Origin: Rhodospirillales bacterium
Lineage (GTDB): Bacteria > Pseudomonadota > Alphaproteobacteria > BOG-932 > Roseiterribacteraceae
Reading direction: 5' to 3'
Assembly: GCA_028291365.1 (NCBI GenBank)
Contig: JAQGIE010000088.1
Location: forward strand, 3,000-66,999
DNA: 64,000 nt
Below the pieces are notes generated by a model. That model was given only the letters and a program-made list of their open reading frames with translations, was not told the DNA's origin and made no database searches. Below, one piece after another: positions 1 to 64,000 of the stretch (positions within the stretch are counted from its first letter, which is position 1; every line of letters starts with the position of its first letter). The position numbers were made by a program, and so were the translations under genes.

Positions 1-970
1 TGATGGCGAGATCGCCGGCGACGCTGACCAGCATATAGGCGTCATCGCGGCTCAGTCTCTTCTCGGCCACCAGAAAGTCGATCATCTCCCGCACCGCCTT
101 GTGCGCGGCGATGCTGAGATCGTCGTCGAATCCCATGGCGATGAAATGGGTCGGCGTCTCGGCGCGCGGATAGGCCTGCTTGGTATTTTTGTGCACGATG
201 AATTCGAGCGTGCCGGTCAGCGACGTTTCCATGGCCGTCACGTCGACTTCACCGTTGCCCTGGCCGGCATGGCCGTCGCCGACTTCGAACAGCGCGCCGC
301 TCGTATGGACCGGGAGATAAAGCGTCGTTCCCGCGACCAGTTCCTTGTTGTCCATGTTGCCGCCATGCACGGTGGGCGGCGTCGAGTCATAGCGCCCGAA
401 CGCCGGCGGCGGCGCCACGCCCATGCTGCCGAAGAAAGGATGCAGCTTGATCTGAATGCCCGGTGCGAAATTGGCGACTTGCCGGTCGCGATCGAGCGGA
501 ATGATCTTCATCCGGGCATAGGGAAACTCGTCCGTCAGCAGGCCCGCGCCATAGCGGAAACCGTTATAGGCATATGGAATCGCGAGATCGATCTTGCGGA
601 TGCGCACTTCCAGCGTGTCGCCCGGCTCGGCGCCTTCGACGAAGATCGGTCCGGTCAGGATATGCCCGCCCGGGCCGCGATCGGTGACCGCCTGAAAAAT
701 GTCGCGCAGACTCTGCTCGACTTCTTGGGGTACGACGCCGGCTCGTTCGAGCGCGGTCGGGCTGCTCGTCAGCAGCGTATCAACCACGACAAGGTCGCCG
801 GAACGGATGCGCAGCACCGGCCTGGCGCTCGCATCGTAATTGCCCCACGCGACTGTCTGCGGCGTCGCCGGCAGGCGATGGGTCTCGGCGCCGGCGTGGC
901 CCGCCACTGTGATGACGCCGAACAGTGCGGCCGCGAGTGTGGTGCGAACGAGCAGAGCCGCATGCATCAT
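1..970 (-). CDS. acetamidase/formamidase-family amidohydrolase with N-terminal signal peptide; 3' end lies outside the window
   Basis: Absent from the ORF track because it runs off the left edge. My translation of the reverse strand from ATG 970 gives MMHAALLVRTTLAAALFGVITVAGHAGAETH..., then ...PPTVHGGNMDNKELVAGTTLYLPVHTSGALFEVGDGHAGQGNGEVDVTAMETSLTG... This is the conserved core of FmdA/AmdA-type amidases. A GGGGA run lies about 10 nt upstream of the start. Confidence 0.8.
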   Translation of the reverse strand, partial: MMHAALLVRTTLAAALFGVITVAGHAGAETHRLPATPQTVAWGNYDASARPVLRIRSGDLVVVDTLLTSSPTALERAGVVPQEVEQSLRDIFQAVTDRGPGGHILTGPIFVEGAEPGDTLEVRIRKIDLAIPYAYNGFRYGAGLLTDEFPYARMKIIPLDRDRQVANFAPGIQIKLHPFFGSMGVAPPPAFGRYDSTPPTVHGGNMDNKELVAGTTLYLPVHTSGALFEVGDGHAGQGNGEVDVTAMETSLTGTLEFIVHKNTKQAYPRAETPTHFIAMGFDDDLSIAAHKAVREMIDFLVAEKRLSRDDAYMLVSVAGDLAI

Positions 971-1060
971 GGACCGAATCCCCATCGTGACATCGGGTGC
1001 ACTCGACCATGCGGACCGGCCTGCGCCAAGTCGAACAGCGGGGCGGCGGTTCGACTCGCC

Positions 1061-2689
1061 TCAGATACTGTAGCGCGCTTCGAGCAGGTCGATTTCGCGG
1101 ATGACCTTGCGCGCCGCCTCGTCGCCGAGCTCGCGCGCCTGCGCCAGCCGGAAGATCTCGGTCCGTTCGGCGCGCAGGCCCGCCAGCCGCAACTGCCGCT
1201 CGATCTTCTCGACCTTGCGCGTCTGCGCCGCTTCGGCGGGATCGTGCGGCGTCAAGTCGACGCGATGGCGGTGCAGCGCCATGATGCGGCTCGAGGCATC
1301 GGCAATCAGGTCGGCGTCGCTGCCGTCTTCCGCCATGTCGTGCTGGGCCTGCTCGATCGCCCGGATCGCGACCCGCGCCGCCAGCGCACGGGCGCGGTCC
1401 AACTCGGCCCGCGCCGAGGGTTCCGGCAGTTCCAGATTCCGCAGCAGCCGCGGCAGGCAGATACTGGCCGTGACCAGCGACACCAGGATCACGCCGGCGG
1501 CGATGAAGATCGCGAGATCGCGCGCCGGGAACGGCGCGCCGTTGGTGAGCGCGAGCGGCAGGGTGAGCACCGCCGCCAGCGTGACCGCGCCTTTGACGCC
1601 GGCGAACGACATTGCGGCGACCAGGCGCAAGCTCACCTGGCGTGGTGCCTCGCCGCGCCGCGCCTCGCGAAACAAAGTCAGGCGCAGCGACGTCCAGGCC
1701 CAGACGAACCGCAGCAATGCGAGCGCGGCGCTGATCGCGAGCACATAGACCGCGAGCCACCAGGCATCGTCATGGCCGGCGATCTGCACCGTCGCGTCGG
1801 CGCGTTCCAGGATGCCGGGGATCTGTTCGCCCAGCAGCACGAAGATCACGCCGTTGGCGGCCATCTGCACCATGTCCCAGACGGCGCCGCGTTTGACCCT
1901 GGTGAGCGCCGTGACCTCGCCCGCACGTTCGGCGTAGCTCATCGAAATGCCGGCCGCGACCGCGGCGAGCACGCCCGAACAATGCACCGCTTCGGCGAGC
2001 AGATAGGCGCCGAACGGAATCAGCAGGCTGGTCAGGATCGGCGTGCCGGTGTCCTCGCCGAGATGCGAGCCGATCCAGCGCTCGGTTTTCGCGACGACGA
2101 GCGTGAAGCCGACGCCGATCGCGATGCCGCCGATCGCCAGCCACAGAAAGGTTGCGGATGCTTGGGCCAGCGAAAAGCTGCCGGTGAGCGTGGCCCCGAC
2201 GGCAAAGCGCAGGCAGACCAGGGCCGACGCGTCGTTGAGCAGCGCCTCGCCTTCGAGGATCCGCATCATGCGTTTTGGAATCCGCACCCGCGCGGCGATC
2301 GCCTGCACCGCGATCGGATCGGTCGGCGACACCACCGCGGCCAGCGCGAAGGCGACCGGCAGCGGCACTGAAGGGATCAGCCAGTGAACGAACAGGCCGA
2401 CGCCGAGCACGGTGAAGACGAGCAGGCCCAGCGCCAGTTCGAGAATGATCGCCGCATCGCGGCGCAGCCCGTCCTTGGGGATGCGCCAGCCATCGACGAA
2501 CAGCAGCGGCGGCAGGAACAGCAGAAAGAACAGGTCGGGATCGAGCTGGACCGGCGTGATGATCGAGTACGCGATCAGCGCGCCGAGCGCGATCTGCACC
2601 AGCGGCAGCGGCAGCCGGCTCAGCCGTGCGAGCGGCCCGCTCACCACGACCGCGAGCAGCAGGATCAGGACCGTCACCACCGAGTTCAA
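1061..2689 (-). CDS. Na+/H+ antiporter, CPA1 (NhaP-type) family
   Basis: ORF track 1061..2767. The multi-TM body contains PLLFVDGWRIPKDGL, VVSPTDPIAV and EGEALLNDASALV, followed by a long cytoplasmic C-terminal tail. I place the start at TTG 2689 (MNSVVTVLILLL...) because AAGGAG sits 10 nt upstream. The 2767 start would add an Arg/Pro-rich, non-membrane leader. Confidence 0.85.
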   Translation of the reverse strand: MNSVVTVLILLLAVVVSGPLARLSRLPLPLVQIALGALIAYSIITPVQLDPDLFFLLFLPPLLFVDGWRIPKDGLRRDAAIILELALGLLVFTVLGVGLFVHWLIPSVPLPVAFALAAVVSPTDPIAVQAIAARVRIPKRMMRILEGEALLNDASALVCLRFAVGATLTGSFSLAQASATFLWLAIGGIAIGVGFTLVVAKTERWIGSHLGEDTGTPILTSLLIPFGAYLLAEAVHCSGVLAAVAAGISMSYAERAGEVTALTRVKRGAVWDMVQMAANGVIFVLLGEQIPGILERADATVQIAGHDDAWWLAVYVLAISAALALLRFVWAWTSLRLTLFREARRGEAPRQVSLRLVAAMSFAGVKGAVTLAAVLTLPLALTNGAPFPARDLAIFIAAGVILVSLVTASICLPRLLRNLELPEPSARAELDRARALAARVAIRAIEQAQHDMAEDGSDADLIADASSRIMALHRHRVDLTPHDPAEAAQTRKVEKIERQLRLAGLRAERTEIFRLAQARELGDEAARKVIREIDLLEARYSI

Positions 2690-2915
2690 CTTCGTCGTGC
2701 TCCTTTGGATGTGCCGATGCGGCGGTCGACCGGGCGCGTCCGGTCGATCTGAGCCGCAACGCCGCACAACAAGATGCGCACCTTACTCGGCTTGGGTTGT
2801 CCGTTGGTGCTGCCGTCGCGCGCCACCAATCCTGGTTTCCCATCACATCGGCGTGGTTTATTCGAATTCGGCCGCTTGGCAGGGCGGCCCGAACAAGAAA
2901 ACGCTGGGGGACCTG

Positions 2916-3521
2916 ATGAAGAAACTGATCGCGTGTGCCGCGCTGGTGCTGCTTTGCGCATGTGCAAGCCAAAGCGCCAAGGTGAACGCGTATACCGAGC
3001 CGACCCACACGCCCGGAACGATCAGGTCCATTGCGATCTTCCCGGTCACCAATTCCAGCCTCGCACCGGGCGAAGGGCAGCGGATCAACCAGACGATCGG
3101 ACCGCGCATCGCAGCGAAGAATCCGGGCATCCGGATCATCAGCCCGGCCGAGGCGATTACGAAACTGAACGACGCCGGACAGGCGACCGTATGGGCGCGA
3201 TTCCTCGATGCCTATACCAGCTCCGGCATTCCCGATTCATCGGCGCTGCGCCAGATCAGCACGACGCTCGGCGTCGACGCCATCGTGCAGGGCTCGGTCG
3301 CGAAAGCGATCCAGCAGGACGGTATTCTCGGCGTTCGCGCCGGCGGCACGCTGGTCACGGTGCAGGTCTCTGCCTTCGATGCGCGGCAAGGCCGTCTCAT
3401 CTGGCAGGCGTCGTCCGAGGGACGCAGCACCACGGCCACGACGCTGGAAAACGCGCCGCCGCTGGCCGAAGCGATTCAACTCGCGGTCGACAAGCTGATC
3501 GAAAACATGCCGCCGCTGTAA
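2916..3521 (+). CDS. lipoprotein of unknown function
   Basis: Internal ATG of ORF 2412..3521. It starts MKKLIACAALVLLCACASQ, a signal peptide with an LLCAC lipobox. The mature part has high third-position GC. A strong terminator follows. Confidence 0.7.
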   Translation: MKKLIACAALVLLCACASQSAKVNAYTEPTHTPGTIRSIAIFPVTNSSLAPGEGQRINQTIGPRIAAKNPGIRIISPAEAITKLNDAGQATVWARFLDAYTSSGIPDSSALRQISTTLGVDAIVQGSVAKAIQQDGILGVRAGGTLVTVQVSAFDARQGRLIWQASSEGRSTTATTLENAPPLAEAIQLAVDKLIENMPPL

Positions 3522-3540
3522 CGGGCGCTGCCAACAAGAA

Positions 3541-3574
3541 ACGGCGCGGATCTCCGTCCGCGCCGTTTTTGTTT
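3541..3574 (+). terminator. rho-independent terminator
   Basis: Perfect 10-bp stem ACGGCGCGGA / TCCGCGCCGT (3541-3550 and 3557-3566) with a 6-nt loop, followed by TTTTTGTTT. It sits 20 nt after the lipoprotein stop codon. Confidence 0.65.
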
Positions 3575-3663
3575 GACTGCCGCGTCGTTGCCGCCACGGC
3601 CATGGATCGGCCCTCGCGAATCACGCATCGTTGCCGGATTGGGGACTCGATCGTGAGGCGACC

Positions 3664-4572
3664 ATGGCGACGTTCGACCGGCTGACCGATGCCGAGTGGG
3701 AGCTGATCGCGTTGTTCTTCCCGGCGCCGCAGGACCGGAAACAGTTCGGGCCGGTGATCGACAATCGGGTCGTGGTCGATGCGTTGCTGTGGCTGACCGC
3801 GACCGGCACGAGGTGGCGCCGCCTGCCCGCCTCGCGCGGCAATGGCGACGCCATCCGCCGCCGCGTCCGGCGCTGGGTCGAAGACGGGGTGTTCGACCGG
3901 CTCGCCGCGCGCCTCGACGCGCTCGCGCTGGGCGCTGCCACCGCCGACCTGCTGCGCCGAACCCTGGCGCGCGAGGACCTGCATGCGGACGATGACGCGG
4001 TCCGCGCGGACGAGCCACTGTCCGCACCAATGTCCGTAGAACGTCCGCAGACGTCCGCGCCACCGTCCGCGGACCGTGGCGGCGATGTGCTGCCGACGTC
4101 CGCACCAACGTCCGCAGCCACCTCACTGTCCGCAGCATCGTCCGCGGACCCAGCGGCGCAACGTCCGCACCCGACGTCCGCACGTCCGCGCCCAACGTCC
4201 GCGGACGTTGGCGGCGACGCCGCCTGGGTCGAGCTTTCGACCGGGGCCAAGGGTAAATCGATCAGCCTCAAGGGCGGCGGTGCGCTGACCAACGCGACGA
4301 CCTGGCTCAAGAACCTGCCGCCGACGATGCTGCCCTATTTCTCGGGCCTGGCGATGGTCCCGCTGATGATCTGGCTGTGGTCGTGGAGCCTGACCGAGGT
4401 CGGCCCCAAACTCGACTTCCTCGCCGACCGCCTCGGCATCAGCCGCGCCATTCCCGCCGCCGTGTTCACGGTGGCGGTGCTCGCCGGCACGGTGTGGGTG
4501 CTGCTGCTGACGCACCGGATGACCCGCGTGCGGGTGTGCCCCCATTGCGGGGAGCCGGTGCGGGGGCTGTGA
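3664..4572 (+). CDS. membrane protein: IS5-type transposase N-terminal (DUF4096-like) domain, TSA/Pro-rich linker, C-terminal TM segments and CPHCG motif
   Basis: ORF 3631..4572; likely start at MATFDRLTDAEWELIALFFP.
- Residues 1-90 (LTDAEWELI...DNRVVVDALLWLTATGTRWRRLP...RRRVRRWVEDGVFDRL) follow the pattern of the DUF4096 domain of IS5/IS1182-type transposase ORFA.
- No DDE catalytic part follows.
- The C-terminus has hydrophobic stretches (MLPYFSGLAMVPLMIWLWSWSL; AIPAAVFTVAVLAGTVWVLLL) and ends with VCPHCGEP. Confidence 0.6.
   Translation: MATFDRLTDAEWELIALFFPAPQDRKQFGPVIDNRVVVDALLWLTATGTRWRRLPASRGNGDAIRRRVRRWVEDGVFDRLAARLDALALGAATADLLRRTLAREDLHADDDAVRADEPLSAPMSVERPQTSAPPSADRGGDVLPTSAPTSAATSLSAASSADPAAQRPHPTSARPRPTSADVGGDAAWVELSTGAKGKSISLKGGGALTNATTWLKNLPPTMLPYFSGLAMVPLMIWLWSWSLTEVGPKLDFLADRLGISRAIPAAVFTVAVLAGTVWVLLLTHRMTRVRVCPHCGEPVRGL
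3985..4210. repeat. dense array of the hexamer GTCCGC (about 14 plus-strand copies, several as GTCCGCGGAC palindromes) inside the CDS
   Basis: Read directly from the sequence. GTCCGC starts at 4000, 4020, 4043, 4053, 4065, 4098, 4110, 4128, 4140, 4163, 4176, 4183 and 4197, with a GTCCGT variant at 4032. Reverse-strand copies (GCGGAC) occur at 3985, 4069, 4144 and 4201. A 16-bp perfect palindrome AACGTCCGCGGACGTT spans 4194-4209. Confidence 0.85.
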
Positions 4573-4916
4573 GCGCGGCGCGCATCGTCGTCTACGTCGC
4601 CGCGATGATGTGCGTCGTCAGTCGCCGCATGTCGGAAAGCAGCGCGCGCAATTGCGGCCACGGTTCTTGTTCAATGTCGAGTCCGGGCTGGAGCTGCAGC
4701 AGCGTTGCTTCGCGCTTCGCAGGCGCCTTCGATCGTCGCAGCCGGCAGGCGACCGCCGTTGTCGGGCAACGCTCGCCGCGATCGCGCAGGTGATGCACCG
4801 GATCCGCCGCTGCTTCCTTCCGAGGCACGAGCTGACCGCCCCCGCCTGAGACTTCCGCGCCCCTCCCTCGTTCCCCGAACGACCGCCCCACCGTCGGCCG
4901 CGCAGCGAGGATCCCC

Positions 4917-6638
4917 ATGCCCGAAACCGCCGCCCATTACATCGCCGCCATGTTGGAACAGGCCGGGGTGCAGCGCATCTACGGCGTTGTCGGCGATTCG
5001 CTGAACGGCTTGACCGAGGCGCTGCGCAAGCGCGGCAAGATCGCGTGGATACATGTGCGCCACGAAGAGTCGGCCGCCTTCGCGGCGGGCGCCGAAGCGC
5101 AGCTCACCGGGCAGCTCGCCGTCTGCGCCGGCAGTTGCGGGCCGGGCAATCTGCATCTGATCAACGGCCTCTATGACTGCCATCGCAGCGGGGCGCCGGT
5201 GCTCGCCATCGCCGCTCATATTCCGTCGACCGAGATCGGCGTCGATTATTTCCAGGCGACCCATCCGGAATTCCTGTTCAAGGAATGCAGCCACTATGTC
5301 GAGCTGGTCTCGAACCCCACGCTGCTGCCGCAGATCCTCGAACGCGCCATGCGCACCGCGATCGCCAGGCGCGGCGTCGCGGTCGTCGTCATTCCCGGCG
5401 ACGTGGCGCTGAAGCCGCTCGCAAAAGACCCGCCGAGCTGGCTCGCGCCCCAAGCGCCGACGGTGCGGCCGGGCGACGCCGGGCTGCACAAACTCGCCGG
5501 CGTCCTCAACGAGTCCAGCCGCATCACCATGATGTGCGGCGCCGGCTGCGCCGGGGCGCATGACGAGATCATCACGCTGGCAGCGCGCCTGAAGGCGCCG
5601 ATCGTGCACACGCTGCGCGGCAAGGATCATGTCGAATACGACAACCCCTACGATGTCGGCATGACTGGCCTGATCGGCGTCGCGTCGGGCTACGCCGCGA
5701 TGAAGGAATGCGACACGCTGCTGCTGCTCGGCACCGATTTTCCCTACCGGCAATTCTATCCCGAACACGCCTTCGTGGCGCAGATCGACCTGCGCGCCGA
5801 AGCGCTGGGCAATCGCTGCCATCTCGGTCTCGGCCTGCTCGGCGACGTCAAGACGACCCTGCAGGCGCTGGATCCGCTGCTCGTCGACAAAAGCGACCGC
5901 TTCCATCTCGACGCGGCGCTGGCGCATTACGCCGAGGCGCGGCGCGATCTCGACGCGCTGGCCGAAGTGCGCGCGGGCAGCACCATCATTCACCCGCAGC
6001 AGCTGACCAAGCTGGTGAGCGATCTCGCCGACGACGACGCGGTGTTCACCTGCGATGTCGGCACGCCGACCGTGTGGGCGGCGCGCTATCTGAAAATGAA
6101 CGGCAAGCGGCGGCTGCTGGGCTCGTTCAACCACGGCTCGATGGCCAACGCGATGCTGCAGGCGCTGGGCGCGCAGGCGGCGTTTCCCGAGCGCCAAATC
6201 GTGTCGCTGTCAGGCGACGGCGGCTTCACCATGATGATGGGCGACTTCATCACGCTGAGCCAACTGGCTTTGCCGGTGAAAGTCGTGGTGCTGAACAACG
6301 GCACGCTGGGCTTCGTCGAAATGGAGATGAAGGCCAACGGCTTTCTCGACACTGGCTGCGAGCTGATCAATCCCAACTTCGCCGCCATGGCCGAAGCGAT
6401 GGGCATCAAGGGCATTCGCGTCGAGCATCCCGGTGACGTGCAAGCGGCGCTCGAACAGGCCTTCGCCCATGACGGGCCGGTGCTGGTCGATGTCGTCAGC
6501 GCGCGCCAGGAACTCGCCATGCCGCCGCAGAAGACGCTCGAGCAGGCGGCGAATTTCGGCATGTTCATGGTCAAGGCGGTGATGAACGGCCGCCTCGACC
6601 AGCTGGTCGACCTCGCCAAGGTGCAGCTGCGCCGGTGA
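4917..6638 (+). CDS. poxB: pyruvate dehydrogenase (quinone) / pyruvate oxidase, thiamine-diphosphate and FAD dependent
   Basis: The 573-aa ORF is collinear with E. coli PoxB along its whole length. Shared stretches include [89 protein letters not shown] and the C-terminal lipid-activated tail ending in LAKVQLRR. Confidence 0.95.
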
Positions 6639-6795
6639 AGGCCGCGCCGGCGTTGGACGGGGCGCCGCACTTCGAGAGCAGCGCCGGGCAAGCGGGCAGC
6701 GACGGCGGAACGACGATGGGCGACAGCTCGGCTTGCAACCGGCATGGCGGCTTGGTGCTGGCCGCGATGCCGGCCGAGCGCTACCGTACGCGCCC

Positions 6796-7470
6796 ATGAA
6801 CCACGTCCGCGTCGACGCATCGCTGCAGGCCATCGTCGCGGGCAGCGTCGACACGATCGCCTTCGTCGGTCTCTACGGCCTGTTCACGGCGCACATTACC
6901 GGCAACTTCGTGCTGATCGGCGCCGCCATCGCGCATCCGCAGCTGGGCGTCATCGCCAAGCTCGCCGCCTTGCCGATGTTCATGCTGGCGGCCGCCACGA
7001 CCAACCTGTTTCTCGCCTGGCGCGTCAAGGGCGGCCACGATCCCGCGCGCGGCGTGTTCGCGGTCGAAGCGGTGCTGCTGGCCGCGTTCATGGCAGTCGC
7101 CCTGTGGTGCGGTCCGTTCACCAGCGGCGACCAGCCGCTCGCGATTCTCGCCGGCTTGTTCGGCGTCAGCGCCATGGCGGTGCAGAACGCCGCCTCGCGC
7201 AGCATTTTCAGCGCGCTGCCGCCGACCACGGTGATGACCGGCAACGTGACCCAGATCGTGCTCGACCTGGTCGAGTTGCGCCGCGGCGGCGCGCCTGCCG
7301 CAGACGCCGCGGCCCGGGCTCGTATTGCCAAGATGCTGCCCGCGGTGCTTGCCTTTGCCGCCGGCGCCATCGCCGGCGGCCTGGGCTACGCCTTGATCGG
7401 CTTCGCCGCGCTGGCGCTGCCGATTGTCGCGACACTTGCGCTTCTGGTGCTGCACAAGCAGGCGAGCTGA
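6796..7470 (+). CDS. DUF1275 (YoaK-like) family membrane protein
   Basis: ORF 6733..7470. It has hydrophobic helices and the signature VDTIAFVGLYGLFTAHITGNFVLIG. The start could be ATG 6796 or TTG 6733. Confidence 0.75.
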   Translation: MNHVRVDASLQAIVAGSVDTIAFVGLYGLFTAHITGNFVLIGAAIAHPQLGVIAKLAALPMFMLAAATTNLFLAWRVKGGHDPARGVFAVEAVLLAAFMAVALWCGPFTSGDQPLAILAGLFGVSAMAVQNAASRSIFSALPPTTVMTGNVTQIVLDLVELRRGGAPAADAAARARIAKMLPAVLAFAAGAIAGGLGYALIGFAALALPIVATLALLVLHKQAS

Positions 7471-7582
7471 TCGTGCTGCGCCGGTCGCGACCGGTAACCA
7501 TCACCGCGCGGTCGCGAACACAGCGCGCGGACGCAACCATCTCGGCCTGGCGCTGGAATTCGCCTGGTGAACAGGAGCCGAT

Positions 7583-8593
7583 GTGACCAATCCAGAACCG
7601 CTGCCGCACACTCGCAACCGGCGCGCGCTGGCCGTCGCCGCGTTGCTCTTTGCGGGGATGGTCGCTGCCGCCTGGTACCTGTCTTTTCCGTCGTCGCTGA
7701 TGATTCAGGGCGAGGCCGACAGCACGCGCACCGACATGGCGGCGCGGGTCGACGGGCGGGTCGCGAAGATCTTCGTCCTGCGCGGCCAGAATGTCGAAGC
7801 GGGGGCGGCCCTGCTCGCGCTCGACAATCCCGAACTGCTCGCCAAGCTCGCCGAGGCGCAGGCCGGACGCGCCGTCGCCGACGCCGAGCTCGCGCGGATC
7901 CATGCCGGCACGCGCAGCGAAGAAGTCGAGATCCGCAAGGCTGACCTGGAACGTTCGATCGCCAACGTTGCGCTGGCGCAGGAGACGTTCGACCGCGTGC
8001 GCTCATTGGCTTCGAGCCAGTTCGCCTCGGGCCAGCGGCTCGACCAGGCGACGGCTGCGCTCCGCGTCGCGCAGCGCAGCCAGGACCAGGCGCGGCTTGC
8101 CTATCAGCAGGCCGTCGCCGGATTCACCGTCGAAGAAGTGCGCATGGCCGAGGCCAAAGTGGTTCAGGCCGCTGCCTCGGCCGCGACCTTGCAGGCGATG
8201 GTCGATCAGCTCGTGGTGAAGGCGCCCGCGCCGTCGCAAGTGCTCGACATCAAGATCGAAGCGGGCGAGGTGGTGGCGCCGGGCGTGCCGCTGCTGTCGC
8301 TGGTCGATATACGCGACGTGTGGCTGCGCTTCGATCTGCGCGAGGATCTGTCGAAGGGACTCAAAGTCGGCGACAAATTCGACGTTCGCCTGCCGGCGCT
8401 GAACGGCCGCAAAGTCACGGCCGAGGTCAAGCTCATCGCCGCCAAGGGCGAATATGCCGGCTGGCGCGCGACGCGCGCGACCGGCGATTTCGATCTGCGC
8501 ACCTTCGCCATCCGCGCCTATCCGACCGCACCGATCGACGGGCTGCGTCCCGGCATGAGCGCCTATGCCGACTGGCCGAACGCGTCGCGATGA
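7583..8593 (+). CDS. HlyD-family membrane fusion (periplasmic adaptor) protein
   Basis: GTG start 5 nt after AGGAG. It has an N-terminal TM anchor, a lipoyl-like hairpin (VDGRVAKIFVLRGQNVEAGAALLALD), a long coiled-coil and a beta-barrel (VVKAPAPSQVLDIKIEAGEVVAPGVPLLSL). Confidence 0.85.
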   Translation: MTNPEPLPHTRNRRALAVAALLFAGMVAAAWYLSFPSSLMIQGEADSTRTDMAARVDGRVAKIFVLRGQNVEAGAALLALDNPELLAKLAEAQAGRAVADAELARIHAGTRSEEVEIRKADLERSIANVALAQETFDRVRSLASSQFASGQRLDQATAALRVAQRSQDQARLAYQQAVAGFTVEEVRMAEAKVVQAAASAATLQAMVDQLVVKAPAPSQVLDIKIEAGEVVAPGVPLLSLVDIRDVWLRFDLREDLSKGLKVGDKFDVRLPALNGRKVTAEVKLIAAKGEYAGWRATRATGDFDLRTFAIRAYPTAPIDGLRPGMSAYADWPNASR

Positions 8594-8615
8594 TTCGCCA
8601 TGACGGGAAAAGAGG

Positions 8616-10946
8616 GTGAAACGCCCGCCGCGCTCCGGCTTCGCGCTGGTCGCGACGCGCGAGTTGCGCTGGATCCTGCGCGATCGCGTGGCGCTGTTCC
8701 TGATGCTGGGCGTGCCGCTGATCGCCTTCACGGTGCTGGCGCTGACCTTCAGCAGTGCGGTCATCCGCGATCTCGGCGTCGCGGTGGTCGATGCCGACCG
8801 TTCGCCGACATCGGTCGCCTTCGCGCACGTGATGGATGCGGCGCCCGGGGTCGCGGTCAAGCAGCGCGTCGACGATCTCGCCGCCGCGATGCGCGCGATC
8901 CGTTCGGGCGACGCCGTCGCCGCCGCCTACATCCCCGAGAATTTCGAGCGCGACCTTGCCGCCGGCCGGCGGCCGCAGATTCCGCTGTTCTACAACACGC
9001 AGTTCATGACGCCGGGCAACGCCGCCTTGAAGGCGCTGAACGACGCGACGCAATTCGCCATCGCCGCCATCGCACCCCCTGCCGCCGACACGGCGAAGAC
9101 CGGCGGCAGCCTGCGCGTCGAGCAATATGTGCTGACCAACCCGGCCTTCAATTACGGCCAGTTCCTGCTGCGCGCCGTGCTGCCGATGGTGCTGCACGTG
9201 ATCGTTACGGTGTCGACCTGCTATGCGGTCGGTTCGGAATTCTCGCGCCGTTCGATGCGCGGCTGGCTGCGCGCCGCCGGCGGCAATCCGTTGGTGGCCT
9301 TCGCCGGCAAGCTGGCGCCGCTCTTCTGCATCTTCGTCACGCTGATGATCGTGCTGACGCTGATCCTGCACGTGGGCTACGGCCTGCCGTTCCAGGGCAG
9401 TTCGGTGCTGGTGACCGCCGCGGCATGCCTGCTGATCCTCGCCTATCAGGGGTTGGGCGCGCTGCTGCCGCTGCTGACGCGCAACCTGGCGCTGGGGCTC
9501 AGCCTGTGCGGACTGGTCGTGTCGCCGGCGTTCGGCTTCGCCGGCGTCGGATTTCCCCGCGTCGGCATGCTGGGATTCGCGCGCGGCTGGTCCGACGTGC
9601 TGCCGTTGCGCTGGTATCTCGAAGTGTTGTTCGACCAGGCGGCGCGGGGCGCACCGCTGCGGAGCTCGCTCGGCGCTTTCTTCGTGCTCGCCCTGCTCGC
9701 GATTCTGTTCGTCGGCCTGGCGCTGTGGCGGCTGCATGTGGTGGCGCGCAAACCCGCAGCGCGGCCGGCGCCGCCGGCGCCGCTCAAGCTGCAGCCGACC
9801 ACGCTGGTGGGCGCCTTTCGCGGCGAGCTCGCGCGCGTGATGGCCGATCGCAGCGTCAAAGGCGTGCTGGTCGCCGCACCGGTGATCTACGGCCTGTTCT
9901 ATCCGCAGCCTTATATCGGACAGACCTTGCGGCACGTGCCCATCGCGGTGGTCGATCACGACCGGACCGAACTCAGCCGCGAGCTGATCATGACGCTCGA
10001 TGCCGACAGCGCGCTGCGCGTCGCGGTGCGCGCCGATACGCTCGCCGAGGCGCAGCGGTCGATTTTCGAACGCCGGACGTTCGGCATTCTGCTGATCCCG
10101 GAAGGCACCACGCGCGACGTGCTGAAAGGCCAGCCGGCGAGGCTGCCGGCCTATGTCGATTCGGCGTATTTTCTCGTCTTCAACGCGACGCTGGGCGGCA
10201 TCGCCGAAGCGGCGGGCACCGTCAATCTGTCGCTCGCGACCAGCGACGCGCGCGCGACCGGCATCGTCGCATCGGGCCTGGCCGCTTCATCGCCAGCCAC
10301 CGTGCTGCCGGTGCCGTTGTTCAATCCCACCGGCGGCTATGCCAGCTACATCGTGCCCGCCGCCTTCATCCTGATCCTGCAGCAGACCTTGCTGATCGGC
10401 AGCGCGATGCTGGGCGGCGCCAGCTTCGAGCGCGGCGGGCGCGACAGCCAGATGGCGCGCGCCTCGGCGACCGGGCTGCTCGGCCATGCGCTGGCGCATC
10501 TCGTTCTCTATTTGCCCGCGCTGCTGCTCTATTTCTACCTGCTGCCGCATCTCTACGGGTTCGCAGCGGTGGGCGCGCCGCTCGACCTGCTCGTCTTCGC
10601 CGCCTGTTTCCTGTTCGCGACCAGCCTGCTCGGCCAGGCCGTCGGCCTGTGGTGCAAACATCCCGAGACCGCCGTCGTGCTCGTCATCGCGACGAGCCTG
10701 CCGCAATTCTTCCTGGTCGGACTCGCCTGGCCGGGCGAAGCGATTCCGTCGGCGCTGCGCGCCGCCGGCCGCCTCCTGCCGTCTGAATCGGCGATCGACG
10801 GGCTGGTGCGCATCAACCAGATGGGCGCCAGCCTGGGCGAAGTCGCCGGCGACTGGATCAACCTGCTGGCGCTTGGCGTGGTATATTTCGTTTTCGCGAT
10901 CGCAGGCGCGCGGCTGCGCCGCTGGAGATGGGCCCATGCGACCTAG
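8616..10946 (+). CDS. fused tandem ABC-2 type transporter permease (two YhhJ/YbhS-like halves in one polypeptide)
   Basis: 776-aa ORF with a GTG start after GGGAAAAGAGG. Each half has an N-terminal TM segment, a large periplasmic loop and a 5-TM ABC-2 membrane domain. The halves begin at ATRELRWILRDR... and at FRGELARVMADRS... No Walker A motif is present. Confidence 0.8.
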   Translation: MKRPPRSGFALVATRELRWILRDRVALFLMLGVPLIAFTVLALTFSSAVIRDLGVAVVDADRSPTSVAFAHVMDAAPGVAVKQRVDDLAAAMRAIRSGDAVAAAYIPENFERDLAAGRRPQIPLFYNTQFMTPGNAALKALNDATQFAIAAIAPPAADTAKTGGSLRVEQYVLTNPAFNYGQFLLRAVLPMVLHVIVTVSTCYAVGSEFSRRSMRGWLRAAGGNPLVAFAGKLAPLFCIFVTLMIVLTLILHVGYGLPFQGSSVLVTAAACLLILAYQGLGALLPLLTRNLALGLSLCGLVVSPAFGFAGVGFPRVGMLGFARGWSDVLPLRWYLEVLFDQAARGAPLRSSLGAFFVLALLAILFVGLALWRLHVVARKPAARPAPPAPLKLQPTTLVGAFRGELARVMADRSVKGVLVAAPVIYGLFYPQPYIGQTLRHVPIAVVDHDRTELSRELIMTLDADSALRVAVRADTLAEAQRSIFERRTFGILLIPEGTTRDVLKGQPARLPAYVDSAYFLVFNATLGGIAEAAGTVNLSLATSDARATGIVASGLAASSPATVLPVPLFNPTGGYASYIVPAAFILILQQTLLIGSAMLGGASFERGGRDSQMARASATGLLGHALAHLVLYLPALLLYFYLLPHLYGFAAVGAPLDLLVFAACFLFATSLLGQAVGLWCKHPETAVVLVIATSLPQFFLVGLAWPGEAIPSALRAAGRLLPSESAIDGLVRINQMGASLGEVAGDWINLLALGVVYFVFAIAGARLRRWRWAHAT

Positions 10947-11910
10947 ATTGCTTGCCATCGCCGCCATCGCCGCCATCGCCGTTGCGGCCGGCGTCGCAGC
11001 CGCGATCGTGCTGCGCGGCGACAACGGCCCGCGCGCGCCGATCGGCATGGCGCGTACGACCGAGATCAAGATCGCCCCCGAAGTCAGCGGCCGCGTCGCC
11101 GCCATCCCGCACAAGGAAGGCGACCGCGTCGCAGCGGGCACGGTGCTGGTCGAACTCGAAAGCCCCGAACTCACCGCCGCAGTGGCCGAGGCGCGGGCCA
11201 CGGTCGGGCAGGCGCAGGCGACGCGCGACAGGATCTATGCCGGTCCGCGTCGCGAACTGGTCGACATGGCGGCGCGTGAAGTCGAGAAGGCCAAGGCGAA
11301 CGTGACGCTCGCCGAACAGCAATTCACCCGCACCAGCGCGCTGGCCAGCAGCGCCACCGCGTCGGAACAGGCGCTCGACACGGCGCGCGCGGGCATCGCT
11401 TCGGCCCGCGCCGACCTGATCGCGGCGGAGGCGGCCCATCGCAAGGCGGCGCGCGGCCCGACGGCGGAAGAACGGGCACTCGCCGACCGCAAGGTCGCGC
11501 AGGCCGACGCGTCGCTCGCGGTCGCGCTGCGCCGGGCCGAGAAGCTGCGCGTGGTGGCGCCGGTCGACGGCACGATCGGGACGGTCGTCGCCGAACTCGG
11601 CGAAGCGACGGTGCCGCGACGCACCAGCCTGATCCTGGTCGCGTCGGACGCGCCGTGGTTCGCGTTCAACGTGCGCGAGGACGAGCTGGGCGGCATCGCC
11701 ATCGGCGCCCGCGTCGGGCTCGTCGCGGCGGGCGATGGCGAGGCGGTCGCCGCCACCGTCACCGAGATCCGGCGCCTCGGCGACTTTGCGACCTGGCGCG
11801 CCGCCCGCGCGGTCGGCGATTACGACCTGAACACGTTCTTCGTGCGCACCGATCCGGTGCAGCCCGGCACCGCGCTCGAGCCCGGCCGAACCGTGTGGAT
11901 CCGGCGATGA
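10936..11910 (+). CDS. second HlyD-family membrane fusion protein
   Basis: Internal ATG of ORF 10486..11910 (MRPRLLAIAAIAAIAVAAG...). It overlaps the permease stop codon by 11 nt. It has the lipoyl motif EVSGRVAAIPHKEGDRVAAGTVLVELE, a coiled-coil and VVAPVDGTIGTVVAELGE. Confidence 0.85.
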   Translation: MRPRLLAIAAIAAIAVAAGVAAAIVLRGDNGPRAPIGMARTTEIKIAPEVSGRVAAIPHKEGDRVAAGTVLVELESPELTAAVAEARATVGQAQATRDRIYAGPRRELVDMAAREVEKAKANVTLAEQQFTRTSALASSATASEQALDTARAGIASARADLIAAEAAHRKAARGPTAEERALADRKVAQADASLAVALRRAEKLRVVAPVDGTIGTVVAELGEATVPRRTSLILVASDAPWFAFNVREDELGGIAIGARVGLVAAGDGEAVAATVTEIRRLGDFATWRAARAVGDYDLNTFFVRTDPVQPGTALEPGRTVWIRR

Positions 11911-12407
11911 TCGACATTCCCTGGTCGCAGATCGCGGGTGCGGTGGCCGGCGGCGCGGTAGGCGGTTTTTCCGGCTTCATCGCCAGCTCGGTGCAGCAGC
12001 GCAGCATGCTGCGCCGGGCCCGGCGCAATGTCGCCTCGGCTCTGGCCGGCGAACTCGAAGCGCTGCGCATCTCGCTGATGCGTCTCAACACGGTCGAGGC
12101 CGACACCAGCATGGCGGTCGATGGTTTCTACCGCCACTTCCGGGCCGAGCGCGATTACAGCCCGATTTTCCGCTCGCTCGGCAGTTCGATCGGGCTGCTC
12201 GACAGTCCGCTGCCGCGCGACCTGGCGCATTGGTATACCGGTCTCGCCGTCACGCTCGAACGCGCGCGCGAGATGTACGGGCTCACCTCGCGCAACGACG
12301 AGCGCGCCGAGAAGGACTGGCAGGTCGTCGCCCAGTTGCAGCGCGAGGGGGTGAGGGAGCTGGTGCGCGACGCCGACGATCTGATCGGCCGGCTGACGCT
12401 GTTGTAA
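11907..12407 (+). CDS. hypothetical small membrane-anchored protein (166 aa)
   Basis: Its ATG overlaps the HlyD stop as ATGA. It has an N-terminal Gly-rich hydrophobic segment (IAGAVAGGAVGGFSGFIASS) followed by a helical soluble part. Third-position GC is high. I recognise no family. Confidence 0.55.
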   Translation: MIDIPWSQIAGAVAGGAVGGFSGFIASSVQQRSMLRRARRNVASALAGELEALRISLMRLNTVEADTSMAVDGFYRHFRAERDYSPIFRSLGSSIGLLDSPLPRDLAHWYTGLAVTLERAREMYGLTSRNDERAEKDWQVVAQLQREGVRELVRDADDLIGRLTLL

Positions 12408-12483
12408 GGCCCGGCAAGCGGCCGGACCCCAGCTCCAACCTGGCCGAGGTCGCCCCGCATCCGGATGCGGCACGATCACATGG

Positions 12484-12590
12484 CGATGCCGCCGCAGCTG
12501 GAACAGGCGGTGCAGTTCAGGATGTTCACGGTCAAGGCGGCGGCCGGCTCGACCGGCCGGTCGACCTGGCCAAGGTGCAGTTGCGACGCT
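12484..12590 (+). pseudogene. decayed fragment homologous to the last ~40 codons of poxB
   Basis: The stretch cgatgccgccgcag...caggcgg.gca.ttc.g.atgttca.ggtcaaggcgg...ctcgacc.g..ggtcgacct.gccaaggtgcag.tgcg aligns with poxB 6517-6634. It encodes AMPPQ.LEQA..F.MF.VKA in one frame and [14 protein letters not shown] in another, so it is indel-disrupted. Confidence 0.6.
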
Positions 12591-12647
12591 CTCGCACTCG
12601 GTCTGCGCGCGGCCTGCGAACCGGCACGACAGCGAAACGGGAAGACG

Positions 12648-13559
12648 ATGGGCGGCATCTCGGCGCGAAACCGGCACATGCAGCATTTCCGCGTCGACGA
12701 CACGCGGACGATCGTCACGACCCAGCTCGGCGGCGGCGGGTCGGTCGGGATTTCACGCGTGCGTTGCGACTTCGACGGGCTCGGCATGGTGGCCGACCAC
12801 GAGCTCGAAGAAGCCTTTCTCATCAGCCTGCAGTTGCAACGCATGCAGGCGGAGCTGTGGCTCGACGGACGTCACGTGCCGGTGCCCGGCCGCAGCGACG
12901 GACGGACCACCATCCACGATCTGCGCTGGCGCTGGCACGCCGACTTCCACACCAGGTTCGACTCGGTGAATTTTCATGTGCCGCGGATCGTGTTCGAAGG
13001 CCTGGCGCCCGATCCGCGCGGCCGGGAAGTGACCCGGCTCAACGCGACGCCAGGCGACTGTATCGACGACGACGTGGTGCGCGGTCTCGCCCTCGCGCTG
13101 CTGTCGGCGCTGGCCGCGCCCGAGCAGGCCAATGCCTTGTTCGTCGACCATGTCGGCTGCGCGCTCGCCGCGCATATCGCCGACGCCTATGGCGAAGCGC
13201 TGCGCACCGTCGTGCCGGGGAAAGGGAGGCTCGCCGGATGGCAGGAACGGCGCGCCAAGGAAATGATCGACGCCAACCTGAATGGTGACATCCGGCTCGA
13301 GGCGCTGGCCGCCGCATGCCGCCTGTCGGTGGGGCATTTCGCCCGCGCTTTTCGCAAGACCACCGGCCTGCCGCCGCATCGCTGGTTGATGCGGCGCCGC
13401 ATCGAACGCGCCAAGGATCTACTGCAACGGACGCGGCTTTCGATCGCCGACGTGGCGTTGCAATGCGGCTTCAGCGACCAGAGTCACCTGACGCGTGTGT
13501 TCGAACGCATGGCCGGCACCACGCCGGCGGTGTGGCGGCGCGAATACCGCCCATTCTGA
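12648..13559 (+). CDS. AraC-family transcriptional regulator
   Basis: Internal ATG after GGGAAG in ORF 12465..13559. It has the C-terminal double HTH: LEALAAACRLSVGHFARAFRKTTGLPPHRWLMRRRIERAKDLL...IADVALQCGFSDQSHLTRVFERMAGTTP. Confidence 0.85.
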   Translation: MGGISARNRHMQHFRVDDTRTIVTTQLGGGGSVGISRVRCDFDGLGMVADHELEEAFLISLQLQRMQAELWLDGRHVPVPGRSDGRTTIHDLRWRWHADFHTRFDSVNFHVPRIVFEGLAPDPRGREVTRLNATPGDCIDDDVVRGLALALLSALAAPEQANALFVDHVGCALAAHIADAYGEALRTVVPGKGRLAGWQERRAKEMIDANLNGDIRLEALAAACRLSVGHFARAFRKTTGLPPHRWLMRRRIERAKDLLQRTRLSIADVALQCGFSDQSHLTRVFERMAGTTPAVWRREYRPF

Positions 13560-13690
13560 CGCGCGCCCGTCGCGGCCGGCGGGTTCGCCCGGTGCAAAAC
13601 ATGTTCGTTTCGTCCAAGCCTGTGCGCACCGCCTGAGTCATTCCTGCGGCTGCGAATTCAATCCCGCCACGCCAATCGGAGCCTGAAGCC

Positions 13691-14359
13691 ATGTCCATCG
13701 TCGCCACCCCCACGCCCGGCCCGACGCTGCTCAGCCCGAAGGACCACACGCTGATCCTGATCGACTACCAGTCGCAGATGGCGTTCGGGACCCACTCGAT
13801 CGATATGACGGCGCTTCGCACCAACGTCGCGCTGGTGGCGCATGCGGCGGCCGGATTCGGCGTCTCGACCATTCTCACCACGGTCGCGGCGAAAACCTTC
13901 TCGGGCCCGATCTTCAGCGAACTCACCGACGCCTTTCCCGGCGCCGAGGTCACCGACCGCACCTCGATGAACACCTGGGAAGACGCGAACGTGATCAAGC
14001 GCGTCAACGCCATCGGCAAGGACCGGCTGGTGATCGGCGGGCTGTGGACCTCGGTCTGCATCGTCGGCCCGACCCTGTCGGCGCTCGACCAGGGATTCGA
14101 GGTCTATGTCATCGCCGACATTTGCGGCGACGTGAGCGGCGAAGCGCATGAACGCGCCATGCAGCGCATGCAGCAGGCGGGCGTGCGGCCGATGACGGCG
14201 CTGCAATACATGCTCGAACTACAGCGCGACTGGAGTCGCATCGAGACCTACGGCGTGACCACCGGCATCGCCGAGAAATTCGGCGGCGCCTACGGACTCG
14301 GCATCACCTACGCCAAGACGATGTTCGGCGGCGCGGAACACCACGCCGCCGCGGCGTGA
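13691..14359 (+). CDS. isochorismatase-family cysteine hydrolase (YcaC-like)
   Basis: The 222-aa ORF has LILIDYQ, VIGGLWTSVCIVGPTLSALDQGFEVYVIADICGD (catalytic Cys context) and a YcaC-type C-terminal extension. Confidence 0.85.
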   Translation: MSIVATPTPGPTLLSPKDHTLILIDYQSQMAFGTHSIDMTALRTNVALVAHAAAGFGVSTILTTVAAKTFSGPIFSELTDAFPGAEVTDRTSMNTWEDANVIKRVNAIGKDRLVIGGLWTSVCIVGPTLSALDQGFEVYVIADICGDVSGEAHERAMQRMQQAGVRPMTALQYMLELQRDWSRIETYGVTTGIAEKFGGAYGLGITYAKTMFGGAEHHAAAA

Positions 14360-14434
14360 GCTTCATCGTTCCTGCTTTGACGGCTCTGCCGGCACTGCGT
14401 TCCGCAGGGACGACGGATCATTTGTGAGGACTCG

Positions 14435-14689
14435 ATGAAACCCTACCTGCTCTCCATCGGCGTCGGCGTGGCGGTCGGCGTGTTGTATGCGCTGCTCGGC
14501 GTGCGGTCGCCGGCGCCGCCGTCGATCGCGTTGCTCGGGCTGCTCGGCATGTTGCTGGGCGAACAGCTCGTGCCGGTCGCGCAGCGCCTCATCAGCGGGC
14601 AGCCGGTCGTCGCCTATGTCAAAACCGATTGCGCCGCGCACGTGCTGGGTCCGCAGGCGGCGCCCTGCCCGCCCGACACCCAGCGATGA
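14435..14689 (+). CDS. XapX-domain (DUF1427) small membrane protein
   Basis: The 84-aa ORF starts MKPYLLSIGVGVAVGVLYALLGVRSPAPPSIALLGLLGMLLGEQ, which is typical of XapX-like proteins. These commonly sit beside isochorismatase-family genes. Confidence 0.7.
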   Translation: MKPYLLSIGVGVAVGVLYALLGVRSPAPPSIALLGLLGMLLGEQLVPVAQRLISGQPVVAYVKTDCAAHVLGPQAAPCPPDTQR

Positions 14690-16635
14690 TCGATGTCGGC
14701 CGCCGCACCACGCTTGCGGGCGGCCTCGCCAGCGCGCTCTTGCCCGGTCCACTGTCCGCAGCCACGAGAAGCAGCATGAATTCGACCGATGTGATCCTCG
14801 TCAATGCCAAGGTCACGACGCTCGACCCGGCCAATCCGCAGGCGCAAGCGGTCGCGATCCGCGGCGGAAAATTTCTCGCGGTCGGAAGCGAAGCCGAGGT
14901 GCGCGCCGCGGCGTCGCCCGATGCGACGATCATCGACGCGGGCAAGCGGCGCCTGATTCCCGGTCTCGTCGACAGCCATATCCACGTCATTCGCGGCGGG
15001 CTCAACTACAATATGGAGCTGCGCTGGGACGGCGTGCCGACGCTGGCCGACGCGATGGCGATGCTGAAAGCGCAGGTGGCGCGTACGCCGGCGCCGCAAT
15101 GGGTGCGCGTGGTCGGCGGCTTTACCGAACATCAATTCGCCGAAAAACGCCTGCCGACGCTGGCCGAGATCAACACGGTCGCGCCCGACACGCCGGTCTT
15201 CATCCTGCATCTCTACGATCGCGCGCTGCTCAACGGCGCCGCGTTGCGCGCGGTCGGGTATGGCAAGGACACGCAAAACCCGCCCGGCGGCGAGATCGTG
15301 CGCGACGGTGCCCGCAATCCGACCGGCCTGCTGCTGGCGCAGCCCAACGCGTCGATCCTCTACGCGACCCTGGCCAAGGGACCGAAGCTGCCGCCCGAGG
15401 TTCAGCTCAACTCGACCCGGCATTTCATGCGCGAACTGAACGGGCTCGGCGTCACCGCGGTGATCGATGCGGGCGGCGGCTTTCAGAATTATCCCGACGA
15501 CTACGCCATCATCGAGAAGCTGCATGCGGACGGCGAGCTGACCGTGCGCATCGCCTACAATCTCTTCACGCAGAAGCCGAAAGAAGAGCTGCAGGATTTC
15601 GTATCTTGGTCGGACCGGGTCAAACCCGGTCAAGGCGATGACAGCTACCGGCTCAACGGCGCCGGCGAGATGCTGGTCTATTCGGCCGCCGATTTCGAAG
15701 ATTTCCGCGTCGCGCGGCCCGAAATGCCGCCCAACATGGAAAGCGATCTCGAACCGGTGATCCGGCTGCTCGCCGAACGGCGCTGGCCATGGCGGCTGCA
15801 CGCGACCTATGACGAGACCATCGGCCGTGCGCTCGACGTGTTCGAGAAGGTCCATCGCGACGTGCCGCTGACCGGACTCAACTGGTTCTTCGACCACGCC
15901 GAAACGATCACCCCGCGCAACATCGATCGCATTGCCGCGCTGGGCGGCGGCATCGCCGTGCAGCACCGTATGACCTATCAGGGCGAGTATTTCGTCGATC
16001 GCTACGGCGCCAAGGCGGCCGAAACCACACCGCCGATCGCGCGCATGCTCGCGGCCGGCATTCCGGTCGGCGCCGGGACCGATGCGACGCGCGTCGCCAG
16101 CTACAATCCGTGGGTGTCGCTTGCCTGGCTGGTGACCGGCAAGACGGTCGGGGGCATGCGCCTCTATCCCGTCGCCAACCGGCTCGACCGTGAAACGGCG
16201 CTGCGGCTGTGGACCGAAGCCAACAGCTGGTTCTCGAACGAGACCGGCAAGAAGGGCCAGATCAAAGCGGGCCAGCTCGCCGATCTGGTGCTGCTGAGCG
16301 ACGATTATCTCACCGTTGCCGAAGACGACATCGCGCAGATCCGCTCGGTGCTGACCGTGCTCGGCGGCAACATCGTACATGGCGACGCCGAACATCGCGA
16401 CCTGGCGCCGCCGCTGCCGAAAGCGATGCCCGACTGGTCGCCGGTCGCGACCTTCGGCGGCTATCACGATGCGCGCGCCCAACCGGCGCAACGCCGTGCC
16501 GAAGCCGCGTGCGGCTGCAGCGCGTCGTGCAACGTGCACGGCCACGATCATGCATCGGCCTATATGCGCGACGTGCCGGCCGCCGACGCGCGCAGCTTCT
16601 GGGGCGCGTTCGGTTGCGGCTGCTGGGCGGTATGA
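14686..16635 (+). CDS. amidohydrolase-family metallohydrolase (Amidohydro_3 / YtcJ-like), probable Tat signal
   Basis: Its ATG overlaps the XapX stop as ATGA. The N-terminus MIDVGRRTTLAGGLASALLPGPLSAA looks like a twin-arginine signal. It has the HxH metal motif GLVDSHIHVIRGG and is about 650 aa long, which suits this family. Confidence 0.85.
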   Translation: MIDVGRRTTLAGGLASALLPGPLSAATRSSMNSTDVILVNAKVTTLDPANPQAQAVAIRGGKFLAVGSEAEVRAAASPDATIIDAGKRRLIPGLVDSHIHVIRGGLNYNMELRWDGVPTLADAMAMLKAQVARTPAPQWVRVVGGFTEHQFAEKRLPTLAEINTVAPDTPVFILHLYDRALLNGAALRAVGYGKDTQNPPGGEIVRDGARNPTGLLLAQPNASILYATLAKGPKLPPEVQLNSTRHFMRELNGLGVTAVIDAGGGFQNYPDDYAIIEKLHADGELTVRIAYNLFTQKPKEELQDFVSWSDRVKPGQGDDSYRLNGAGEMLVYSAADFEDFRVARPEMPPNMESDLEPVIRLLAERRWPWRLHATYDETIGRALDVFEKVHRDVPLTGLNWFFDHAETITPRNIDRIAALGGGIAVQHRMTYQGEYFVDRYGAKAAETTPPIARMLAAGIPVGAGTDATRVASYNPWVSLAWLVTGKTVGGMRLYPVANRLDRETALRLWTEANSWFSNETGKKGQIKAGQLADLVLLSDDYLTVAEDDIAQIRSVLTVLGGNIVHGDAEHRDLAPPLPKAMPDWSPVATFGGYHDARAQPAQRRAEAACGCSASCNVHGHDHASAYMRDVPAADARSFWGAFGCGCWAV

Positions 16636-16636
16636 C

Positions 16637-17080
16637 ATGACACCGCGTCCCATCGACCTGCTGCTCAGCGAACGCTGGTTCGCCACCGCGGCCTGCGTGC
16701 TGCTGACCGTGCCCTACTGGTCGAGCGGCCTGGCCAAGCTCGCCGATCTCGACGGCGCACTGGGCGAGGCGCGCAATTTCGGACTCGAGCCGGCCTGGCT
16801 CGTCGTCTTCGCCACCGTGCTGGTGCAGCTCGGCGGTTCGCTGCTGCTGATCACCGGCCGTGCGGCGTGGCTGGGGGCCGGCGCGCTCGGCGTGTTTACC
16901 GCCGTTGCGACCCTGATCGCGCATCCGTTCTGGACCGTCGCCGATGCCATGGAGCGCTTCCATGCGCGCAATACGTTCCTCGAACATGCCGGGCTGATCG
17001 GCGGACTCGCGCTGGCCGCGGTGCTGGCCGAGCGCGAACGCGCTTCCCGCGTCTCGCGCGAGCGCGTGGTCCGCGCCTGA
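16637..17080 (+). CDS. DoxX-family membrane protein
   Basis: The ATG lies 2 nt after the amidohydrolase stop. The 147-aa protein has four hydrophobic helices, including LVQLGGSLLLITGRAAWLGAGALGVFTAVATLIAHPFW. Confidence 0.75.
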   Translation: MTPRPIDLLLSERWFATAACVLLTVPYWSSGLAKLADLDGALGEARNFGLEPAWLVVFATVLVQLGGSLLLITGRAAWLGAGALGVFTAVATLIAHPFWTVADAMERFHARNTFLEHAGLIGGLALAAVLAERERASRVSRERVVRA

Positions 17081-17158
17081 GCGACGAAAAATCGCTGGCG
17101 CCGCTGCAGACGTTCGTCGCTGACGCGGCGCCGCGCGACATCGGAATCGAGGGAGCCA

Positions 17159-18586
17159 ATGACCAGGATGGCTTTGCCCTGCCGCTACCGACACGCAGGA
17201 ATGGCGGCGTTGACGTTGCTCGCCTGCACGACGTCGCTGCAGCGCGCCCATGCCGCGGACAGCCCGCCGGCCGGCCCGGGCGCCGGCCAGGGCATGCAGC
17301 CGCTGCGCTACAATGACGACTTCGCCTATCTCGGCGACCCGCGGCGTAGCGATGACATCTGGGACGCGCTGAAATGGATCCCGCTCGGCGGCGTCGCTCG
17401 CCTCAGTCTCGGCGGCGAGGTTCGCGAGCGGTACCAGTATTTCGAAAATCCGCAGCTCGGCCTCAGCAGCGTTCGCACCGAGAGCTATGTCCTCAGCCGC
17501 GTGCTCGTGCATGCGGATCTGCGGTTCGACAACGGCGTTCGGGCCTTCGTGCAGCTGGGCGAACATGAAGCGCCGCACGTCCGAGAACCCAGCCCGACCG
17601 ACATCGGCCGGCTCGACGTGCAGCAGGCCTTTCTCGACTTCACCACCGATGCCGACAGCGGCAAGCTGACGCTGCGGCTCGGACGGCAGGAGATCGGATT
17701 GGGCGCGCAACGCGTCGTGTCGGTGCGCGAGACACCGAACATCCGGCGCAGCTTCGACGGCGCGCGCCTGGAATGGCAGCAGCCCGGCCTGCGGATCGAT
17801 TTCTTCGCGACGAGGCCGGTCCGCAACAAGCCCGGCGTGTTCGAGGATGCGCTCAACACGCGCCAGTCCTTATGGGGCGCGTATGCGACCGTCGCCAACG
17901 TGCTGCCGGGCACCAGCGCCGATCTCTACTATCTCGGCTTTCGCAACACGGCTGGAAGCTATGCGGGCAAGACCGGCACCGACTTGCGGCACTCGGTCGG
18001 TGCGCGCTTGTTCGGCAAGGAGGCAGGCTGGGATTGGGACGTCGAAGCGGTGCTGCAGGCGGGCCATTTCCGCGACCAGGACGTGCGCGCCTTCATGGCC
18101 GCGGGCGAGGTCGGCTACACCTTCGCCGACCTGCCGCTGCGCCCACGCCTGGCGCTGCAAGCGGACGTCGCGTCGGGTGACGGGAATCCGAACGACACCA
18201 CCCTCAACACCTACAATCCGCTGTTCCCGAAAGGCGCCTATTTCACCGAGGCGTCGATCAACACGCTCTCGAACGTCATGGACCTGTTTCCACGCCTGCA
18301 GGTCCGGCCGTCGCAGTCGCTGCTGCTTACCGCGGGCGTCGACTTCCTGTGGCGCTACAGCCGCACCGACGATTATTATCGGCAGCCTTTCATCCCCGTC
18401 ACCGGCACCGCGCGCAGTCGCGGCAAGTATCTGGGCACGCAGAGCACCGTGCAGGCGGACTGGAAGCTCGACCGCCACGTTTCGATCACCGTCGCCTATG
18501 TGCGATTCGAGGTCGGCGGCACGTTCGACGCGGTGCACGGGCGCGACACCGACTATGTCGGCACCTGGATTCAGTACCGGTTCTGA
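17159..18586 (+). CDS. alginate-export (AlgE-like) family outer-membrane beta-barrel porin, paralogue 1
   Basis: 475 aa with a signal peptide ending in AHA-AD. It shows amphipathic beta-strand periodicity, the motif LGGEVRERYQY, and a C-terminal aromatic residue (TWIQYRF). Confidence 0.75.
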   Translation: MTRMALPCRYRHAGMAALTLLACTTSLQRAHAADSPPAGPGAGQGMQPLRYNDDFAYLGDPRRSDDIWDALKWIPLGGVARLSLGGEVRERYQYFENPQLGLSSVRTESYVLSRVLVHADLRFDNGVRAFVQLGEHEAPHVREPSPTDIGRLDVQQAFLDFTTDADSGKLTLRLGRQEIGLGAQRVVSVRETPNIRRSFDGARLEWQQPGLRIDFFATRPVRNKPGVFEDALNTRQSLWGAYATVANVLPGTSADLYYLGFRNTAGSYAGKTGTDLRHSVGARLFGKEAGWDWDVEAVLQAGHFRDQDVRAFMAAGEVGYTFADLPLRPRLALQADVASGDGNPNDTTLNTYNPLFPKGAYFTEASINTLSNVMDLFPRLQVRPSQSLLLTAGVDFLWRYSRTDDYYRQPFIPVTGTARSRGKYLGTQSTVQADWKLDRHVSITVAYVRFEVGGTFDAVHGRDTDYVGTWIQYRF

Positions 18587-18702
18587 CGGCGCTGGCGGCG
18601 AAGATGCTCCGCGTTTGCGCCAAATCGTTGGCGTTTTCCTTCGGTGCGCACGGATCGCCGGGATTTGCTCTATGGTGACGCGTTGCGATCGGTAGGGACC
18701 CC

Positions 18703-18948
18703 ATGGCGCGCGAGACATTCTATGTCGTTCAGGCCTACAGCGCCGGCAGGGGCAACGGCCTGAAAGCGGACACGCCGGTGTCGTGCAAATCGGCCGAACT
18801 GGCGCGCAAAACGGCAGAACGGCTGGGGCAGACCAAACTCGGCGTCATCGCCTTCGCAAGCTCCGGCGACCAGGATCTCGGCGAATATGATGACGAGCCT
18901 GTCATTCTGTTTCAAACCGGACGCGTGCCCGAGCAGTTCGAGCGTTGA
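18703..18948 (+). CDS. hypothetical small protein (81 aa)
   Basis: ATG 4 nt after AGGGA. The composition is balanced and protein-like (MARETFYVVQAYSAGRGNGLKADTPVSCKSAELARKTAERLGQTKLGVIAF...). No family recognised. Confidence 0.5.
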   Translation: MARETFYVVQAYSAGRGNGLKADTPVSCKSAELARKTAERLGQTKLGVIAFASSGDQDLGEYDDEPVILFQTGRVPEQFER

Positions 18949-19041
18949 TCCGCACGAGCCCTCGGTAGAATTGCGCGCGATTTCAGTTTGCGCGCCGTAC
19001 GGCTACAATGAGTCGTCCTTTCACGAAGCCGGCTGCCTCTC

Positions 19042-19338
19042 ATGTTCGAAATCGTTCGTAGCCAAATCCACGTCGACGCACCGTCCGGCATCGAGGCGCA
19101 GATCCTGGAATTCCGCCGCCTGGCCAAAGGCCGCATCGCGCCGGCCGAAGTCGAACGCGCGGTCGACCGCGCGCGCACGGTCGCGCAGGAGTTCGCCCGC
19201 CACGCCCGCAACTACGAATCCGCCTCGAGAGTCGAAGAAGCGCGCGAGCTGACCGGCGAGGGCTGGAGCATCGTCGTTTCGCTGAGCACGGCGCCCACGG
19301 GCCTCTGGTCACGGATGAAGCGCGCGCTGGTCGGCTGA
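19042..19338 (+). CDS. hypothetical small protein (98 aa)
   Basis: ORF with a helical, charged composition. No clear Shine-Dalgarno sequence and no recognised family. Confidence 0.4.
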   Translation: MFEIVRSQIHVDAPSGIEAQILEFRRLAKGRIAPAEVERAVDRARTVAQEFARHARNYESASRVEEARELTGEGWSIVVSLSTAPTGLWSRMKRALVG

Positions 19339-19387
19339 TCCGTTCGATTGCGGACGGGCGGACGAAGCGTATCCACGCTCCCCCGGG

Positions 19388-20077
19388 TCAGTCGCGGCCT
19401 CGCGCCCGGGGCTGCAGCAGGTGGGCCTGAAGCGGCTGCACCAGCACGAAACGCCCGGCGGCGTCGCGCGCGGCGGCCCGGTGAAAGGCGGCCTCGATCA
19501 CCGGCCGGCGCGCCGCGATCGCTTCGTTGCGCGACTCCTCGGCGGCCGCGACGCGTTCGAGAAAGGGCGCGACGCCGTCGAAGGTCTCTTCGCGCACATA
19601 ATCTTCCCGCCGCAGCAGCGCGAACAGTCCCTGTTCGATCGCCGACGCGATCGCCGCCTGCGCCGCTTCGCGCACCGCGGTCTCGTCCTCGATCGGCAAC
19701 AGCGCCGCCGAGTAGCTGCCGGTCGTGGCCGGTTCGATGACCAGCACCAGCCCGTCGGCGCCGGTGACGCGCGCCGCTTCCGCCAGCGCCGGCAGCATCG
19801 CGCCGGTCGGCAGGTGGTGCAGCGAATTGAGAAAGATCGCGGCACCGAACGCGCCCGCGTCGAACGGCAGCGTTTCGCCGCCGACGGCGTGGAAATCACC
19901 TTGCGGGACCAGCGCCCGCGCCGCTTCGATGGCCTCGGACGAGGGATCGACGCCGCTGACCACGGCGCCGCGTCGCTGCAGCGAGCGCGCCAGCTGGCCG
20001 CCGCCGCAGCCGATATCGAGCACGCGCTTGCGGTCGAGCGGATGCAGCGTCTCGGTGATCAGGGTCATCGAATCCAT
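19388..20077 (-). CDS. class I SAM-dependent methyltransferase
   Basis: C-terminal 229 aa of ORF 19388..20926. Motif I is VLDIGCGGGQLARSL, with an acidic post-I residue in VSGVDPS. The start MDSMTLI lies 11 nt downstream of the GntR stop, preceded by GAGG. Confidence 0.8.
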   Translation of the reverse strand: MDSMTLITETLHPLDRKRVLDIGCGGGQLARSLQRRGAVVSGVDPSSEAIEAARALVPQGDFHAVGGETLPFDAGAFGAAIFLNSLHHLPTGAMLPALAEAARVTGADGLVLVIEPATTGSYSAALLPIEDETAVREAAQAAIASAIEQGLFALLRREDYVREETFDGVAPFLERVAAAEESRNEAIAARRPVIEAAFHRAAARDAAGRFVLVQPLQAHLLQPRARGRD

Positions 20078-20088
20078 GGCGTTGCGCC

Positions 20089-20868
20089 TCAATCGTTGGA
20101 ATCGCGGCGCAGCCGCACGGAGTAGGTGAACAGATCGGCCGGGTGCCAATTGTCCGAGGTCAGCATCGAGCCGCCGCTGGCGTCGAAATAGCGCCGCACC
20201 ACATGCACCGCGGGCGAGCCGGCGCGCAGCTTGAGCGCGACCGCCGCCTTGCCCGGCAACGGCGCTGCCGTGATCTCCTGCCGCGCCTCGGCGACGATCT
20301 CGCCGGTGCGCTCTTCGATCATCGAATAGATCGGCTCGGTGCGTTCGCGCACGTCGGTGAGCACGCCGGCGAAACGCCCGTGCACGTAGATGGTCGAAAA
20401 GCACAGCGCGTTGCCGATGTCGGTGGTGCGGCGCACGCCGGTGATGCGCAACCAGCGGCTGGCTTCGCTGGCCGGCACGATGCCGGCTGCGTGCGCGTCC
20501 AGCGCAACCAGGTCGAGCTCGGCGACGTCGAGCCAGGTGTCGCGCTTGTACTGGAACACTTCGACCAGCGAACGCAGCGTGTGCACGTACACGGCCTTGG
20601 GCGCGGCGGCGACGACGCGCGTGCCGGCACCCTGCTTGCGCGCCACCAGGCCCAGCTTGGCCAGGCGGCCGATCGCCTCGCGCACCGTGTGCCGGCTGAC
20701 GCCGAACCGCGTGCACAGATCGGACTCGCTCGGCAGGACCGAACCGATCGCGTAGAGGCCGCGCGCAATATCGGCCCGCAACAGGCCCGCGACCCGCGCA
20801 TAGAGATGGCCGGCCTCCGCATCGCTCTCGGTGCGTGCCGGATCGCGCGCGCTCTTCCGCTGGCCCAT
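20089..20868 (-). CDS. GntR-family transcriptional regulator, HutC/FarR subfamily (UTRA effector domain)
   Basis: ORF 20089..20916. Winged HTH: LPSESDLCTRFGVSRHTVREAIGRLAKLGLVARKQGAGTRV. The UTRA-like C-terminal half follows. I prefer the start at MGQRKSAR (20868). Confidence 0.85.
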   Translation of the reverse strand: MGQRKSARDPARTESDAEAGHLYARVAGLLRADIARGLYAIGSVLPSESDLCTRFGVSRHTVREAIGRLAKLGLVARKQGAGTRVVAAAPKAVYVHTLRSLVEVFQYKRDTWLDVAELDLVALDAHAAGIVPASEASRWLRITGVRRTTDIGNALCFSTIYVHGRFAGVLTDVRERTEPIYSMIEERTGEIVAEARQEITAAPLPGKAAVALKLRAGSPAVHVVRRYFDASGGSMLTSDNWHPADLFTYSVRLRRDSND

Positions 20869-20896
20869 CGTCCGTCGCCCCGTTCGTTTCACGCCG

Positions 20897-20922
20897 ACTT
20901 GTATGTCGCCGACCATACAAGT
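20897..20922. promoter_or_regulatory. candidate GntR/HutC-type operator palindrome
   Basis: Perfect 9-bp inverted repeat ACTTGTATG-N8-CATACAAGT. It lies in the divergent gap between the GntR gene (start 20868) and the acyl-CoA dehydrogenase (start 21078). It contains the GT..AC / TGTAT core usual for this family. Confidence 0.45.
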
Positions 20923-21077
20923 TCAAGCGCCGAGTCTGCCAGCTTCGGGCCGGTGCTGCACATCAGTTTTCGTTGTGCAGTGCGGGATGCTGCGGAGTTG
21001 ACTCGGCGGCCACATTGTTCAAACTCGTCCGGACAAGTTCGGCCGCCGGCAAACCGGCGCACGTGGAGGAGACGAGC

Positions 21078-22253
21078 ATGGGCGTGGCAACGCTCGGTCG
21101 CGTGATCGATCGGGAAGAGGAAGCGCAGCTTCTCGACAGCATCGAGCGCTGGCTCGAACGCGAAGTGCGTCCGGTCGTGAAGGATCACGACCATGCCGAC
21201 CGCTATCCCGTCGAGATCGTCGAGCAGATGAAGGCGCTCGGCCTGTTTGGCGCCACCATCGCGCCGGAATATGGCGGGCTGGGCCTGCCCGCCACGACCT
21301 ACGCCAAGCTCGTGATGAAGATCTCGAGCGTGTGGATGGCGATCACCGGCATCTTCAATTCGCATCTGATGCTGGCGATGGCGATCGAGAAATTCGGCAC
21401 GCCGGCGCAGAAATCGCTGTGGCTGCCGCAGCTCGCGTCGGGCGAGGTGCGCGGCGGGCTGGCCCTGACCGAGCCCGACGCCGGCACCGACCTGCAGGCG
21501 ATCCGCACCGTCGCGCGCCGCGACGGCGACGATTACGTCATCACCGGCACCAAGACCTGGATTTCGAACGGCATCGAAGGCAGCTGCTTCGCGCTGCTGG
21601 TCAAGACCGATTCCACCGCGCATCCCCGACACAAGGGGATGAGCATGTTCATCGCGCCGAAGCAGGACGGCTTCCGCGTCGGCAAGAAGCTCGAGAAGCT
21701 CGGCTACAAATCGATCGATTCGGCCGAGCTGGTGTTCGACGACTACCGCATCTCGAAGGAGCATCTGATCGGCGGTGTCGAAGGCCAGGGCTTTTATCAC
21801 GCCACCGGTGGTCTCGAACTCGGCCGCATCAACGTCGCTTCGCGTGGCGTCGGCGTCGCCGAGGGCGCGCTGCAGATGGCGATCGACTACGCCCAGATCC
21901 GCCGCACCTTCGGCAAGCCGATCTGCGAGCACCAGGCAATCCAGCTCAAGCTCGGCGAGATGGCGACGCGCGCGCGTGCGGCGCGGCTCCTGACGCTCGA
22001 CGCCGCCGCCACCTACGATCGCGGCGAGCGCTGCGACATGGAAGCGGGCATGGCGAAATTCTTCGCCTCGGAAGCGGCCTTGACCAACAGCACCGAGTCG
22101 CTGCGCATCCACGGCGCCTACGGCTACTCGAAGGAATACGACATCGAGCGCCTGTATCGCGACGCGCCGCTGATGTGCATCGGCGAAGGCACCAACGAGA
22201 TGCAGCGCATCATCATCTCGAAACACCTGATCCGGCGGAACGCCGTCACATGA
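21078..22253 (+). CDS. acyl-CoA dehydrogenase
   Basis: Internal ATG after GGAGGAG in ORF 20835..22253. It has GGLALTEPDAGTDL, KTWISNG, and the catalytic-base region RDAPLMCIGEGTNEMQRIIISKHL. Confidence 0.9.
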   Translation: MGVATLGRVIDREEEAQLLDSIERWLEREVRPVVKDHDHADRYPVEIVEQMKALGLFGATIAPEYGGLGLPATTYAKLVMKISSVWMAITGIFNSHLMLAMAIEKFGTPAQKSLWLPQLASGEVRGGLALTEPDAGTDLQAIRTVARRDGDDYVITGTKTWISNGIEGSCFALLVKTDSTAHPRHKGMSMFIAPKQDGFRVGKKLEKLGYKSIDSAELVFDDYRISKEHLIGGVEGQGFYHATGGLELGRINVASRGVGVAEGALQMAIDYAQIRRTFGKPICEHQAIQLKLGEMATRARAARLLTLDAAATYDRGERCDMEAGMAKFFASEAALTNSTESLRIHGAYGYSKEYDIERLYRDAPLMCIGEGTNEMQRIIISKHLIRRNAVT

Positions 22254-23422
22254 AGCCGCTGGCCGGCACCCGCATCCTCACGCTGGAACAGTTCGGCGCC
22301 GCGCCGTACGGCACCATGTTCCTCGCCGATCTCGGCGCCGAGGTGATCAAGGTCGAGAATCCGGCGCAGGGCGGCGACGCCTCGCGCGCGGTCGGGCCGC
22401 ACATGCTGGGTGCGAACGACAGCCAGTATTTCCAGGGCTTCAACCTGTCGAAGCGCAGCGTCGCGCTGAATCTCAAGACCCCGCACGACCGCGAGCGCTT
22501 CCTGGCGCTGGTCGCGACCGCCGACGCGGTGGTCAACAATCTGCGCGGCGACCTGCCGGCCACGCTCGGCGTCGACTACGCGTCGCTGCGCGCGGCCAAC
22601 CCCGCCATCGTGTGCCTGCACATCTCGGCCTACGGGCGGGACAATTCGCGCCGCGCCTGGCCCGGCTACGATTTCCTCATGCAGGCCGAGGCCGGGCTGA
22701 TGAGCGTTACCGGCGAACCCGACGGTCCGCCTTCGCGCATGGGCGTGTCGATGATCGACTACATGACCGGCATGACCGGCATGGTGGGCCTGTTGAGCTG
22801 CATTCTCGGCGCGCGCCAAAGCGGCTGCGGCTGCGACGTCGACGCCTCGCTGTTCGACGTCGCGATGCACCAGCACGCCTATGCCGGCCTGTGGTTCCTC
22901 AACAGCGGCGAGGTCCCGCGCCGCGCGGCGCGCAGCGCGCACGCATCGGTGGCGCCGGTGCAGACGCTGCGAACCGCCGACGGCTGGATCTACGTCATGT
23001 GCATGAAGGATAAATTCTGGGAGGAGCTGGCCGACCGGATCGGCCGCCCCGAACTGAAATCCGATCCGCGCTTCGCGACCCAGGCGGCCCGGCGCGCCAA
23101 CCGCGCTTCGCTGACCGAGGTGCTCGACGCGCAACTCGCGACGCGCACCACCGCCGACTGGTTGCAGGTCCTCGCCGGCGCGCTGCCGGTGGCGCCGATC
23201 TACGACGTCGACGAGGCCTTCGCCAATCCGTTCATGGCCGAAACCGGCATGGTGCGCGCGCTGCCGCATCCGGCGCGGCCCGATTTCCGCGTGCTGGCCA
23301 ACCCGCTCAAGATCGACGGCGCGCGCCTGGACCAGGCCGTATGTCCGCCGCTCGGGGCCGACACCGACGACATTTTCGGCGCGCTCGACCGCGACGCCGC
23401 GACGACGGCCGCGACGCGATGA
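22250..23422 (+). CDS. family III CoA-transferase (CaiB/BaiF type)
   Basis: ATGA overlap with the dehydrogenase stop. It starts MKPLAGTRILTLEQFGAAPYGTMFLADLGAEVIKVE and contains ...GYDFLMQAEAGLMSVTGEPDGPP..., the CoA_transf_3 hallmark with the active-site Asp. Confidence 0.9.
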   Translation: MKPLAGTRILTLEQFGAAPYGTMFLADLGAEVIKVENPAQGGDASRAVGPHMLGANDSQYFQGFNLSKRSVALNLKTPHDRERFLALVATADAVVNNLRGDLPATLGVDYASLRAANPAIVCLHISAYGRDNSRRAWPGYDFLMQAEAGLMSVTGEPDGPPSRMGVSMIDYMTGMTGMVGLLSCILGARQSGCGCDVDASLFDVAMHQHAYAGLWFLNSGEVPRRAARSAHASVAPVQTLRTADGWIYVMCMKDKFWEELADRIGRPELKSDPRFATQAARRANRASLTEVLDAQLATRTTADWLQVLAGALPVAPIYDVDEAFANPFMAETGMVRALPHPARPDFRVLANPLKIDGARLDQAVCPPLGADTDDIFGALDRDAATTAATR

Positions 23423-24543
23423 AGCTTGCCGGGCTGCGCGTCGTCGATCTGTCGGTATTCCTGCCGGGACCGTATCTCACCTGCGCGCTCGCCGATCATG
23501 GCGCCGAGGTGATCAAGGTCGAGCCGCCGGGCGAGGGCGATCCCGCGCGCGCCATCGGACCGGCCGACGGGCCGAGCTCGGTGTTCTTCCGCAACGTCAA
23601 TCGCGGCAAGAAGAGCGTCGTCATCGATCTCAAGGCACCGGGCGGCCGCGAGGCGCTGCTCGGCCTGTGCGACACGGCCGACGTGTTCGTCGAATCGTTC
23701 CGGCCCGGCGTGGTGCAGCGGCTCGGCGTCGACTACGAAACGGTGCGCGCACGCAATCCGCGCATCGTCTATTGCTCGATCAGCGCCTTCGGCCAGACCG
23801 GTCCCTATCGCGACCGGCCGGCGCACGATCTCGCGGTCGAAGCTTTGAGCGGCGCGATCGGGCTGACCTTGGGCGACGACGATCGCCCCGCCATTCCGGC
23901 GGTGCCGGCGGCCGACATCGTCAGCTCGTTGTACGGCCTGTCGGCGGTGCTGATGGCGCTGCTGCGTCGGCAGCAGACCGGGACGGGCGACTTCATCGAC
24001 ATTTCGATGCACGAGTCGATCCTTGCCGCCTTTCCCAACGTGCTCGGTCCGGCCTTCGCCGAACGACGGCAGCCGGTGCCCAAGCAGGAACGGTCGATGG
24101 GCGGCAGCGCGTTTTATCAGATCTACGAGACCAGGGACGGGCGCTTCGCCGTGCTCGCCGGACAGGAGATCAAGTTCGTGCGCAACCTGCTGGGTGCGCT
24201 CGACCGTCTCGATCTCGTGCCGCTGTGCGAGCGCGGGCCCGGTCCGCACCAGGGTCCGGTGATCGAGTTCCTGCGCAACGCGTTCCGCCAACGCACGCTG
24301 GCCGAGTGGGTGGCGTGGTTCGCGCCGCGCGACATCTGTTTCGCGCCGGTCAACACGCTGGCCGAGGCTTTCGCCGATCCGCAGATCGCGGCGCGCGGCC
24401 TGTTGCTGCACGATGCCGATGGCCGCACGCATGTCGGCTCGGCAATCCACTACCTGCACGAACCCGCCGCCATCGACCTGTCGGTGCCGGAACTGGGCGC
24501 GCATACGGCGGCAATTCTCCGCACCGCGGAGGAGCGCACGTAG
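23419..24543 (+). CDS. family III CoA-transferase, second copy
   Basis: ATGA overlap with the preceding gene. It starts MKLAGLRVVDLSVFLPGPYLTCALADHGAEVIKVEPP and contains ...AHDLAVEALSG... Confidence 0.9.
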   Translation: MKLAGLRVVDLSVFLPGPYLTCALADHGAEVIKVEPPGEGDPARAIGPADGPSSVFFRNVNRGKKSVVIDLKAPGGREALLGLCDTADVFVESFRPGVVQRLGVDYETVRARNPRIVYCSISAFGQTGPYRDRPAHDLAVEALSGAIGLTLGDDDRPAIPAVPAADIVSSLYGLSAVLMALLRRQQTGTGDFIDISMHESILAAFPNVLGPAFAERRQPVPKQERSMGGSAFYQIYETRDGRFAVLAGQEIKFVRNLLGALDRLDLVPLCERGPGPHQGPVIEFLRNAFRQRTLAEWVAWFAPRDICFAPVNTLAEAFADPQIAARGLLLHDADGRTHVGSAIHYLHEPAAIDLSVPELGAHTAAILRTAEERT

Positions 24544-24598
24544 AGTCGGTCACAAGACGAGCCGCGGAAAGCGGCCGGCACCAACGGGAGGAATTTCG

Positions 24599-25786
24599 AT
24601 GTTTCAGTCACTGCCACGCACGCTTGCCGCGCTCGGCCTTCTGACCGCGGTTCTGTTCGGCGCGCCGACGGCCCGCGCCGCCGACCCGATCAAGATCGGC
24701 ATCGCTCTGTCGATGACCGGCAATCTCGCCGACTCGGCCGGGCATTACCGCAAGGCGATCGAACTCTGGCGCGACATGATCAACCAGAAGGGCGGCCTGC
24801 TCGGCCGTCCGGTCGAGCTGGTTCTGTATGACGAGCGCAGCGATCCCGCGACCGCGGCGCGTCTCTACGAGCGGCTGATCACCGTCGACAAGGTCGACCT
24901 GCTGATCGCGCCCTGGGGCTCGGCTTCGACCGCGACCTCGTCGGCGGTGGCCGAAAAGCACAAGCGCCTGCTCATCAATGCCGGCGGCGCGTCGGAAAAA
25001 GTGCAGGAGCGCGGCTTCCGCTACACGGTGCAGACGGCGGCGCCGATCTCGGCCTATGTCGAAGGCATCGCGCCGCTGATGGCGAAGTACAAGTACGACT
25101 CGATGGTGATGGTGTCGCGCGACTTCAACGCGGCGCGCGACATGAGTGCGGCGCTCGAGAAGATCGCCAAAGAGAAGAATATCAAGATCCTGAATTCCGA
25201 GTATTTCCCGGCCGGCAGCACCGACTTCTCGTCGAACATCGCCAAGGGGCGGCAGCTCGGTCCCGACGTCTGGGTTTCGCTCGCCTATCCCAACGAGGCG
25301 ATCGAACTGGTGCGCCAGTTCCGCGCCACCAACTACCTGCCCAAAGTCTTCATCTCGAACGGCGTGTCGCAGGAGGACTTCCTCAAGGCGGCGGGCAAGG
25401 ACGGCGAATATGCGATCGGCATGTCGCTGTACGAGCCGGTGATGAAGACCAAGGGCAACGCCGAATTCGCCAAGGCGTTCGTCGCCAAATACGGCTACGA
25501 GCCCGGCTATTTCGCCGGTTTCGGCTATGCCGGCGCGACGGTGCTGGCCGAGGTGGTGACCAAGACCGGCAGTCTCGACCAGGACAAGCTGCGGGCCGAA
25601 CTCGACACCTACGAGACCGACACGGTGCTGGGCCATCACAAGATCGAGCCCAAGACCGGCCTGCAGGTCGGCGTCAAAGGCCTGCTGATCCAGGTGCGCA
25701 ACGGCAAGCGCGAGATCATCTGGCCGACCGAGTTCAAGACCATCGACGAGGTGCTGCCGCTGCCGGCCTGGGAGCAACGCTCATGA
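24599..25786 (+). CDS. ABC transporter periplasmic substrate-binding protein (LivJ/LivK-like, Peripla_BP_6)
   Basis: ATG after GGGAGGA. Signal peptide MFQSLPRTLAALGLLTAVLFGAPTARA-ADPIKIG, followed by a type I periplasmic binding fold. Confidence 0.9.
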   Translation: MFQSLPRTLAALGLLTAVLFGAPTARAADPIKIGIALSMTGNLADSAGHYRKAIELWRDMINQKGGLLGRPVELVLYDERSDPATAARLYERLITVDKVDLLIAPWGSASTATSSAVAEKHKRLLINAGGASEKVQERGFRYTVQTAAPISAYVEGIAPLMAKYKYDSMVMVSRDFNAARDMSAALEKIAKEKNIKILNSEYFPAGSTDFSSNIAKGRQLGPDVWVSLAYPNEAIELVRQFRATNYLPKVFISNGVSQEDFLKAAGKDGEYAIGMSLYEPVMKTKGNAEFAKAFVAKYGYEPGYFAGFGYAGATVLAEVVTKTGSLDQDKLRAELDTYETDTVLGHHKIEPKTGLQVGVKGLLIQVRNGKREIIWPTEFKTIDEVLPLPAWEQRS

Positions 25787-25799
25787 CGGGACGCGGCTG

Positions 25800-26663
25800 A
25801 TGCCGGTCTGGGAGCTGCTGGTCGGCGGCATTCTGCTGGGCGGTCTCTACGCGCTGATGGCGTGCGGGCTGAACCTGATCTTCGGCGTCATGGGCGTGAT
25901 CAACTTCGCCCATGGCGACTTCCTCGCCGTGGCGGCGCTGATCACGGTTTCGCTGGTGGTCGGGCTCGGCCTGCCCTTCATCGTCGCGGTGGTGGTGGTG
26001 CCGCTGCTGCTGGCCGCGTTCGGCTACGTCTTCCAGGCCGTGATCCTGCGGCGGATCGCGAACGGGCCCGTCATCATGTCGGTGCTGGCGACGTTCGCGG
26101 TCTCCACCATCATCGTGAACGGCGCCATCCTGGTCTGGGGCGGCTCCTATCGCGGCCTGCCCGGCGTGCTCGGCGGTTCGGTCGAGCTGTTCGGCCTGCA
26201 TCTGTCGGAATCGCGGCTGGTCGCCTTCGTGGTCGCGATGACGGGGTCGCTCGGCGTGTGGTGGTTCCTGCGCCGCACGCGCTTTGGTCGCGCCATCCGC
26301 TCGGTCGCGCAGGCGCCCGAGCTCGCGACCATTTCGGGGATCTCGATCGACCGCGTGCGCAACGTCACCTTCGCGCTGGGCGCCGGCATGGCCGGGCTCG
26401 GCGGGGTGCTGATGGCGCCGACCTTCGCCGCCGATCCGCAGCTCGGCTCGCGCTTCCTGATCAAGGCCTTCGCGGTGATCATCGTCGGCGGCATGGGCAG
26501 CTATCCGGGCGCGATGGCGGGCGCGCTGCTGCTCGGCGTGCTCGAAGTCTTCGGCAGCTACTGGTTCGGTCCGACGATCGGGTCGGCGCTGCTGTTCCTG
26601 GTCATGCTGGCGACGTTGCTGGTGCGGCCGCAAGGCCTGTTCGGAATTGGATTGCGTACGTGA
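25800..26663 (+). CDS. branched-chain-amino-acid-type ABC transporter permease (LivH-like)
   Basis: 287 aa. It has GGLYALMACGLNLIFGVMGVINFAHGDF and 8 hydrophobic segments. Confidence 0.9.
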   Translation: MPVWELLVGGILLGGLYALMACGLNLIFGVMGVINFAHGDFLAVAALITVSLVVGLGLPFIVAVVVVPLLLAAFGYVFQAVILRRIANGPVIMSVLATFAVSTIIVNGAILVWGGSYRGLPGVLGGSVELFGLHLSESRLVAFVVAMTGSLGVWWFLRRTRFGRAIRSVAQAPELATISGISIDRVRNVTFALGAGMAGLGGVLMAPTFAADPQLGSRFLIKAFAVIIVGGMGSYPGAMAGALLLGVLEVFGSYWFGPTIGSALLFLVMLATLLVRPQGLFGIGLRT

Positions 26664-27628
26664 AAGCCCCGCTGCTCATCGCTCTGTTCGCGCTGCTGCT
26701 GGCCGTGGTTCCGCTGTTCGGCGGCGACTACGTGCTCGCCTTCTGCGTCCAGCTCCTGGTCTTCGTCTCGCTCGCCTATTCCTGGAACCTGATCGGCGGC
26801 TATGCCGGCTACACGCATTTCGGCCAGGTCACGTTTTTCGGACTCGGCGCCTATGTCGGCGCGCTGCTGATGCAGTCGGGCGTGCACTGGCTGCTCGCCG
26901 CGGCGGCGGCGGCGCTGAGCGGCCTGCTCGTCGCCTTGCCGCTCGGCGGCGTGATGCTGCGGCTGCGCGGCCCATTCTTCGCCATCGGCATGTACGGCAT
27001 GGCGCGCGTGTTCGATTCGCTCGCGCTCGGCCTCGACGACATCACCCAGGGCGGCACCGGCCTCTATCTGACGCCGCTGGGCAATCTCTACGGCATCTAC
27101 GCCGCCCTCGCGGTCATCGCGGTCGTGATGCTGATCGCGACCTACCGTCTCGACAATTCGCGCTTCGGCCTGCAGCTGCTGGCGATCCGCGAAGACGAGC
27201 AGGCGGCCGAGGCGATGGGCATCCGCACGGCGCGGCTCAAGATCGCCGCCTTCGCCGCTTCGGCGATCGCGCCGGGCGCGGTCGGTTCGCTCTACGCCAC
27301 CTATCTCAGCTATATCGACCCGTCGACCGCGTTCGGCTCGATGACCGAACTCACCACCATCGCCATGGTGCTGCTGGGCGGGCTCGGTACCGTGTTCGGG
27401 CCGCTGATCGGCGCGGTGCTGATGTCGGTGGTGAACGAGTTTCTGTGGTCGCGCTTTCCCGAACTCTATCTCGGGCTGGTCGGCTGCATCATCCTGGCCG
27501 CAGTGCTGTTCATGCCGCGCGGCATCGCCAGCTTCGTGGTCAAGCGCGGCTGGCGCGGCCTGCCGGTGCCGCGCGAACATCTCCGGCGGATCGCGCTGCG
27601 CGCACGCGGAGCTGTGCCGCATGTCTGA
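26660..27628 (+). CDS. branched-chain-amino-acid-type ABC transporter permease (LivM-like)
   Basis: GTG start overlapping the LivH-like stop as GTGA, in frame with ORF 25862..27628. It has NLIGGYAGYTHFGQVTFFGLGAY and LLAIREDEQAAEAMGI. Confidence 0.85.
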   Translation: MKAPLLIALFALLLAVVPLFGGDYVLAFCVQLLVFVSLAYSWNLIGGYAGYTHFGQVTFFGLGAYVGALLMQSGVHWLLAAAAAALSGLLVALPLGGVMLRLRGPFFAIGMYGMARVFDSLALGLDDITQGGTGLYLTPLGNLYGIYAALAVIAVVMLIATYRLDNSRFGLQLLAIREDEQAAEAMGIRTARLKIAAFAASAIAPGAVGSLYATYLSYIDPSTAFGSMTELTTIAMVLLGGLGTVFGPLIGAVLMSVVNEFLWSRFPELYLGLVGCIILAAVLFMPRGIASFVVKRGWRGLPVPREHLRRIALRARGAVPHV

Positions 27629-28334
27629 CGCGGCCGACTCGATCCTCGTCGTCGACGGGGTGTGCAAACGCTATGGCGGGCGCGTCGCGCTCGACGGCGC
27701 CAGCCTCGACGTGCGAAGCGGCTCGATCACCGGCGTGATCGGACCCAACGGCTCGGGCAAGTCGACCTTGTTCAACATCGTCGCCGGGACGGTGCGGCCC
27801 GACAGCGGCCGCGTGCTGATCGGCGGCGCCGATGTCGGCGGCTCGACTCCGGCCCAGATCTGCCGCCGCGGCGTCGGCCGGACGTTCCAGATCAGCCGGC
27901 TGTTCGGCGAAATGACGGTGCTGGAAAATCTCGTCGCGGTGGCGCACGGCAGCAACGACGCGGCGGCGGTGCAGCGCGCGCTGGAGCTGCTGGATTTTCT
28001 CGAGATCGGCGAGCTCGCCGACAAATGGGGCTCGGAACTGTCGTACGGCCAGCGCAAGCTGGTCGAGATCGCGCGCGCGCTGATGCTGGAACCGACCTTG
28101 CTGCTGCTCGACGAGCCGTTCGCGGGCATCAATCCGCGCCTGCAGAATCGGATCGTCGATCATCTCTATGCGCTGCGGGACCGCGGCATGAGCCTGTTCT
28201 TCGTCGATCACGAGATGCGGATCGTGATGGAGATCTGCGAGCGCGTGTACGTGCTCGCCGAAGGGCGCGTGATCGCCGACGGCACCTGCGCCGCGATCCG
28301 TGCCGACCGGGCGGTGATCGATGCTTATTTCTGA
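27621..28334 (+). CDS. ABC transporter ATP-binding protein (LivG-like)
   Basis: Walker A GPNGSGKST, signature LSYGQRK, Walker B LLLLDEP. Confidence 0.9.
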   Translation: MSDAADSILVVDGVCKRYGGRVALDGASLDVRSGSITGVIGPNGSGKSTLFNIVAGTVRPDSGRVLIGGADVGGSTPAQICRRGVGRTFQISRLFGEMTVLENLVAVAHGSNDAAAVQRALELLDFLEIGELADKWGSELSYGQRKLVEIARALMLEPTLLLLDEPFAGINPRLQNRIVDHLYALRDRGMSLFFVDHEMRIVMEICERVYVLAEGRVIADGTCAAIRADRAVIDAYF

Positions 28335-29130
28335 CGAGCCGCGCATGCAGCCCGACATTCCCGCCGCCCCGTCCGCGCCGCCGGTGCTGGAGCTGCAGCA
28401 ATTGCGCACCGGCTACGGCGACGTGCCGGTGGTCCAGGGCGTCGACATGCGCTTCGCCGCCGGGCGCATGACCGCGATCATCGGTTCGAACGGGGCCGGC
28501 AAGTCGACCGTGATCAAGGCCGCGGCCGGGCTGCTCAAGGTCTGGTCGGGCCGCGTGCTGGCGGCGGGCGCCGACATCACGCGCGAACCCGGCCATCGCC
28601 GCCTGGCGCGCGGCATCGCCTATGTCCCGCAGGGCCGCATCGTGCTGCCCGAAATGACGGTGCGCGAGAATCTCGAGCTCGGCGGCTATCCGCTCGGCAG
28701 CGACCGGCGCCGCGTCAAGGCGGCGATCGAGCGGCTGGTGGTGCTGTTTCCGGTGCTGGGCGATCGGATGGCACAGCTTGCCGGCAATATGAGCGGCGGC
28801 GAGCAGCAGATGCTGGCGATCGCGCGGGCGCTGATGACCGATCCCGCCACTGTCATTCTCGACGAACCGTCCTTGGGCCTGTCGCCCAAATTCGTCGACA
28901 TCGTGTTCACCAAGCTGCAGGAGCTGAGTGCGGCCGGCCTGACCGTCATCGTGGTCGAGCAGAAGGCATCGAAGATCCTGGAGATCGCACAGCACGGCTA
29001 TGTCATGCACACGGGCCGTGTCCTGTTCGAAGGCAGCGGCGCCGATCTTCTCGCCGACGAGCAGGTGAAGCGCGTGTTTCTCGGCGAGATGCCGGACGCG
29101 CTCGCCGCGTCGGCCACCGCCGAGGGTTGA
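28321..29130 (+). CDS. ABC transporter ATP-binding protein (LivF-like)
   Basis: Walker A GSNGAGKST, signature MSGGEQQ, Walker B VILDEPS. An alternative start is possible at ATG 28345. Confidence 0.9.
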   Translation: MLISDEPRMQPDIPAAPSAPPVLELQQLRTGYGDVPVVQGVDMRFAAGRMTAIIGSNGAGKSTVIKAAAGLLKVWSGRVLAAGADITREPGHRRLARGIAYVPQGRIVLPEMTVRENLELGGYPLGSDRRRVKAAIERLVVLFPVLGDRMAQLAGNMSGGEQQMLAIARALMTDPATVILDEPSLGLSPKFVDIVFTKLQELSAAGLTVIVVEQKASKILEIAQHGYVMHTGRVLFEGSGADLLADEQVKRVFLGEMPDALAASATAEG

Positions 29131-29351
29131 GCGCGCCGACCGAGATGCTTCGCCACGCAGCCGCGTGGTTCCACCACCACCACCGCTTCGCCCGGGCGTC
29201 GGAAGCCGGCCAATCCGGCAACGCGTCGGGCTGGCGCTTGCGGGCCGGCTGAACTTATTTTCTGGCTTGGATGTCGAGAAGGCGTGGTGGGCTCCGACGA
29301 ACCCACGAAAGCGCCCGATCGTGGGCGCGAGAAAGCCAAGGAGCCGAGCCG

Positions 29352-29747
29352 ATGAAATACATGCTGATGATGAATCACGCGGGGAAAGCCGCCTACCCGA
29401 TCTTCAATTGGCCCCAGGAAGACATCAAAGCGCATATCGGCTTCATGATCGGTCTCAACAAGAAGCTGCGCGAAGCGGGCGAGCTGGTGTCGTGCGAAGG
29501 CCTGTCCGGGCCCGACCAGGCCAAGTCGGTGCGCGCCACGTCGAACGGCACGCCGGTCACCGACGGCGTCTTTCCCGAAGCCAAGGAATTCCTCGCCGGC
29601 TACTGGATCGTCGACGTCGAGTCGCCGGAACGCGCCTACCAGATTGCCGCCCAAGCCTCGGCCGCGCCGGGTGTCGGCGGCAAGCCGCTGAACATGGCGA
29701 TCGAAGTGCGCGAAGTGATGAGCGGCCCGCCACCCGAGTTTCTGTGA
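29352..29747 (+). CDS. YCII-related (DGPF) domain protein
   Basis: ATG after AAGGAG. It starts MKYMLMMNHAG and contains ...DGVFPEAKEFLAGYWIVDVESPERAYQIAAQ..., typical of YCII proteins that precede this class of sigma-factor gene. Confidence 0.8.
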   Translation: MKYMLMMNHAGKAAYPIFNWPQEDIKAHIGFMIGLNKKLREAGELVSCEGLSGPDQAKSVRATSNGTPVTDGVFPEAKEFLAGYWIVDVESPERAYQIAAQASAAPGVGGKPLNMAIEVREVMSGPPPEFL

Positions 29748-29758
29748 GTCGCACCTGT

Positions 29759-29894
29759 CGTCGTCCCTGCGCAAGCCGTCGTCCCTGCGCAAGCAGGGAC
29801 CCAGGAGCTTCCGCGTTGGAACTGCTGCAATTCCAAGCGCTACCACCCCGCATCAAGTGCGGGGCAGGCTCTGGATCCCTGCGTTCGCAGGGAT
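29759..29894. repeat. cluster of REP-like palindromic units
   Basis: Three elements are visible.
- Tandem 18-mer CGTCGTCCCTGCGCAAGC x2 (29759-29794), closing into the hairpin GTCCCTGC-gcaa-GCAGGGAC (29781-29800).
- Hairpin CCCCGCA-tcaag-TGCGGGG (29846-29864).
- Hairpin ATCCCTGC-gttc-GCAGGGAT (29875-29894). Confidence 0.65.
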
Positions 29895-29906
29895 GACGAG
29901 CAGGGC

Positions 29907-31169
29907 ATGACGGCGAGCGGCGGCGGCACCAGCATCGAGTCCCTGCTGCGCACCCTCGCGCCGCAGGTGCTCGGCGCCGTGGTCCGGCAGTTTCGCGGCG
30001 ACTTCGCGTCGGCGGAAGACGCGGTGCAGGAGGCGCTGGTGGCGGCGTCGCTGCAATGGCCGCAACAAGGCGTGCCGGATCATCCGCGCGGCTGGCTGAT
30101 CCAGGTCGCACGACGGCGCAGGACCGATCATGCGCGCAGCGAACAGGCGCGCACACGCCGCGAGGCCGAGATCGCGATCGAGTACGGCCAGGTCGTGCCG
30201 CCGCCCGATCTCGACGCCTTGCCCGGCGAGGACGACACGCTGCTGCTGCTGTTCATGTCGTGTCATCCGGCGCTGACGCCGGCATCGGCGATCGCGCTCA
30301 CCTTGCGCGCGGTCGGCGGCCTCACGACGGCTGCAATCGCCAACGCGTTTCTGGTGCCTGAAGCGACCATGGCGCAGCGCATCAGCCGCGCCAAACAGCG
30401 CATCAAAGCCTCCGGCGTGCCGTTCAGCCTGCCCGACCGCGACGAGCGTGCCGAGCGGCTGAGCGCGGTGCTGCACGTGCTCTACCTGATCTTCAACGAA
30501 GGCTACACGAGCAGCGCCGGCGAGGCGCTGCAGCGCGTCGACCTGGCGCAGGAAGCGATCCGCCTGACCCGCGCCGTGCATCGGCTGGTGCCCGACAACG
30601 CCGAAGTTGCGGGGCTGCTGGCGCTGATGCTGCTGACCGATGCGCGTCGCGACGCGCGCAGCGGTCCCGACGGCGAGGTGATTCCGCTGACCGAGCAGGA
30701 TCGCGCGCGGTGGGATGCCGCGCTGATCGAAGAAGGCGTCGCGCTGCTCGGTGCGGCCTTGGCAAAAGGCGAGGTCGGCCCGTACCAGCTGCAGGCCGCC
30801 GTCGCCGCTTTGCATGACGAAGCCGCGACCTACGACGACACTGACTGGCCGCAGATTCTGGCGCTGTACGGGCTGCTCGAACAGATGCAGCGCGGCAACC
30901 CGATGGTGTCGCTCAACCGCGCCATCGCGGTCGCGATGGTCGAAGGCCCGCAAGCGGGACTCGCGCTGGTCGATGCGCTCGACGTCGAGGGCAAGCTCGC
31001 CGGTCATTTCCGCCTCGACGCGGTGCGCGGCCATCTGTTCGAACTGTCGAACGATCCCGACGCCGCGATCGCCTGCTACGTCGCAGCGGCGGGGAAAACC
31101 GCCAACACCGCCGAACGCGATTACCTCGTCACGCGCGCGGCGCGGCTGCGCGAGCGCGGCGGCGGCTGA
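29907..31169 (+). CDS. ECF-like sigma-70 family RNA polymerase sigma factor with long C-terminal extension
   Basis: 420 aa. Region 2 is AEDAVQEALVAASLQWP...PRGWLIQVARRRRTD. Region 4 is AIANAFLVPEATMAQRISRAKQRI. A roughly 230-aa TPR-like tail follows, as is usual for the YCII-linked sigma class. Confidence 0.85.
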   Translation: MTASGGGTSIESLLRTLAPQVLGAVVRQFRGDFASAEDAVQEALVAASLQWPQQGVPDHPRGWLIQVARRRRTDHARSEQARTRREAEIAIEYGQVVPPPDLDALPGEDDTLLLLFMSCHPALTPASAIALTLRAVGGLTTAAIANAFLVPEATMAQRISRAKQRIKASGVPFSLPDRDERAERLSAVLHVLYLIFNEGYTSSAGEALQRVDLAQEAIRLTRAVHRLVPDNAEVAGLLALMLLTDARRDARSGPDGEVIPLTEQDRARWDAALIEEGVALLGAALAKGEVGPYQLQAAVAALHDEAATYDDTDWPQILALYGLLEQMQRGNPMVSLNRAIAVAMVEGPQAGLALVDALDVEGKLAGHFRLDAVRGHLFELSNDPDAAIACYVAAAGKTANTAERDYLVTRAARLRERGGG

Positions 31170-31260
31170 GCCGAATTCGCCGTGCCGCGCGCAGCGCAAT
31201 TGGCAGGCGATTGAAAATTCTGCCGCAACCGCGCGGGCATGGCGTTCGCAGGAGATTTCA

Positions 31261-31433
31261 TCACAGAAAACACAGAGAAAGAGAGAACACAGAGATATCG
31301 GTCGTGCGGCGCGATACGTCGCCCCTCGATTGATCCGCGCGCTTTGCGCGCGTCGACCAAAACCGAACTTGGGTCGGCGTGATCGGTCGTTGCAGTCCCT
31401 CGGTGTTCTCCGTGTTCTCTGCGTTCTCTGTGA
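31261..31433. repeat. MITE-like element with imperfect ~35-bp terminal inverted repeats built of CACAGAGAA-type units
   Basis: The left arm TCACAGAAAACACAGAGAAAGAGAGAACACAGAG (31261-31294) is the imperfect reverse complement of the right arm CTCGGTGTTCTCCGTGTTCTCTGCGTTCTCTGTGA (31399-31433). The core carries the hairpin CGCGCGC-ttt-GCGCGCG. The region is lower in GC and intergenic. Confidence 0.55.
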
Positions 31434-31498
31434 TAAGAATCTTCGATCGCTGACGCTCCCCCATTCGGGAAAAGCGCAGCGCTGCCGCCGGTACTGAT

Positions 31499-31993
31499 TC
31501 AGGCCCGCTTCAAGGTTCGCACGATCAGCGACGTGCGCAGCTGCGTGTTGGGGCAGAGCTTGGCCAGCCGTTCGGTGATCAGCGCGGTCAGGCCGGTGAC
31601 CTGGTCGGCGCGCACGCGCACCAGATAGTCGCTCTCGCCGGTGACGAGATGCGCCTCGAGCACTTCGGGCAGCTCCATCAGCACCGTTTCGAGCTGCCGG
31701 CACGCGTCCGCGCGGTTGAGCGGCAGGCCGATGCGCACGAAGGCGTCGATATGCGGTCCGAGCGCGGAGTCGTCGAGCTCGACGTAATAGCCGCGAATGA
31801 CGCCGCGGGATTCAAGCTCGCGCAGCCGCAACCGGCAGTGACGCCGCGACACGCCGACCCGCACCGCAAGCTTGCCCATCGGCAGCCGCGCATTGGCGGT
31901 CAGCGCTTCGACGATGCGGCGATCGGTGCGGTCGAGCGGCCCGCCAAGCGGGACCGTCCTGGGTACGAGGGCGACAGGGCAGGCTTGCGACAC
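31499..31993 (-). CDS. Lrp/AsnC-family transcriptional regulator
   Basis: 164 aa. HTH: LDRTDRRIVEALTANARLPMGKLAVRVGVSRRHCRLRLRELESRGVI. An RAM/ACT-like C-terminal domain follows. Confidence 0.9.
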   Translation of the reverse strand: MSQACPVALVPRTVPLGGPLDRTDRRIVEALTANARLPMGKLAVRVGVSRRHCRLRLRELESRGVIRGYYVELDDSALGPHIDAFVRIGLPLNRADACRQLETVLMELPEVLEAHLVTGESDYLVRVRADQVTGLTALITERLAKLCPNTQLRTSLIVRTLKRA

Positions 31994-32050
31994 GGATCAT
32001 CCCTCCACGCCGGTCCAGGAAACCGAGACAGCTTGCCTTAGCTGAAATTG

Positions 32051-32238
32051 TTTTCCAATCGGAAAAAACTCGGAAACGGCGTCGCGTCCCGCCCGGCCGC
32101 AAACCATGTAACAGTGAGTTCCAGGCCGCCCGGCCGCTGTTTCCGATTCCGGCATAGCGCCGCTCTTCCGGGCCGTTTTCGAAGCTTTAAGCGGCCTGGC
32201 TCGCGCCTGTTGCGAAATATATTCCAAATCAGAAAAAA
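32051..32238. promoter_or_regulatory. AT-rich repeated TTCC-AATC-GAAAA motifs, candidate Lrp-type operator/promoter region
   Basis: TTTTCCAATCGGAAAA (32051-32066, a palindrome), TTTCCGATTCCGG (32140-32152) and ATTCCAAATCAGAAAAAA (32221-32238). All lie in the 328-bp divergent gap between the Lrp gene and the TonB-dependent receptor gene. Confidence 0.3.
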
Positions 32239-32321
32239 TGTTTGCGCTTCGGAAAGACTGTGCCCAATCTGCCGATCGAGCCGGCGCAGACCGGACCGGG
32301 TGCCGAACTAGGGGTCAGGAC

Positions 32322-34502
32322 ATGAAACGTTCGTATTTGCTCGCCGGCTTGCTGGCTTCCGTTGCGCTGCCCGGTCTCGCCCAGGCCCAGCAGATCGAAG
32401 AAGTGCTGGTCACGGCGCAGAAGCGCACGGAATCGATTCAAGCCGTGCCGCAGGCGATCTCGGTGCTGACCGGCGATCAGCTCGACCGGCTCCAGGTCAA
32501 GGAACTCGCCGACCTCGCGGCCTACGTCCCCGGCATGTCGGTGCGCGGCGGCAGTGTCGGCAACCGCACCATCGTGCTGCGCGGCATCACCACCAACGCC
32601 CAGTCGAGCGCGGGCTCGCGCATCGTCGGCATCTATGTCGACGACGTCGCCTTCGGTTCGGGCACCAGCTACGCCGGCATCGCCAATATCGATCTCGATC
32701 TCAGCATGTTCGACCTCGAACGGGTCGAAGTGCTGAATGGTCCGCAGGGCACGCTGTACGGCGCCTCGGCGATGGGCGGCATTCTGAAATACGTCACCAA
32801 GCAGGCCAGCACGTCGGCCTTCGAGGCGCGCGCCGAAACCAGCATCGGCTTCATCAATGGCGGCGACACCGATCGCGGCTTCCGCGCCGTCGTCAACGCG
32901 CCGATCGTCGACGACAAGGTCGCGGTCCGCGTCCAGGCCTATCACCAGCATTTCGGCGGCTTCGTCAACGACGTCGCCCCGACGCGCACCGTGGCGGACG
33001 TCGACGGCGTCGACGCCTATGGCGGACGCGCCCAGCTCCTGCTCAAGCCGGCGGACAATCTCAGCATCAAGCTGACCGCGATGGGCCAGGACATGCGCCG
33101 CGAAGGCAGCAGCACGGTGCAGTGGAATCTGGCCACCAACGCGCCGCTCTACGGCGATCTGAAGCAGAACATCGCGTCGCCCGAACCGCTGGTGCAGCGC
33201 TTCCGGGTCTATTCGGGCACGGTCGATTACGATCTCGGCTTCGCGACCTTGACCGGCGTCTTCGCGCACCAGGACAGCAAGGCCGACCAGATCCTGGATG
33301 CGACCAGCACATACGCCGCGCTGTTCCGCACCGCGCTGAAGATCGACCTGGCGCGCTACGAGGCGCAGTTCCGCGCCAAGATTCCGAAGAACACGGCCGA
33401 GGTGCGTCTCGCTTCGCCCAGCGGCGGACGCTTCGAATGGCTGGTCGGCGGCTATTACGACAACGAGAAGGTCAGCCAGTCGCAGCAGATCGTCGGCTTC
33501 ACCGCCGCCGGCGCCGCGTCGCCGATCAATTTCGCCACCGTCGGCCTGCCGGACCGGTATCGCGAACTGGCGGCTTTCGCCAACGGCACGTTCCATATCA
33601 CCGATGCCTGGGACCTCACCGGCGGCGTTCGCGGCGCGCGCGCCGACCAGAATTTCACCCAGCTCGGCACCGGCCTGCTCATCGGCAGCCTGCCGTCGCG
33701 CGGCACGCGCTCCTACATCGCGAACTATGCCGCCTCGACCAAGTACAAGTTCGATGATGTCGGCATGGTCTATGCCCGCTTCTCGACCGGCTATCGTCCG
33801 GGCGGTCCGAACGCGGTCGCCAGCGACCCGGCGACCGGTGCACCGCTCGCGCAGGCGACCTACGCGCCGGACAAAACCAAGAACTACGAAATCGGCACCA
33901 AGCTCCAACCGTTGAAGTGGCTGGCCTTCGATCTCGTCGGCTATCACATCGACTGGCAGAACATTCAGCTGAACGCGCAGCGCAACGGCTTCGGCGTTCG
34001 CTCGAACGGCAAGGACGCCAAGAGCGAGGGCGCCGAGTTCTCGGCCCAGGCGCGCCCGATCACCGGCCTCACGCTCGCCGCGTCGGCCTCGTTCACCAAC
34101 GCCACGCTGGTCGATGCCGCACCCGACCTGCAGGGAAAGGCGGGCGACCCGCTGCCCGGCGTGCCGAAATGGGCCTTCGCGATGACCGGCGACTACGAGT
34201 TCCCGGTGTGGCAGGGCTGGAACGGCAATGTCGGCGCGACCTTGTCGCATGTCGGCCAGCGCAACAGCGGCTTCGCCGCGTCGACGACGTCGCCCAACTT
34301 CGTGCAGCCGTCCTACAACCAGCTCGATCTGCGCGGCGGCGTGTCGGACGAGCGCTATCAGCTGACGTTGTTCATCCGCAACCTGACCGACGAGCGCGGC
34401 ATGGCCGCTGCCGCCACGACGGTCGCCGGCGGCGTGTCGACCACCAACGTCACCTTCATCCGTCCGCGCACGGTCGGATTTACGCTCGACGTTCAGTTCT
34501 GA
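32322..34502 (+). CDS. TonB-dependent outer-membrane receptor
   Basis: Internal ATG of ORF 32238..34502. It has the signal peptide MKRSYLLAGLLASVALPGLAQA, a plug domain (EEVLVTAQKRTESIQAVPQAISVL...RVEVLNGPQGTLYGASAMGGILKY), a 22-strand barrel, and the terminal FTLDVQF. Confidence 0.9.
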   Translation: MKRSYLLAGLLASVALPGLAQAQQIEEVLVTAQKRTESIQAVPQAISVLTGDQLDRLQVKELADLAAYVPGMSVRGGSVGNRTIVLRGITTNAQSSAGSRIVGIYVDDVAFGSGTSYAGIANIDLDLSMFDLERVEVLNGPQGTLYGASAMGGILKYVTKQASTSAFEARAETSIGFINGGDTDRGFRAVVNAPIVDDKVAVRVQAYHQHFGGFVNDVAPTRTVADVDGVDAYGGRAQLLLKPADNLSIKLTAMGQDMRREGSSTVQWNLATNAPLYGDLKQNIASPEPLVQRFRVYSGTVDYDLGFATLTGVFAHQDSKADQILDATSTYAALFRTALKIDLARYEAQFRAKIPKNTAEVRLASPSGGRFEWLVGGYYDNEKVSQSQQIVGFTAAGAASPINFATVGLPDRYRELAAFANGTFHITDAWDLTGGVRGARADQNFTQLGTGLLIGSLPSRGTRSYIANYAASTKYKFDDVGMVYARFSTGYRPGGPNAVASDPATGAPLAQATYAPDKTKNYEIGTKLQPLKWLAFDLVGYHIDWQNIQLNAQRNGFGVRSNGKDAKSEGAEFSAQARPITGLTLAASASFTNATLVDAAPDLQGKAGDPLPGVPKWAFAMTGDYEFPVWQGWNGNVGATLSHVGQRNSGFAASTTSPNFVQPSYNQLDLRGGVSDERYQLTLFIRNLTDERGMAAAATTVAGGVSTTNVTFIRPRTVGFTLDVQF

Positions 34503-34598
34503 ACCGGGACGACGTGACGAGCGCACGCTTGCGCGGCGCTCGTCATCGTCTGGGCATGTGCCGCCTGACAATTCCTTCAACCCGGAACTGAACTTCTG

Positions 34599-36161
34599 AT
34601 GCGCACCAGCAAACTCGTCGCTCTCGGCCTGCTTCTCGCCTCGACGACAGCGTGGGGCGCACCGCCGCCCGATCTCGACGCCACGGTGGCGAAGGCGATG
34701 GCGGCGTTCGACGTGCCGGGCGCGGCGGTCTCGATCGTCGAAGACGGCAAGATCGTGCTGACCAAGGGCTATGGCGTGCGCGGCCTCGGCGACAAGCGGC
34801 CGGTCGACGAGAACACGCTGTTCGCGATCGGCAGCTGCAGCAAGGCCTTTACCGCGGCGCTGGTCGCGACCTTGGTCGACCAGGGCAAGATGTCGTGGGA
34901 CGACAAGATCATCGATCGCGTCCCGGAATTCCGCCTGCCGGACGCCTATGCCGCGTCGACCGCGACGGTGAAGGATGCGCTCGCCCATCGCACCGGGCTC
35001 GGCCAGGGCGAAGGCGACATGCTGATGTTCCCGCAGTCGAAGCTGACGCGGCTCGAGCTGTTGAAGCGGGTGCGCTTCATGCCGGTGAAGCTCAGCTTCC
35101 GCGACAAGTTCGCTTACAACAATCTGGGCTTCGTCGCAGCCGGCGAAGCAGCCGCCAACGCGGCCGGCACGAGCTGGGAAAACGCGCTGCGCAGCTATGT
35201 GCTGAAGCCGATCGGCATCGACGGACTCGCGATCACCTCGGCCGAATACGACAAGTCCGACAACAAGGCGCAGCAGCACATGCGGCCGGACGACGTGCTG
35301 CATACCGGCAAGATGCAGCTCATCCCGTCGCAGCCGCTCGACAACGGCGCGCCCGCGGGCGCGCTGTCGCTGTCGGCGGTGCATCTCGCCAAATGGGTCC
35401 AGGTGCAACTCGCCGACGGTGCGCTGCCCGACGGCAAGCGCGTGTGGAGCGAAGCGCGCACGCAGGAGATGCGCACCATCGTCACGCCGACCGGGGCCAT
35501 CTCGCCGACCGGCGAAGGCGGCGCGCCTGCGATGCAGGGCGGCTACGCGCAAGGCTGGAGCATCCGCGAGATCGACGGCCACGTGGTCGTGACGCATGGC
35601 GGCGGCGTGCTCGGCTCGGTCGCGAACGTGGCCTTCATTCCGGACCTGAAGGTCGGCTTCACCGTCACCGTGTCGACCGGCGAGGGCGACGCGCTGGGCG
35701 CGATCTCGCAGACGCTGTTCGATTATTATCTGAAGAAGCCCGCCGTCGATCAGGTCGCCAAGGCGCAGGCGGCGCAGGCAGCGCGCGTCAAGAAAGCGGC
35801 TGAGATCCTGGAAAAGGCCAAGCCGGTTCGCGACGCCAACGCGAAGCCGCCGGCCGACGCCGACAGCTTCGCCGGCACCTGGCGCGACGCCTGGTTCGGC
35901 GACGTCACGGTCGCCAGGAATGGCGCCGGCATGACGGTGAAAGCCGAAGTGGCGGTCGATCTCGGCGGCACGCTCGAGTTCTGGCAGCACGACACCTACA
36001 TCGCGCACTGGACCAACAAGGCGATTCCGGAAGCCTACGTCACCTTCGTGCGCGGCAAGGACGGTTCGGTCGAAAGCATGAAGATGGCGGCGGTATCACC
36101 GATCGCCGATTTCAGCTTCGCGCAGTCCTATCTCGACATGAATTTCAAGCGCGCGAAGTAG
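34599..36161 (+). CDS. secreted serine hydrolase of the class C beta-lactamase / D-aminopeptidase-type family with C-terminal DUF3471-like domain
   Basis: It has a signal peptide, the SxxK motif in FAIGSCSKAFTA, the YxN motif in FAYNNLGF, and the HGG motif in VVTHGGGVLGS. An extra C-terminal domain of about 120 aa follows. Confidence 0.85.
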   Translation: MRTSKLVALGLLLASTTAWGAPPPDLDATVAKAMAAFDVPGAAVSIVEDGKIVLTKGYGVRGLGDKRPVDENTLFAIGSCSKAFTAALVATLVDQGKMSWDDKIIDRVPEFRLPDAYAASTATVKDALAHRTGLGQGEGDMLMFPQSKLTRLELLKRVRFMPVKLSFRDKFAYNNLGFVAAGEAAANAAGTSWENALRSYVLKPIGIDGLAITSAEYDKSDNKAQQHMRPDDVLHTGKMQLIPSQPLDNGAPAGALSLSAVHLAKWVQVQLADGALPDGKRVWSEARTQEMRTIVTPTGAISPTGEGGAPAMQGGYAQGWSIREIDGHVVVTHGGGVLGSVANVAFIPDLKVGFTVTVSTGEGDALGAISQTLFDYYLKKPAVDQVAKAQAAQAARVKKAAEILEKAKPVRDANAKPPADADSFAGTWRDAWFGDVTVARNGAGMTVKAEVAVDLGGTLEFWQHDTYIAHWTNKAIPEAYVTFVRGKDGSVESMKMAAVSPIADFSFAQSYLDMNFKRAK

Positions 36162-36259
36162 GCGCGACCCCGAACCCGAGGCGCAACCCGTTCGTGCGCG
36201 CGAGGAGTCTCGCGCGGCTGCGAGCGCGTGACCAACAAAACGACTGAGTACCGACCGAC

Positions 36260-37267
36260 ATGCAGCTCGACGTCACGATCGAGAAGCTACTCCTCAAAGC
36301 GCCGTTCACCATCTCGGGCTACACCTTCACCGAAGCCGAAACGCTGGTGGTGCGGCTGCGGCAGGACGGGGCGGAAGGGCGCGGCGAGGCGAGCGGCGTG
36401 TACTATCTGCTCGACGAGCCGGCCGGCATGGTCGCGCGCATCGAAGCGGTGCGGCCGGCGATCGAGGCCGGCATCACGCGCGAAGCGTTGCGCTTGCTGC
36501 TGCCGCCCGGCGGCGCGCGCAACGCCGTCGACGCGGCCTTGTGGGAGATCGAGGCACGGCAACGCGGCCAGCCGGTCTGGCGCATCGCGGGCCTGTCCGG
36601 CGTGCGTCCGCTCGTCACCACCTTCACGCTGGGCGCCGAAGATCCGGGCGTGATGGCGCACATCGCCGTCACCAGCTACGCCCAGGCGCGGGCGCTCAAG
36701 CTCAAACTGACCGGCGACGTCGATCTCGACGCCGAGCGGGTTCGCGCGATTCGCACCGCGCGTCCCGAGGTCTGGATCGGCGTCGACGCCAACCAGGGTT
36801 TCACCACGGTCGACCAGATCGAGCGTCTGATGCCGAGCCTGGTCGAGGCGCGCGTGGCGCTGCTCGAACAGCCGCTGCCGCGCGGCAGCGAAGCGCTGCT
36901 CGACGGGTACCGTTCGCCGGTGCCGATCGCGGCCGACGAAAGCGTGCAAGGTCTGAGCGAACTCGAAGCGCTGGCCGGCCGCTTCAATGTCGTGAACATC
37001 AAGCTCGACAAAAGCGGCGGGCTGACCGAAGCGCTGTTGATGGAACGCCAGGCGCGCCGTCTGGGCATGAAGGTGATGGTCGGCGGCATGTTCGGCTCGA
37101 GCTGGGCGATGGCGCCCGCCTTCGTGCTGGGCCAGCTTTGCGATCACGTCGATCTCGATGCGCCGCTGGTGCTGGCCGAGGATCGCAATCCGGGCGTCAC
37201 CTATATCGACGGCGAGGTGATGTCGGACGATGACGTCTGGGGTGCGCCGGTCCGCGTGGCTGCATGA
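36260..37267 (+). CDS. dipeptide epimerase (L-Ala-D/L-Glu epimerase-like), enolase superfamily
   Basis: KxK in RALKLKLTG. Metal ligands are in GVDANQGF, LEQPL and IAADES. The second catalytic Lys is in VNIKLDKSGG. Confidence 0.85.
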   Translation: MQLDVTIEKLLLKAPFTISGYTFTEAETLVVRLRQDGAEGRGEASGVYYLLDEPAGMVARIEAVRPAIEAGITREALRLLLPPGGARNAVDAALWEIEARQRGQPVWRIAGLSGVRPLVTTFTLGAEDPGVMAHIAVTSYAQARALKLKLTGDVDLDAERVRAIRTARPEVWIGVDANQGFTTVDQIERLMPSLVEARVALLEQPLPRGSEALLDGYRSPVPIAADESVQGLSELEALAGRFNVVNIKLDKSGGLTEALLMERQARRLGMKVMVGGMFGSSWAMAPAFVLGQLCDHVDLDAPLVLAEDRNPGVTYIDGEVMSDDDVWGAPVRVAA

Positions 37268-37280
37268 GCGCAGCGCCGGC

Positions 37281-37961
37281 ATGAGCGCGCGCCCGACGTT
37301 GGGCAGTCTTTTGCGCGGCCTGCGCACGCGTCAACGCTGGACGCTGAAAGAGATGAGCGTGCGTACCGGGATTCCGGTTTCGACCTTGTCGAAGATCGAG
37401 CACGACGTGCTGACCTTGACCTACGACAAGCTGGTGGATCTGAGCGACCGGCTCGATCTGCGCATCTCCGAACTGTTCGCGGAACCGCACGAGACGCCGG
37501 ACATGCCGGCGGTCACGGCGCGGCGCAGCATCGGCCGGACCGAAGACGCCGTGCGGGTGACGACGAGCAACTACGACTATTTCTATCTGTGTCCGGAGCT
37601 GCGCCGCAAACGGATGGTGCCGTACCAGATCGACATCCGCGCCAGGAGCATCGCCGAGTTCGGCGAACTGGTTCGCCATGACGGCGAAGAGTTCCTGCAC
37701 GTGCTCGAAGGCCGGGTCGTGGTCCATACCGAGTTCTACGACGCGATCGAACTCGACCAGGGCGAGTCGCTCTATATCGATTCGGCGATGGGCCACGCCT
37801 ATGTGCTGGCAGCGGGCTGCAAACGTGCGCTCGCGCTCGGCCTCTGTTCGAGCGCCGAGCCAGGGCTCGATGAAGTGCTGCTGAATTTCTACGACGAAGA
37901 TGCGCCGACAATCCCCGCGGCAACGCCCCCGCCGCGCAAGCCGCGCCGCGTAGACGGCTAG
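37281..37961 (+). CDS. XRE-family HTH regulator with C-terminal cupin sensor domain
   Basis: Internal ATG of ORF 37230..37961. HTH: LRGLRTRQRWTLKEMSVRTGIPVSTLSKIEHD. Cupin: GELVRHDGEEFLHVLEGRVVVH...GESLYIDSAMGHAY. Confidence 0.8.
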   Translation: MSARPTLGSLLRGLRTRQRWTLKEMSVRTGIPVSTLSKIEHDVLTLTYDKLVDLSDRLDLRISELFAEPHETPDMPAVTARRSIGRTEDAVRVTTSNYDYFYLCPELRRKRMVPYQIDIRARSIAEFGELVRHDGEEFLHVLEGRVVVHTEFYDAIELDQGESLYIDSAMGHAYVLAAGCKRALALGLCSSAEPGLDEVLLNFYDEDAPTIPAATPPPRKPRRVDG

Positions 37962-38110
37962 CAGGCTGTTGAAAACTGCAGCACGGCTCTCCGGGGATTT
38001 TCTTGATCAGACATCGAAGGTTTTACCGCAGAGAACACAGTCGCTCTGTGGTGAAATCTTACGAACACCATGCCGGCGCGGCTGCGGAAGGATCTTCAAC
38101 AGCCTGCTAG
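37958..38110. repeat. MITE-like element with perfect 16-bp terminal inverted repeats
   Basis: CTAGCAGGCTGTTGAA (37958-37973) and TTCAACAGCCTGCTAG (38095-38110) are perfect reverse complements. The interior shares the CAGAGAACACAG unit with the element at 31.3 kb. The left arm contains the TAG stop of the upstream gene. Confidence 0.6.
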
Positions 38111-38131
38111 AGCGCCTTCTTATTCGATGCG

Positions 38132-38806
38132 CTACGCCTCGCCGGACTCGTCCGGATCGTCGTCGCGATGAATACGTCGCGTGATGTTCTCGATCCCCGG
38201 GCCGGTGCAGACCGACAGCAGACGGCAGCGTGACGTGCCGCCGGCGACATAGGCATGCGCCATGGCGCTGTTGAAATAGATCGAGTCGCCGGTGCCGAGA
38301 GACAGCGGCGCGTAGCACTCGGTGTGCAGGATCAGTTCGCCTTCGAGCACCAGGATGAATTCTTCGCCGGCATGGCGAAGCATCTCGCCGACCTCGGCCA
38401 GGCTTCTCGCCTGAACCTCGACCAGGATCGGCGCCATCTGCTTGTTGAGCAGGTCGTTCGCGAGATAGGCGTGCCGGTACTTTTTCGAGCCGGCGAATTC
38501 GCCGGCACCGGCGCGCGTGATGCTGCGGCGGCCGACCATCAGACTGTCCTGGCGGCTGGGCGCCCGGTTGCTGATGAGCTTGGCGAGATCGACGCCCATG
38601 CTCTGGCTGATGGCGAGCAGCCGGTCGTAGCTCATTCCCATCTTGCCGTTCTCGATTTTCGACAAGGTCGAAATCGGCAGGCCGGTCAGCTTGGCGACGT
38701 CGGTGAGCGTCTTGCCCAACTCCAGCCGCGCCGCCTTGAGCGCGCGGCCCGCGTGATTGTCGCCTCCATCCGGCCCGTCGGTCGGCATGCTGTTCAAATC
38801 CTGCAT
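38132..38806 (-). CDS. XRE-family HTH regulator with cupin domain (paralogue of 37281..37961)
   Basis: 224 aa. HTH: LKAARLELGKTLTDVAKLTGLPISTLSKIENG. Cupin: GEMLRHAGEEFILVLEGELILH...GDSIYFNSAMAHAY. Confidence 0.85.
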   Translation of the reverse strand: MQDLNSMPTDGPDGGDNHAGRALKAARLELGKTLTDVAKLTGLPISTLSKIENGKMGMSYDRLLAISQSMGVDLAKLISNRAPSRQDSLMVGRRSITRAGAGEFAGSKKYRHAYLANDLLNKQMAPILVEVQARSLAEVGEMLRHAGEEFILVLEGELILHTECYAPLSLGTGDSIYFNSAMAHAYVAGGTSRCRLLSVCTGPGIENITRRIHRDDDPDESGEA

Positions 38807-39015
38807 TTTCGCGTCTCAAAGTGCCCGCGCGCGGGGCCGTTGTGAAGCATCGTGAGAGCCGGCACCGCCCCTGCCCGTCCGGATCCGTGCCGGCGACCCC
38901 ATTTCGTGGAAATCGGCTGAAAGGGGCGCGATTTTCGGCTCGACGGGTCGGCCGAAAACGGCTTCAACAGGGGGCCCGCCGCACCCAGCTTCAGCCACCT
39001 TGCCGGGGTCCTTCC

Positions 39016-40029
39016 ATGAATCCCATGCCGCCGCCGACGCCGTTCGCCTTCGAAGCCGCCGACGGATTCTGGTACGCGCGTGCGCTCTGGGTTGCGGCGC
39101 GGCTCCGCCTCGCCGACGCGGTCGGCAGCGAGCCGACGCCCTTGTCCGCAATCGCGCTCGCCACGGGCACGCAGCCCGACGCGGTGCGTCGCCTGCTGCG
39201 TGCGCTTGCGGCGCGCGAAATCTTCGCCGAAGCCGAGCGTGATTGTTTCGTGCACACGCCGTGCTCGGAGCAGCTGCGCAGCGACCATCCGAACTCGCAG
39301 CGTGCCTTTGTCGAATCCGTCATCGGCAACGAGCATTACGAAGCCTGGGGCGAAATCGAAACGACGCTGCGGACCGGCAGGACCGCCTACGAAGTTCGCT
39401 TCGGCATGCCGGCCTTCACGCATTTTTCGCGCGAACCCGACAAAGCCCGCCTGTTCGGCGAGGCGATGACCAGCACCAATCGCGTCGTCGAAGGCGCGGT
39501 GCTCGCCGCCCACGGATTCGCACCGTTCCGTCTCGCCGTCGATATCGGCGGCGGCCATGGCGGTCTGCTGCGTGCGTTGCTGGCGCATCACACAGCGGCG
39601 AAGGGCATGGTCTACGACCTGCCCGACGTCGCCGCCGAATGCATGTCGCGGATCGAGATGGATGGGCTGGGCGATCGGCTCAGCGCGGCAGGCGGCGACT
39701 TCTTTCGCGAAGTACCGGTCGGGGCCGATCTCTACCTGCTGAAATTCATCCTGCATGATTGGGACGATGCGCGCAGCGCCGTGCTGCTCGCCAACATCCG
39801 TCGCGCGATTGCGGCGGACGGGCGGGTCGTGATCGTCGAGATGTTGCTGCCGCCCACGCCGGTGCCGCATCCGGGCTGGATGATGGACCTCAACATGCTG
39901 GCCATGACCGGCGGTCGCGAACGTACCGAAGCCGAATACCGGCACCTGCTGGCGGCGGCCGGGCTTCATCTCGAGTCGGTGACGCCCACCGCATCGCCGG
40001 TCGCGGTGCTGCAGGCGGTTCCGATTTGA
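39016..40029 (+). CDS. class I SAM-dependent O-methyltransferase (COMT/Methyltransf_2 type with N-terminal dimerisation domain)
   Basis: Internal ATG of ORF 38821..40029. SAM motif VDIGGGHGGLLRALL; DLPDV; GGDFF..VP.GADLYLLKFILHDWDD. Confidence 0.85.
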   Translation: MNPMPPPTPFAFEAADGFWYARALWVAARLRLADAVGSEPTPLSAIALATGTQPDAVRRLLRALAAREIFAEAERDCFVHTPCSEQLRSDHPNSQRAFVESVIGNEHYEAWGEIETTLRTGRTAYEVRFGMPAFTHFSREPDKARLFGEAMTSTNRVVEGAVLAAHGFAPFRLAVDIGGGHGGLLRALLAHHTAAKGMVYDLPDVAAECMSRIEMDGLGDRLSAAGGDFFREVPVGADLYLLKFILHDWDDARSAVLLANIRRAIAADGRVVIVEMLLPPTPVPHPGWMMDLNMLAMTGGRERTEAEYRHLLAAAGLHLESVTPTASPVAVLQAVPI

Positions 40030-40053
40030 GAGCTCGCTACGCCTGTCGCTGAC

Positions 40054-40086
40054 GCCCGGCGCGCTCGTCGCGCAAGCGCGCCGGGC
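40054..40086. terminator. GC-rich hairpin between convergent genes (possible bidirectional terminator)
   Basis: 11-bp perfect stem GCCCGGCGCGC / GCGCGCCGGGC (40054-40064 and 40076-40086). No clear U-tract on either side, hence the low confidence. Confidence 0.3.
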
Positions 40087-40105
40087 AACAGCGACGGATC
40101 GTGCC

Positions 40106-40660
40106 TCAGCTCGTCGCGCGGCGACGCAGTAGCAGCAACAGCAGGCCGGCGCCCACCGCGAGCAGCGTCACGCTGGCCGGTTCGGCGACGCGTGCCGCTT
40201 CGAGCTGGCCGCGAATCTCGCCGCCCGGGAAATTGGTGGTGTGCACGTTGGCGTAGGTGTTGCCCGCCTCGATCGCGCTCAGCAGCGCGCCGAACGTGGC
40301 GATCCCGGTCGTGACCGAGTTGGTGAGGTCAGCGGCGGTAAAACTGTGGCTGTAGGTGAACGCGGTCGTGTTGGGCAGGCCGGTAAAGGGAAGGATGATC
40401 GGGCCGGCGACGCCGGGCGGCGCGAAGTGGAGATGCCCCGCCACGCTCGGCGTCGTGAGACCCGACACGCTCAGATCCACACTCACCGTCTCGGCAACCG
40501 TGTCGGCGACGAAGGTGGCGAAGCCGGTCGCCGTGGACGAGGTGGGCGGCACTTCCTCCGCGCCCCTCAGCGTCGCTTGGAAGGTGATGGGTACGGCCGA
40601 AGCCGGAACGGTTGCAAATGACAGCAGCGACGCTGCCAACATCGTATAAAGCGTACGCAT
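40106..40660 (-). CDS. CHRD-domain protein with PEP-CTERM sorting signal
   Basis: It has a signal peptide and CHRD hallmarks (GHLHFAPPGVAGPIILPF; ANVHTTNFPGGEIRGQL). The C-terminus is VAEPASVTLLAVGAGLLLLLLRRRATS, that is a PEP-like motif, a TM segment and a basic tail. Confidence 0.8.
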   Translation of the reverse strand: MRTLYTMLAASLLSFATVPASAVPITFQATLRGAEEVPPTSSTATGFATFVADTVAETVSVDLSVSGLTTPSVAGHLHFAPPGVAGPIILPFTGLPNTTAFTYSHSFTAADLTNSVTTGIATFGALLSAIEAGNTYANVHTTNFPGGEIRGQLEAARVAEPASVTLLAVGAGLLLLLLRRRATS

Positions 40661-41165
40661 CGACCGTCTCCTCGAGTTCGAGAGAACGCAGAAAAGGCGG
40701 GCAAGACACGTGCCGATGGCGGCGGCGTGCGGGTCTGCTGCGCGACTGATTCAGCGCACCGATGCGATTGTCAAAAATCGCGACGACGGACGTACAAAGC
40801 ATGCGGGCGCTGCGCCGATCGCGCTTCATCTACTTTGGTTTCGCCCGACGCCGCACGCGTGCGCGGGCGTGCGGTTCGTCACTCGCAGTCGGGCTGCTGT
40901 CCCAGGCACTTGTTCGGAGCAGCGCGGGCCGCAATTGACGATGCGCCCGTCATCTTCGACGGTCGCCCATCGAATCCACGCGCGAACTGCAACGCCGCGC
41001 TGGCGAACGTCGGAAACGAACCGGCGGATCGGGAGAATCGTCCGCCCGCCTTACAGCGCTGGACGAAAGGCGACACAAGCTGGCGTGCAACGCGCCGATT
41101 GCCTGCTGTGGTCTCGCACTTGCGTGCATTCAAACGAGGGATGCTTTTCGCCAACGGAGGTCACC

Positions 41166-41768
41166 ATGCAGACCGTTCGGCACGCATTGCGCATCGCCGC
41201 CCTGCTCGTGGCTGCATCCCTGTCCGCATTCCCGGCCGACGCCTCCTTGATCGCGGTCGACTCTTCCTTCGGGCCGCGCACGATCGTTCTGGATACGGCA
41301 ACCGGGTTGAACTGGCTCACGCCGCGCGTCTCGCAGAACATGTCCACCGACGCGGTGATCGCGGCGATGGCGGCGGGCCAGCCATTCGAGGGCTGGCGCT
41401 ATCCGAGCCTGTCGGAATTCTGCGGACTGACCACCGATGCAGGGTTGAGTCCGCCCTGCTGGGGCATGTCGCCGGATCCGACCAATCTGCTGGTGTTCAT
41501 CGACCTGTTCGGCCCGACCGTGCCGGCGCCCAACATCATCATCGGCCTGTTCGCGCCTGAACCGGAAAACCAGATCATTCGCGGTGCGATATTTTACGGC
41601 GACCAGCTAGGGATGGACGTGCAGGGCGTCTTTTTCCCGCGCGCGGGGTTTGCCAACGAAGGCACCTTCCTGGTTCAGAATGCCATTCCAGAACCCGCGG
41701 ATCTTCTCCTGCTGGCGACGGCGCTCGCCCTGCTGGCGCTTGCGCGAAGAGCTGCGCGCGAGGCGTAA
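41166..41768 (+). CDS. PEP-CTERM protein with DUF1566 (Lcl C-terminal)-like domain
   Basis: ATG after GGAGG, internal to ORF 40710..41768. It has a signal peptide, TGLNWL...EGWRYPSLSEF, and the C-terminal IPEPADLLLLATALALLALARRAAREA. Confidence 0.7.
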   Translation: MQTVRHALRIAALLVAASLSAFPADASLIAVDSSFGPRTIVLDTATGLNWLTPRVSQNMSTDAVIAAMAAGQPFEGWRYPSLSEFCGLTTDAGLSPPCWGMSPDPTNLLVFIDLFGPTVPAPNIIIGLFAPEPENQIIRGAIFYGDQLGMDVQGVFFPRAGFANEGTFLVQNAIPEPADLLLLATALALLALARRAAREA

Positions 41769-42059
41769 GCGGCGCACCCGACACGCCGTCGGCGATGCGA
41801 CGCAGTGATGAGCGTCGAACCTGTCGCAGCGGCGCGAGATGCGCCGCCGTCGCCGCGTCGTGCTGTACTTCATCCCAGCCGTGACTCGCGGTGGTGCTGC
41901 AAATTGCAGCCCCGTACTGGCGAACGTCGCCGAAAGAACCGGCGGAAAACTGCGGAGAATCGCCGCGCGTTTTTGTGTGCGCTGCAGCAACCAAATCGGA
42001 TGCCAGCGGTTCATCGTACACCAGCGTCCCTCCGGCCGCTGCACGAAGGACTTCTCCCT

Positions 42060-43178
42060 ATGTCAGGCTTGGCCCGTACGATCTCGCGTCTCAGCGCCCT
42101 GCGCGCCTTGCGTGGTAACAACGCGATCGACCTCGGCGGCGAGGATCACCTGTCCGACCTCGTCGCGTTCGGCAGCAACCCTGGAGCGTTACGCGCACGC
42201 ACTTACGTGCCGCGCGGATTGAGCGAAGGTGCCCCATTGGTCGTGGTGCTGCATGGCTGCACGCAGAATGCGGCCGCCTATGATCGCGGCGCCGGCTGGT
42301 CGCGGCTGGCCGACCGTGCCGGCTTCGCCCTGCTCTTTCCCGAGCAGCAGCGCGCCAACAATCCCCATCTCTGTTTCAACTGGTTCGAGCCGGGCGACAT
42401 ACGGCGCGATGCGGGCGAGATTCTGTCGATCCGGCAGATGATCGCGAAGTTCGTCGCCGACCACGCGCTCGATCGGCGCCGCATCTTCGTCACGGGCCTG
42501 TCTGCAGGCGGTGCCATGGCGTGCGCGCTGCTTGCGACCTCGCCCGATCTGTTCGCCGGCGGCGCCATCATCGCCGGCCTGCCCTATGGCAGTGCTGCAT
42601 CGATTCCCGAGGCGTTCGAGCGTATGCGTGGCCAGGGCATGCCGTCGCCCCGCGAACTCGAAGCACGCGTGCGCAACGCGGCACCCCGGGGCGCCCGCTG
42701 GCCGACGCTTTCGATATGGCACGGCAGCGCCGACGCCGTGGTGCATCCGTCGAATGTCGACGCGATCCTCGACCAGTGGCGTGGGCTGCACGGCCTGGAT
42801 GCGGCACCGACGCGTACGGACGTCGTCGATTCGTATCCGCGCCGTGTCTGGTGCGGCGACGACGGTCGCGTGCGCATCGAAGAAATCATCGTCAGCGGCA
42901 TGGGCCACGGCACGCCGATCGATGCCAGCGGCGGCGATGCTGCCGCCGGTGCGTTCATGCTCGATGCCGGCATTTCGTCCACCGAGCACATCGCGCGGTT
43001 TTGGGGTCTGCTGCCGATGGCGACCGCAACCGCGACTGCGACAGCCAAGCCGGACCGTGCCGCGTCGGCGGCACGTCCGCGTCTGGCGGTCGCTGCCCGC
43101 GTCGCACCGCCCGCCGCCGGTGGTGAGGTCGGTCAGGTCATCGAACGTGCGCTGCGCGCGGCCGGTCTGATGCGCTGA
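42060..43178 (+). CDS. PHB-depolymerase-family esterase (LpqC-like alpha/beta hydrolase)
   Basis: Internal ATG after AAGGA in ORF 41805..43178. It has PLVVVLHGCTQNAAAYDRGAGW, NPHLCFNWF, the nucleophile elbow VTGLSAGGAM, and SIWHGSADAVV. An alternative start is at 42000. Confidence 0.8.
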   Translation: MSGLARTISRLSALRALRGNNAIDLGGEDHLSDLVAFGSNPGALRARTYVPRGLSEGAPLVVVLHGCTQNAAAYDRGAGWSRLADRAGFALLFPEQQRANNPHLCFNWFEPGDIRRDAGEILSIRQMIAKFVADHALDRRRIFVTGLSAGGAMACALLATSPDLFAGGAIIAGLPYGSAASIPEAFERMRGQGMPSPRELEARVRNAAPRGARWPTLSIWHGSADAVVHPSNVDAILDQWRGLHGLDAAPTRTDVVDSYPRRVWCGDDGRVRIEEIIVSGMGHGTPIDASGGDAAAGAFMLDAGISSTEHIARFWGLLPMATATATATAKPDRAASAARPRLAVAARVAPPAAGGEVGQVIERALRAAGLMR

Positions 43179-43199
43179 CCCTCTGGTCCGTCGCGCACG

Positions 43200-44645
43200 T
43201 CAGAACTTGTATTGAAACCACGCGCCGAAATAGTCGGTGTCGCGTCCGCGCACCGTGTCGAACGTGCCGCCGACCTCGAACCGGACATAGGCGGTGGTGA
43301 TCGAGAGGTGGCGGTCGACCGTCCAGTCCGCCTGCACGGTGCTTTGCGTGCCCAGGTATTTTCCGCGGCTGGCCGCAGTGCCGGCGACCGCGGCGAAAGG
43401 CTGCCGGTAGAAGGCGTCCGTCCGGCTGTACCGCCACAGCAAGTCGACGCCGGCGGTGAGCAGCAGGGACTCGACCGGCTGGACCTGCACGCGCGGAAAC
43501 AGACTCATCACGTTCGAGGGGGCGTTGATCTGCGCCTGGGTGAAATAGGAACCCGTCGGGAAGATCGGATTGTAGGTGTTGTTGGTCTTGTCGTTCGGAT
43601 TGCCGTCGCCCGACGCGACGTCCACCTGCAGCGACAGGCGCGGGCGCCACGGCACGTCCGCGAGCGTGTAGCCGACATAGCTTGCGAGCAGGAAGGCGCG
43701 CACCTCCTCGTTGCGGAAATGGCCCGCCTGCAGCACCGCTTCGACGTCCCAGTCCCAGGGCTCGTGCTTGCCGAACAGACGCGCACCGACCGAGTGCCGC
43801 AAGTCGGTGCCGGTCTTGCCGGCATAGGTTCCAGCCGTGTTGCGAAAGCCGAAATAGTAGAAATCCGCGCTGGTGCCCGGCAGCACGTTTGCGACCGTCG
43901 CATAGCTGCCCCAGAGGGACTGGATCGGATTGAGCGAGTCGTTGAACGGGCCGAACTTGTTGTTGACCGGCCTCCCCGCGAAGACAGCGACCTGCACGCC
44001 GGGCCACGCCCAGTCCACGCGCCCGCCATCGAAGCTGCGCCGGAGGTTCGGCGTCTCGCGCGCCGACAAGATGCGCTGCACACCGTAGGACATCTCATGC
44101 CGTCCGAGCCGCAGCGTGAACTTGCCGTAATCGCCGGCGGTGGTGAAGTCGAGAAAGGCCTGCTGCACGTCCAGCCGGTCGACGTCGGTCGTGGTCCGTG
44201 CTTGCAGATTCGGCGCCTCGTGCTCACCAAACTGCAGGAAGGCCCGCAGGCCGTTCTCGAACCGCAGATCCGCATGAGCGAGCAGGCGGCTGAGAACAAA
44301 GCTCTCGGTGCCGACGCCGGTGAGCCCGAACACCGGGTTTTTGTAATACTGGTAGCGCTCGCGAACCTCGCCGCCGAGATTCAGGCGGGCGCCGTCGCCG
44401 AGCGGGATCCATTTCAGCGTGTCCCAGAAATCGTCGCTGCGGCGCGGGTCGGCGAGATAGGAGAAATCGTCATTGAAGCGCAGCGGCTGGATGCCCTGGC
44501 CGGGGCCGGGGCCGGGGCCGGGGCCGGGGCCGGCCGTGACGCTGTCCGCGGCTCGGGCGCCCGGCAGTGCCGTCATGCATGCGAGCAGCGCGAGCGCTGC
44601 GATCCGACCGTGCCTGTGGCGGCATCGCAACGCCGTCATGGTCAT
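43200..44645 (-). CDS. alginate-export (AlgE-like) family outer-membrane porin, paralogue 2
   Basis: 481 aa, collinear with 17159..18586 apart from an expanded Gly-Pro tract after the signal peptide. It ends in AWFQYKF. Confidence 0.75.
   Translation of the reverse strand: MTMTALRCRHRHGRIAALALLACMTALPGARAADSVTAGPGPGPGPGPGQGIQPLRFNDDFSYLADPRRSDDFWDTLKWIPLGDGARLNLGGEVRERYQYYKNPVFGLTGVGTESFVLSRLLAHADLRFENGLRAFLQFGEHEAPNLQARTTTDVDRLDVQQAFLDFTTAGDYGKFTLRLGRHEMSYGVQRILSARETPNLRRSFDGGRVDWAWPGVQVAVFAGRPVNNKFGPFNDSLNPIQSLWGSYATVANVLPGTSADFYYFGFRNTAGTYAGKTGTDLRHSVGARLFGKHEPWDWDVEAVLQAGHFRNEEVRAFLLASYVGYTLADVPWRPRLSLQVDVASGDGNPNDKTNNTYNPIFPTGSYFTQAQINAPSNVMSLFPRVQVQPVESLLLTAGVDLLWRYSRTDAFYRQPFAAVAGTAASRGKYLGTQSTVQADWTVDRHLSITTAYVRFEVGGTFDTVRGRDTDYFGAWFQYKF
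44498..44535. repeat. hexanucleotide microsatellite (CGGGGC / GGGGCC) x5 plus partial units
   Basis: Read directly: ggc cggggc cggggc cggggc cggggc cggggc cggcc. On the coding (minus) strand it encodes GPGPGPGPGPG in the porin N-terminus. Confidence 0.9.
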
Positions 44646-44789
44646 TTGCTCCCCGGCTTCTGGGCCTAGGCAAACGCGCGCGATCCATCATCGTTTCAGG
44701 CTGGTTCGGAGAAGCTACGGCGACGACCGACGACCACTCGGTTTTGATCGACGCGCAAAGCGCGCGTCAGGAATCAACAGCCTGCCAGC

Positions 44790-46169
44790 CTAGTGCGTCG
44801 GCGGCGTGGCTCTGGTGAAGCTGCCCGCGGGGCCTGGAAACACGACCGGGCTTTCATAGCCGTCGGCCGAAACCGCGGTCACGCCGAAGAACCAGTCGTC
44901 GATATTGACGTTCGGCAGCTTGAGCGACGCGGCGGCGCCGGCATTGCGGCTCTCGGTCCAGTACGGCGCGGTCGTATCGCGCCACCACACGCGATAGGAC
45001 GCGGCACCCGGCACCGGCGCCCAGCTGACCGTCGTGTCGAGCGACACCGCGCCTTCGATCTTGACCGACGATGGCGGCGCCGGCGCCAGCGCCAGTGCCG
45101 CCATGGCGACGGCGTTGAGACGCGTCACCTTCGCAAGATATTGGAAATCGACCGCCTCGAGCACGTCGCCATGCTGGACGCCGTTCACCATCCGCACGTC
45201 CTGATGTTCGCGCGTGTAATTCTCGATCGCTTCGGTGAGGCGCACCGCCGGGTAGCCTGCAGCCAGCACCGGCACCTGGTCGCCGCCGCGGCCGAACCGG
45301 TCGGTGCGATAGATCATGCGTGCGCGGAAACCGTCCAGATAGTCCTCGGCGAGGCCGCTGATGAAGCGCGCCAGGTTGCGCGACGGGCTGTCGATTTCGC
45401 CGCCATTATAGCGGCGGCGCGTTGCCTCTTCCGGCGTTTCGGTCGAACGGGTGCCTTCGGAAAACACCCGGACATACGATGTTTCGGTGACGCCGTTGGC
45501 GCCCTTGGTATTGCCGATGATGTCGTTGTTGAGGTCCGCTTCGACCTGCCAGTTATTGTCGCTGGCATATTGCGCCAGCAGCTTGCCGCCGAGCAGGCCC
45601 TGCTCTTCGCCCGACAGCACGGCATAGACCAGCGTGGCGGCGAATTTGTGCCGCGACAGGACTCGCGCCGCTTCGATCACGGCGGCGGTGCCGGATCCGT
45701 CATCGTCGGCGCCGGGCGCGTCGCTGGTTGCGTCCATCACATCGGCGACGCGCGAATCGAGATGGCCGGCGATGATGATGACGCGGTTGGGATCGCCGGT
45801 GCCGCGTTGGATCGCCAGCACGTTCACGATCCTGGTCGGCGTCGGAACCCGATTGCCGGTGACGGTCTCCTCGGGCGTTTCGATCTGCAGGCAACCGCCG
45901 CAGCCGCGGCTGATCTCGGTGAAACGGCTCGCGACCCAGCGGCGCGCGGCGCCGATGCCGCGCGTGTCCGACACCGTATCCGACATTGTGTGCCGCGTGC
46001 CGAAACCGACCAGTTTGGCGATGGTCGTCCGCATTTCTTCGGGCCGGACCTCGCCTGCGATGGTGCGCAGCAGCGGATGCACCGTGCGCGGCGCCGGCTC
46101 GGCGGCGTGCGAAGCGGCGGCCAACAGGCCGGCGAGGGACAGGCCGACCAGGATGACAGCAATGCGCAT
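44790..46169 (-). CDS. secreted M28-family aminopeptidase with C-terminal fibronectin-type-III-like domain
   Basis: Internal ATG after AGGAGA in ORF 44790..46265. It has a signal peptide and the zinc-ligand contexts IIIAGHLDS, GADDDGSGTAAVIE and LSGEEQGLLG. The FN3-like tail contains SWAPVPGAASYRVWWRD. Confidence 0.85.
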   Translation of the reverse strand: MRIAVILVGLSLAGLLAAASHAAEPAPRTVHPLLRTIAGEVRPEEMRTTIAKLVGFGTRHTMSDTVSDTRGIGAARRWVASRFTEISRGCGGCLQIETPEETVTGNRVPTPTRIVNVLAIQRGTGDPNRVIIIAGHLDSRVADVMDATSDAPGADDDGSGTAAVIEAARVLSRHKFAATLVYAVLSGEEQGLLGGKLLAQYASDNNWQVEADLNNDIIGNTKGANGVTETSYVRVFSEGTRSTETPEEATRRRYNGGEIDSPSRNLARFISGLAEDYLDGFRARMIYRTDRFGRGGDQVPVLAAGYPAVRLTEAIENYTREHQDVRMVNGVQHGDVLEAVDFQYLAKVTRLNAVAMAALALAPAPPSSVKIEGAVSLDTTVSWAPVPGAASYRVWWRDTTAPYWTESRNAGAAASLKLPNVNIDDWFFGVTAVSADGYESPVVFPGPAGSFTRATPPTH

Positions 46170-46370
46170 GGATCTCCTGCGGGAAGGACCGTTCGAGGAA
46201 GCCGTCCTTCCTAGCACGACCCGCCGGGCTCGCGGCGAGCCCCCCAGATCGACCCGCCACGACATTCGGCCGGCGATGCGCTACAGCCAACCGACCGGGC
46301 CCGTCGCCCGGCGCCGTCGCGGCTCCGAGCCCGCCTGGCCAGACCACAGAACCGGAACGGGAGAAACGCG

Positions 46371-46619
46371 GTGCGAAGCACGAAGCAGACCTACGAATTC
46401 CAGACGCTGACCCAGGATCTCGCGGATCCGGCGCTGAGGCGACCGATGCCGCGTGGAACGTTGGTCAAAGTGATCACGACCACGGTGGAGCACACGCCGG
46501 CCGCGGACAGTCCCGACAAACAGGTTCGCCGCGAAGTCGAAATCCCGGAGGCCTTCTTCCAGGCCACCAGCGCCGACGAGAAACCCGGCACGATCGACGT
46601 GACCGACCAGGTGCTCTGA
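46371..46619 (+). CDS. hypothetical small protein (82 aa)
   Basis: GTG start 6 nt after GGGAGA. The composition is acidic and Thr-rich. No recognised family. Confidence 0.45.
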   Translation: MRSTKQTYEFQTLTQDLADPALRRPMPRGTLVKVITTTVEHTPAADSPDKQVRREVEIPEAFFQATSADEKPGTIDVTDQVL

Positions 46620-46642
46620 GCCTGGATCCCAAAGGATCGATC

Positions 46643-47065
46643 ATGAAACGCTTTGCGACGACCACCGCGACGTTGCTCCTGCTTGCGGCGCTGCCGGCAG
46701 CTGCGAAAGACGTGCCTTCGGTTGTCGTGCAGCAGCTGCTGCAGACGCGCGACACGGCGAGCGGCCGCCCGATCGCCGTGCCCAACGATCCGACGCTCAT
46801 CGTCTCGACCTATTCATTCAAGCCGGGCGCCAAGCTGCCCGTGCACAAGCACCTCCATGCGCGCTACGCCTACGTGCTCGAAGGCACGATCCGCGTGACC
46901 AGCGCCGAGAGCGGCAAGAGCGAGACCTACAAGCGCGGCGACTTCATCGTCGAGATGATCGACGAATGGCATCACGGCGTCGCGCTCGGCGCGTCGCCGG
47001 TCAAGCTGCTGGTGATCGATCAGATTCCCGACGGTCAGCACGGCAACGTCGTGCTGCAGAAATGA
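46643..47065 (+). CDS. secreted cupin-domain protein
   Basis: Signal peptide MKRFATTTATLLLLAALPAAA-KD. Cupin motifs: GAKLPVHKHLHARYAYVLEG and GDFIVEMIDEWHHG. Confidence 0.7.
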   Translation: MKRFATTTATLLLLAALPAAAKDVPSVVVQQLLQTRDTASGRPIAVPNDPTLIVSTYSFKPGAKLPVHKHLHARYAYVLEGTIRVTSAESGKSETYKRGDFIVEMIDEWHHGVALGASPVKLLVIDQIPDGQHGNVVLQK

Positions 47066-47079
47066 AGCGCCCGACCGTT

Positions 47080-47102
47080 GGCGGCGCGTTCACCGCGCTG
47101 CC
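47080..47102. terminator. hairpin between convergent genes (possible bidirectional terminator)
   Basis: GGCGGCGCG-ttcac-CGCGCTGCC, a 9-bp stem with one G-T pair. It lies in the 40-bp gap between the cupin gene and the carbamoyltransferase gene. No U-tract. Confidence 0.3.
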
Positions 47103-47105
47103 AGG

Positions 47106-49055
47106 TTACGGGATGCTCGGGGGCCGCCGGAATTCGTAGCCGCCCATCATCAGGCAATCGACCTCGGTGGCGAGCAGAAAATTGATCGCGTCGCGCGGCT
47201 GCTCGACGATCGGCTCACCCGGCCCGTTCAGCGACGTGTTGAGCACGACCGGCACGCCGGTCAGCGCTGCGAATTCCTGCAACAGCGCGTGATAGCGGCC
47301 GGCTTGTTCGGTGACCGTCTGGACCCGCGCCGAACGATCGACATGGGTGATCGCGGGCAGCGCGTCGGCCGTCACCATCGAGGTGAACAGCATGTACCGC
47401 GCATCCTGCAGGCCGCCGCGAAACAGATCCGGCGCGTCGTCATGCAGCACGGCGGGCGCGAAGGGACGCCACCATTCGCGCCGCTTCACCGCGTTGACGC
47501 GGCGCCAATTTCCCGGCTGGCGCGGGTCGGCCAGCAGCGAACGATGACCCAGCGCGCGCGGCCCGATTTCGCTGCCGCCTTCGAACCAGGCGACGATCTC
47601 GTCGCGCGCCAGCAGCGACGCGGCATGTTTGGCGGCATCGGCGACTTTGCGCACCACGATGGTGGCGCCGCGGCGCGCGATCTCGGCTTCGATTTCGCCC
47701 GACGCGGTGGGCGGGCCCAGGTAGGGGGACTGGTTCTGCAGCGCCACCGACGGCTGCACCGGCGCGTCGAGCAGATTGTGCCAGAGATGCATCGCTGCCC
47801 CGATCGCGAGCCCGTCATCGGCGCAGCTCGGATCGACATAGAGGCGGCGGAACGGCGACTCGCGCAGCACGCGGCTGTTGGTCGGGCAGTTCAGCGCGCA
47901 ACCGCCCGACAGGCACAGCGCGTCGGTGGCGAGGCCGCCTGCGATCAGCGTTTCGTGCAGCTGTTCGACCGCGACCGCATAGGTCTCTTCGAACAGTTTC
48001 TGCGTGCTGGCGGCGATGTCGGCATTGACCGGCTCGGTGATGCGCGCGGGATCGCCCAGCGCGCTCATGTCGTAGCCGGCGGCGCCTGCCTCGGCGACGC
48101 AGCGGTCAAACCATTTCAGCATCAGCGGTTCGCTCGGCGGCGTGTCGAACCAGTTGCCGATCAGCTCGCTGCGATAGAAGCGCGGCTCGCCATAGGGGGC
48201 GAGCCCCATCAGCTTGCCGGCACCGCCGACCGCGCCCAGCGACAGGCGCCAGGCGACGAAATCGTACAGCGCGCCCACCGCGAGAAAATGCGGCATCACC
48301 GGGTACAGGCGATTGCCGCTGCCGTAATAGAACATGCCCGAGGACGGTGACGTGCTGGGTGCGTACCCGTCATGCGTCAGCACCGCGCCCGTGTCGAAGC
48401 CGGCGCGATAGAACACGCCTGCCGCGTGCGCCATGTGGTGATGCACCAGCACGCCCGGGATGCGCCGGCCGCGCAACGTCACCATCACCGGATAGTGAAA
48501 GCCGTTGCGGGCGCGCTCGCTCAGCAGCTCGGCGCCGGCAGCTTGCGCCGCCAGGCCGCGCAGCTTGGTGCCGGTCCAATGCGGCATCGCGATCGACTCG
48601 TCGAGCCAGCCGATCGACGCCACTTCGCCGCGCGCATAGGCGTCCGCTTCGGCATAGACGGCGCGCAGCGCGGGGGCCAGATCGGCATAGCCATCGCCGT
48701 TCAGCGCCTTGCGCAGGCCGAAGCTCAGCCGGTCGTGCAGCGCGGCGAGTGGGATCTGTTCGGCCAACGGCGAGTCGAGGCCGATCGCCTCGGCGCCGAC
48801 GAATTCGATCTGCAGGTCGGGGCACAGCCCGACCAGCATTTCGGTCGACTGCGTCGAGGTGATCGCGACCCAGTCGATCGCATGTTCGTCGAGCCCGGCG
48901 ACGGCGAGCGCCTGATCGATGCTCGCCTGGTCGAGGCCGCCGGCATGCTTGCGGCGCGAAAACCGCTCGCGGCAGATATACGAAGCGATGGCGCCATCGC
49001 GCAGGATCGTGGCGGCGGCGTCATGACCGAAATTCAGTCCGAGTACGTGAGTCAA
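47106..49055 (-). CDS. NodU/CmcH-family carbamoyltransferase
   Basis: 649 aa. The TTG start overlaps the upstream stop as TTGA. The N-terminal Kae1/ASKHA-like domain has LGLNFGHDAAATILRDGAIASYICRERFSRRKH. The C-terminal YrdC-like part has GPRALGHRSLLADPR...REWWRPFAPAVL...HVDRSARVQTV...PVVLNTSLNGPGEPIV. Confidence 0.9.
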   Translation of the reverse strand: MTHVLGLNFGHDAAATILRDGAIASYICRERFSRRKHAGGLDQASIDQALAVAGLDEHAIDWVAITSTQSTEMLVGLCPDLQIEFVGAEAIGLDSPLAEQIPLAALHDRLSFGLRKALNGDGYADLAPALRAVYAEADAYARGEVASIGWLDESIAMPHWTGTKLRGLAAQAAGAELLSERARNGFHYPVMVTLRGRRIPGVLVHHHMAHAAGVFYRAGFDTGAVLTHDGYAPSTSPSSGMFYYGSGNRLYPVMPHFLAVGALYDFVAWRLSLGAVGGAGKLMGLAPYGEPRFYRSELIGNWFDTPPSEPLMLKWFDRCVAEAGAAGYDMSALGDPARITEPVNADIAASTQKLFEETYAVAVEQLHETLIAGGLATDALCLSGGCALNCPTNSRVLRESPFRRLYVDPSCADDGLAIGAAMHLWHNLLDAPVQPSVALQNQSPYLGPPTASGEIEAEIARRGATIVVRKVADAAKHAASLLARDEIVAWFEGGSEIGPRALGHRSLLADPRQPGNWRRVNAVKRREWWRPFAPAVLHDDAPDLFRGGLQDARYMLFTSMVTADALPAITHVDRSARVQTVTEQAGRYHALLQEFAALTGVPVVLNTSLNGPGEPIVEQPRDAINFLLATEVDCLMMGGYEFRRPPSIP

Positions 49056-49600
49056 TTCGATCCGTCATGGGTAAAGTTCAGTCGGCCGCGCAGCAGGTCG
49101 AAACTGCGCCGGTCGCAGGAGGCGTGAAAGCGGCGGCCGTCCTGCAGCACCGCTTCGAAGGTGAGGATGTGGCGTTTCAGGCCGCCATAGATCGCGCCGG
49201 CGGTTGCACCGAGCAGCCCCGCCGCGAGTCCGCCCGCGACCGCCCACGCCGCGAGATGCGCGGGATCGCGGCCGATCTCTTCGACCAGGAAGCGAAGCTC
49301 GGCGATGTCGCGCGCCGGCGTGATCACGTCGCCGCTGGGCATTGCGATGCGCACCTCGCCGCTGGGCGACCGCCCGAGTCCGACCGAACCCGTGCCGAAC
49401 GACCCGCCCAGCACTTGAATGGTGCGGCGCCAGCTGAAGAAGCCGCTTTTGGTGACCGCGGCCGCGCTCGCCATGTTGACCATGAAATTGCCGGCGTCGT
49501 GCGCACGCTCGGTGCGATGCGGCGGCAGAACGCCCGAAGGCGCCACCATGTCGCTGACCGCGTCCAGCGGATTGGTGCCGATCGTGCTGCGTCGTGACAT
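49052..49600 (-). CDS. hypothetical 182-aa protein: basic N-terminal peptide plus Gly-zipper hydrophobic segment; candidate ParA partner
   Basis: C-terminal part of ORF 49052..50236. Its ATG shares one base with the ParA stop (TGATG), and AGGAGA lies upstream. Third-position GC is high throughout. The N-terminus is MSRRSTIGTNPLDAV, and the hydrophobic segment is AAWAVAGGLAAGLLGATAGAIYGGL. Confidence 0.6.
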   Translation of the reverse strand: MSRRSTIGTNPLDAVSDMVAPSGVLPPHRTERAHDAGNFMVNMASAAAVTKSGFFSWRRTIQVLGGSFGTGSVGLGRSPSGEVRIAMPSGDVITPARDIAELRFLVEEIGRDPAHLAAWAVAGGLAAGLLGATAGAIYGGLKRHILTFEAVLQDGRRFHASCDRRSFDLLRGRLNFTHDGSN

Positions 49601-50373
49601 CAGACTCTCCTCGTACGATCGAGTAATTCGGTGGCCAGCGCGCGATAGTCGTCGGCGCCGCGCGACCGCGCGGCATAGGTCGCGATCGGCTGGGCGAAAG
49701 ACGGTGCTTCGGCCAGACGGACATTCTCGCGAATCTCGGTGGCGAAAACGTCGGCGCCGAAACGTTCGCGCAGCTTCTCGACCACTTCGACATTGTGGCG
49801 GCTGCGCGCGCTGACGCGGCAGGCGACCAGCCCGGCCATCACCAGCGACGGATTCAGACGGCTGCGGATCAGCCCCAGCATCTCGACCAGCCGCGCCACG
49901 CCCGCCAGCGCCAGCACATGCGCCTCGACCGGCACCAGGCAATGCGAGCAGGCGGCGAGCGCATTGACGGTGAGCAGCCCGAAGGTCGGCGGCGTGTCGA
50001 TCAGCACGAAGTCGAAGCTGCCCAACGATGCGAGCGCGTGTTTGAGCAGCGTTTCGGCACCGATCTCGGCCGCCAGCTCGCGTTCGAGTCCCATCAGGTG
50101 CGGGCTGCTGTGCAGCGCGCGCACCCCGGCGGCCGAGGTCTGCACCGTGTCGGCGAAGCCAAACCCCCTGCTGCGCAACGGATCGCCGCGGAACAGGTCG
50201 ATCACCGACGGCGCGCCCGGTCCGACGCCCAGCCACATCGAGGCGTTGGCCTGCGGGTCGAGATCGAGCACCAGCACCGAATTACCGGCTGCGCCCAGCG
50301 CCGCCGCGAGATTGACCACCGTCGTGGTCTTGGCGGAACCGCCTTTGTAATTCGCGATGGCGATGATGCGCAC
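49600..50373 (-). CDS. ParA/Soj/MinD-family P-loop ATPase (orphan; no ParB nearby)
   Basis: GTG start. Deviant Walker A in IAIANYKGGSAKTTT, with DLDPQANAS and FVLIDTPP. 257 aa. Confidence 0.9.
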   Translation of the reverse strand: MRIIAIANYKGGSAKTTTVVNLAAALGAAGNSVLVLDLDPQANASMWLGVGPGAPSVIDLFRGDPLRSRGFGFADTVQTSAAGVRALHSSPHLMGLERELAAEIGAETLLKHALASLGSFDFVLIDTPPTFGLLTVNALAACSHCLVPVEAHVLALAGVARLVEMLGLIRSRLNPSLVMAGLVACRVSARSRHNVEVVEKLRERFGADVFATEIRENVRLAEAPSFAQPIATYAARSRGADDYRALATELLDRTRRV

Positions 50374-50455
50374 GGATCGGCTTTCGGCGGTTATCGATTA
50401 TTTAAGCCGACCGGGCGGCAAAACGCTGCACAAAAACTGTCGAACCGGATTCCAC

Positions 50456-51667
50456 GTGCCCCCATCCTATCGCCTGACGCTTGTCGCGCTGTGCTGCTGC
50501 GCCGCTTTCACCGGCGCCGCGGCCGAGCCTGACGCCGTAGCGCCGGGCAAGGCAGGCTTCGTGATCGGCGACTTCACCGTCGTGCCGTCGATCACCGCCG
50601 GCATCACCTATAGCGACAATCTGCGCCAGGATCCCTCGAATGAAGGCGACTGGCGCGCCGACGCGGTGTTCGCGGTGAATGTCGCGTCGAGCTGGAAAGA
50701 GCACGAGCTGACCTTCGACGCGTCGCACACCGAGCGGCGCTACCGGCGCGTTACCAGCCAGGACAATTCGTTGAACTCGGCCGGCGGCAGCGGCCGCTAC
50801 GACTTGAACGAGCGCTGGAAGATCATCACCAACCTCAGATATTTCGAGAACGAAGTCTCGCGCTCGAATCCCAACGGCATTCCCGGCGCGCTGCAGGCGA
50901 CGGTCGGCACGAGCCTGTTCAACCTGCAGGCGAATTACGAAGGCGAGCGCGTTTTCGACTGGGTCATTCTCAACGCGCAGCACCTGACCTTCGGTTCGGC
51001 CTTCCGCGCCGGCCAGGAGATCGCGCAGAACAACCAGAACCGGACCGAAGTCGATTTCGCCAATCTGCTCGGCTTCAAGTTCGACCTGTGGAAGCTCAAG
51101 CCGTATCTCTATGTCAGCCGCGGCACCGTCGATTACGACAGCACCAGTGATCGCACGCTCGGCCTGCGCAGCTCGGTCGACTACAAATATGGTGGCGGCG
51201 CCGCCATGGAGCCGATCGCAGGCCTGTCGGTCGAATTCCGCCTCGGCGGCATTTCGCAAGCCTATGACGATCCGACCATCGGCACCTTGAAGGGCTGGTT
51301 CGGCTCGGCCGGCGCGGTGTGGCGGATCGATGACAAGACGACCGCAATTCTCGACACGTCGCGCACCTTCAGCGAGACCAACATTCCGGGTTCGCCCGGC
51401 TATTTCATGAGCCAGGGCACGTTGACCTTGCAACGCAAGCTCGACGAGCGCTTGACCGCCGACCTCGCGCACCGCTCGGCGCACTACAACGTGGTGCAGT
51501 ACCCGCTGCACGCGACCAACCTGACGACGATCGTCGGCCTGTCCTACGCGATCACGCCGCTGATCACTGCGCGCATCCAGATGCTGCACCAGCATCAGCG
51601 CGGCAATCAGCCGCTCTACACCTTCTTCGAAAACGCCGAGACGGCGCAGATCTCGCTGCGCTTCTAG
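50456..51667 (+). CDS. outer-membrane beta-barrel protein (BBP2-like putative porin)
   Basis: ORF 50357..51667. I prefer GTG 50456 because the longer start overlaps the divergent ParA start. It has a signal-like segment [17 protein letters not shown], alternating beta-strand pattern, and the terminal ISLRF. Family assignment is by pattern only. Confidence 0.6.
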   Translation: MPPSYRLTLVALCCCAAFTGAAAEPDAVAPGKAGFVIGDFTVVPSITAGITYSDNLRQDPSNEGDWRADAVFAVNVASSWKEHELTFDASHTERRYRRVTSQDNSLNSAGGSGRYDLNERWKIITNLRYFENEVSRSNPNGIPGALQATVGTSLFNLQANYEGERVFDWVILNAQHLTFGSAFRAGQEIAQNNQNRTEVDFANLLGFKFDLWKLKPYLYVSRGTVDYDSTSDRTLGLRSSVDYKYGGGAAMEPIAGLSVEFRLGGISQAYDDPTIGTLKGWFGSAGAVWRIDDKTTAILDTSRTFSETNIPGSPGYFMSQGTLTLQRKLDERLTADLAHRSAHYNVVQYPLHATNLTTIVGLSYAITPLITARIQMLHQHQRGNQPLYTFFENAETAQISLRF

Positions 51668-51681
51668 CGAAGGCCGCGCCA

Positions 51682-53574
51682 CTAGAAGCCGATCCGCAGG
51701 CGCAGATCGAGGCTGTGCGCGCGCGTGGTGCGGTCGGCGACGAGCTGGTCGTAGCCGAGCCGCAGATCGACATCGTCGCCCGCGCGCAAGGTGGCGCCGG
51801 CACCGAGCCGGATGCGGTTGCGGTCGCCGACCTGCAGCACGCCGCTGGTGGCTTCGCCGTTGGCGAGACGCGCGGTGACGGTGCTGGTGCCGCCGAACTG
51901 CGCTTCGTAGCGCGCATGCAGGTCGGGCGCGAACCGGCCCAGCGCGGTTGTCACCGTGCCGCTGGCGCGCAGCCCCAGCTCGCCCACCGTGGCGCGCGCA
52001 TGCTGCTCGTCGACGCGCAGATCGAGCAGGCGCGTGCCGCTTTCGGCATAGGAGTCGATCGACGCCGATACGTGCCGCAGCCCCAGCTCGGGACCGGCGG
52101 TGATGGCGCCGAATTTCCAGCCATAGCCGCCGCGCGCCGCGACAAACCAGCTGTCGCCGTTGCTGCTGCCGCGCGCGGTCGGGAAGGGCGCGAAATCGGC
52201 GTTGCGTTCCAGCGCGCGATACCGGTCCCAGCCGGTGCCCGCGGTGACGCGCGCCGACCAGCCGCCGTTTTCGTAACTTGCCGCGGCGGCGATCAGGACC
52301 CGGCGCGCCTCGGCGCCGCCAGCGCCTTGTTCGAGCGTCGCGCGCCCGCCGCCATACCCGACATCGGCTTCGAGCCGCAGCTCTTCGGTAAGCTGATAGG
52401 TCAGTCCGACCAGCGCGAAGGCCGCTTGGTCGTGAAAGCCCGCAACGCCGGCCTGCTCGTTGAAGCTGCTGTTCTGGCCGACGCCGCTCATCACCAGGCC
52501 CAGCCGCGCGCCGTCGCGCGTGATGCGCAGCTGCTGCCCCGCGGATTCGACCAGCGAACGCGCCACCAGGTCGGACATGTCGCGCGCGAACGCGACCTGC
52601 GCCGCGATGCGCCGGCCGCCGTCGAGCATCGTCGACAAGCTTCCGGTCATCAGCGCGTCGATCAGCGCGTGCGTCGCGCGGGTCGGGTGATTGACGTCCC
52701 AGAACATCGTCTGGTCGGCCTGTTGCTGCGTCGCGCAGGCGCCGCTCGGCGAACCGCTCCCGAGCAGGCAGGGCGTCAGCACGTTGGTGAAGCCGTAGAC
52801 GGCGGGATGGGTGAACAGGTCGGCATAGAGTCCGCCCACGTCGACATGCACCAGGGTGGCGCCGGCCAGCTGCGGCCGCAGCTGGTCGACCGTCTGCAGC
52901 AGCAGCGCATTGTGCTGCCGGCTGAGTTCGGCGCCGGTCGCCGCGGTCTGCGCGCCGAGGCCGCGAATGCTCGGCACCAGCGCCAGGTCGAACTCGTTGA
53001 CGACGACGAAATTGCGCGCGCCGGCGGCGTACAGCTGCCGCACGCTGCTTTCGATATTGCCGACCGCACGCGCGACGACGGCGGGCACCGTCGGTGCGGT
53101 TGAGGCGCCGACCAGGAACGCGGTGTAGTCGTTGGCGCCGGTCCACACCGTAAACAGCGTCGAGGCGGTGGGGCGCTGGATCGAGCCGGTCTGCAGATAG
53201 CCGAGATAGGCCGAGACCTGCGCCAGCGCGCCGGGCACCTGTCCGGCCGCCACGTTGAGCGTTTCGGGTCCCGAGGTCGAACCGCCGAAGGCGAAATTAT
53301 AGCCGTCGATCGGACCGCTGCGCGCGCGGCCCAGCAGCAGGTCCGACCACAAGGTCAAACGCGGGATCTCGCGATCGACCCACATCGGCCCGTTGGAATA
53401 ATGGCCGTTGTAATAAGGCGGCGACGGCGGAATGGCGCCGCCGGTCATGGCCGAGACGTTGCCGGTGTCGCTGAGACTGTCACCGAACACGACGCGCTGA
53501 TCATAGCGCGGCGCCGCGTTGGCGCCGGTGCAGAGCAGGACGAGCGCGATGGCGCCGAGTTGGATTGTCCGCAT
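51682..53574 (-). CDS. autotransporter with SGNH/GDSL esterase-lipase passenger domain (EstA-like)
   Basis: Internal ATG after GGGAGG in ORF 51682..53775. It has a signal peptide, GDSL block I VVFGDSLSDTGN, block III TVWTGANDY, and block V FWDVNHPT. The C-terminal autotransporter barrel of about 280 aa ends in LRLRIGF. Confidence 0.85.
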   Translation of the reverse strand: MRTIQLGAIALVLLCTGANAAPRYDQRVVFGDSLSDTGNVSAMTGGAIPPSPPYYNGHYSNGPMWVDREIPRLTLWSDLLLGRARSGPIDGYNFAFGGSTSGPETLNVAAGQVPGALAQVSAYLGYLQTGSIQRPTASTLFTVWTGANDYTAFLVGASTAPTVPAVVARAVGNIESSVRQLYAAGARNFVVVNEFDLALVPSIRGLGAQTAATGAELSRQHNALLLQTVDQLRPQLAGATLVHVDVGGLYADLFTHPAVYGFTNVLTPCLLGSGSPSGACATQQQADQTMFWDVNHPTRATHALIDALMTGSLSTMLDGGRRIAAQVAFARDMSDLVARSLVESAGQQLRITRDGARLGLVMSGVGQNSSFNEQAGVAGFHDQAAFALVGLTYQLTEELRLEADVGYGGGRATLEQGAGGAEARRVLIAAAASYENGGWSARVTAGTGWDRYRALERNADFAPFPTARGSSNGDSWFVAARGGYGWKFGAITAGPELGLRHVSASIDSYAESGTRLLDLRVDEQHARATVGELGLRASGTVTTALGRFAPDLHARYEAQFGGTSTVTARLANGEATSGVLQVGDRNRIRLGAGATLRAGDDVDLRLGYDQLVADRTTRAHSLDLRLRIGF

Positions 53575-53722
53575 GATCAGCGACCTCCCGTCGCGCCGAA
53601 GCCCGGCATGCTGCCGCGCGGGTCGTAGCGCCCGCTGCGGCCGATATTGTTGTTGTTGGAGCCCGGCTGGGCGTCGGCGTCTGAAGCGATGCTGCAGGCG
53701 CCGCTCGGAGCGGCGGGGCGCA

Positions 53723-53914
53723 TCACGTGCCCCGCAGGCTGCGCGGGCGCATGTCGGTCCAGGTCGCGTCGACATGGGCGAGCGCGTCTTCGCGCGATTG
53801 CGCTTCGGTGCAGGCGCGCCAGCCTTGGGGCACGTCCTTGCCCTCGGGCCACAGCGAATACTGGTCTTCGTCGTTCACCAGCACGAGAAAGCGCGGTTCG
53901 GGCGCGTCGGTCAT
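53723..53914 (-). CDS. MbtH-like protein
   Basis: 63 aa. It has [22 protein letters not shown]...WTDMRPRSL, which includes the three invariant Trp residues of the MbtH family. Its start overlaps the NRPS stop as ATGA. Confidence 0.9.
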
Positions 53915-56900
53915 GTCGGGGTCTCCTCGATCGCGGTCGCGATCGTCTGGGCCAGCTGCGCCGCGTGGGCTGCATCCAGCATCGTATGGTGGTGTCCGGG
54001 ACTCGTGTGCAGGTGCAGTCGCCCGCCGACCAGCGCGCGCCAGCCGAGCGACGGTTCGCGCCCGCCCTCCGCGGCTGCGATCACGATCAGGTCGCGCTCG
54101 CTGCGTTCGGCGCGAAAGGATTGCGCTGCGGCGAACGCGTTGCGGCAGACCGCGATCAGCTGCTCGGCATCATCGATGGTGAAATTCACGTCGATCCGGT
54201 CGGCAGCGCGCGCCGCCGCGAGCAGATAGGCGATCGACGCCGCGCGACCGGCCGGCAGTTCGCCGGGCGGCTGCTGCAACAGCAGATGCGACAGCGCCTG
54301 CAATTCTTCGGCAACGCCGAAACAAGCCGAGCGCTCGGGCTCGGCGGCGGTGTCGATCACCAGCGTGCGCACGTCGATCCCGTCGAGGCCAAGCAGGCTT
54401 GCGGTCGCGACGCTCAGCATGCCGCCCAGCGACCAGCCCGCCAGCACCACCGGCCCGCCTGCGAAACGCTCGGCGATCGCGCTCGCATAGAGTCGCGCGA
54501 ACGCGTCGGCGTCGGCGAGCGGCGCTTGACCGTCGCTCAGGCCGGGCGCCTGCAAGCCCCAGATCGGACGATCGTCGGGCCAGCGCAGAATCAGCTCGCG
54601 ATAGCAGAACAGGTCGCCCGACAGCGCATGCACCAGGATCAGCGGCGCGCGCGCCGGATTGCCCGGGCGCAGCGCCACCAGCGGCAGCGCGGTTTCGGGT
54701 TCGGGGCCGCGCAGCAAGGTTGCCAGCTCGGCGACGCTCGACGCCGCGAACAGCGACGCGACGGGCAGGCGCACGCCGAACTCGGCTTCGAGCCGCGCGA
54801 TCAGCGCCACCGCGAGCAGCGAATGACCGCCGAGATCGAAGAAGCTGCGCTCGCGATCGACGCTGTCGAGACCGAGCAGCGCCTGCATCACCGAAGCCAC
54901 GCGGCGTTCGAGCGGATCGGTCGCTTCGCGCACCGCGCGTGCGGCGGGCAGCTTCACGCGGCCCAGCGCGGCGCGATCGATCTTGCCGGCTGGCGACAGC
55001 GGCAGCGAGTCGAGCACCAGGATCGTCGCGGGCACCATGTGGTCGGGCAGGCGCGCGCGCAGATAGGCGCGCATCGCGTCGGCGTTGCCGCGTCCGCCGA
55101 CATACGCGACCAGCGCCGCGTCGCCGCGCAGGTCGGGTTCGACCAGCACCGCGGCCTCGTCGACGTCGGGATGCGCCGCCAGCACTGCTTCGATCTCGCC
55201 GAGTTCGACGCGGAAGCCGCGCAGCTTCACCTGCTGGTCGAGGCGGCCGAGAAACTCGATCGTGCCGTCGCTGCGCCAGCGGCCGCGATCGCCGGTGCGG
55301 TACATGCGCGAACCCGGCGCGCCGCCCGGCTCGGCAACGAAGCTGCGCGCGGTCAACGTTTCCTGGCCGACATAGCCGCGCCCGACGCCGACGCCGGCAA
55401 TGCAGATCTCGCCCGCCAGTCCGATCGGCACCGGGCGCAGCGCGCTGTCGACGACATGGATGCGCGCATTGGCAATCGGTGCGCCGATCGTGACCTCGTC
55501 GCCGGGCGCGAGCGGCGCGGTCATGGTACCGCACACGGTCGCTTCGGTCGGGCCGTAGGCGTTGAAGAAGCGGCGGCCCGGCGCCCACGCATGGACCAGA
55601 AAAGGCGGGCACGTCTCGCCCGCGGTGACGATGGTGTGCAGCGCCGGCAACGCGCCGGGATCGAGCTGCGTCAGCGCGGTCGGCGGCAGGGTCGCGTGCG
55701 TGACGCCGTGCGCGACCAGCGTTTCGGTCAGCGGCGCGCCCGGCAGCAGCGACTCGCGATCGGCCAGCACCAGCGTGCCGCCCGCCACGAGTGTGGTGAA
55801 GATCTCCCACACCGAGGCGTCGAAACTGGCGCTGGCGAATTGCAGCACGCGGCTGCCGGGGCCGATTTCGAGACGGGCCGCGATCTGCGTCGCTAGGTTG
55901 CACAGGCCGCGATGCGTCAGCGTCGCGCCCTTGGGCGTGCCGGTCGAACCCGACGTGTAGATCAGATAGGCGAGATCGTCGGCGGTGGCCGGCGATTGCG
56001 GTGCCGTGTCGGTGCCCGGGGCGAGCTGATCGATCAATACCGGCGACGCGTTGGTCGCGGGCAGCGTCGTGACGAGATCGCTGCGCGTGACCAGCAAGGT
56101 CGCGCCCGAATCCTGCAGCATGTGCGCCAGGCGCGCGGCGGGATAGGCGGGGTCGAGCGGCAGCCACGGCGCACCGGCGCGCGCCACCGCGAGAATCGCG
56201 ACGACCAGCTCGATGCCGCGCGGCAGCGCGATCGCGACCGGCCGGTTCGGCGCCGCGCCGTGCGCGCGCAGCGCGGCCGCGAGCATCGCTGCGCGGCGAT
56301 GCAGCTCGGCATAGGTCAGCGACTCGCCGCCCTGCACCAGCGCGACCGTGTCTCGCGTCGCCGCCACCAGCGCGTCGATGGTCGTGTCGTCGGGAAAGGG
56401 GGCCGCCGTGTCGTTCCACTGCGCCAGCAACGCCGCATCTTCATCGGTGAGCCAGTTCAGCGCCGAGATGGGCTGCGCCGGCGCCGCCACCATCGACGAC
56501 CACACCAGCTGCAGCCGCGCGATCATGCGCTCGACCGTCTCGGGCTCGAACAGGTCGGTGTCGTATTGCAGCCCGGCGATCAGCGAGCCGTCCTCGCGCT
56601 CGCGCATGGTCAAGGTCAGGTCGAACGCCGCGGTCTGCGTCTCGACCATCAGCGGACGCATGGTGACGCCATCGAGCGTGGTTTCGGCACCGCCCGCCGG
56701 CTGCAAGGCGAACATCACCTGGAACAAGGGCGCATGGCTCAGCGATCGCTCGGGCTGCAGCGCGTCGACGACCTGTTCGAACGGCACGTCCTGATGCGCG
56801 TAGGCGGCCAGCGCGGTGGCGCGCAGCCGGTCGATCAAGGTCGCTGCGTCGGGATCGCCCGACAGGTCGACGCGCAGCACCAGCGTGTTGACGAAGAAGC

Positions 56901-59900
56901 CGATCAGCGCTTCGAGCGCCACGTGCGTGCGGTTCGCGACCGGCGTGCCGATGGCGAAATCGCTCTGCCCCGCGTCGCGGCCCAGCATCGCGGCGAAGCC
57001 CGCCAGCAACGTCATGTACAGCGTCGCGTTGCGCGTCGAAGCCAGCGCGCGCAGAAGCTGCGTCAGGTCGGCGGGCACTTCGAACACCGCCATGGCGCCG
57101 CAATGATGCTGGATCGGCGGGCGCGGCCGGTCGGTCGGCAGCGCCAGCAGTGGCGGCAGATCGTGCAGCTGCTTGCGCCAGAAGCCCAGCTCGCGATCGA
57201 GATGCGTCGTCGTCAGACGCGCGCGCTGCCACGCCGCATAATCGGCATATTGCACCTGCAGCGGCGCCAGCGTGTCGCCGCGATACAACGCGGCGAGGTC
57301 GCGCAGCAGCACCGGCATCGAACCGCCGTCGGCGACGATATGGTGCAAGGTCAGCAGCAGCGCATGCCGCTCGGGCGCGACGCGCAGCAGCATGGCGCGG
57401 ATCGGCCAGTCGCGCGCCAGATCGAACGAGCGCGACGCGTCGGCCTCGGCGAGAAATTCGAGTTCGTCCTCGCGCGCGTCGCGCAGCTGGAACGGCACCG
57501 GCCCGGGCGGATCGATGCACAGAGTCGGCGTGCCGTCGCTGGCGTCGATGCGGCTGCGCAGCAGCTCGTGCCGCGCCACCAGCGCGTCGAGCGCGCCGCG
57601 CAGCGCGTCGACGCGCAACGGGCCTTGCAGGATCGTGGCGGTGGGGACGTTGTAGATGGCGCCGCCATCGTCGAGATGGTCGAGGAACCACAGGCGCTGC
57701 TGCGCGAAGGACAGGGTTGGCGCGACGCCGGCGCCGCGCGGCGCGAGCTCGTGCCGCGAATCGTCGGCGAGATGCGCCATCGCGGCGGCGAGCTGGCGCA
57801 CCGTCGGATGTTCGAACAGAAGATTGAGCGGGATTTCGAGCGCGAAGGCTTGGCGCACGCGCGCGATGAGCTGGATCGCCAGCAGCGAATGCCCGCCCAG
57901 CGCGAAGAAATCGTCGTCGATGCCGATCTGCGTGCGGCCGAGCAGCCCGGCCCACAATCCGGCCAGCACTTCTTCGCCGAAATCGCGCGCCAGGACGTGC
58001 GTCGCGGCGTCGGAGTCGGCGGCGCGGTCGGGCGCCGGCAAGCGCTTGCGGTCGAGCTTGCCGTTGGCGCTGAGCGGCATCGCTTCGAGCCGCACGAACT
58101 GCGCCGGCATCATATAGTCGGGCAGCTTGGCCTTGAGATGCGCGCGCCAGCCGTCGGTGCTGCCGTCGCCGGTGGCGTAGGCGACCAGCCGCCTCTCGTC
58201 CCCTTCGCCGCGCACCACGACCGCGACTTCGCCGGCCCCCGGCGCGTCGGCCAAGGTCGCTTCGATTTCGCCCAGCTCGATGCGGAAGCCGCGCAGCTTC
58301 ACCTGGTCGTCGGCGCGCCCGAGATAGACGAGGCTGCCGTCGGGCAGATGCCGCGCCAGATCGCCGGTGCGGTAGAGCCGCGCCCCCGGCGCGCCGAACG
58401 GATCGGCGATGAAACGCTCCGCGGTCAGGCCGGGCCGGCCGAGATAGCCCCGCCCGACGCCGGCCCCGCCGACATGGAGTTCGCCCGTGACGCCGACCGG
58501 CACCGGTTCGAGCCAGCGGTCGAGCACGTACAGTTTGGTGTTGGCGATCGGGCGCCCGATCGGAATCGCACCGGCGGTGGGCGTCGCGGCGCCGACTTCG
58601 TGCACCGCACAGCCGACCACGGTTTCGGTCGGTCCGTATTCGTTGATCAGCCGGATGCCGCGTTCGCGCCACGGCGCGATCTGCGCCGCGCTCAACGCTT
58701 CGCCGCCGATCACGAAGGCGCCGGCGGCGCGGTCGCGCACCGCCCCGAGCTGCACCAGGCTGTCGAGATGCGCCGGCGTCAGCTTGACCAGGCTGAAGCC
58801 GTTGTCGGCGCCCAGCGCGCCGGCCAGCGCGTCGATCTCGTTCTGTTGCGGCAGCAACGTGACCGTGCGGCCGCAGACCAGCGGCAGCAGCAGGCTGGTG
58901 ACGGTGGCGTCGAAACTGATCGAGGTGTTGACGGGCGCGCCGGTGCCGCCGGTCATGTCATAGGCGCCTGCGGCCCAGCGCAGATAGTTGAGCACGCCGC
59001 GATGGGGCAGCATCGCGCCCTTGGGCTGTCCCGTCGAACCCGACGTGTAGATCACGTAGGCAAGATGATCTTGGCCGACTGCGCGTGCCGGCGACGGCAG
59101 CACCGGACCGTCGGCGGTTTCGAGATCGAGGCACACGACGCGCGCGCGGGTCGCGGGCAGGCTTTCGAGCAGATCGCTTTCGGTCAGCAGCACCGATGCG
59201 CCGCTGTCGCGCATCAGATAGGCGAGCCGGTCGGGCGGATAGGCGGGATCCATCGGCAGATAGGCGCCGCCCGCTTTCCAGATCGCGAGCAGCCCGATCA
59301 CCAGCTCGACGCTGCGCCCGGCGCACAGGCCGACGATGGTCTCGGGTCCGACTTTCATGCGCAGCAGGCGATGCGCCAGCCGGTTGGCGCGCTCGTCGAG
59401 CTGGCGATAGGTGATCGCCTGCTCGCCCGCACGCACCGCGATCGCGTCGGGGGTCGCGGCAGCGGCCGCTTCGATCAGCGAGGTGACGCTGGGCGCGTCG
59501 TCGAAACGCTGCGCGGTGTCGTTCCAGTCAATCAGCAGGCGCGCGCGTTCGGCGGGATCGAGCAGGTCGAGCCGTTCGATCGGCGTGTCGGGCGACGCCA
59601 CCATCGCGCCGAGCAGCCGTACATACAGGCTGGCCAGGCGCGACGCGGTCGCTTCGCTGAACAGATCGGCATCATATTGCAGCGCCGCGTCGGTTCCGCC
59701 GTCGCGATCGAGCAGAGTCAGCAGCAGGTCGAGCTTGGCCGCTTCGCTGGGCAGGTCGATCGGCGACAGTTCGAGATCGGTCCCGGGGATCGCCACCATG
59801 CTCAACGGCGCGTCGAGCAAGGTAATCATCACCTGGAAAACGGGATGGTGCGTGGCGGCGCGGTCTGGGCGCAGCGCCTCGACCGTGCGTTCGAACGGCA

Positions 59901-60915
59901 GGTCCTGGTTGGCTTGCGCGTCGAGCGTGACCGCGCGCACGCGCGCCAGCAGGTTGGTGGTGCTCGGCCGGTCGGCCAGGTCGATGCGCAACGGCAGCGA
60001 ATTCAGAAAGCAGCCGATCAGCCCTTCGATCTCGGTCTGGGTGCGGCCCGCCACCGGCGTGCCGATCACCAGATCCTCGCCGCCGCCGAGCCGCTGCAGC
60101 AACGAAGCGTAGGCTGCGACGAAGACCATGTAGGGCGTGACGCCGGCGCTGCGCGCGAGCGCCGTGACGCCGGCGCGCAGCGCCGGATCGATCCGCTGCA
60201 GGACGCTGCCGCCGGTCCAGCTCGGCCGCGCCGGACGCGGAAAGTCGGTCGGCAATTGCAGGAGCTTGGGCGCGCCCTCGAGCACGCCCATCCAATGCGC
60301 CAGCTGCGCCGCCATCTCGGGCGCGTCGCCTTGTTCGCGCTGCCAGGCGGCGTAGTCGGCATATTGCACCGGAAGATCCGGCAAGTTCGGCGCGCGACCG
60401 GCCGCAAGGTCGGCATAGATCGCGATCAGCTCGCGCACCAGCACGCCGATCGACCAGCCGTCGGCGGCGACATGGTGCAAGGTCACCAGCAGAATATGGT
60501 CCTGCGGCGCGCAACGCAGCAGCTGCAGTCGCAGCGGCCAGTCACGCGCGAGGTCGAACGGACGCACCGCCTCATCGCGTGCCAGCCGGGCGAACGAAGC
60601 TTCGCGTGCCGCCGGATCGAGCTCGCCGAGGTCGGTCACCGCAATCGCGACGGGGGCCGGCGTCGCGATGAACTGCGTCGCCTGGCCGTTGACCGTCGGG
60701 AACAGCGTGTGCAGCACCTCGTGCCGCGCGACGATGCGGCTGAAGGTGGCTTCGAGCCGGTCGATCTGCAGACTGCCGCGCAGCCGCACCGCCGACGGAA
60801 TGTTATAGGCGGCGCCGCTGCCCATGGCGTCGAGGAACAGCATCCGTTCCTGCGCGAAGGAAAGCGGCAGCAGCGGCAGTTCGGCGTCGATCTGCATGGC
60901 GTCAGGCGGTGTCAT
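53911..60915 (-). CDS. nonribosomal peptide synthetase, two modules plus thioesterase (C-A-T-C-A-T-TE)
   Basis: 2334 aa.
- C domains: HHVAADGWS and HHIVADGGS.
- A domains: [16 protein letters not shown]...NEYGPTE...[14 protein letters not shown]...YRTGD...[13 protein letters not shown], and [16 protein letters not shown]...NAYGPTE.
- T domains: FFALGGHSL and FFDLGGHSL.
- TE domain: GWSLGG. Confidence 0.95.
54961..56373 (-). other. adenylation domain of the final module; pocket residues read as DAWTVAAVCK (Phe/aromatic-like)
   Basis: By-eye alignment to GrsA-PheA positions 235-331 and 517. Source motifs: [38 protein letters not shown]. Boundaries are approximate. Confidence 0.55.
58036..59478 (-). 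other. adenylation domain of the penultimate module; pocket residues read as DATKVGEVGK (Asn-like)
   Basis: By-eye alignment. Source motifs: [39 protein letters not shown]. Boundaries are approximate. Confidence 0.55.
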
Positions 60916-63900
60916 CAGGGCGTGATCCGGTGGGGCGTGCGGGCTCGGGCCCGTATGCCCGGCAGCGCCGGCCGGGCGGCCGAGTCCTGCAGCAGCAGCG
61001 GTGCGAGCTGGGCGATGGTCGGTTGTTCGAACAGGGTCTTGAGCGGCAGTTCGGCGCGGAACCGGTCGCGGATGCGCGAGACCAGCTGCGTCGCGAGCAG
61101 CGAATGGCCGCCGAGATCGAAGAAATTGTCGTGCACGCCGATCGGCGTGCGTTGCAGCAGCTCGCTCCAGATTTCTGCGAGCTGCTGTTCGGTGCCGTCG
61201 CGCGGCGCGACATGCGCATCGGCCACCGCCGCTTCGGCGCTCGGCGCGGGCAGCGCGCGGCGATCGACTTTGCCGTTCGGCGTAATCGGAAGGGCGTCGA
61301 GCCGTACGAACTGTGCCGGCACCATGTAGTCGGGCAAGGCGACGCGGAGCCCGCTGCGCAGCGCGTCGTCGCTCGCGTCACCGACGATGTAGGCGACCAG
61401 CCGCTTGTCCCCGGGCACGTCCTCGCGCGCCAGCACGGCGCAGGCGGCGATGCCGGGTTGCGCCGCCAGCACCGCTTCGATCTCGCCGAGTTCGATGCGG
61501 AACCCGCGCAATTTCACCTGGTCGTCGCTGCGCGCGAGATATTCGATGCTGCCGTCGACCAGACGCCGGGCGCGATCGCCGGTGAAATAGAGGCGTTCGC
61601 CGGCAATCTCGACGAAACGTTCGGCGGTGAGGTCCGCGCGCTTCCAGTATCCCTCGGCCAGCCCGTCGCCGCCCAGCCACAGATCACCCGCGACGCCGAG
61701 CGGTACGGGAAGACGCTGCGCATCGAGAATATGCGCGGTCGTGTTGGCGACCGGCCGGCCGATCGGCACGGTGCGCGCCTCGGCATCCACCTGTTCGATC
61801 AGATGCCAGGTCGCAAAGGTCGTGCTCTCGGTCGGACCGTAGACATGCAGCAGCCGCTTGGGCGCGCCCTGCGCCAGCACGCTGCGTACCGCGCCTGGAT
61901 CGACCGCTTCGCCGCCGAACAGAACGTCGCCGACCGGCGCAAAGCAACCCGGCGCCTCGCGCGCCATCTGGTTGAACAGCGCCGTGGTGATGAACATGGC
62001 GTCGATGCGGCGCTGGGCGAGCGCTGCGGCGAAGATCGCGGGCGCCAGCGTCTCATCGCGCTCGAACACCACGACGGTGCCGCCATGGATCAGCGCGCCC
62101 CAGATCTCGAACGTCGCCGCGTCGAACGACGTGTTCGAGACATGCGCGATGCGTGCGTGGTCGAGCTGTACGTAGTCGGTGTTGCAGACCAGGCGCACCA
62201 CGCCGCGATGCGGGATTGCGATGCCTTTGGGCGTACCGGTCGAACCCGACGTGTACATGACGTACGCGCGCGGCGCCTCGGTCGCAGCGACGAAACCGGC
62301 GGTCGCGTGCGGGTCGGGCATCAGGCGGGTGAGCGCGCCGGGCAAAGCGGTCGGGCGGTCGGTCAGCACGACGCGAATCCCCGAGTCTTCGACCATCGCC
62401 GCGATACGCTGCGCCGGATAGGCGGCATCGAGCGGCAAATAGGCAGCGCCGGTCTTGAGGATCGCCAGCATCGACTGGATCAGCAGCGCGCCGCGTTCGA
62501 GCCGCAGCCCGACCAGGTCGCCGCTGCGCACGCAAGCGGCCGCGAGCTGGGCCGCGATCGCGTTGGCGCCGCGTTCGAGCGCCGCGTAGTCGATGCGCAC
62601 GTCGCCATGTTCGATCGCGATCGCGGCCGGCGTGCGCGCCGCCTGCTGCGCCACCAGTTCGTGGATCGTCGCTTGCGGGTACGGCGTCGCCGTCGCGTTC
62701 CAGCGCTCGAACTCTTGCAGTTCGGTTTCGGTCAGCAAGGGCAGCGAAGCGACCGGCCGCGACGGCTGCGCCGCCATCACGTCGAGCAGCGTGCAGAAAT
62801 GCCTGGCGAGGCGCGCGATCGTCACCGCGTCGAACAGGTCGGTGTCGTAATGGATCAGCGCGGTCAGCGCGTCGCGCTCGACCCAGATCGACAGATTCAG
62901 ATCGAAGGTCGCGGTCGCGGTCGGCAGGTCGAACGAGGCGACCTCCAGCCCGTCGAGTTGCAGCGACGGCCACTCGGTGTCCTGCAAGGTGAACATGGTC
63001 TGGAACAAAGGCGCGTGCTGCAGCGAGCGTTCGGGCTGCAGCGCGTCGACGATCTGTTCGAACGGCACGTCCTGGTGCGCGAAACCGTCGAGCGTGCGCT
63101 GCCGCGTCCGTCGCAGCAAGGTGGCGGTATCGGGATCGCCCGACAGGTCGGCGCGCAACGTCAGGGTATTGGTGAAGAAGCCGATCAGCCCTTCGAGCGT
63201 CACGTCGCTGCGATTGGCCATCGGCGTGCCGATGGCGAAATCGTCCTGGCCCGCATAGCGCGACAGCAGCGCGCCGTAGCCGGCCAGCAATGTCATGAAC
63301 AAGGTCGCGTCGTGCGCTTGGCCCAGCGCGCGCAGCCGCGCGGTGAGCGGCGCCGGAATGGTGAAGCGATGCGTGGCGCCGTGATGGCGTTGGAGTCTCG
63401 GCCGCGCGCGATCGGTCGGCAGGTCGAGCGACGGCGGCAATCCCGCCAGCGCTTTGCGCCAATAGTCGAGCTGCGGTTCGGTGCGCGCGCTTGTCAGCCA
63501 GCCGCGCTGCCACGCTGCATAATCGGCATATTGCACCTTGAGCGGCGGCAACGCGTCGCCGCGATAGAGATCCGCCAGTTCGCGCAGCAGCAGTTCGACC
63601 GACCAGCCGTCGCCGGCGATGTGGTGCAAGGTCAGCAGCAGCACGTGGTGCGTCGGCGTCACACGCAGCAGCACGGCGCGGATCGGCCAATCCTGGGCGA
63701 GATCGAACGGGCGCAGCGCATCCTCGTCGGCGAGCGTCCGGATCTCGTCCTCGCGGCAGGCGCGCAGCGCCAGCGCCATCGCGCGCGGCGCCTCGACCTG
63801 CACGCTCGGGCTGCCGTCGCGCCTCGGATAGGTCGTGCGCAGCACCGCATGGCGCGCCACCAGCGCGTCGAATGCGGCCTGCAATGCGCCGACGTCGAGT

Positions 63901-64000
63901 GCGCCGCCGATCCGGTACGCACCCGGCATGTTATAGGCGACGCTGCCGCCGAGCTGGTCGAGGAACCACAGGCGCTGCTGCGCGAAGGACAGAACCGGCA
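60915..64000 (-). CDS. nonribosomal peptide synthetase, 5' end outside window; the visible part is one C-A-T module
   Basis: The ORF track begins at an internal Met (63929), but the frame stays open to the window edge. Bases 63930-64000 read ...[23 protein letters not shown], a C-domain N-terminus. It has [30 protein letters not shown] and FFDLGGHSL. The pocket reads DAFFLGVTFK (branched aliphatic, Ile/Val-like). Its stop shares one base with the start of the next NRPS gene. Confidence 0.95.

Follow-up and report, generated by a model that had tools for sequence, protein, structure and literature searches.

A DUF4096 protein with a predicted membrane hairpin and an array of GTCCGC sites in the DNA that encodes its linker

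The gene described here lies in a stretch of 64,000 nucleotides (the window) of a soil metagenome-assembled genome, G000 (4.37 Mb in 271 contigs, 66.5% GC, 100% complete). It raises the question of why the N-terminal domain of a transposase should stand in one reading frame with a low-complexity linker and a predicted membrane hairpin, and of what the array of short sites in the linker-coding DNA is for. The gene encodes a protein, P0001, that begins with an ATG at 3664, preceded by GAGG at 3655-3658, and ends with a TGA at 4570-4572; no sigma-70-like promoter was found upstream of the gene and no terminator 3′ of it. The features of the locus and of the related arrays elsewhere in the genome are collected in Table 1.

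The first-pass annotation had read the beginning of this protein as the N-terminal (DUF4096) domain of a transposase, and this reading was borne out. Residues 7-80 match DUF4096 (PF13340) over profile positions 1-75 of 76 (E 4e-19, 69.1 bits, with a Pfam gathering score of 34.3 bits), and this is the sole Pfam family above cut-off in the protein. In an AlphaFold2 model built with a 70-sequence alignment, the folded domain reaches approximately residue 105 (nucleotide 3978); residues 1-105 have a pLDDT of ~95 and form helices at 9-18, 34-47, 61-73, 76-86 and 91-102, the one at 61-73 being basic. A search of the PDB with Foldseek returned no match to the structure below E 1, and no solved relative. 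We presume that DUF4096 binds DNA from the place that the domain has in IS5 transposases. The absence of a DDE catalytic region and of inverted repeats, also proposed earlier, was confirmed: the protein covers only positions 4-84 of the 258 of the NCBIfam IS5-transposase equivalog (NF033580; 66.3 bits, cut-off 110 bits), and the other reading frames downstream of the DUF4096 domain gave no Pfam match and no remnant of a DDE domain, for which the families PF01609 and PF13586 were sought. Additionally, the flanks of the gene contain no terminal inverted repeats and no target duplication, also when compared with the empty site in the sister species G001.

The domain is fused in one frame to the Thr/Ser/Ala/Pro-rich linker that had been described, for which the model gives a pLDDT below 50 at residues 110-205, and the linker is followed by helices at 207-226, 231-257 and 262-287. 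Of the hydrophobic helices claimed for this part, those at 231-257 and 262-287 are present in the model, but only the second contains a segment (265-283) that exceeds the cut-off of 1.6 in Kyte-Doolittle hydropathy (19-mers), whereas two segments exceed it in each of the three paralogues. Lys/Arg-rich segments precede the first helix of the hairpin and follow the second, and these flanks fit a predicted N-in/C-in hairpin that would leave the HTH on the cytoplasmic side. The loop of the hairpin would have at most ~19 residues and the tail, in the model, has 15. The terminal CPHCG motif is indeed there, but it is a lone CxxC and is not common to the paralogues. The suggestion of a “one-component-like” protein is not supported: P0001 lacks a sensor domain, and the loop predicted to lie outside is limited to those ~19 residues.

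Table 1. Features of the window locus and of related arrays in the same genome (positions in the window unless a contig is named)
Feature	Position	Strand	Evidence or remark
Terminator hairpin of upstream lipoprotein gene, GCGGAT-N5-GTCCGC	3540..3569	+	Conserved in sister species; left edge of lineage-specific segment
Segment of ~1.0 kb (gene and short flanks) absent from G001	3570..4592	+	~12-22 bp between same flanks in G001; no TIR or TSD
P0001 gene, 302 aa: DUF4096 domain, disordered linker, two-helix membrane hairpin (predicted)	3664..4572	+	ORF translation, Pfam, AlphaFold2
DUF4096 (PF13340) HTH domain, residues 7-80	3682..3903	+	Pfam
Array, 13 GTCCGC and 5 GCGGAC hexamers (n=18, 222 bp)	3985..4206	both	Hexamer count
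Disordered Thr/Ser/Ala/Pro-rich linker, residues 110-205 (~95 residues)	3991..4278	+	AlphaFold2 pLDDT below 50
Perfect 20-bp palindrome CCAACGTCCGCGGACGTTGG	4192..4211	both	Inverted-repeat search
Helix 231-257, putative TM1, Trp-rich, moderately hydrophobic	4354..4434	+	AlphaFold2; below Kyte-Doolittle cut-off 1.6
Helix 262-287, TM2 (predicted)	4447..4524	+	AlphaFold2; Kyte-Doolittle 2.25 at 265-283
CPHCG, residues 292-296, single CxxC, in tail (cytoplasmic by predicted topology)	4537..4551	+	Sequence; sub-threshold zinc-ribbon matches only
Remnant, 77% similar to 3′ end of longer G001 gene	4593..4747	-	G001 synteny ends here
Array variant of window gene, ACGTCCGC			9 copies
Array variant of C69 gene, (C)ACGTCCCG (CACGTCCCG)			9 copies
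Array variant of C203 gene, CCATGTCC(G/C)G, i.e. CATGTCC(G/C)G (CATGTCCSG)			7-10 copies
Array variant of C234 gene, CCGGCGAC/GTCGCCGG			6-9 copies
Stand-alone array C247, CTGTCCGC type	C247:430-700		18 copies; between convergent genes
Stand-alone arrays C148 and C188	C148:1-70; C188:1-111		Both at contig starts
Stand-alone array C14, CGTCCCG type (the C69 variant)	C14:26130-26360		6-7 copies; upstream of cupin gene

A conserved C-terminal part, for which the first-pass annotation had asked, was not found for P0001 itself, whose C-terminal part is an orphan with no detectable homologue. Searches of 5.8 billion clustered proteins with the full-length protein and with residues 195-302 recovered only P0001 itself and no homologue beyond DUF4096. 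Among the 150 matches listed by HMMER for 1.84 billion representatives, none was to the C-terminal part, and the only one outside the N-domain was a low-complexity match to the linker (P0008). The same fusion does exist elsewhere, as proposed. Genome G000 contains exactly four DUF4096 domains, and all four stand in proteins that combine the domain (52-62 bits in the paralogues) with a low-complexity linker and two hydrophobic helices. Relatives of two of the copies, those on contigs C69 and C203 (56-61% identical to each other), were found in public data as P0153 and P0154, and in them the membrane hairpin is conserved. With the same architecture in the four genes and in two database proteins, the fusion is, as judged from the sequences, not one by chance.

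The array in the linker-coding DNA is the main feature of the locus, and not a side point. As the genome-wide frequency of the hexamer is 0.8 per kb, 0.18 copies are expected in this stretch, against the 18 observed (Poisson P 4e-30), and in 500 dinucleotide-preserving shuffles the observed motif count was never reached for any of the four DUF4096 genes. Neighbouring hexamers in the window lie 4-29 bp apart, 12-14 bp being the commonest spacing, and share the 10-bp consensus CA(a/c)(C/T)GTCCGC(G/A)(G/C), while the copies that read GCGGAC either belong to palindromes or stand where the array begins. The 16-bp core of the perfect palindrome, AACGTCCGCGGACGTT, has an exact copy in the C148 array and a near-identical one, CACGTCCGCGGACGTT, on C188; its one match in IMG/VR, in an AT-rich phage, was put down to chance. 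We consider the GTCCGC sites to be the putative cognate binding sites of P0001 itself.

The base composition of the linker agrees in position with the array. At codon positions 1/2/3, the N-domain has GC fractions of.75/.51/.91 and the C-terminal part has.64/.52/.95, whereas the linker, measured over nucleotides 330-600 of the ORF (3994-4263 of the window), has.71/.71/.72; the flat profile means that the coding signature of both flanking domains (GC3>GC2) is lost exactly at the motif array.

Each of the four genes has an array of its own variant, and the comparison of the C69 and C203 copies indicates what has been kept in them. Their linkers share 41% amino-acid identity and 57-61% DNA identity, and in their alignment the GTCC cores are conserved in position in 10 of 17 cases, versus 22 of 274 for the remaining 4-mers taken together. 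Just 5′ of the core, the two arrays differ in concert, with C in C69 and T in C203 (CACGTCCCG versus CATGTCC(G/C)G), and a homologous 20-bp palindrome is changed in both arms (CCACGTCCCGCGGGACGTGG in C69 versus CCATGTCCGGCGGGACATGG in C203). A dimeric binder that co-evolves with its sites would be expected to produce such a concerted change of the flanks, although gene conversion could be an alternative explanation for a concerted change across copies. The dN/dS between both genes amounts to 0.24 for the N-domain, 0.61 for the linker and 0.56 for the C-terminal part, and the first value points to purifying selection on the N-domain of the paralogues. The fourth paralogue differs in its motif and is also divergent in its putative recognition helix.

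Arrays are also found away from these genes. When the whole genome was searched for at least five copies of [ACT][CT]GTCC[CG][CG] within 200 bp, motif clusters were found in seven places, namely the three paralogue linkers of GTCC type and four stand-alone arrays of matching type. The latter represent three or four loci, as C148 and C188 may be one locus that was split by the assembly. Their contexts are mixed (between convergent genes or in a divergent promoter region), so that no single regulatory logic emerges from them.

The best reading of these observations, to which we give about even confidence, is that P0001 is a sequence-specific DNA binder tethered to the inner membrane, with putative cognate sites written into the DNA of its own linker. 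The nearest formal precedent for sites placed within the gene of their binder is phage lambda gene O with the iterons of ori-lambda, described below. The reading is weakened by the mixed contexts of the stand-alone arrays, by the orphan C-terminal part of P0001 and by the moderate hydrophobicity of its first predicted membrane helix. Binding of the motif by the HTH, insertion into the membrane and its topology, tethering and feedback are all steps that we infer. The ancestor of the DNA-binding domain would be the HTH at the N-terminus of an IS5-family transposase, the catalytic domain being absent. It is known that the nascent N-terminal domain of IS transposases has a preference for binding in cis; similarly, the HTH of P0001 would be translated first and bind the nearby array. 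The C-terminal hairpin would enter the membrane, leaving both termini in the cytoplasm, and array-bearing DNA (the gene itself and the stand-alone arrays of C247 and C148/C188) would be kept at the membrane on a flexible leash. Both the hairpin and the leash of ~95 residues point to a possible role in the tethering or clustering of such DNA. Additionally, occupancy of the array inside the ORF may block elongating RNA polymerase, which would establish a negative feedback. If each paralogue recognises its own motif variant, the result would be a series of orthogonal protein/array pairs; and, if each array consists of cognate sites of its own product, each gene would be a compact “binder plus cis-site” cassette. 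A wider proposal, which we put forward tentatively and hold to be rather doubtful, is that these genes form a new class of self-contained cassettes, each joining a membrane-leashed HTH of transposase origin to a centromere-like array in its own linker DNA, with orthogonal specificities that arise through concerted change and satellite arrays that hold loci at the membrane, as a bacterial counterpart of the centromere or lamina tethers that derive from transposases, CENP-B among them.

Several known systems resemble parts of this arrangement. RacA and Noc are membrane-associated chromosome binders of Bacillus subtilis; Noc, which is ParB-like, attaches to NBS sites and brings DNA to the membrane. 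The mode proposed for P0001 is the same, since a site-specific binder would bring defined DNA sites to the membrane; however, Noc uses an amphipathic helix, CTP-dependent spreading and dispersed single palindromes, whereas P0001 has an unrelated fold, a predicted integral hairpin, a long disordered leash and dense arrays, and no ParB N-terminal CTPase domain or ParB-type HTH was found in it with Pfam and NCBIfam. ToxR, CadC and TcpP likewise tether a cytoplasmic N-terminal DNA-binding domain to the inner membrane, but through a single membrane helix, with an OmpR-type winged helix and a periplasmic sensor domain. P0001 has none of the three, and no winged helix of this type (Trans_reg_C) scored above the Pfam cut-off. 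Type II and Ib partition systems (parC/ParR of R1 and stbDR/StbA of R388) have ~10 short repeats spaced about one helical turn apart and a small cooperative binder encoded alongside. Their centromeres, whose site variants set specificity, resemble the present arrays in joining short repeats with a co-encoded binder (a putative one in P0001) and in having such variants, but they are intergenic, bound by soluble RHH or HTH proteins and served by a motor partner, whereas no ParM or ParA gene adjoins that of P0001. Finally, the eukaryotic Myb-like proteins of PIF/Harbinger transposons and their domesticated derivatives are comparable as transposon modules that act on repeated short motifs and are reused without catalysis. 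We found no paper on DUF4096 that describes such an arrangement, and we are not aware of any account of DUF4096 proteins anchored in the membrane, or of site arrays that differ between paralogues in the linker DNA of bacterial chromosomal genes. The ingredients each have precedents; their combination appears to be new, but it is confined to a very narrow lineage.

The main rival explanation is that P0001 is a non-catalytic remnant or accessory protein (OrfA-like) of an unusual IS5-derived mobile element, in which case the arrays would be multi-copy transposase-binding sites of the kind that form subterminal repeats in Harbinger, Ac or Mu, the solo arrays would be MITE-like, and the catalytic protein would act in trans or have been lost or left unassembled. 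We regard this explanation as unlikely, but part of the comparison with the sister species G001 (99% complete, 3 contigs) agrees with it. That genome has no DUF4096 match and no GTCCGC array, and the gene of the window belongs to the segment of ~1 kb that is present in one species and absent from the other at a break of synteny, while the flanks of the locus are kept, with the terminator hairpin as well as the 3′ end of a convergent gene. The counterparts of the C247 and C14 loci in G001 have no arrays, and the C69 and C203 genes are missing too. The array pattern was found in no other searched genome of the family either, and genes and arrays are present in this lineage only. The position of the paralogues near contig ends, the layout of the C14 array (three forward copies, then three or four reverse), a remnant of an IS5 DDE domain (~60 residues, C111:7887-8057) and the terminal repeat of an IS5 element in a relative, which contains GTCCG, would likewise suit a mobile element. 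We considered an imperfect direct repeat of 24 bp (3542-3565 and 4576-4599, 75% identical) as a target duplication and rejected it because its left copy does not adjoin the insert and because equally good matches are frequent in the GC-rich DNA of this region.

The distribution of the family in databases, which is patchy and rare, can be read in the same sense. Neither the 11 genomes of the order nor 400 genomes of the class yielded the family of the C69 and C203 copies; genome, metagenome and viral contigs gave unrelated DUF4096 or IS loci or nothing, and plasmids gave none. In related genomes, the DUF4096 matches whose motifs can be recognised belong to ordinary IS5 transposases or are N-terminal parts of OrfA type (G049, an unpublished genome on which no other result here depends, contributes two of these loci, L006 and L021). 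The family is very rare, being represented by one soil lineage and two database proteins, and such extreme rarity would also fit a transient selfish element; as a consequence, the family may be a short-lived selfish invention. Against a mobile element, the arrays are internal to the gene rather than terminal, and the 100%-complete assembly has no intact IS5-type DDE domain (PF01609 or PF13586). P0001 shares the domain PF13340 with the N-domain of IS5 transposases (OrfA-type), but it differs from them in having a predicted membrane anchor, putative sites inside its gene, and no DDE region, frameshift site or terminal repeats. Moreover, the anchor is conserved in four family members, whereas an accessory to transposition needs none, and the ORFs are intact, with the selection on the N-domain described above.

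It is less likely again that the arrays serve another factor or DNA-level process, or are selfish repeats, which the disordered linker merely tolerates while the HTH binds elsewhere. This would explain the stand-alone arrays without an adjacent DUF4096 gene. It would also be in line with the presence in this genome of other inverted arrays of short motifs, such as the CACCAAG elements, and with the inverted CGTCCGC triplets that the relative G013 has in the DNA coding for the tail of a large ORF without DUF4096. However, an array is found in all four DUF4096 genes and in no further gene of the 4.37-Mb genome; the C69 and C203 arrays are orthologous and have diverged together with their genes; the fourth paralogue pairs its different motif with a divergent putative recognition helix; and related genomes are without both the genes and the arrays. 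A role of the arrays as an RNA element was also considered. Their RNA folding (z = -3.75 in the window and -2.2 in C69) fits the presence of palindromes and is too weak to favour such a role, which was rejected.

Variation among strains helps to distinguish a motif kept as DNA from one kept as peptide. The lineage is present in the public sequencing runs X1-X4, and no RNA run was listed among those that contain it. The locus is present in public soil-metagenome runs of the same study, in one of which (X1) the contig that spans the array is identical, while run X4, from another study, contains a related variant with 18 differences over 4000-4298 at a depth of 3.3; the results for single sites rest on the 13 of these 18 that are listed. 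Eleven of the listed differences are substitutions in the array. All of them are nonsynonymous (in 10 codons) and all of them spare the hexamer cores, which occupy 96 of 207 positions (P ~1e-3). New cores are seen in X4 at 4037, where T>C changes GTCCGT into GTCCGC, and at 4094, where C>G creates a GCGGAC beside a GTCCGC. Downstream of the array, the listed differences are one synonymous change and one from Leu to Val. As far as comparison of sequences goes, the data as a whole show that the linker conserves a short DNA motif and not the peptide encoded by it, and that the motif is tied to the four genes and diversifies with them.

Selection for a peptide repeat of TSAP type, with the DNA motif as a by-product, is consequently essentially excluded: despite the Thr/Ser/Ala/Pro-rich composition of the linker, the 9 of 13 forward hexamers that share one frame and read Ser-Ala, and the 12-bp tandem copies of C69 that encode a GREA-type repeat, the motif occurs in all frames (1, 3 and 9 forward copies) and on both strands, palindromes included, all of the listed array differences of X4 alter the peptide and spare the hexamers, the same motifs form intergenic arrays, and codon-position GC in the linker is flat.

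An intragenic replication origin, in which P0001 would initiate an integrated or former replicon in the manner of lambda O and the array would be its iterons, seems very improbable. The layout of ori-lambda is similar in that its iterons are placed midway within gene O, and the O protein gains residues with additional iterons (PMC7466680). Both proteins have an N-terminal DNA-binding domain and an array in mid-gene, within linker-coding DNA, although binding to the array is putative in P0001. By contrast, the soluble O protein initiates replication and has a C-terminal domain that recruits P/DnaB, an adjacent AT-rich tract and 4-6 iterons of 19 bp, while P0001 has an unrelated DUF4096 fold, a predicted membrane hairpin in place of the helicase-recruiting domain and 18 short sites. 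Furthermore, no AT-rich unwinding tract adjoins the window array, no helicase-loader partner and no Pfam match of Rep, O or Phage_rep_O type were found, and the four cassettes lie in ordinary chromosomal contexts.

If the arrays are sites for the proteins encoded around them, a disordered segment would have been used as “free” coding space and filled with cis-acting DNA signals, a point that bears on the reading of low-complexity linkers in genomes. This would also be a case of bacterial domestication of a transposase DNA-binding domain for a structural role in membrane tethering. Eukaryotes offer well-known examples of such domestication, but few have been documented from bacteria. Additionally, the paralogue variants would provide a natural, if small, series of orthogonal protein/site pairs in which to study the co-evolution of specificity and sites, and these pairs might possibly serve as tools for recruiting DNA to the membrane.

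Regarding the surroundings of the other copies, a gene of 125-136 amino acids upstream of both the C69 paralogue and the C247 array was considered as a linked partner and rejected: its family is multi-copy and occurs in G000 and G001 without arrays, and it thus has no specific link to them. The neighbouring genes give no functional clue, except that an Abi_2 gene adjoins the C203 copy.

An element, CGAATCCGGTAGCGTCGC, is common to the regions upstream of the C203, C69 and C234 paralogues, that is, the other DUF4096-linker-membrane-hairpin genes of G000, the window's own genome (C-numbers denote its contigs unless another genome is named). Between C203 and C69 it is 96% identical over 23 bp, while a looser match is found in C234 and in the window. 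It may represent a shared promoter or leader.

Downstream of the DUF4096 gene, synteny between G000 and its sister species G001 stops at the 155-bp remnant, and the poxB-like and DUF1275-like genes that lie further along the window are located elsewhere in G001 or are missing from it (see the table).

A family of small genes, coding for 125-136 aa and without any match in Pfam, is multi-copy in both species, with four copies in G000 and at least six places in G001. Approximately 100 bp upstream of these genes is also conserved, the copies being 78-85% identical to each other there. A GTCC array, one of the dense short-motif clusters that occur in the linker-coding DNA and also alone, adjoins two of the four G000 copies; none lies beside the other two or beside those of G001.

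Short-motif arrays are also observed in or beside other genes. At L043, a locus in a relative's genome (G013), a 555-aa ORF ends in a Ser/Ala/Pro-rich C-terminal tail, and in the DNA coding for this tail three copies of CGTCCGC are followed, about 60 bp on, by three of GCGGACG; this is a further example of a short inverted motif array in tail-coding DNA. As DNA, the histone H1-like repeat of C83 is a CGCAAGA array, with ACGTCCGCC inside some of its copies, and a perfect heptamer tandem is found on C171.

Other repeats were observed in G000. Outside the window, a MITE-like repeat, formed by four CACCAAG, about 150 bp and four inverted CTTGGTG, reaches around 12 copies, frequently located at contig ends, and a related element of CACCACG type is present in G001. 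The TCCCTGC/GCAGGGA cluster of the window has a REP-element-like appearance, and comparable clusters of GCGGGGA and GCAGGGA occur on C34, C40 and C268.

The remnant on C111 is the sole IS5-type DDE trace in the G000 assembly. Among public metagenome proteins, P0002, P0003, P0005 and P0006 consist of three to five tandem DUF4096 domains and nothing more; they are a further use of DUF4096 without the catalytic domain.

Location of the features described in the text
Feature	Location	Remarks
CGAATCCGGTAGCGTCGC	C203; C69; C234	~85; ~45; ~50 bp 5′ of start codon
155-bp remnant	window 4593-4747	77% identity to 3′ end of longer G001 gene
poxB-like gene	window 4917-6638	
DUF1275-like gene	window 6733-7470	
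Small-gene family	C69:34565-34975; C247:3-377; C137:32139-32372; C151:2980-3375	
CGTCCGC/GCGGACG array	L043:1490-1620 (G013:C221)	other family, same class
Lys/Arg/Ala-rich repeat, histone H1-like (ARKTS type)	C83:6350-6800	C-terminal part of gene
GTTCCGT heptamer, six perfect tandem copies	C171:19390-19431	immediately 3′ of gene's stop codon
CACCAAG MITE-like family	C32:250-460; C39; C66; C67; C69:13201; C115; C216; C240; C254; C255	
TCCCTGC/GCAGGGA heptamer cluster	window ~29650-30050 (C261:32650-33050)	both orientations; intergenic
IS5-type transposase remnant	C111:7887-8057	~60 residues, C-terminal DDE part

Follow-up and report, generated by a model that had tools for sequence, protein, structure and literature searches.

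ParA/MinD-family ATPases include MinD-like proteins, which carry a C-terminal amphipathic membrane-targeting helix, and ParA-like proteins, which lack that helix and have basic DNA-binding residues on their surface. In the Soj/ParA-Spo0J/ParB-parS systems, the N-terminus of ParB reads roughly K/R...GLGRGLDAL, and type Ib plasmid partition (ParF-ParG, delta-omega) pairs a small ParA with a small downstream partner that uses a flexible, basic N-terminal tail to stimulate the ATPase. According to a rule formulated for the partners of ParA/MinD ATPases, a charged, disordered N-terminus serves the ATPase and the remainder of the protein serves the cargo (PMC10241942; PMC11407121). In McdA-McdB, the partner contacts the ATPase through its disordered N-terminus and a protein cargo through its remainder, and the genes of that cargo are nearby (PMC10241942). 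ParC-ParP/CheW and PpfA-TlpT (chemoreceptor arrays), BcsQ, TadZ and VirC1 represent ParA/MinD ATPases for membrane or envelope-spanning machines, and their genes are located beside those of the cargo (PMC11407121). Natural-product tailoring or export does not appear in the searchable published lists of ParA/MinD cargos.

Here, we describe an operon of three minus-strand genes within a 64,000-nucleotide stretch of a Rhodospirillales contig, which was analysed as a whole and is called the window below. The genes encode a ParA/MinD-family ATPase (49600..50373, 257 aa, GTG start), a protein of 182 aa (49052..49600, with ATG at 49600 and the stop at 49052), which is the candidate ParA partner and is termed the adaptor, and an O-carbamoyltransferase of the NodU/CmcH (TobZ) family (47106..49055, 649 aa, TTG start). 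The original prediction that start/stop overlaps link all three genes was verified from the ORF coordinates and by reading the junctions directly. At the TGATG junction (49598..49602, minus strand), the TGA stop of the ParA gene and the ATG of the middle gene have one base in common, and a Shine-Dalgarno-like GAGGAGAG lies ahead of this ATG at 49605-49612 on the same strand. At the TTGA junction (49052..49055, minus strand), the TTG start of the carbamoyltransferase gene overlaps the TGA stop of the middle gene; this TTG is the sole in-frame start ahead of the conserved LGLNFGHD N-terminus. The same call is found in a metagenome contig (L001, 88% identical), where independent gene calling gave identical overlapping starts. 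The ParA and partner genes also overlap or are separated by very short gaps in L001, L003, L004, L005 and L008. In all three frames the third-position GC is 0.83-0.85 (0.83 for the middle gene), compared with 0.50-0.55 at the second position.

The ATPase is a bona fide ParA/MinD-family protein, with Pfam matches to AAA_31 (1.6e-39, 136 bits, cutoff 27) and CbiA (9e-22, 78 bits, cutoff 25), and among solved structures Thermus Soj (1wcv) is the nearest, at 1.3e-46. It had been predicted to carry the deviant Walker A of positioning ATPases, and this is borne out by the motif, by the Walker A' and B aspartates and by the whole-length profile matches. The motif KGGSAKTT (50323..50346, minus strand) occupies residues 10-17, within NYKGGSAKTT at residues 8-17, and includes the signature lysine K10. 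K10, G11, K15 and T16 are invariant among 108 aligned members of the clade, as are D37 and D39 of Walker A' (LDLDPQ) and D126 of Walker B (LIDTPP). The clade comprises at least 2879 proteins from many phyla at E<1e-40. The Arg residues of IRENVRLAEAPS, which we take to be equivalent to Soj R189 on the DNA-binding surface, are conserved in the clade alignment. In the AF2 model, the ParA part has pLDDT >90 and the C-terminus coincides with the end of the last fold helix, with nothing beyond it that could be a C-terminal membrane-targeting helix.

In sequence and structure, the closest relatives of this ATPase are the Soj/ParA proteins (1wcv, 6iub). The pair of ATPase and adaptor is similar to McdA-McdB in that a ParA-type ATPase and a small, sequence-diverse partner are encoded adjacently. 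However, the ParA here retains the signature lysine and matches Soj at 1e-46 compared with 5e-13 for McdA, and McdB is soluble and forms condensates, whereas the adaptor is predicted to be folded and membrane-anchored. A McdAB carboxysome system was rejected on the signature lysine, which beta-type McdA lacks, on the E-values of ~1e-13 for McdA structures and on the absence of carboxysome genes among the scanned ORFs. The BcsQ cellulose-synthase localiser was rejected as well (TIGR03371, 65.8 bits, cutoff 157.85; no bcs genes). ParC-ParP/CheW, PpfA-TlpT, BcsQ, TadZ and VirC1 all differ from the present locus in partner family and in neighbourhood.

The adaptor matches no family in Pfam or NCBIfam; with the 92 relatives found at E<1e-3, it belongs to a rare and previously undescribed family. 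Its architecture consists of an N-terminal tag, a variable linker and a ~115-aa beta-rich domain with a hydrophobic Gly-zipper helical hairpin. The tag, MSRRSTIGTNPLDAV (residues 1-15, 49556..49600, minus strand), is a putative ParA-binding, ATPase-stimulating peptide; it begins MSRRS, has a net positive charge and is of low pLDDT in the AF2 model. Like the ParB N-terminus, it is basic and contains Gly, Leu and Asp. Among relatives sharing ~30% identity, the consensus [KR][KR]x-T-I-G-x-N-P-L-D is near-invariant, and T6, I7, N10, P11 and L12 are invariant in the 14 full-length relatives, of which the N-terminal peptide is the best-conserved part. The linker that follows (residues 16-58, 49427..49555, minus strand; pLDDT 49-65) is conserved neither in length nor in sequence. 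The original prediction of a short basic N-terminal peptide resembling those of ParA partners is thus supported both by this conservation and by the match in composition and position to known partner peptides.

The same tag is also found on other proteins. In L006 (Desulfobaccales) it is carried by a coiled-coil protein encoded behind a ParA of 51% identity, and in L021 (Nitrospira) by a 98-aa tail-anchored protein behind a ParA of 56% identity; the C-termini behind the tag are unrelated in these two loci, and the ParAs are from the same clade. The tag is modular across C-termini and in this way behaves as a ParA-binding "luggage tag" would, and its presence on swapped C-termini in L006 and L021 matches the published partner rule (PMC10241942; PMC11407121). 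The adaptor combines the features of such a partner, that is, a disordered positive N-terminal peptide, a gene adjacent to that of the ATPase (>10 loci) and a swappable C-terminus. We infer that the tag binds ParA, an interaction that is putative. In a single-chain AF2 fusion of the tag peptide to the ParA monomer, which is a crude model, the peptide was undocked (pLDDT ~40).

Profile searches and structure prediction, as had been proposed for the 182-aa protein, returned no known family and a disordered N-terminus followed by a confident beta domain with an inserted hairpin. The C-terminal domain (residues 59-174, 49079..49426, minus strand) is modelled as six strands and a C-terminal helix, with pLDDT of 86-97 in the strand regions. 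A PH-like fold is a beta sandwich of seven strands with a C-terminal helix as its cap, and the resemblance here is weak: the best PDB matches of the domain model in Foldseek are PH domains, which are not significant (E 0.05-1, TM 0.2-0.33). In many genomes the domain also occurs, tag-free, as stand-alone proteins of 110-130 aa. The Gly-zipper hairpin inserted in it (residues 113-139, 49184..49264, minus strand) is a putative re-entrant membrane anchor, with helices predicted at 113-127 and 129-139. Among 70 sequences there is no or almost no variation at W119, G123, G128, G131, G135, G139 and G140, and the top Kyte-Doolittle 19-mer of the protein is LAAWAVAGGLAAGLLGATA (residues 116-134). The Gly-zipper hydrophobic segment of the original prediction is upheld, while the membrane anchoring suggested with it is a prediction, of a re-entrant hairpin and not a classical transmembrane span; the hairpin could instead be a buried hydrophobic element.

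The carbamoyltransferase has Pfam matches to Carbam_trans_N (1.8e-31, 110 bits, cutoff 24) and Carbam_trans_C (5e-58, 196 bits, cutoff 27), and its nearest solved structures are NovN (9s2t), GdmN (7vyj) and TobZ (3ven), with E-values of 1e-55 to 1e-60. By these matches it is of the antibiotic-tailoring type. Like NovN, GdmN and TobZ, it has two domains, Kae1-like and YrdC-like, and the HHxxH metal motif, here VHHHMAHA; unlike them, it carries an insertion of ~90 aa at residues 65-203. In the literature on these three enzymes we found no counterpart of translational coupling to a ParA partner. With 145 bits against the NCBIfam NodU cutoff of 1000, NodU itself was rejected, and the enzyme is a member of the family only.

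Next to the trio, a divergent outer-membrane beta-barrel gene (50357..51667, plus strand; Pfam BBP2_2, 3.9e-45) divides it from the genes on the NRPS side. The true start of this gene is probably near 50456, and in L002 the call is 403 aa. It is followed by a GDSL esterase autotransporter (51682..53775, minus strand; Pfam Lipase_GDSL and Autotransporter), an MbtH-like NRPS accessory protein (53723..53914, minus strand; Pfam MbtH, 1e-19) and NRPS genes of C-A-T and C-A-T-C-A-T-TE organization (53911..63929, minus strand; Pfam Condensation, AMP-binding, PP-binding and Thioesterase), which form a putatively associated cluster. The NRPS that had been placed beside the trio is indeed only 3.5 kb off, but it belongs to a separate operon with two genes in between, one of them on the opposite strand. 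Because this opposite-strand porin gene intervenes, the trio is not co-transcribable with the NRPS here. The ABC transporter, SPFH and lipoprotein genes of other adaptor loci were not found within the 64 kb. An IS-family transposase fragment is present at 3631-4572.

A neighbourhood survey indicates that the small protein is conserved and syntenic with ParA across distant lineages, at more than ten loci, and the ParA-adaptor pairing is well supported. In nearly all of the recovered loci the adaptor gene comes directly after that of a ParA with 51-55% identity; counted over L003, L004, L005/L015, L008, L009, L010-12, L013, L017 and L019/20, the range is 51-61%. In L018 the adaptor has no adjacent ParA. 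The carbamoyltransferase, on the other hand, does not stand as a conserved third partner, since only two lineages have it beside the pair, the present one and a Stellaceae MAG (L004). It is downstream of the pair here and upstream in L004, and the two enzymes differ in architecture. The third gene varies between lineages, and an unannotated lipoprotein is the more frequent one. The recurrent theme of the adaptor neighbourhoods is natural-product biosynthesis together with export genes, which is broader than the carbamoyltransferase link. In L004 and L017, a PKS faces an operon with the order NRPS - carbamoyltransferase - ParA - adaptor; LanM is near the adaptor in L005, L015 and L018; and a PPTase (phosphopantetheinyl transferase) and a type II thioesterase are near it in L010-12 and L019/20, with TauD and a radical-SAM gene only in L010-12 and not in L019/20. 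L003 and syntenic loci have a cyclic-peptide export ABC transporter (TIGR01194, 382 bits, cutoff 286), an SPFH protein and a lipoprotein. There are no obvious biosynthetic genes downstream in L009. L006 and L021, which have the other partner types, are without natural-product genes nearby, and this locates the context specificity in the C-domain of the adaptor. It should be noted that gene neighbourhood, on ~10 mostly short metagenomic contigs from uncultured bacteria, is the one source of the cargo assignment.

Could the pair instead serve DNA partition, as a type Ib-like cassette belonging to a plasmid, a chromid or an integrated element on which biosynthetic clusters also happen to reside, with the small protein as a centromere-binding ParB/ParG analogue? 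The order and sizes of the genes, a ParA of ~250 aa and then a small basic-tailed protein, do recall type Ib par loci, some contigs end right at ParA (L003, L009 and L011), and one IS-family transposase fragment is in the window. However, the adaptor model shows a beta domain and, inserted in it, a hydrophobic hairpin; Foldseek identified no RHH or HTH fold in it, and the ribbon-helix-helix dimer domain of the type Ib kind is absent; no iterons or other iterated repeats were found upstream of or around the operon, with only chance two-copy repeats; and among 72,556 plasmids (PLSDB) there is no adaptor homologue, the best plasmid ParA being only 43% identical. The other same-tag partners, one tail-anchored and one coiled-coil, also argue against a centromere-binding role. 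We rejected the type Ib (ParF/ParG-like) cassette on these grounds and consider any partition cassette of this kind very improbable. The ParABS arrangement was rejected too, since, unlike Soj-Spo0J-parS, the pair comes with no ParB domain and no parS, and its partner shows no DNA-binding fold. A scan of the window for canonical parS gave 0 matches at up to 3 mismatches, and the 37 window ORFs searched against Pfam, a number that includes the trio, contain no ParB, replication, conjugation, integrase or phage genes. These ORF, parS and repeat scans agree with the original statement that no ParB, parS, plasmid or phage context is visible. It also seems very unlikely that the N-terminal peptide is conserved for targeting, processing or regulation instead and that ParA and the small protein are mere neighbours. 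The undocked peptide in the single-chain fusion and the adaptor without adjacent ParA in L018 would fit such a view, but the tag accompanies one ParA clade while heading three C-terminal architectures that are unrelated to each other, in many lineages the ParA and partner genes overlap or leave almost no gap, and the composition and position of the tag are those of known ParA-partner peptides.

More weight should be given to another reading, which we regard as possible though doubtful: the positioning pair is true, but its membrane cargo is generic or unrelated, or it serves nucleoid-membrane organization, and the biosynthetic adjacency merely shows that these genes share variable genomic islands. 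In favour of this, the ParA clade spans many phyla and is large, same-tag members are in non-biosynthetic contexts (L021 and L006), L009 has no clear biosynthetic genes, the third gene differs by lineage, and the C-domain occurs tag-free in many genomes. Against it, at least seven distinct types of adaptor locus have hallmark natural-product genes within 10 kb, the pair in L004 is inside an NRPS-carbamoyltransferase operon, and translational coupling joins the adaptor to the carbamoyltransferase in the clade of the window, with the arrangement conserved in L001, where the protein identity is 88%.

We therefore give about even credence to the reading in which ParA and the adaptor form a module connected with a membrane-associated assembly for natural-product tailoring or export. 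The mechanism that we infer, including the ParA-tag interaction, membrane insertion, nucleoid binding and the cargo identity, would be as follows. ParA and the adaptor would constitute a two-component positioning module of the ParA/MinD type. Since it has no membrane-targeting helix, the Soj-like ParA, as an ATP dimer, probably forms patterns on the nucleoid; the disordered basic tag would bind and stimulate it, and the beta-rich C-terminal domain, which the Gly-zipper hairpin would hold to the inner membrane on its cytoplasmic side, would link the ParA system to the cargo. The cargo may be a membrane-associated natural-product assembly, that is, the machinery that tailors and/or exports a peptide of non-ribosomal or ribosomal origin, and the translationally coupled NovN/GdmN/TobZ-type carbamoyltransferase here would be a co-produced tailoring enzyme, with the NRPS/MbtH cluster 3.5 kb off.

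More tentatively, the Soj-like orphan ParAs of multiple phyla may share a portable tag on interchangeable membrane-associated adaptors, among which the hairpin adaptor would dedicate its ParA to the spacing or partitioning of a natural-product assembly and export complex (NRPS/PKS/lanthipeptide, tailoring enzymes and exporter). If true, this would be the first ParA/MinD system with secondary-metabolite machinery as its cargo.

The trio is encoded on the minus strand and consists of a ParA ATPase of 257 aa with a GTG start (49600-50373), a middle protein of 182 aa with an ATG start (49052-49600), here called the adaptor, and a NodU/CmcH-family O-carbamoyltransferase of 649 aa with a TTG start (47106-49055). 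The sequence GAGGAGAG is found just before the start of the middle gene. As read from the ORF coordinates and the junctions, the overlapping arrangement is exactly that of the original prediction: at the TGATG junction one base is common to the TGA of ParA and the ATG of the middle gene, and at the TTGA junction the TTG start of the carbamoyltransferase overlaps the TGA of the middle gene. There is no in-frame start other than this TTG before the conserved LGLNFGHD N-terminus of the carbamoyltransferase, and the same overlapping starts were called independently on a metagenome contig whose middle protein is 88% identical (L001). The third-position GC content is 0.83-0.85 in all three frames, which is the coding signature of a genome of 68% GC. 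Judged from gene structure, it is shown that the ParA is co-translated with a tagged, hairpin-bearing adaptor, and that the adaptor gene is translationally coupled to the gene of an antibiotic-type O-carbamoyltransferase.

Promoter and terminator scans of the trio region, at 68% GC, found nothing. On the opposite strand, the longest ORF of a divergent BBP2_2 porin shares 17 bp with the start of ParA, and the start given by the metagenome gene call is 33 codons later (region 50357-50456). With this later start, about 82 bp are left between the two genes, a stretch that must carry both divergent promoters. Two paralogous Alginate_exp-family outer-membrane porin genes (17159-18586 and 43200-44645) and a TonB-dependent receptor gene (32238-34502) are also present in the window.

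The ParA has strong Pfam matches to AAA_31 and CbiA, and falls under all curated equivalog cutoffs, including those of partition ParA, RepA, BcsQ and MinD. Its nearest solved relatives are the Soj proteins (1wcv, 1.3e-46), while McdA is matched at only about 1e-13. It belongs to a large, multi-phylum clade of at least 2879 proteins at E<1e-40, many of which are 52-58% identical to it. The deviant Walker A motif with its signature lysine, as well as the Walker A' and Walker B aspartates, is invariant in 108 members of the clade. Since the AlphaFold2 model of ParA stops at the last helix of the fold, a MinD-type membrane-targeting helix appears to be absent.

The adaptor family is rare, and its members came to light when 1.84 billion representatives were searched exhaustively with HMMER, which gave 92 relatives at E<1e-3. 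A word-indexed search with the single sequence gave two close relatives only, and a word-indexed profile search, swamped by low-complexity words, added one useful protein. Scans for the pattern of the N-terminal tag plus the Gly-zipper confirmed three loci in genomes and four in metagenomes. The relatives fall into two classes. Those of the first class are full-length proteins of 183-232 aa, which are only about 30% identical to the query and share a nearly invariant start peptide, with M1, T6, I7, N10, P11 and L12 invariant and the consensus M-x-RRRTIGDNPLDS. Those of the second class include many stand-alone proteins of 110-130 aa, which correspond to the C-terminal domain alone. The linker joining the tag to this domain is rich in Pro and Ala and varies in length.

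In the AlphaFold2 model based on a 70-sequence alignment, residues 1-58 of the adaptor are of low confidence. The confident part (pLDDT 86-97) is a domain made up of six strands and a C-terminal helix at residues 59-174; it contains an inserted hydrophobic helical hairpin (113-127 and 129-139), which bears the invariant W119 and the Gly-zipper glycines. Because basic residues flank the hairpin at both ends and the tag has to be in the cytoplasm for contact with ParA, we infer that the hairpin is a monotopic, re-entrant anchor at the cytoplasmic membrane face. A Foldseek search with the model gave non-significant resemblances to PH domains and no DNA-binding folds, and a profile search of PDB sequences gave insignificant matches only, to Gly/Ala-rich membrane-inserting segments. 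Among viral structures, the model comes closest to an uncharacterised protein of 197 aa from Pantoea phage vB_PagM_LIET2, with poor superposition (E 5e-4, TM 0.3, rmsd 15 Å).

A ParA 51-61% identical to that of the window is located directly upstream of the adaptor gene in every recovered locus with upstream sequence (L001, L003, L004, L005/L015 from an alphaproteobacterial MAG, L008, L009, L010-12, L013, L017 and L019/20), except L018, where the adaptor gene has no adjoining ParA. In most cases the two genes overlap or are only a few bases apart. The small ORF is thus conserved and syntenic with ParA. The ParA-adaptor pairing is probably genuine.

The same tag is also found on other partners. 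In a Desulfobaccales MAG (L006, 5234-6414), the gene after a 51%-identical ParA encodes a coiled-coil protein of about 137 aa starting MTKRSTIGTNPLDAV. In a Nitrospira genome (L021, 8001-9098), the ParA is 56% identical, and the gene after it encodes a protein of 98 aa that starts MAKRKTIRANPLDSL and ends in a hydrophobic tail anchor. The N-terminal tags compared are KRSTIGTNPLDAV in the coiled-coil protein and KRKTIRANPLDSL in the tail-anchored one. Therefore, the tag is modular across phyla. Three C-termini unrelated to one another bear the one tag, and the ParA ahead of it is of the same kind each time, as predicted by a published model of ParA/MinD partners in which the ATPase is recognised by a charged, disordered N-terminus and the cargo by the remainder of the protein (PMC10241942; PMC11407121). 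As far as these loci indicate, the tag goes with the ParA clade and not with the adaptor domain. When residues 1-58 of the adaptor were fused to ParA for AlphaFold2, with 107 ParA homologues, the ParA was well folded and the peptide stayed undocked (pLDDT about 40), in a monomer without nucleotide and with the peptide unaligned.

The carbamoyltransferase contains both NodU/CmcH-family domains in Pfam, and its nearest enzymes are NovN, GdmN and TobZ, which tailor antibiotics (E 1e-55 to 1e-60). Compared with NovN and GdmN, its Kae1-like domain is enlarged by an insertion of about 90 residues (residues 65-203). No clade other than the window's own (L001) has it downstream of the adaptor. The second occurrence is in a Stellaceae MAG (L004), where a carbamoyltransferase of 32% identity lies upstream of ParA; unlike that of the window, it is without the insertion and is extended by about 100 aa at the C-terminus instead. 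With only two lineages and different architectures, the carbamoyltransferase is ruled out as a universal third partner. That the carbamoyltransferase is direct cargo is unlikely.

The gene most commonly found downstream of the adaptor, in at least eight loci, encodes an unannotated lipoprotein of about 400 aa (about 385-413) with the lipobox LGVAGC (L003:1559-2776, L005:6662-7888, L018:3820-4977 and L019:4480-5721), for which Pfam, NCBIfam and PDB gave no match. It is usually followed by convergent genes that encode an SPFH/Band_7 protein, an ABC transporter, a 64-aa membrane protein and a DUF697 protein. Of these, the transporter scores 382 bits with the curated "cyclic peptide export" model TIGR01194, whose cutoff is 286. 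L003, L005/15 and L018 have this arrangement, and the short contigs L008, L013, L014 and L016 have parts of it.

Hallmark biosynthetic genes recur around the adaptor family. In the window, an NRPS (C-A-T / C-A-T-C-A-T-TE) with MbtH lies 3.5 kb from the trio. In L004/L017, an NRPS (C-A-T), carbamoyltransferase, ParA and adaptor follow in one operon, with a PKS opposite. LanM is encoded in L005/L015 and L018; a phosphopantetheinyl transferase, a type II thioesterase, TauD and a radical-SAM enzyme in L010-12; and a thioesterase and a PPTase in L019/20. In L003, a pentapeptide-repeat protein (6595-7149, minus strand) is encoded beside the DUF697, exporter and adaptor genes; such proteins are often self-immunity factors of peptide-antibiotic clusters. 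L009 is informative on its downstream side only, where the genes are not obviously biosynthetic, and hallmark natural-product genes are absent from L006 and L021, which carry the other adaptor types. The pattern is consistent in at least seven locus types, a small sample from uncultured organisms. Within these loci, the adaptor family is shown to track natural-product and export genes by gene content, and the chance of a functional tie of the pair to the natural-product machinery is about even. In L018, a 484-aa protein without Pfam match (1323-2777, plus strand), made of about 12 tandem repeats, each with one Cys and a D-x-ALE motif, sits between LanM and the adaptor-family gene, that is, in the position of ParA in other loci. 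It may be a multi-core lanthipeptide precursor.

Could the ParA serve an ordinary partition role? The original prediction saw no such context, and the scans of the window bear this out: no ParB, replication, conjugation, integrase or phage gene was found by Pfam among 37 ORFs scanned, including the trio. Plasmid partition is rejected on the lack of an adaptor homologue in 72,556 plasmids, among which the best ParA is only 43% identical, together with the lack of canonical parS in the window and of iterons at the trio. Any ParB elsewhere in the genome would serve the chromosomal ParA, not that of the trio. The sole mobile-element signature found in the window is a fragment of an IS4/IS5-family transposase (DUF4096, 3631-4572). 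The adaptor matches no Pfam or NCBIfam family, and a role in defence was dropped because PADLOC gave no match to a defence system.

The idea of a positioning or scaffolding module for a tailoring or export step is reasonable and the feature behind it is real, but the stress should be shifted away from the coupling of ParA to the carbamoyltransferase. In the mechanism proposed, which is drawn from comparative genomics only, ATP-bound ParA dimers would coat the nucleoid, and the adaptor would lie on the inner face of the membrane, where it would contact ParA through its tag and set off ATP hydrolysis. A gradient of ParA would arise in this way and would space or partition adaptor-bound membrane assemblies, and the cargo, recruited by the adaptor's beta domain, would be a tailoring or export assembly, here possibly the carbamoyltransferase itself.

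Whatever the cargo, the 12-residue tag, common to three unrelated adaptor C-terminal architectures, is a concrete candidate for a specificity determinant, and could also serve in the synthetic "luggage tag" positioning tools that have been proposed (PMC10241942).

The literature searched holds no account of a ParA with a carbamoyltransferase, of a ParA in a biosynthetic cluster, or of the NPLD motif. ParA/MinD ATPases organise chromosomes, plasmids, divisomes, flagella, chemoreceptor arrays, carboxysomes and some envelope machines, and natural-product megasynthases and exporters cluster at discrete sites in some bacteria. To our knowledge, the latter have had no positioning system of their own assigned to them. 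If the link is true, a ParA/adaptor pair inside such clusters would add a new class of cargo, would offer a genetic handle on the localisation and inheritance of biosynthetic assemblies, and would flag genes that may be important for the heterologous expression of these clusters.

Follow-up and report, generated by a model that had tools for sequence, protein, structure and literature searches.

What kind of peptide does the NRPS at the right-hand edge of this locus make, and does anything in its assembly line depart from the usual pattern? The DNA analyzed (the window) is 64,000 nt long and carries at that end two NRPS genes and a gene for an MbtH-like protein (Table 1). Alphaproteobacteria are comparatively little mined for NRPs, and new peptides can be obtained from orphan NRPS clusters of uncultured soil bacteria. 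Very likely the region closes a type I modular NRPS operon at its 3′ end; the host is an uncultured soil bacterium, probably alphaproteobacterial.

Organization of genes and domains

The initial annotation, made from the sequence without database searches, described two coupled NRPS genes, the upstream one cut by the window edge, with the visible order C-A-T / C-A-T-C-A-T-TE and an MbtH gene overlapping the last NRPS gene. Open reading frames, Pfam matches and direct reading of the junctions bear out this layout. The stop codon of NRPS-A and the ATG of NRPS-B have 1 nt in common (...CCC TGA TGA CAC; TGATG), and NRPS-B and the MbtH gene meet in an ATGA overlap (...ACA TGA CC). Pfam matched one Condensation (1.5e-98), one AMP-binding (6e-68) and one PP-binding (3e-17) domain in NRPS-A, and two of each plus a single Thioesterase domain in NRPS-B. 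The count of three modules is backed by direct repeats with a spacing of 3.07–3.2 kb. No further domain families were matched by Pfam in either protein. Epimerisation (E), methylation (MT) and reductase (R) domains are absent from the three modules, as annotated, and there is no space for one because the modules are only ~1040 aa long. NRPS-A and NRPS-B are translationally coupled and comprise three canonical elongation modules, C-A-T / C-A-T, C-A-T-TE.

Table 1. Features of the NRPS region and other genes of the window considered in the text
Feature	Position	Strand	Basis or remark
NRPS-A, 3′ part, C-A-T	60915..>64000	minus	ORF + Pfam; frame open at window edge
C domain, Ile module, HHIAGDG, LCL-type	62715..63992	minus	Pfam + subtype comparison
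A domain 1, code DAFFLGVTFK, predicted Ile (Val minor)	61269..62651	minus	Pfam + code
T domain 1, FFDLGGHSL	61002..61187	minus	Pfam + motif
NRPS-B, complete, 2334 aa, C-A-T-C-A-T-TE	53911..60915	minus	ORF + Pfam
C domain, Asn module, HHVAADG, LCL-type	59551..60852 (approximate bounds)	minus	subtype comparison
A domain 2, code DATKVGEVGK, predicted Asn	58033..59481 (approximate bounds)	minus	motifs + code
T domain 2, FFALGGHSL	57781..57969	minus	Pfam + motif
C domain, Phe module, HHIVADG, LCL-type	56425..57717	minus	Pfam + subtype comparison
A domain 3, code DAWTVAAVCK, predicted Phe	54982..56367	minus	motifs + code
T domain 3, FFDLGGHSL	54715..54903 (approximate bounds)	minus	motif
Type I thioesterase domain	53935..54645	minus	Pfam PF00975, 1.4e-16
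MbtH-like protein, 63 aa	53723..53914	minus	ORF + Pfam PF03621
Carbamoyltransferase	47106-49055	minus (same strand as NRPS)	tailoring candidate, not convincingly linked
TonB-dependent receptor	32118-34502		

Core motifs and integrity of the synthetase

All core motifs were found. The three C domains match PF00668 with E values of 1e-98 to 1e-191, and each carries HHxxxDG at its active site (Table 1). The three A domains match PF00501 and PF13193 and contain motifs A3, A5, A7, A8 and A10 (SGSTGxPKG and GK[ILV]DR among the sequences read) together with Asp235 and Lys517; in A domain 1 minor variants occur (HVYGPTE, YFTGD). Each of the three T domains matches PF00550 and contains the phosphopantetheine site GGxS in the form GGHS. 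The thioesterase annotated at the end of the line is supported by its PF00975 match and by a Ser-Asp-His triad, with Ser in GWSLG and with Asp (LVIDT) and His (GHHH) aligned with PDB 7CRN. The MbtH-like protein scores 70 bits (9.7e-20) for PF03621 against a cutoff of 27 and has the signature with three Trp residues, SLWP...PQGW...WTDMRP (SxWP...PxGW...WTDxRP).

We also compared the genes with metagenome contigs. NRPS-B is tiled by contigs of run X1 with 0–1 mismatches and no indels; X1 may be the sample behind the contig's own assembly, while runs X2 and X3 are clearly independent. Across the genes, soil-metagenome contigs from several strains differ by SNPs only, with no indels or stops over 10 kb. 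Among the SNPs 35 are synonymous and 32 non-synonymous. This ratio of only ~1:1 would suit a decaying or silent remnant that is losing domains and whose product is no longer made, as would the A domain missing from one module (see below) and the lack of visible tailoring, regulatory or export genes downstream. We regard such decay as very improbable, however, given the intact strains just described, the preserved translational coupling and the intact catalytic motifs of three C, three A and three T domains, TE and the MbtH signature. In addition, 37 of the 67 SNPs fall in the third codon position, an excess that argues for purifying selection. The NRPS tail is a real and probably functional orphan.

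Condensation domains

The LCL subtype had been assigned initially on the ground that each C domain has a single HHxxxDG motif. The assignment stands but the argument does not, since a single motif speaks against a dual E/C domain and not against a DCL domain; a second N-terminal His motif was found neither by regular expression nor by direct reading of the C domains. We therefore scored the domains against position-labelled C domains (located after T or after E) from loci L003-L082 and against PDB references. In the labelled set the domains gave 44–49% identity and 340–393 bits to C domains after T, compared with 26–28% and 111–133 bits to those after E; for the Ile-module C domain the best values were 49% and 389 bits versus 28% and 133 bits. 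Among PDB structures the LCL references 2JGP and 7KVW gave 242–281 bits, the DCL references 2VSQ and 9BFD_B 64–116 bits and starter C domains 32–120 bits. The Ile-module domain scored 281 bits with TycC6, compared with 105 for SrfA-C, 90 for TycB1 and 34–111 for starter C domains. On these scores the DCL, dual E/C and starter readings were rejected. By sequence comparison the window C domains are assigned to the LCL subtype, closer to the L-donor class than to any of these. All four C domains, the three in the window and one upstream of it, are LCL-like with the C1 motif SFAQxR(L/M).

Adenylation specificity and proposed biosynthesis

The specificity codes were re-read by motif and GrsA offsets, and the hand-read codes of the initial annotation agreed exactly (Table 1). 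Its calls of a branched aliphatic residue, Asn and Phe or another aromatic residue likewise agree with the literature, where the same codes occur for Ile (Val), Asn and Phe; all three residue calls rest on the 10-residue codes. DAFFLGVTFK recurs verbatim for cyanopeptolins, at positions filled by Ile and, to a minor extent, Val (PMC2533009). DATKVGEVGK and DAWTVAAVCK are found verbatim in published tables, where they are themselves predictions, of Asn (PMC3547906) and Phe (PMC9866976), respectively. The spacing D235-N321 in A domain 3 is 86, the same as in GrsA, and the structures of the Phe-activating A domains GrsA (1AMU) and TycA (5N81/5N82) align best with A domain 3, in support of the Phe call.

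L-Ile (with some Val), L-Asn and L-Phe would be the substrates of the A domains, each of which would charge its own T domain. The MbtH-like protein is probably needed as a chaperone or activator by at least one A domain; its partner may be one of the A domains in cis or a putative one in trans, and its link to the synthetase is a genetic one, the ATGA overlap. The LCL-type C domains would condense these residues with the upstream peptidyl thioester, whose configuration would be L. Since these modules contain no epimerisation domain, the product would end in ...-L-Ile-L-Asn-L-Phe. The Ser-Asp-His thioesterase would then release the chain, by hydrolysis or macrocyclisation.

Flanking genes and product class

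The genes flanking the cluster encode an autotransporter esterase (GDSL), a porin, ParA and a carbamoyltransferase. No terminator was found on the minus strand between the MbtH gene and the autotransporter gene. As candidates for tailoring or export, the GDSL autotransporter, the porin, ParA, an M28 peptidase, an O-methyltransferase and a beta-lactamase-family protein were considered along with the carbamoyltransferase, and none could be linked convincingly to the synthetase; the carbamoyltransferase, encoded on the NRPS strand, may nevertheless belong to it.

A survey of the flanking genes in the window agreed with the earlier observation that neither a siderophore-type hydroxylase nor an obvious exporter adjoins the NRPS genes. 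That the synthetase makes a siderophore might be argued from the MbtH-like gene, since siderophore clusters often contain one, and from the TonB-dependent receptor in the window. It is nevertheless a most improbable reading: the predicted Ile, Asn and Phe are not iron ligands, the window contains no N-hydroxylase, DHB or salicylate genes and no IucA/IucC, there is no exporter within 20 kb, and the receptor lies 20 kb away among unrelated genes. The visible part thus holds neither chelating building blocks with hydroxylase or DHB genes nor an adjacent receptor or exporter.

A cyclic lipopeptide of the Pseudomonas type, with an N-acyl group, many D-residues and release by cyclisation, would be in keeping with the proteobacterial lineage and with a hydrophobic C-terminus and a TE, and a starter C domain is possible at the start of the line, beyond the visible part. 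Such a product is improbable, since there is one TE and no TE-TE tandem, no dual E/C domain among four LCL-like C domains, and no LuxR or MacAB-type gene flanking the cluster.

A possible A-less C-T module upstream of the window

On the parent contig, which is 68.8 kb long, the product of NRPS-A is called as P0241, an N-truncated protein of 1623 aa with the order T-C-T-C-A-T. Extension to the right had been suggested as a way to the initiation modules; it yielded 596 residues beyond the window through this one protein call and did not reach those modules. In P0241 Pfam matched two C and three PP-binding domains and only one AMP-binding domain. In this protein call the upstream C domain (C0), which lies outside the window, is of LCL type and is followed directly by a T domain after a linker of ~40 aa; another T domain precedes it. 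The N terminus of P0241 is a T fragment of 29 residues identical to T domain 1, from FDLGGHS on. Because P0241 continues upstream as T-C-T, the module before Ile is read, from one protein call, as an A-less C-T module. On this domain order the assembly line would have at least five modules.

The residue before Ile would most likely be delivered in trans, whether from a neighbouring module or from an A domain whose gene lies elsewhere; no trans A domain or other AMP-binding gene is present within the 64-kb window. Possibly a free-standing A domain that depends on MbtH does the charging, or a neighbouring A domain is used a second time. In-trans loading of T domains has precedents. The WS9326A synthetase protein Cal19 contains an A-less C-PCP module loaded by the MbtH-dependent trans A domains Cal22 and Cal23, T loading in trans is also known from yersiniabactin (HMWP2 A domain), and in the syringomycin synthetase the ninth module is A-less (PMC7539972).

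Alternatively, the A-less module may be an artefact of metagenome assembly and the real module an ordinary C-A-T, a possibility that we consider doubtful. NRPS modules are repetitive, and the Logan unitigs (40–2000 bp) of three runs all end at ~63,970, in a 35-nt repeat of the C1 motif. The parent contig itself stops inside a T domain, in the 29 residues that are the same in T domain 1, and the C0-T junction depends on one protein call. On the other hand, the supposed deletion is exactly in frame and the linker at the C end looks natural, while the T domain is complete, distinct and no copy of other T domains of the cluster. The C-A and A-T linkers have no homology that an assembler could collapse, and A-less C-T modules are documented (PMC7539972). 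We see an even chance that the locus encodes a non-collinear NRPS with an A-less C-T module charged in trans, making a peptide of at least five residues that has no characterised relative and the C-terminus proposed above.

Relatives and significance

A search of 5.8 billion proteins found no orthologue, the best matches having 39–52% identity, and all matches among PLSDB plasmids were below 60% identity. A scan of metagenome contigs with NRPS-A was saturated with matches to generic NRPS motifs (best 50% identity among those listed). Exact-protein look-ups of NRPS-B and P0241 gave no match; that of the MbtH-like protein gave only contigs of 6 kb and 1.4 kb, both covering the downstream side. 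An exact 42-mer from the region is absent from GTDB genomes. A match to a known BGC at high identity would have spoken against the initial annotation, and none was found in the protein and plasmid searches.

The NRPS tail is new, yet ordinary within a very well known enzyme class. What is visible is one piece of a very familiar kind of machine, with no unusual chemistry; it is no conceptual surprise and is of use mainly as a starting point for recovering the cluster and for heterologous expression. If real, the A-less module would be a further, proteobacterial example of trans loading beside an MbtH gene.

Comparison with known systems

Identity to other NRPSs is only about 40–50% (5.8 billion proteins, plasmids), and the predicted end Ile-Asn-Phe matched no product to which we could link it. 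The cyanopeptolin synthetase Oci of Planktothrix has in OciB-A5 and OciC-A7 a code identical to that of A domain 1, at product positions that carry Ile (Val in minor congeners); cluster and organism are unrelated, and the pocket code is the only common feature. The upstream part would resemble Cal19 in having an A-less C-T module that a normal C-A-T follows directly on the same protein, and an MbtH-like gene lies in the cluster. It differs from Cal19 in the lack of a trans A domain in the 64-kb window, in its proteobacterial rather than actinomycete host, and in that the present module comes from one protein call. The MbtH-like protein shares PF03621 and the three signature Trp residues with YbdZ (with EntF) and Cal4 (with Cal22/Cal23); here it has 63 aa, is encoded in the operon and overlaps the last NRPS gene. 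For each C domain in the window, searched by itself, the top solved C domains are those of the teixobactin synthetases Txo1 and Txo2 (6OYF, 6P1J; 319–354 bits), followed by 5U89, FscG (7KVW) and TycC (2JGP), with TycC6 and FscG C3 at 242–281 bits. With canonical NRPS termination modules the present NRPS has in common the C-A-T-TE logic and all core motifs.

Organization of the NRPS locus

Three ORFs with a GC3 of 0.85-0.86 occupy the minus strand from 53723 to 64000. GC content across the NRPS genes is 70-72%, compared with ~66-69% across most flanks of this high-GC window. A Pfam search of the three ORFs returned no family beyond those listed for them in the table. Since the modules are of normal NRPS length (~1040 aa), they carry no epimerization, methyltransferase or reductase insert; Pfam and module lengths thus agree with the initial annotation, which had read C-A-T / C-A-T-C-A-T-TE plus MbtH without epimerization, methylation or reductase domains. 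The gene junctions are also as described there: the TGA of NRPS-A (the edge ORF) and the ATG of NRPS-B share one base, at 60915, and NRPS-B and the MbtH gene overlap by ATGA at 53911-53914. Direct repeats spaced 3.07-3.2 kb apart mark the three modules. The motif complement is full, with HHxxxDG in three C domains, SGSTGxPKG in three A domains, the A10 Lys, GGHS in three T domains and GWSLG in the TE, whose Ser, Asp and His align with those of PDB 7CRN. Two C domains share an identical 35-nt run in their C1-motif DNA; Logan unitigs of three runs break at this repeat, where word depth rises to 100-190.

Features of the NRPS locus and of the surrounding window
Feature	Coordinates	Strand	Remarks
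P0241 residues 1-596, beyond the window edge	~64001-65786 if the window is extended	-	T(partial)-C-T
NRPS-A (Ile module)	60915..>64000	-	Frame open at window edge; Condensation / AMP-binding (+AMP-binding_C) / PP-binding
NRPS-B (Asn and Phe modules)	53911..60915	-	2334 codons; Condensation/AMP-binding/PP-binding twice, then Thioesterase
Identical 35-nt C1-motif runs	57680-57714; 63958-63992		In two C domains
MbtH gene	53723..53914	-	63 codons; PF03621, E 1e-19
ORF of 48 codons	53577-53723	-	ATG overlaps MbtH stop (GTGATG); gene call on Logan contig L001; no Pfam match
GDSL-esterase (GDSL-lipase, EstA-like) autotransporter	51682-53574	-	Own Shine-Dalgarno and signal peptide
ParA/MinD-like ATPase, 182-aa protein without family, NodU/CmcH-type carbamoyltransferase	47106-50373	-	3.3-6.6 kb downstream of MbtH
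Alginate_exp-family outer-membrane porins	17081-18586; 43200-44645	+; -	Paralogous
CHRD-domain protein	40106-40750	-	Secreted
O-methyltransferase with two HTH-cupin regulators	37221-40029		PF00891 + dimerization domain; overlapping/adjoining
Acyl-CoA dehydrogenase, family III CoA-transferase, Liv-type ABC transporter block	21113-29096		~8 kb
ORF with DUF4096 domain	3577-4572	+	IS4/IS5 transposase N-terminal; mobile-element remnant

Substrate specificity and condensation type

Pocket residues were re-read from the A4/A5/A10 anchors. In A3, the A domain of the Phe module, D235 and N321 are spaced exactly as in GrsA, which allows the code DAWTVAAVCK to be read by offset alone. A1 (Ile module) and A2 (Asn module) have loop insertions of 6 and 3 residues, respectively, and their codes were taken from the local motifs F-I-T-T-A / K-L-T-P-A, xxGGE and xYGPTExxxx. 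This reproduced the codes that the initial annotation had aligned by eye, and a full-text search found all three verbatim in the literature. The pocket code DAFFLGVTFK occurs in OciB-A5 and OciC-A7, which serve positions of Planktothrix cyanopeptolins that hold Ile or, in minor congeners, Val (PMC2533009), while DATKVGEVGK is predicted as Asn in the zeamine NRPS (PMC3547906) and DAWTVAAVCK as Phe in the lunaemycin NRPS (PMC9866976). Among the window domains, A3 is the best match of the A-domain structures of GrsA and TycA, both of which activate Phe. These codes support Ile(/Val)-Asn-Phe as the predicted substrates of A1-A2-A3, in line with the earlier calls of a branched aliphatic residue, Asn and Phe/aromatic.

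For the C domains, a reference set of ~230 domains from fetched NRPS loci was labeled by position: those directly after T accept an L-donor or are dual E/C, and those directly after E are DCL by definition. Against the after-T set, the C domains of the window and C0, the C domain upstream of the window edge, reach 44-49% identity (340-393 bits). Scores against the LCL structures TycC6 (2JGP) and FscG (7KVW) were 242-281 bits, and against the teixobactin Txo1 and Txo2 structures 319-354 bits. A DCL reading was rejected on 26-28% identity (111-133 bits) to the after-E set and 64-116 bits to SrfA-C (2VSQ) and TycB1 (9BFD_B), and a starter reading on 32-120 bits to 4JN3, 7C1H and 8F7F. The classes of these PDB domains are those we take them to have in the surfactin, tyrocidine and CDA pathways. 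A dual E/C reading was also rejected, as the second His motif of that type was looked for in the C domains and was absent. By these comparisons all are assigned as LCL-type elongation domains, and the residues condensed by the window modules and upstream donors are predicted to be L. The LCL call of the initial annotation therefore stands, but its argument does not, since a single HHxxxDG cannot separate LCL from DCL. As the C domain at the window edge is not a starter, further modules must lie upstream. The visible parts are all textbook (LCL-A-T modules, type I TE, MbtH partner), and the visible tail is truncated and chemically unremarkable.

Integrity and relatives

The parent of the window is a 68,787-bp metagenome contig, and all public runs containing it are soil metagenomes. 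Window 49212-55185 is matched at 99.9% identity by a 5974-bp Logan contig, and in run X1 both NRPS-B and its junction with NRPS-A are covered by tiling contigs that carry 0-1 mismatches. Strain variants in runs X2 and X3 differ by SNPs only; across X1-X3 no insertions, deletions or stop codons were found over the NRPS genes. Thirty-five of the 67 SNPs are synonymous and 37 fall at third codon positions, a pattern compatible with purifying selection. Inactivating frameshifts, raised earlier as an objection to the NRPS reading, were thus not seen in the visible part.

No protein exceeded ~52% identity to NRPS-A or NRPS-B among 5.8 billion proteins; NRPS-B had best matches of 39-47% identity and NRPS-A of up to 52%, and identity stayed below 60% in each of the 3474 matching plasmid records. 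These values are ordinary module-to-module similarity, giving no orthologue and no match to a known BGC, the other objection raised.

Cluster border and host

The 48-codon ORF following MbtH is probably spurious. The autotransporter shares the MbtH strand and lies 150 nt further downstream, its closest homologues being only 36-39% identical; no terminator was found between the two genes. A convergent beta-barrel porin comes next, then the ParA-like ATPase, the 182-aa protein and the carbamoyltransferase; farther downstream are genes that include those for an M28 peptidase and an alginate-export-type porin. No recognized NRPS tailoring, resistance or export genes were found downstream of MbtH, where the carbamoyltransferase alone might be a candidate for such a role. 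Nor was a hydroxylase or siderophore gene found near the cluster, bearing out the earlier remark that siderophore-type hydroxylases and exporters were missing. Given these results and the 20 kb that separate the cluster from the TonB-dependent receptor, the left border is probably the MbtH gene.

Elsewhere, the window holds two paralogous porins, a mobile-element remnant and, side by side, the O-methyltransferase/HTH-cupin group and the CHRD-domain protein. The acyl-CoA dehydrogenase is 75-83% identical to those of many Alphaproteobacteria (Hyphomicrobiales, Reyranella, Bradyrhizobium, Acetobacteraceae), its block is collinear with Bradyrhizobium MAG contigs (L097, L111) at ~72% nucleotide identity, and the best named relative of the autotransporter is from Azospirillum (36%). 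Together these point to a host that is probably an alphaproteobacterium, of uncertain order.

A probable module without an A domain

A protein search retrieved P0241, the NRPS-A product as called on the parent contig (1623 aa, N-truncated, 100% identical to NRPS-A). With two Condensation, three PP-binding and only one AMP-binding match, this protein call, taken alone, points to a putative C-T module lacking an A domain immediately before the Ile module. C0 is LCL-like (HHIAADG) and is joined by a linker of ~40 residues to a complete T domain, which has GGHS and differs from the other T domains. Collapse of the contig by mis-assembly could also produce such a module; we consider this unlikely, because the C-A and A-T linkers lack mutual homology, and the reading frame and one full T domain are kept at the C0-T junction. 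P0241 opens with 29 residues that recur unchanged in the T domain of the Ile module, an internal repeat that is probably why the parent contig ends there; this identity hints that module n-4 may have arisen by recent duplication of the Ile module.

No second A-domain gene was found in the 64-kb window. If the A-less reading holds, the module would most likely be loaded in trans. Overall, we see an even chance that the assembly line is non-collinear and trans-loaded, and that the uncultured alphaproteobacterium uses it to make a peptide without precedent. The A-less C-T module itself is a known variant: in WS9326A biosynthesis, the C-PCP module Cal19 is served by the MbtH-dependent trans A domains Cal22/Cal23, with Cal4 (PMC7539972), and trans loading in yersiniabactin and syringomycin is cited in the same work.
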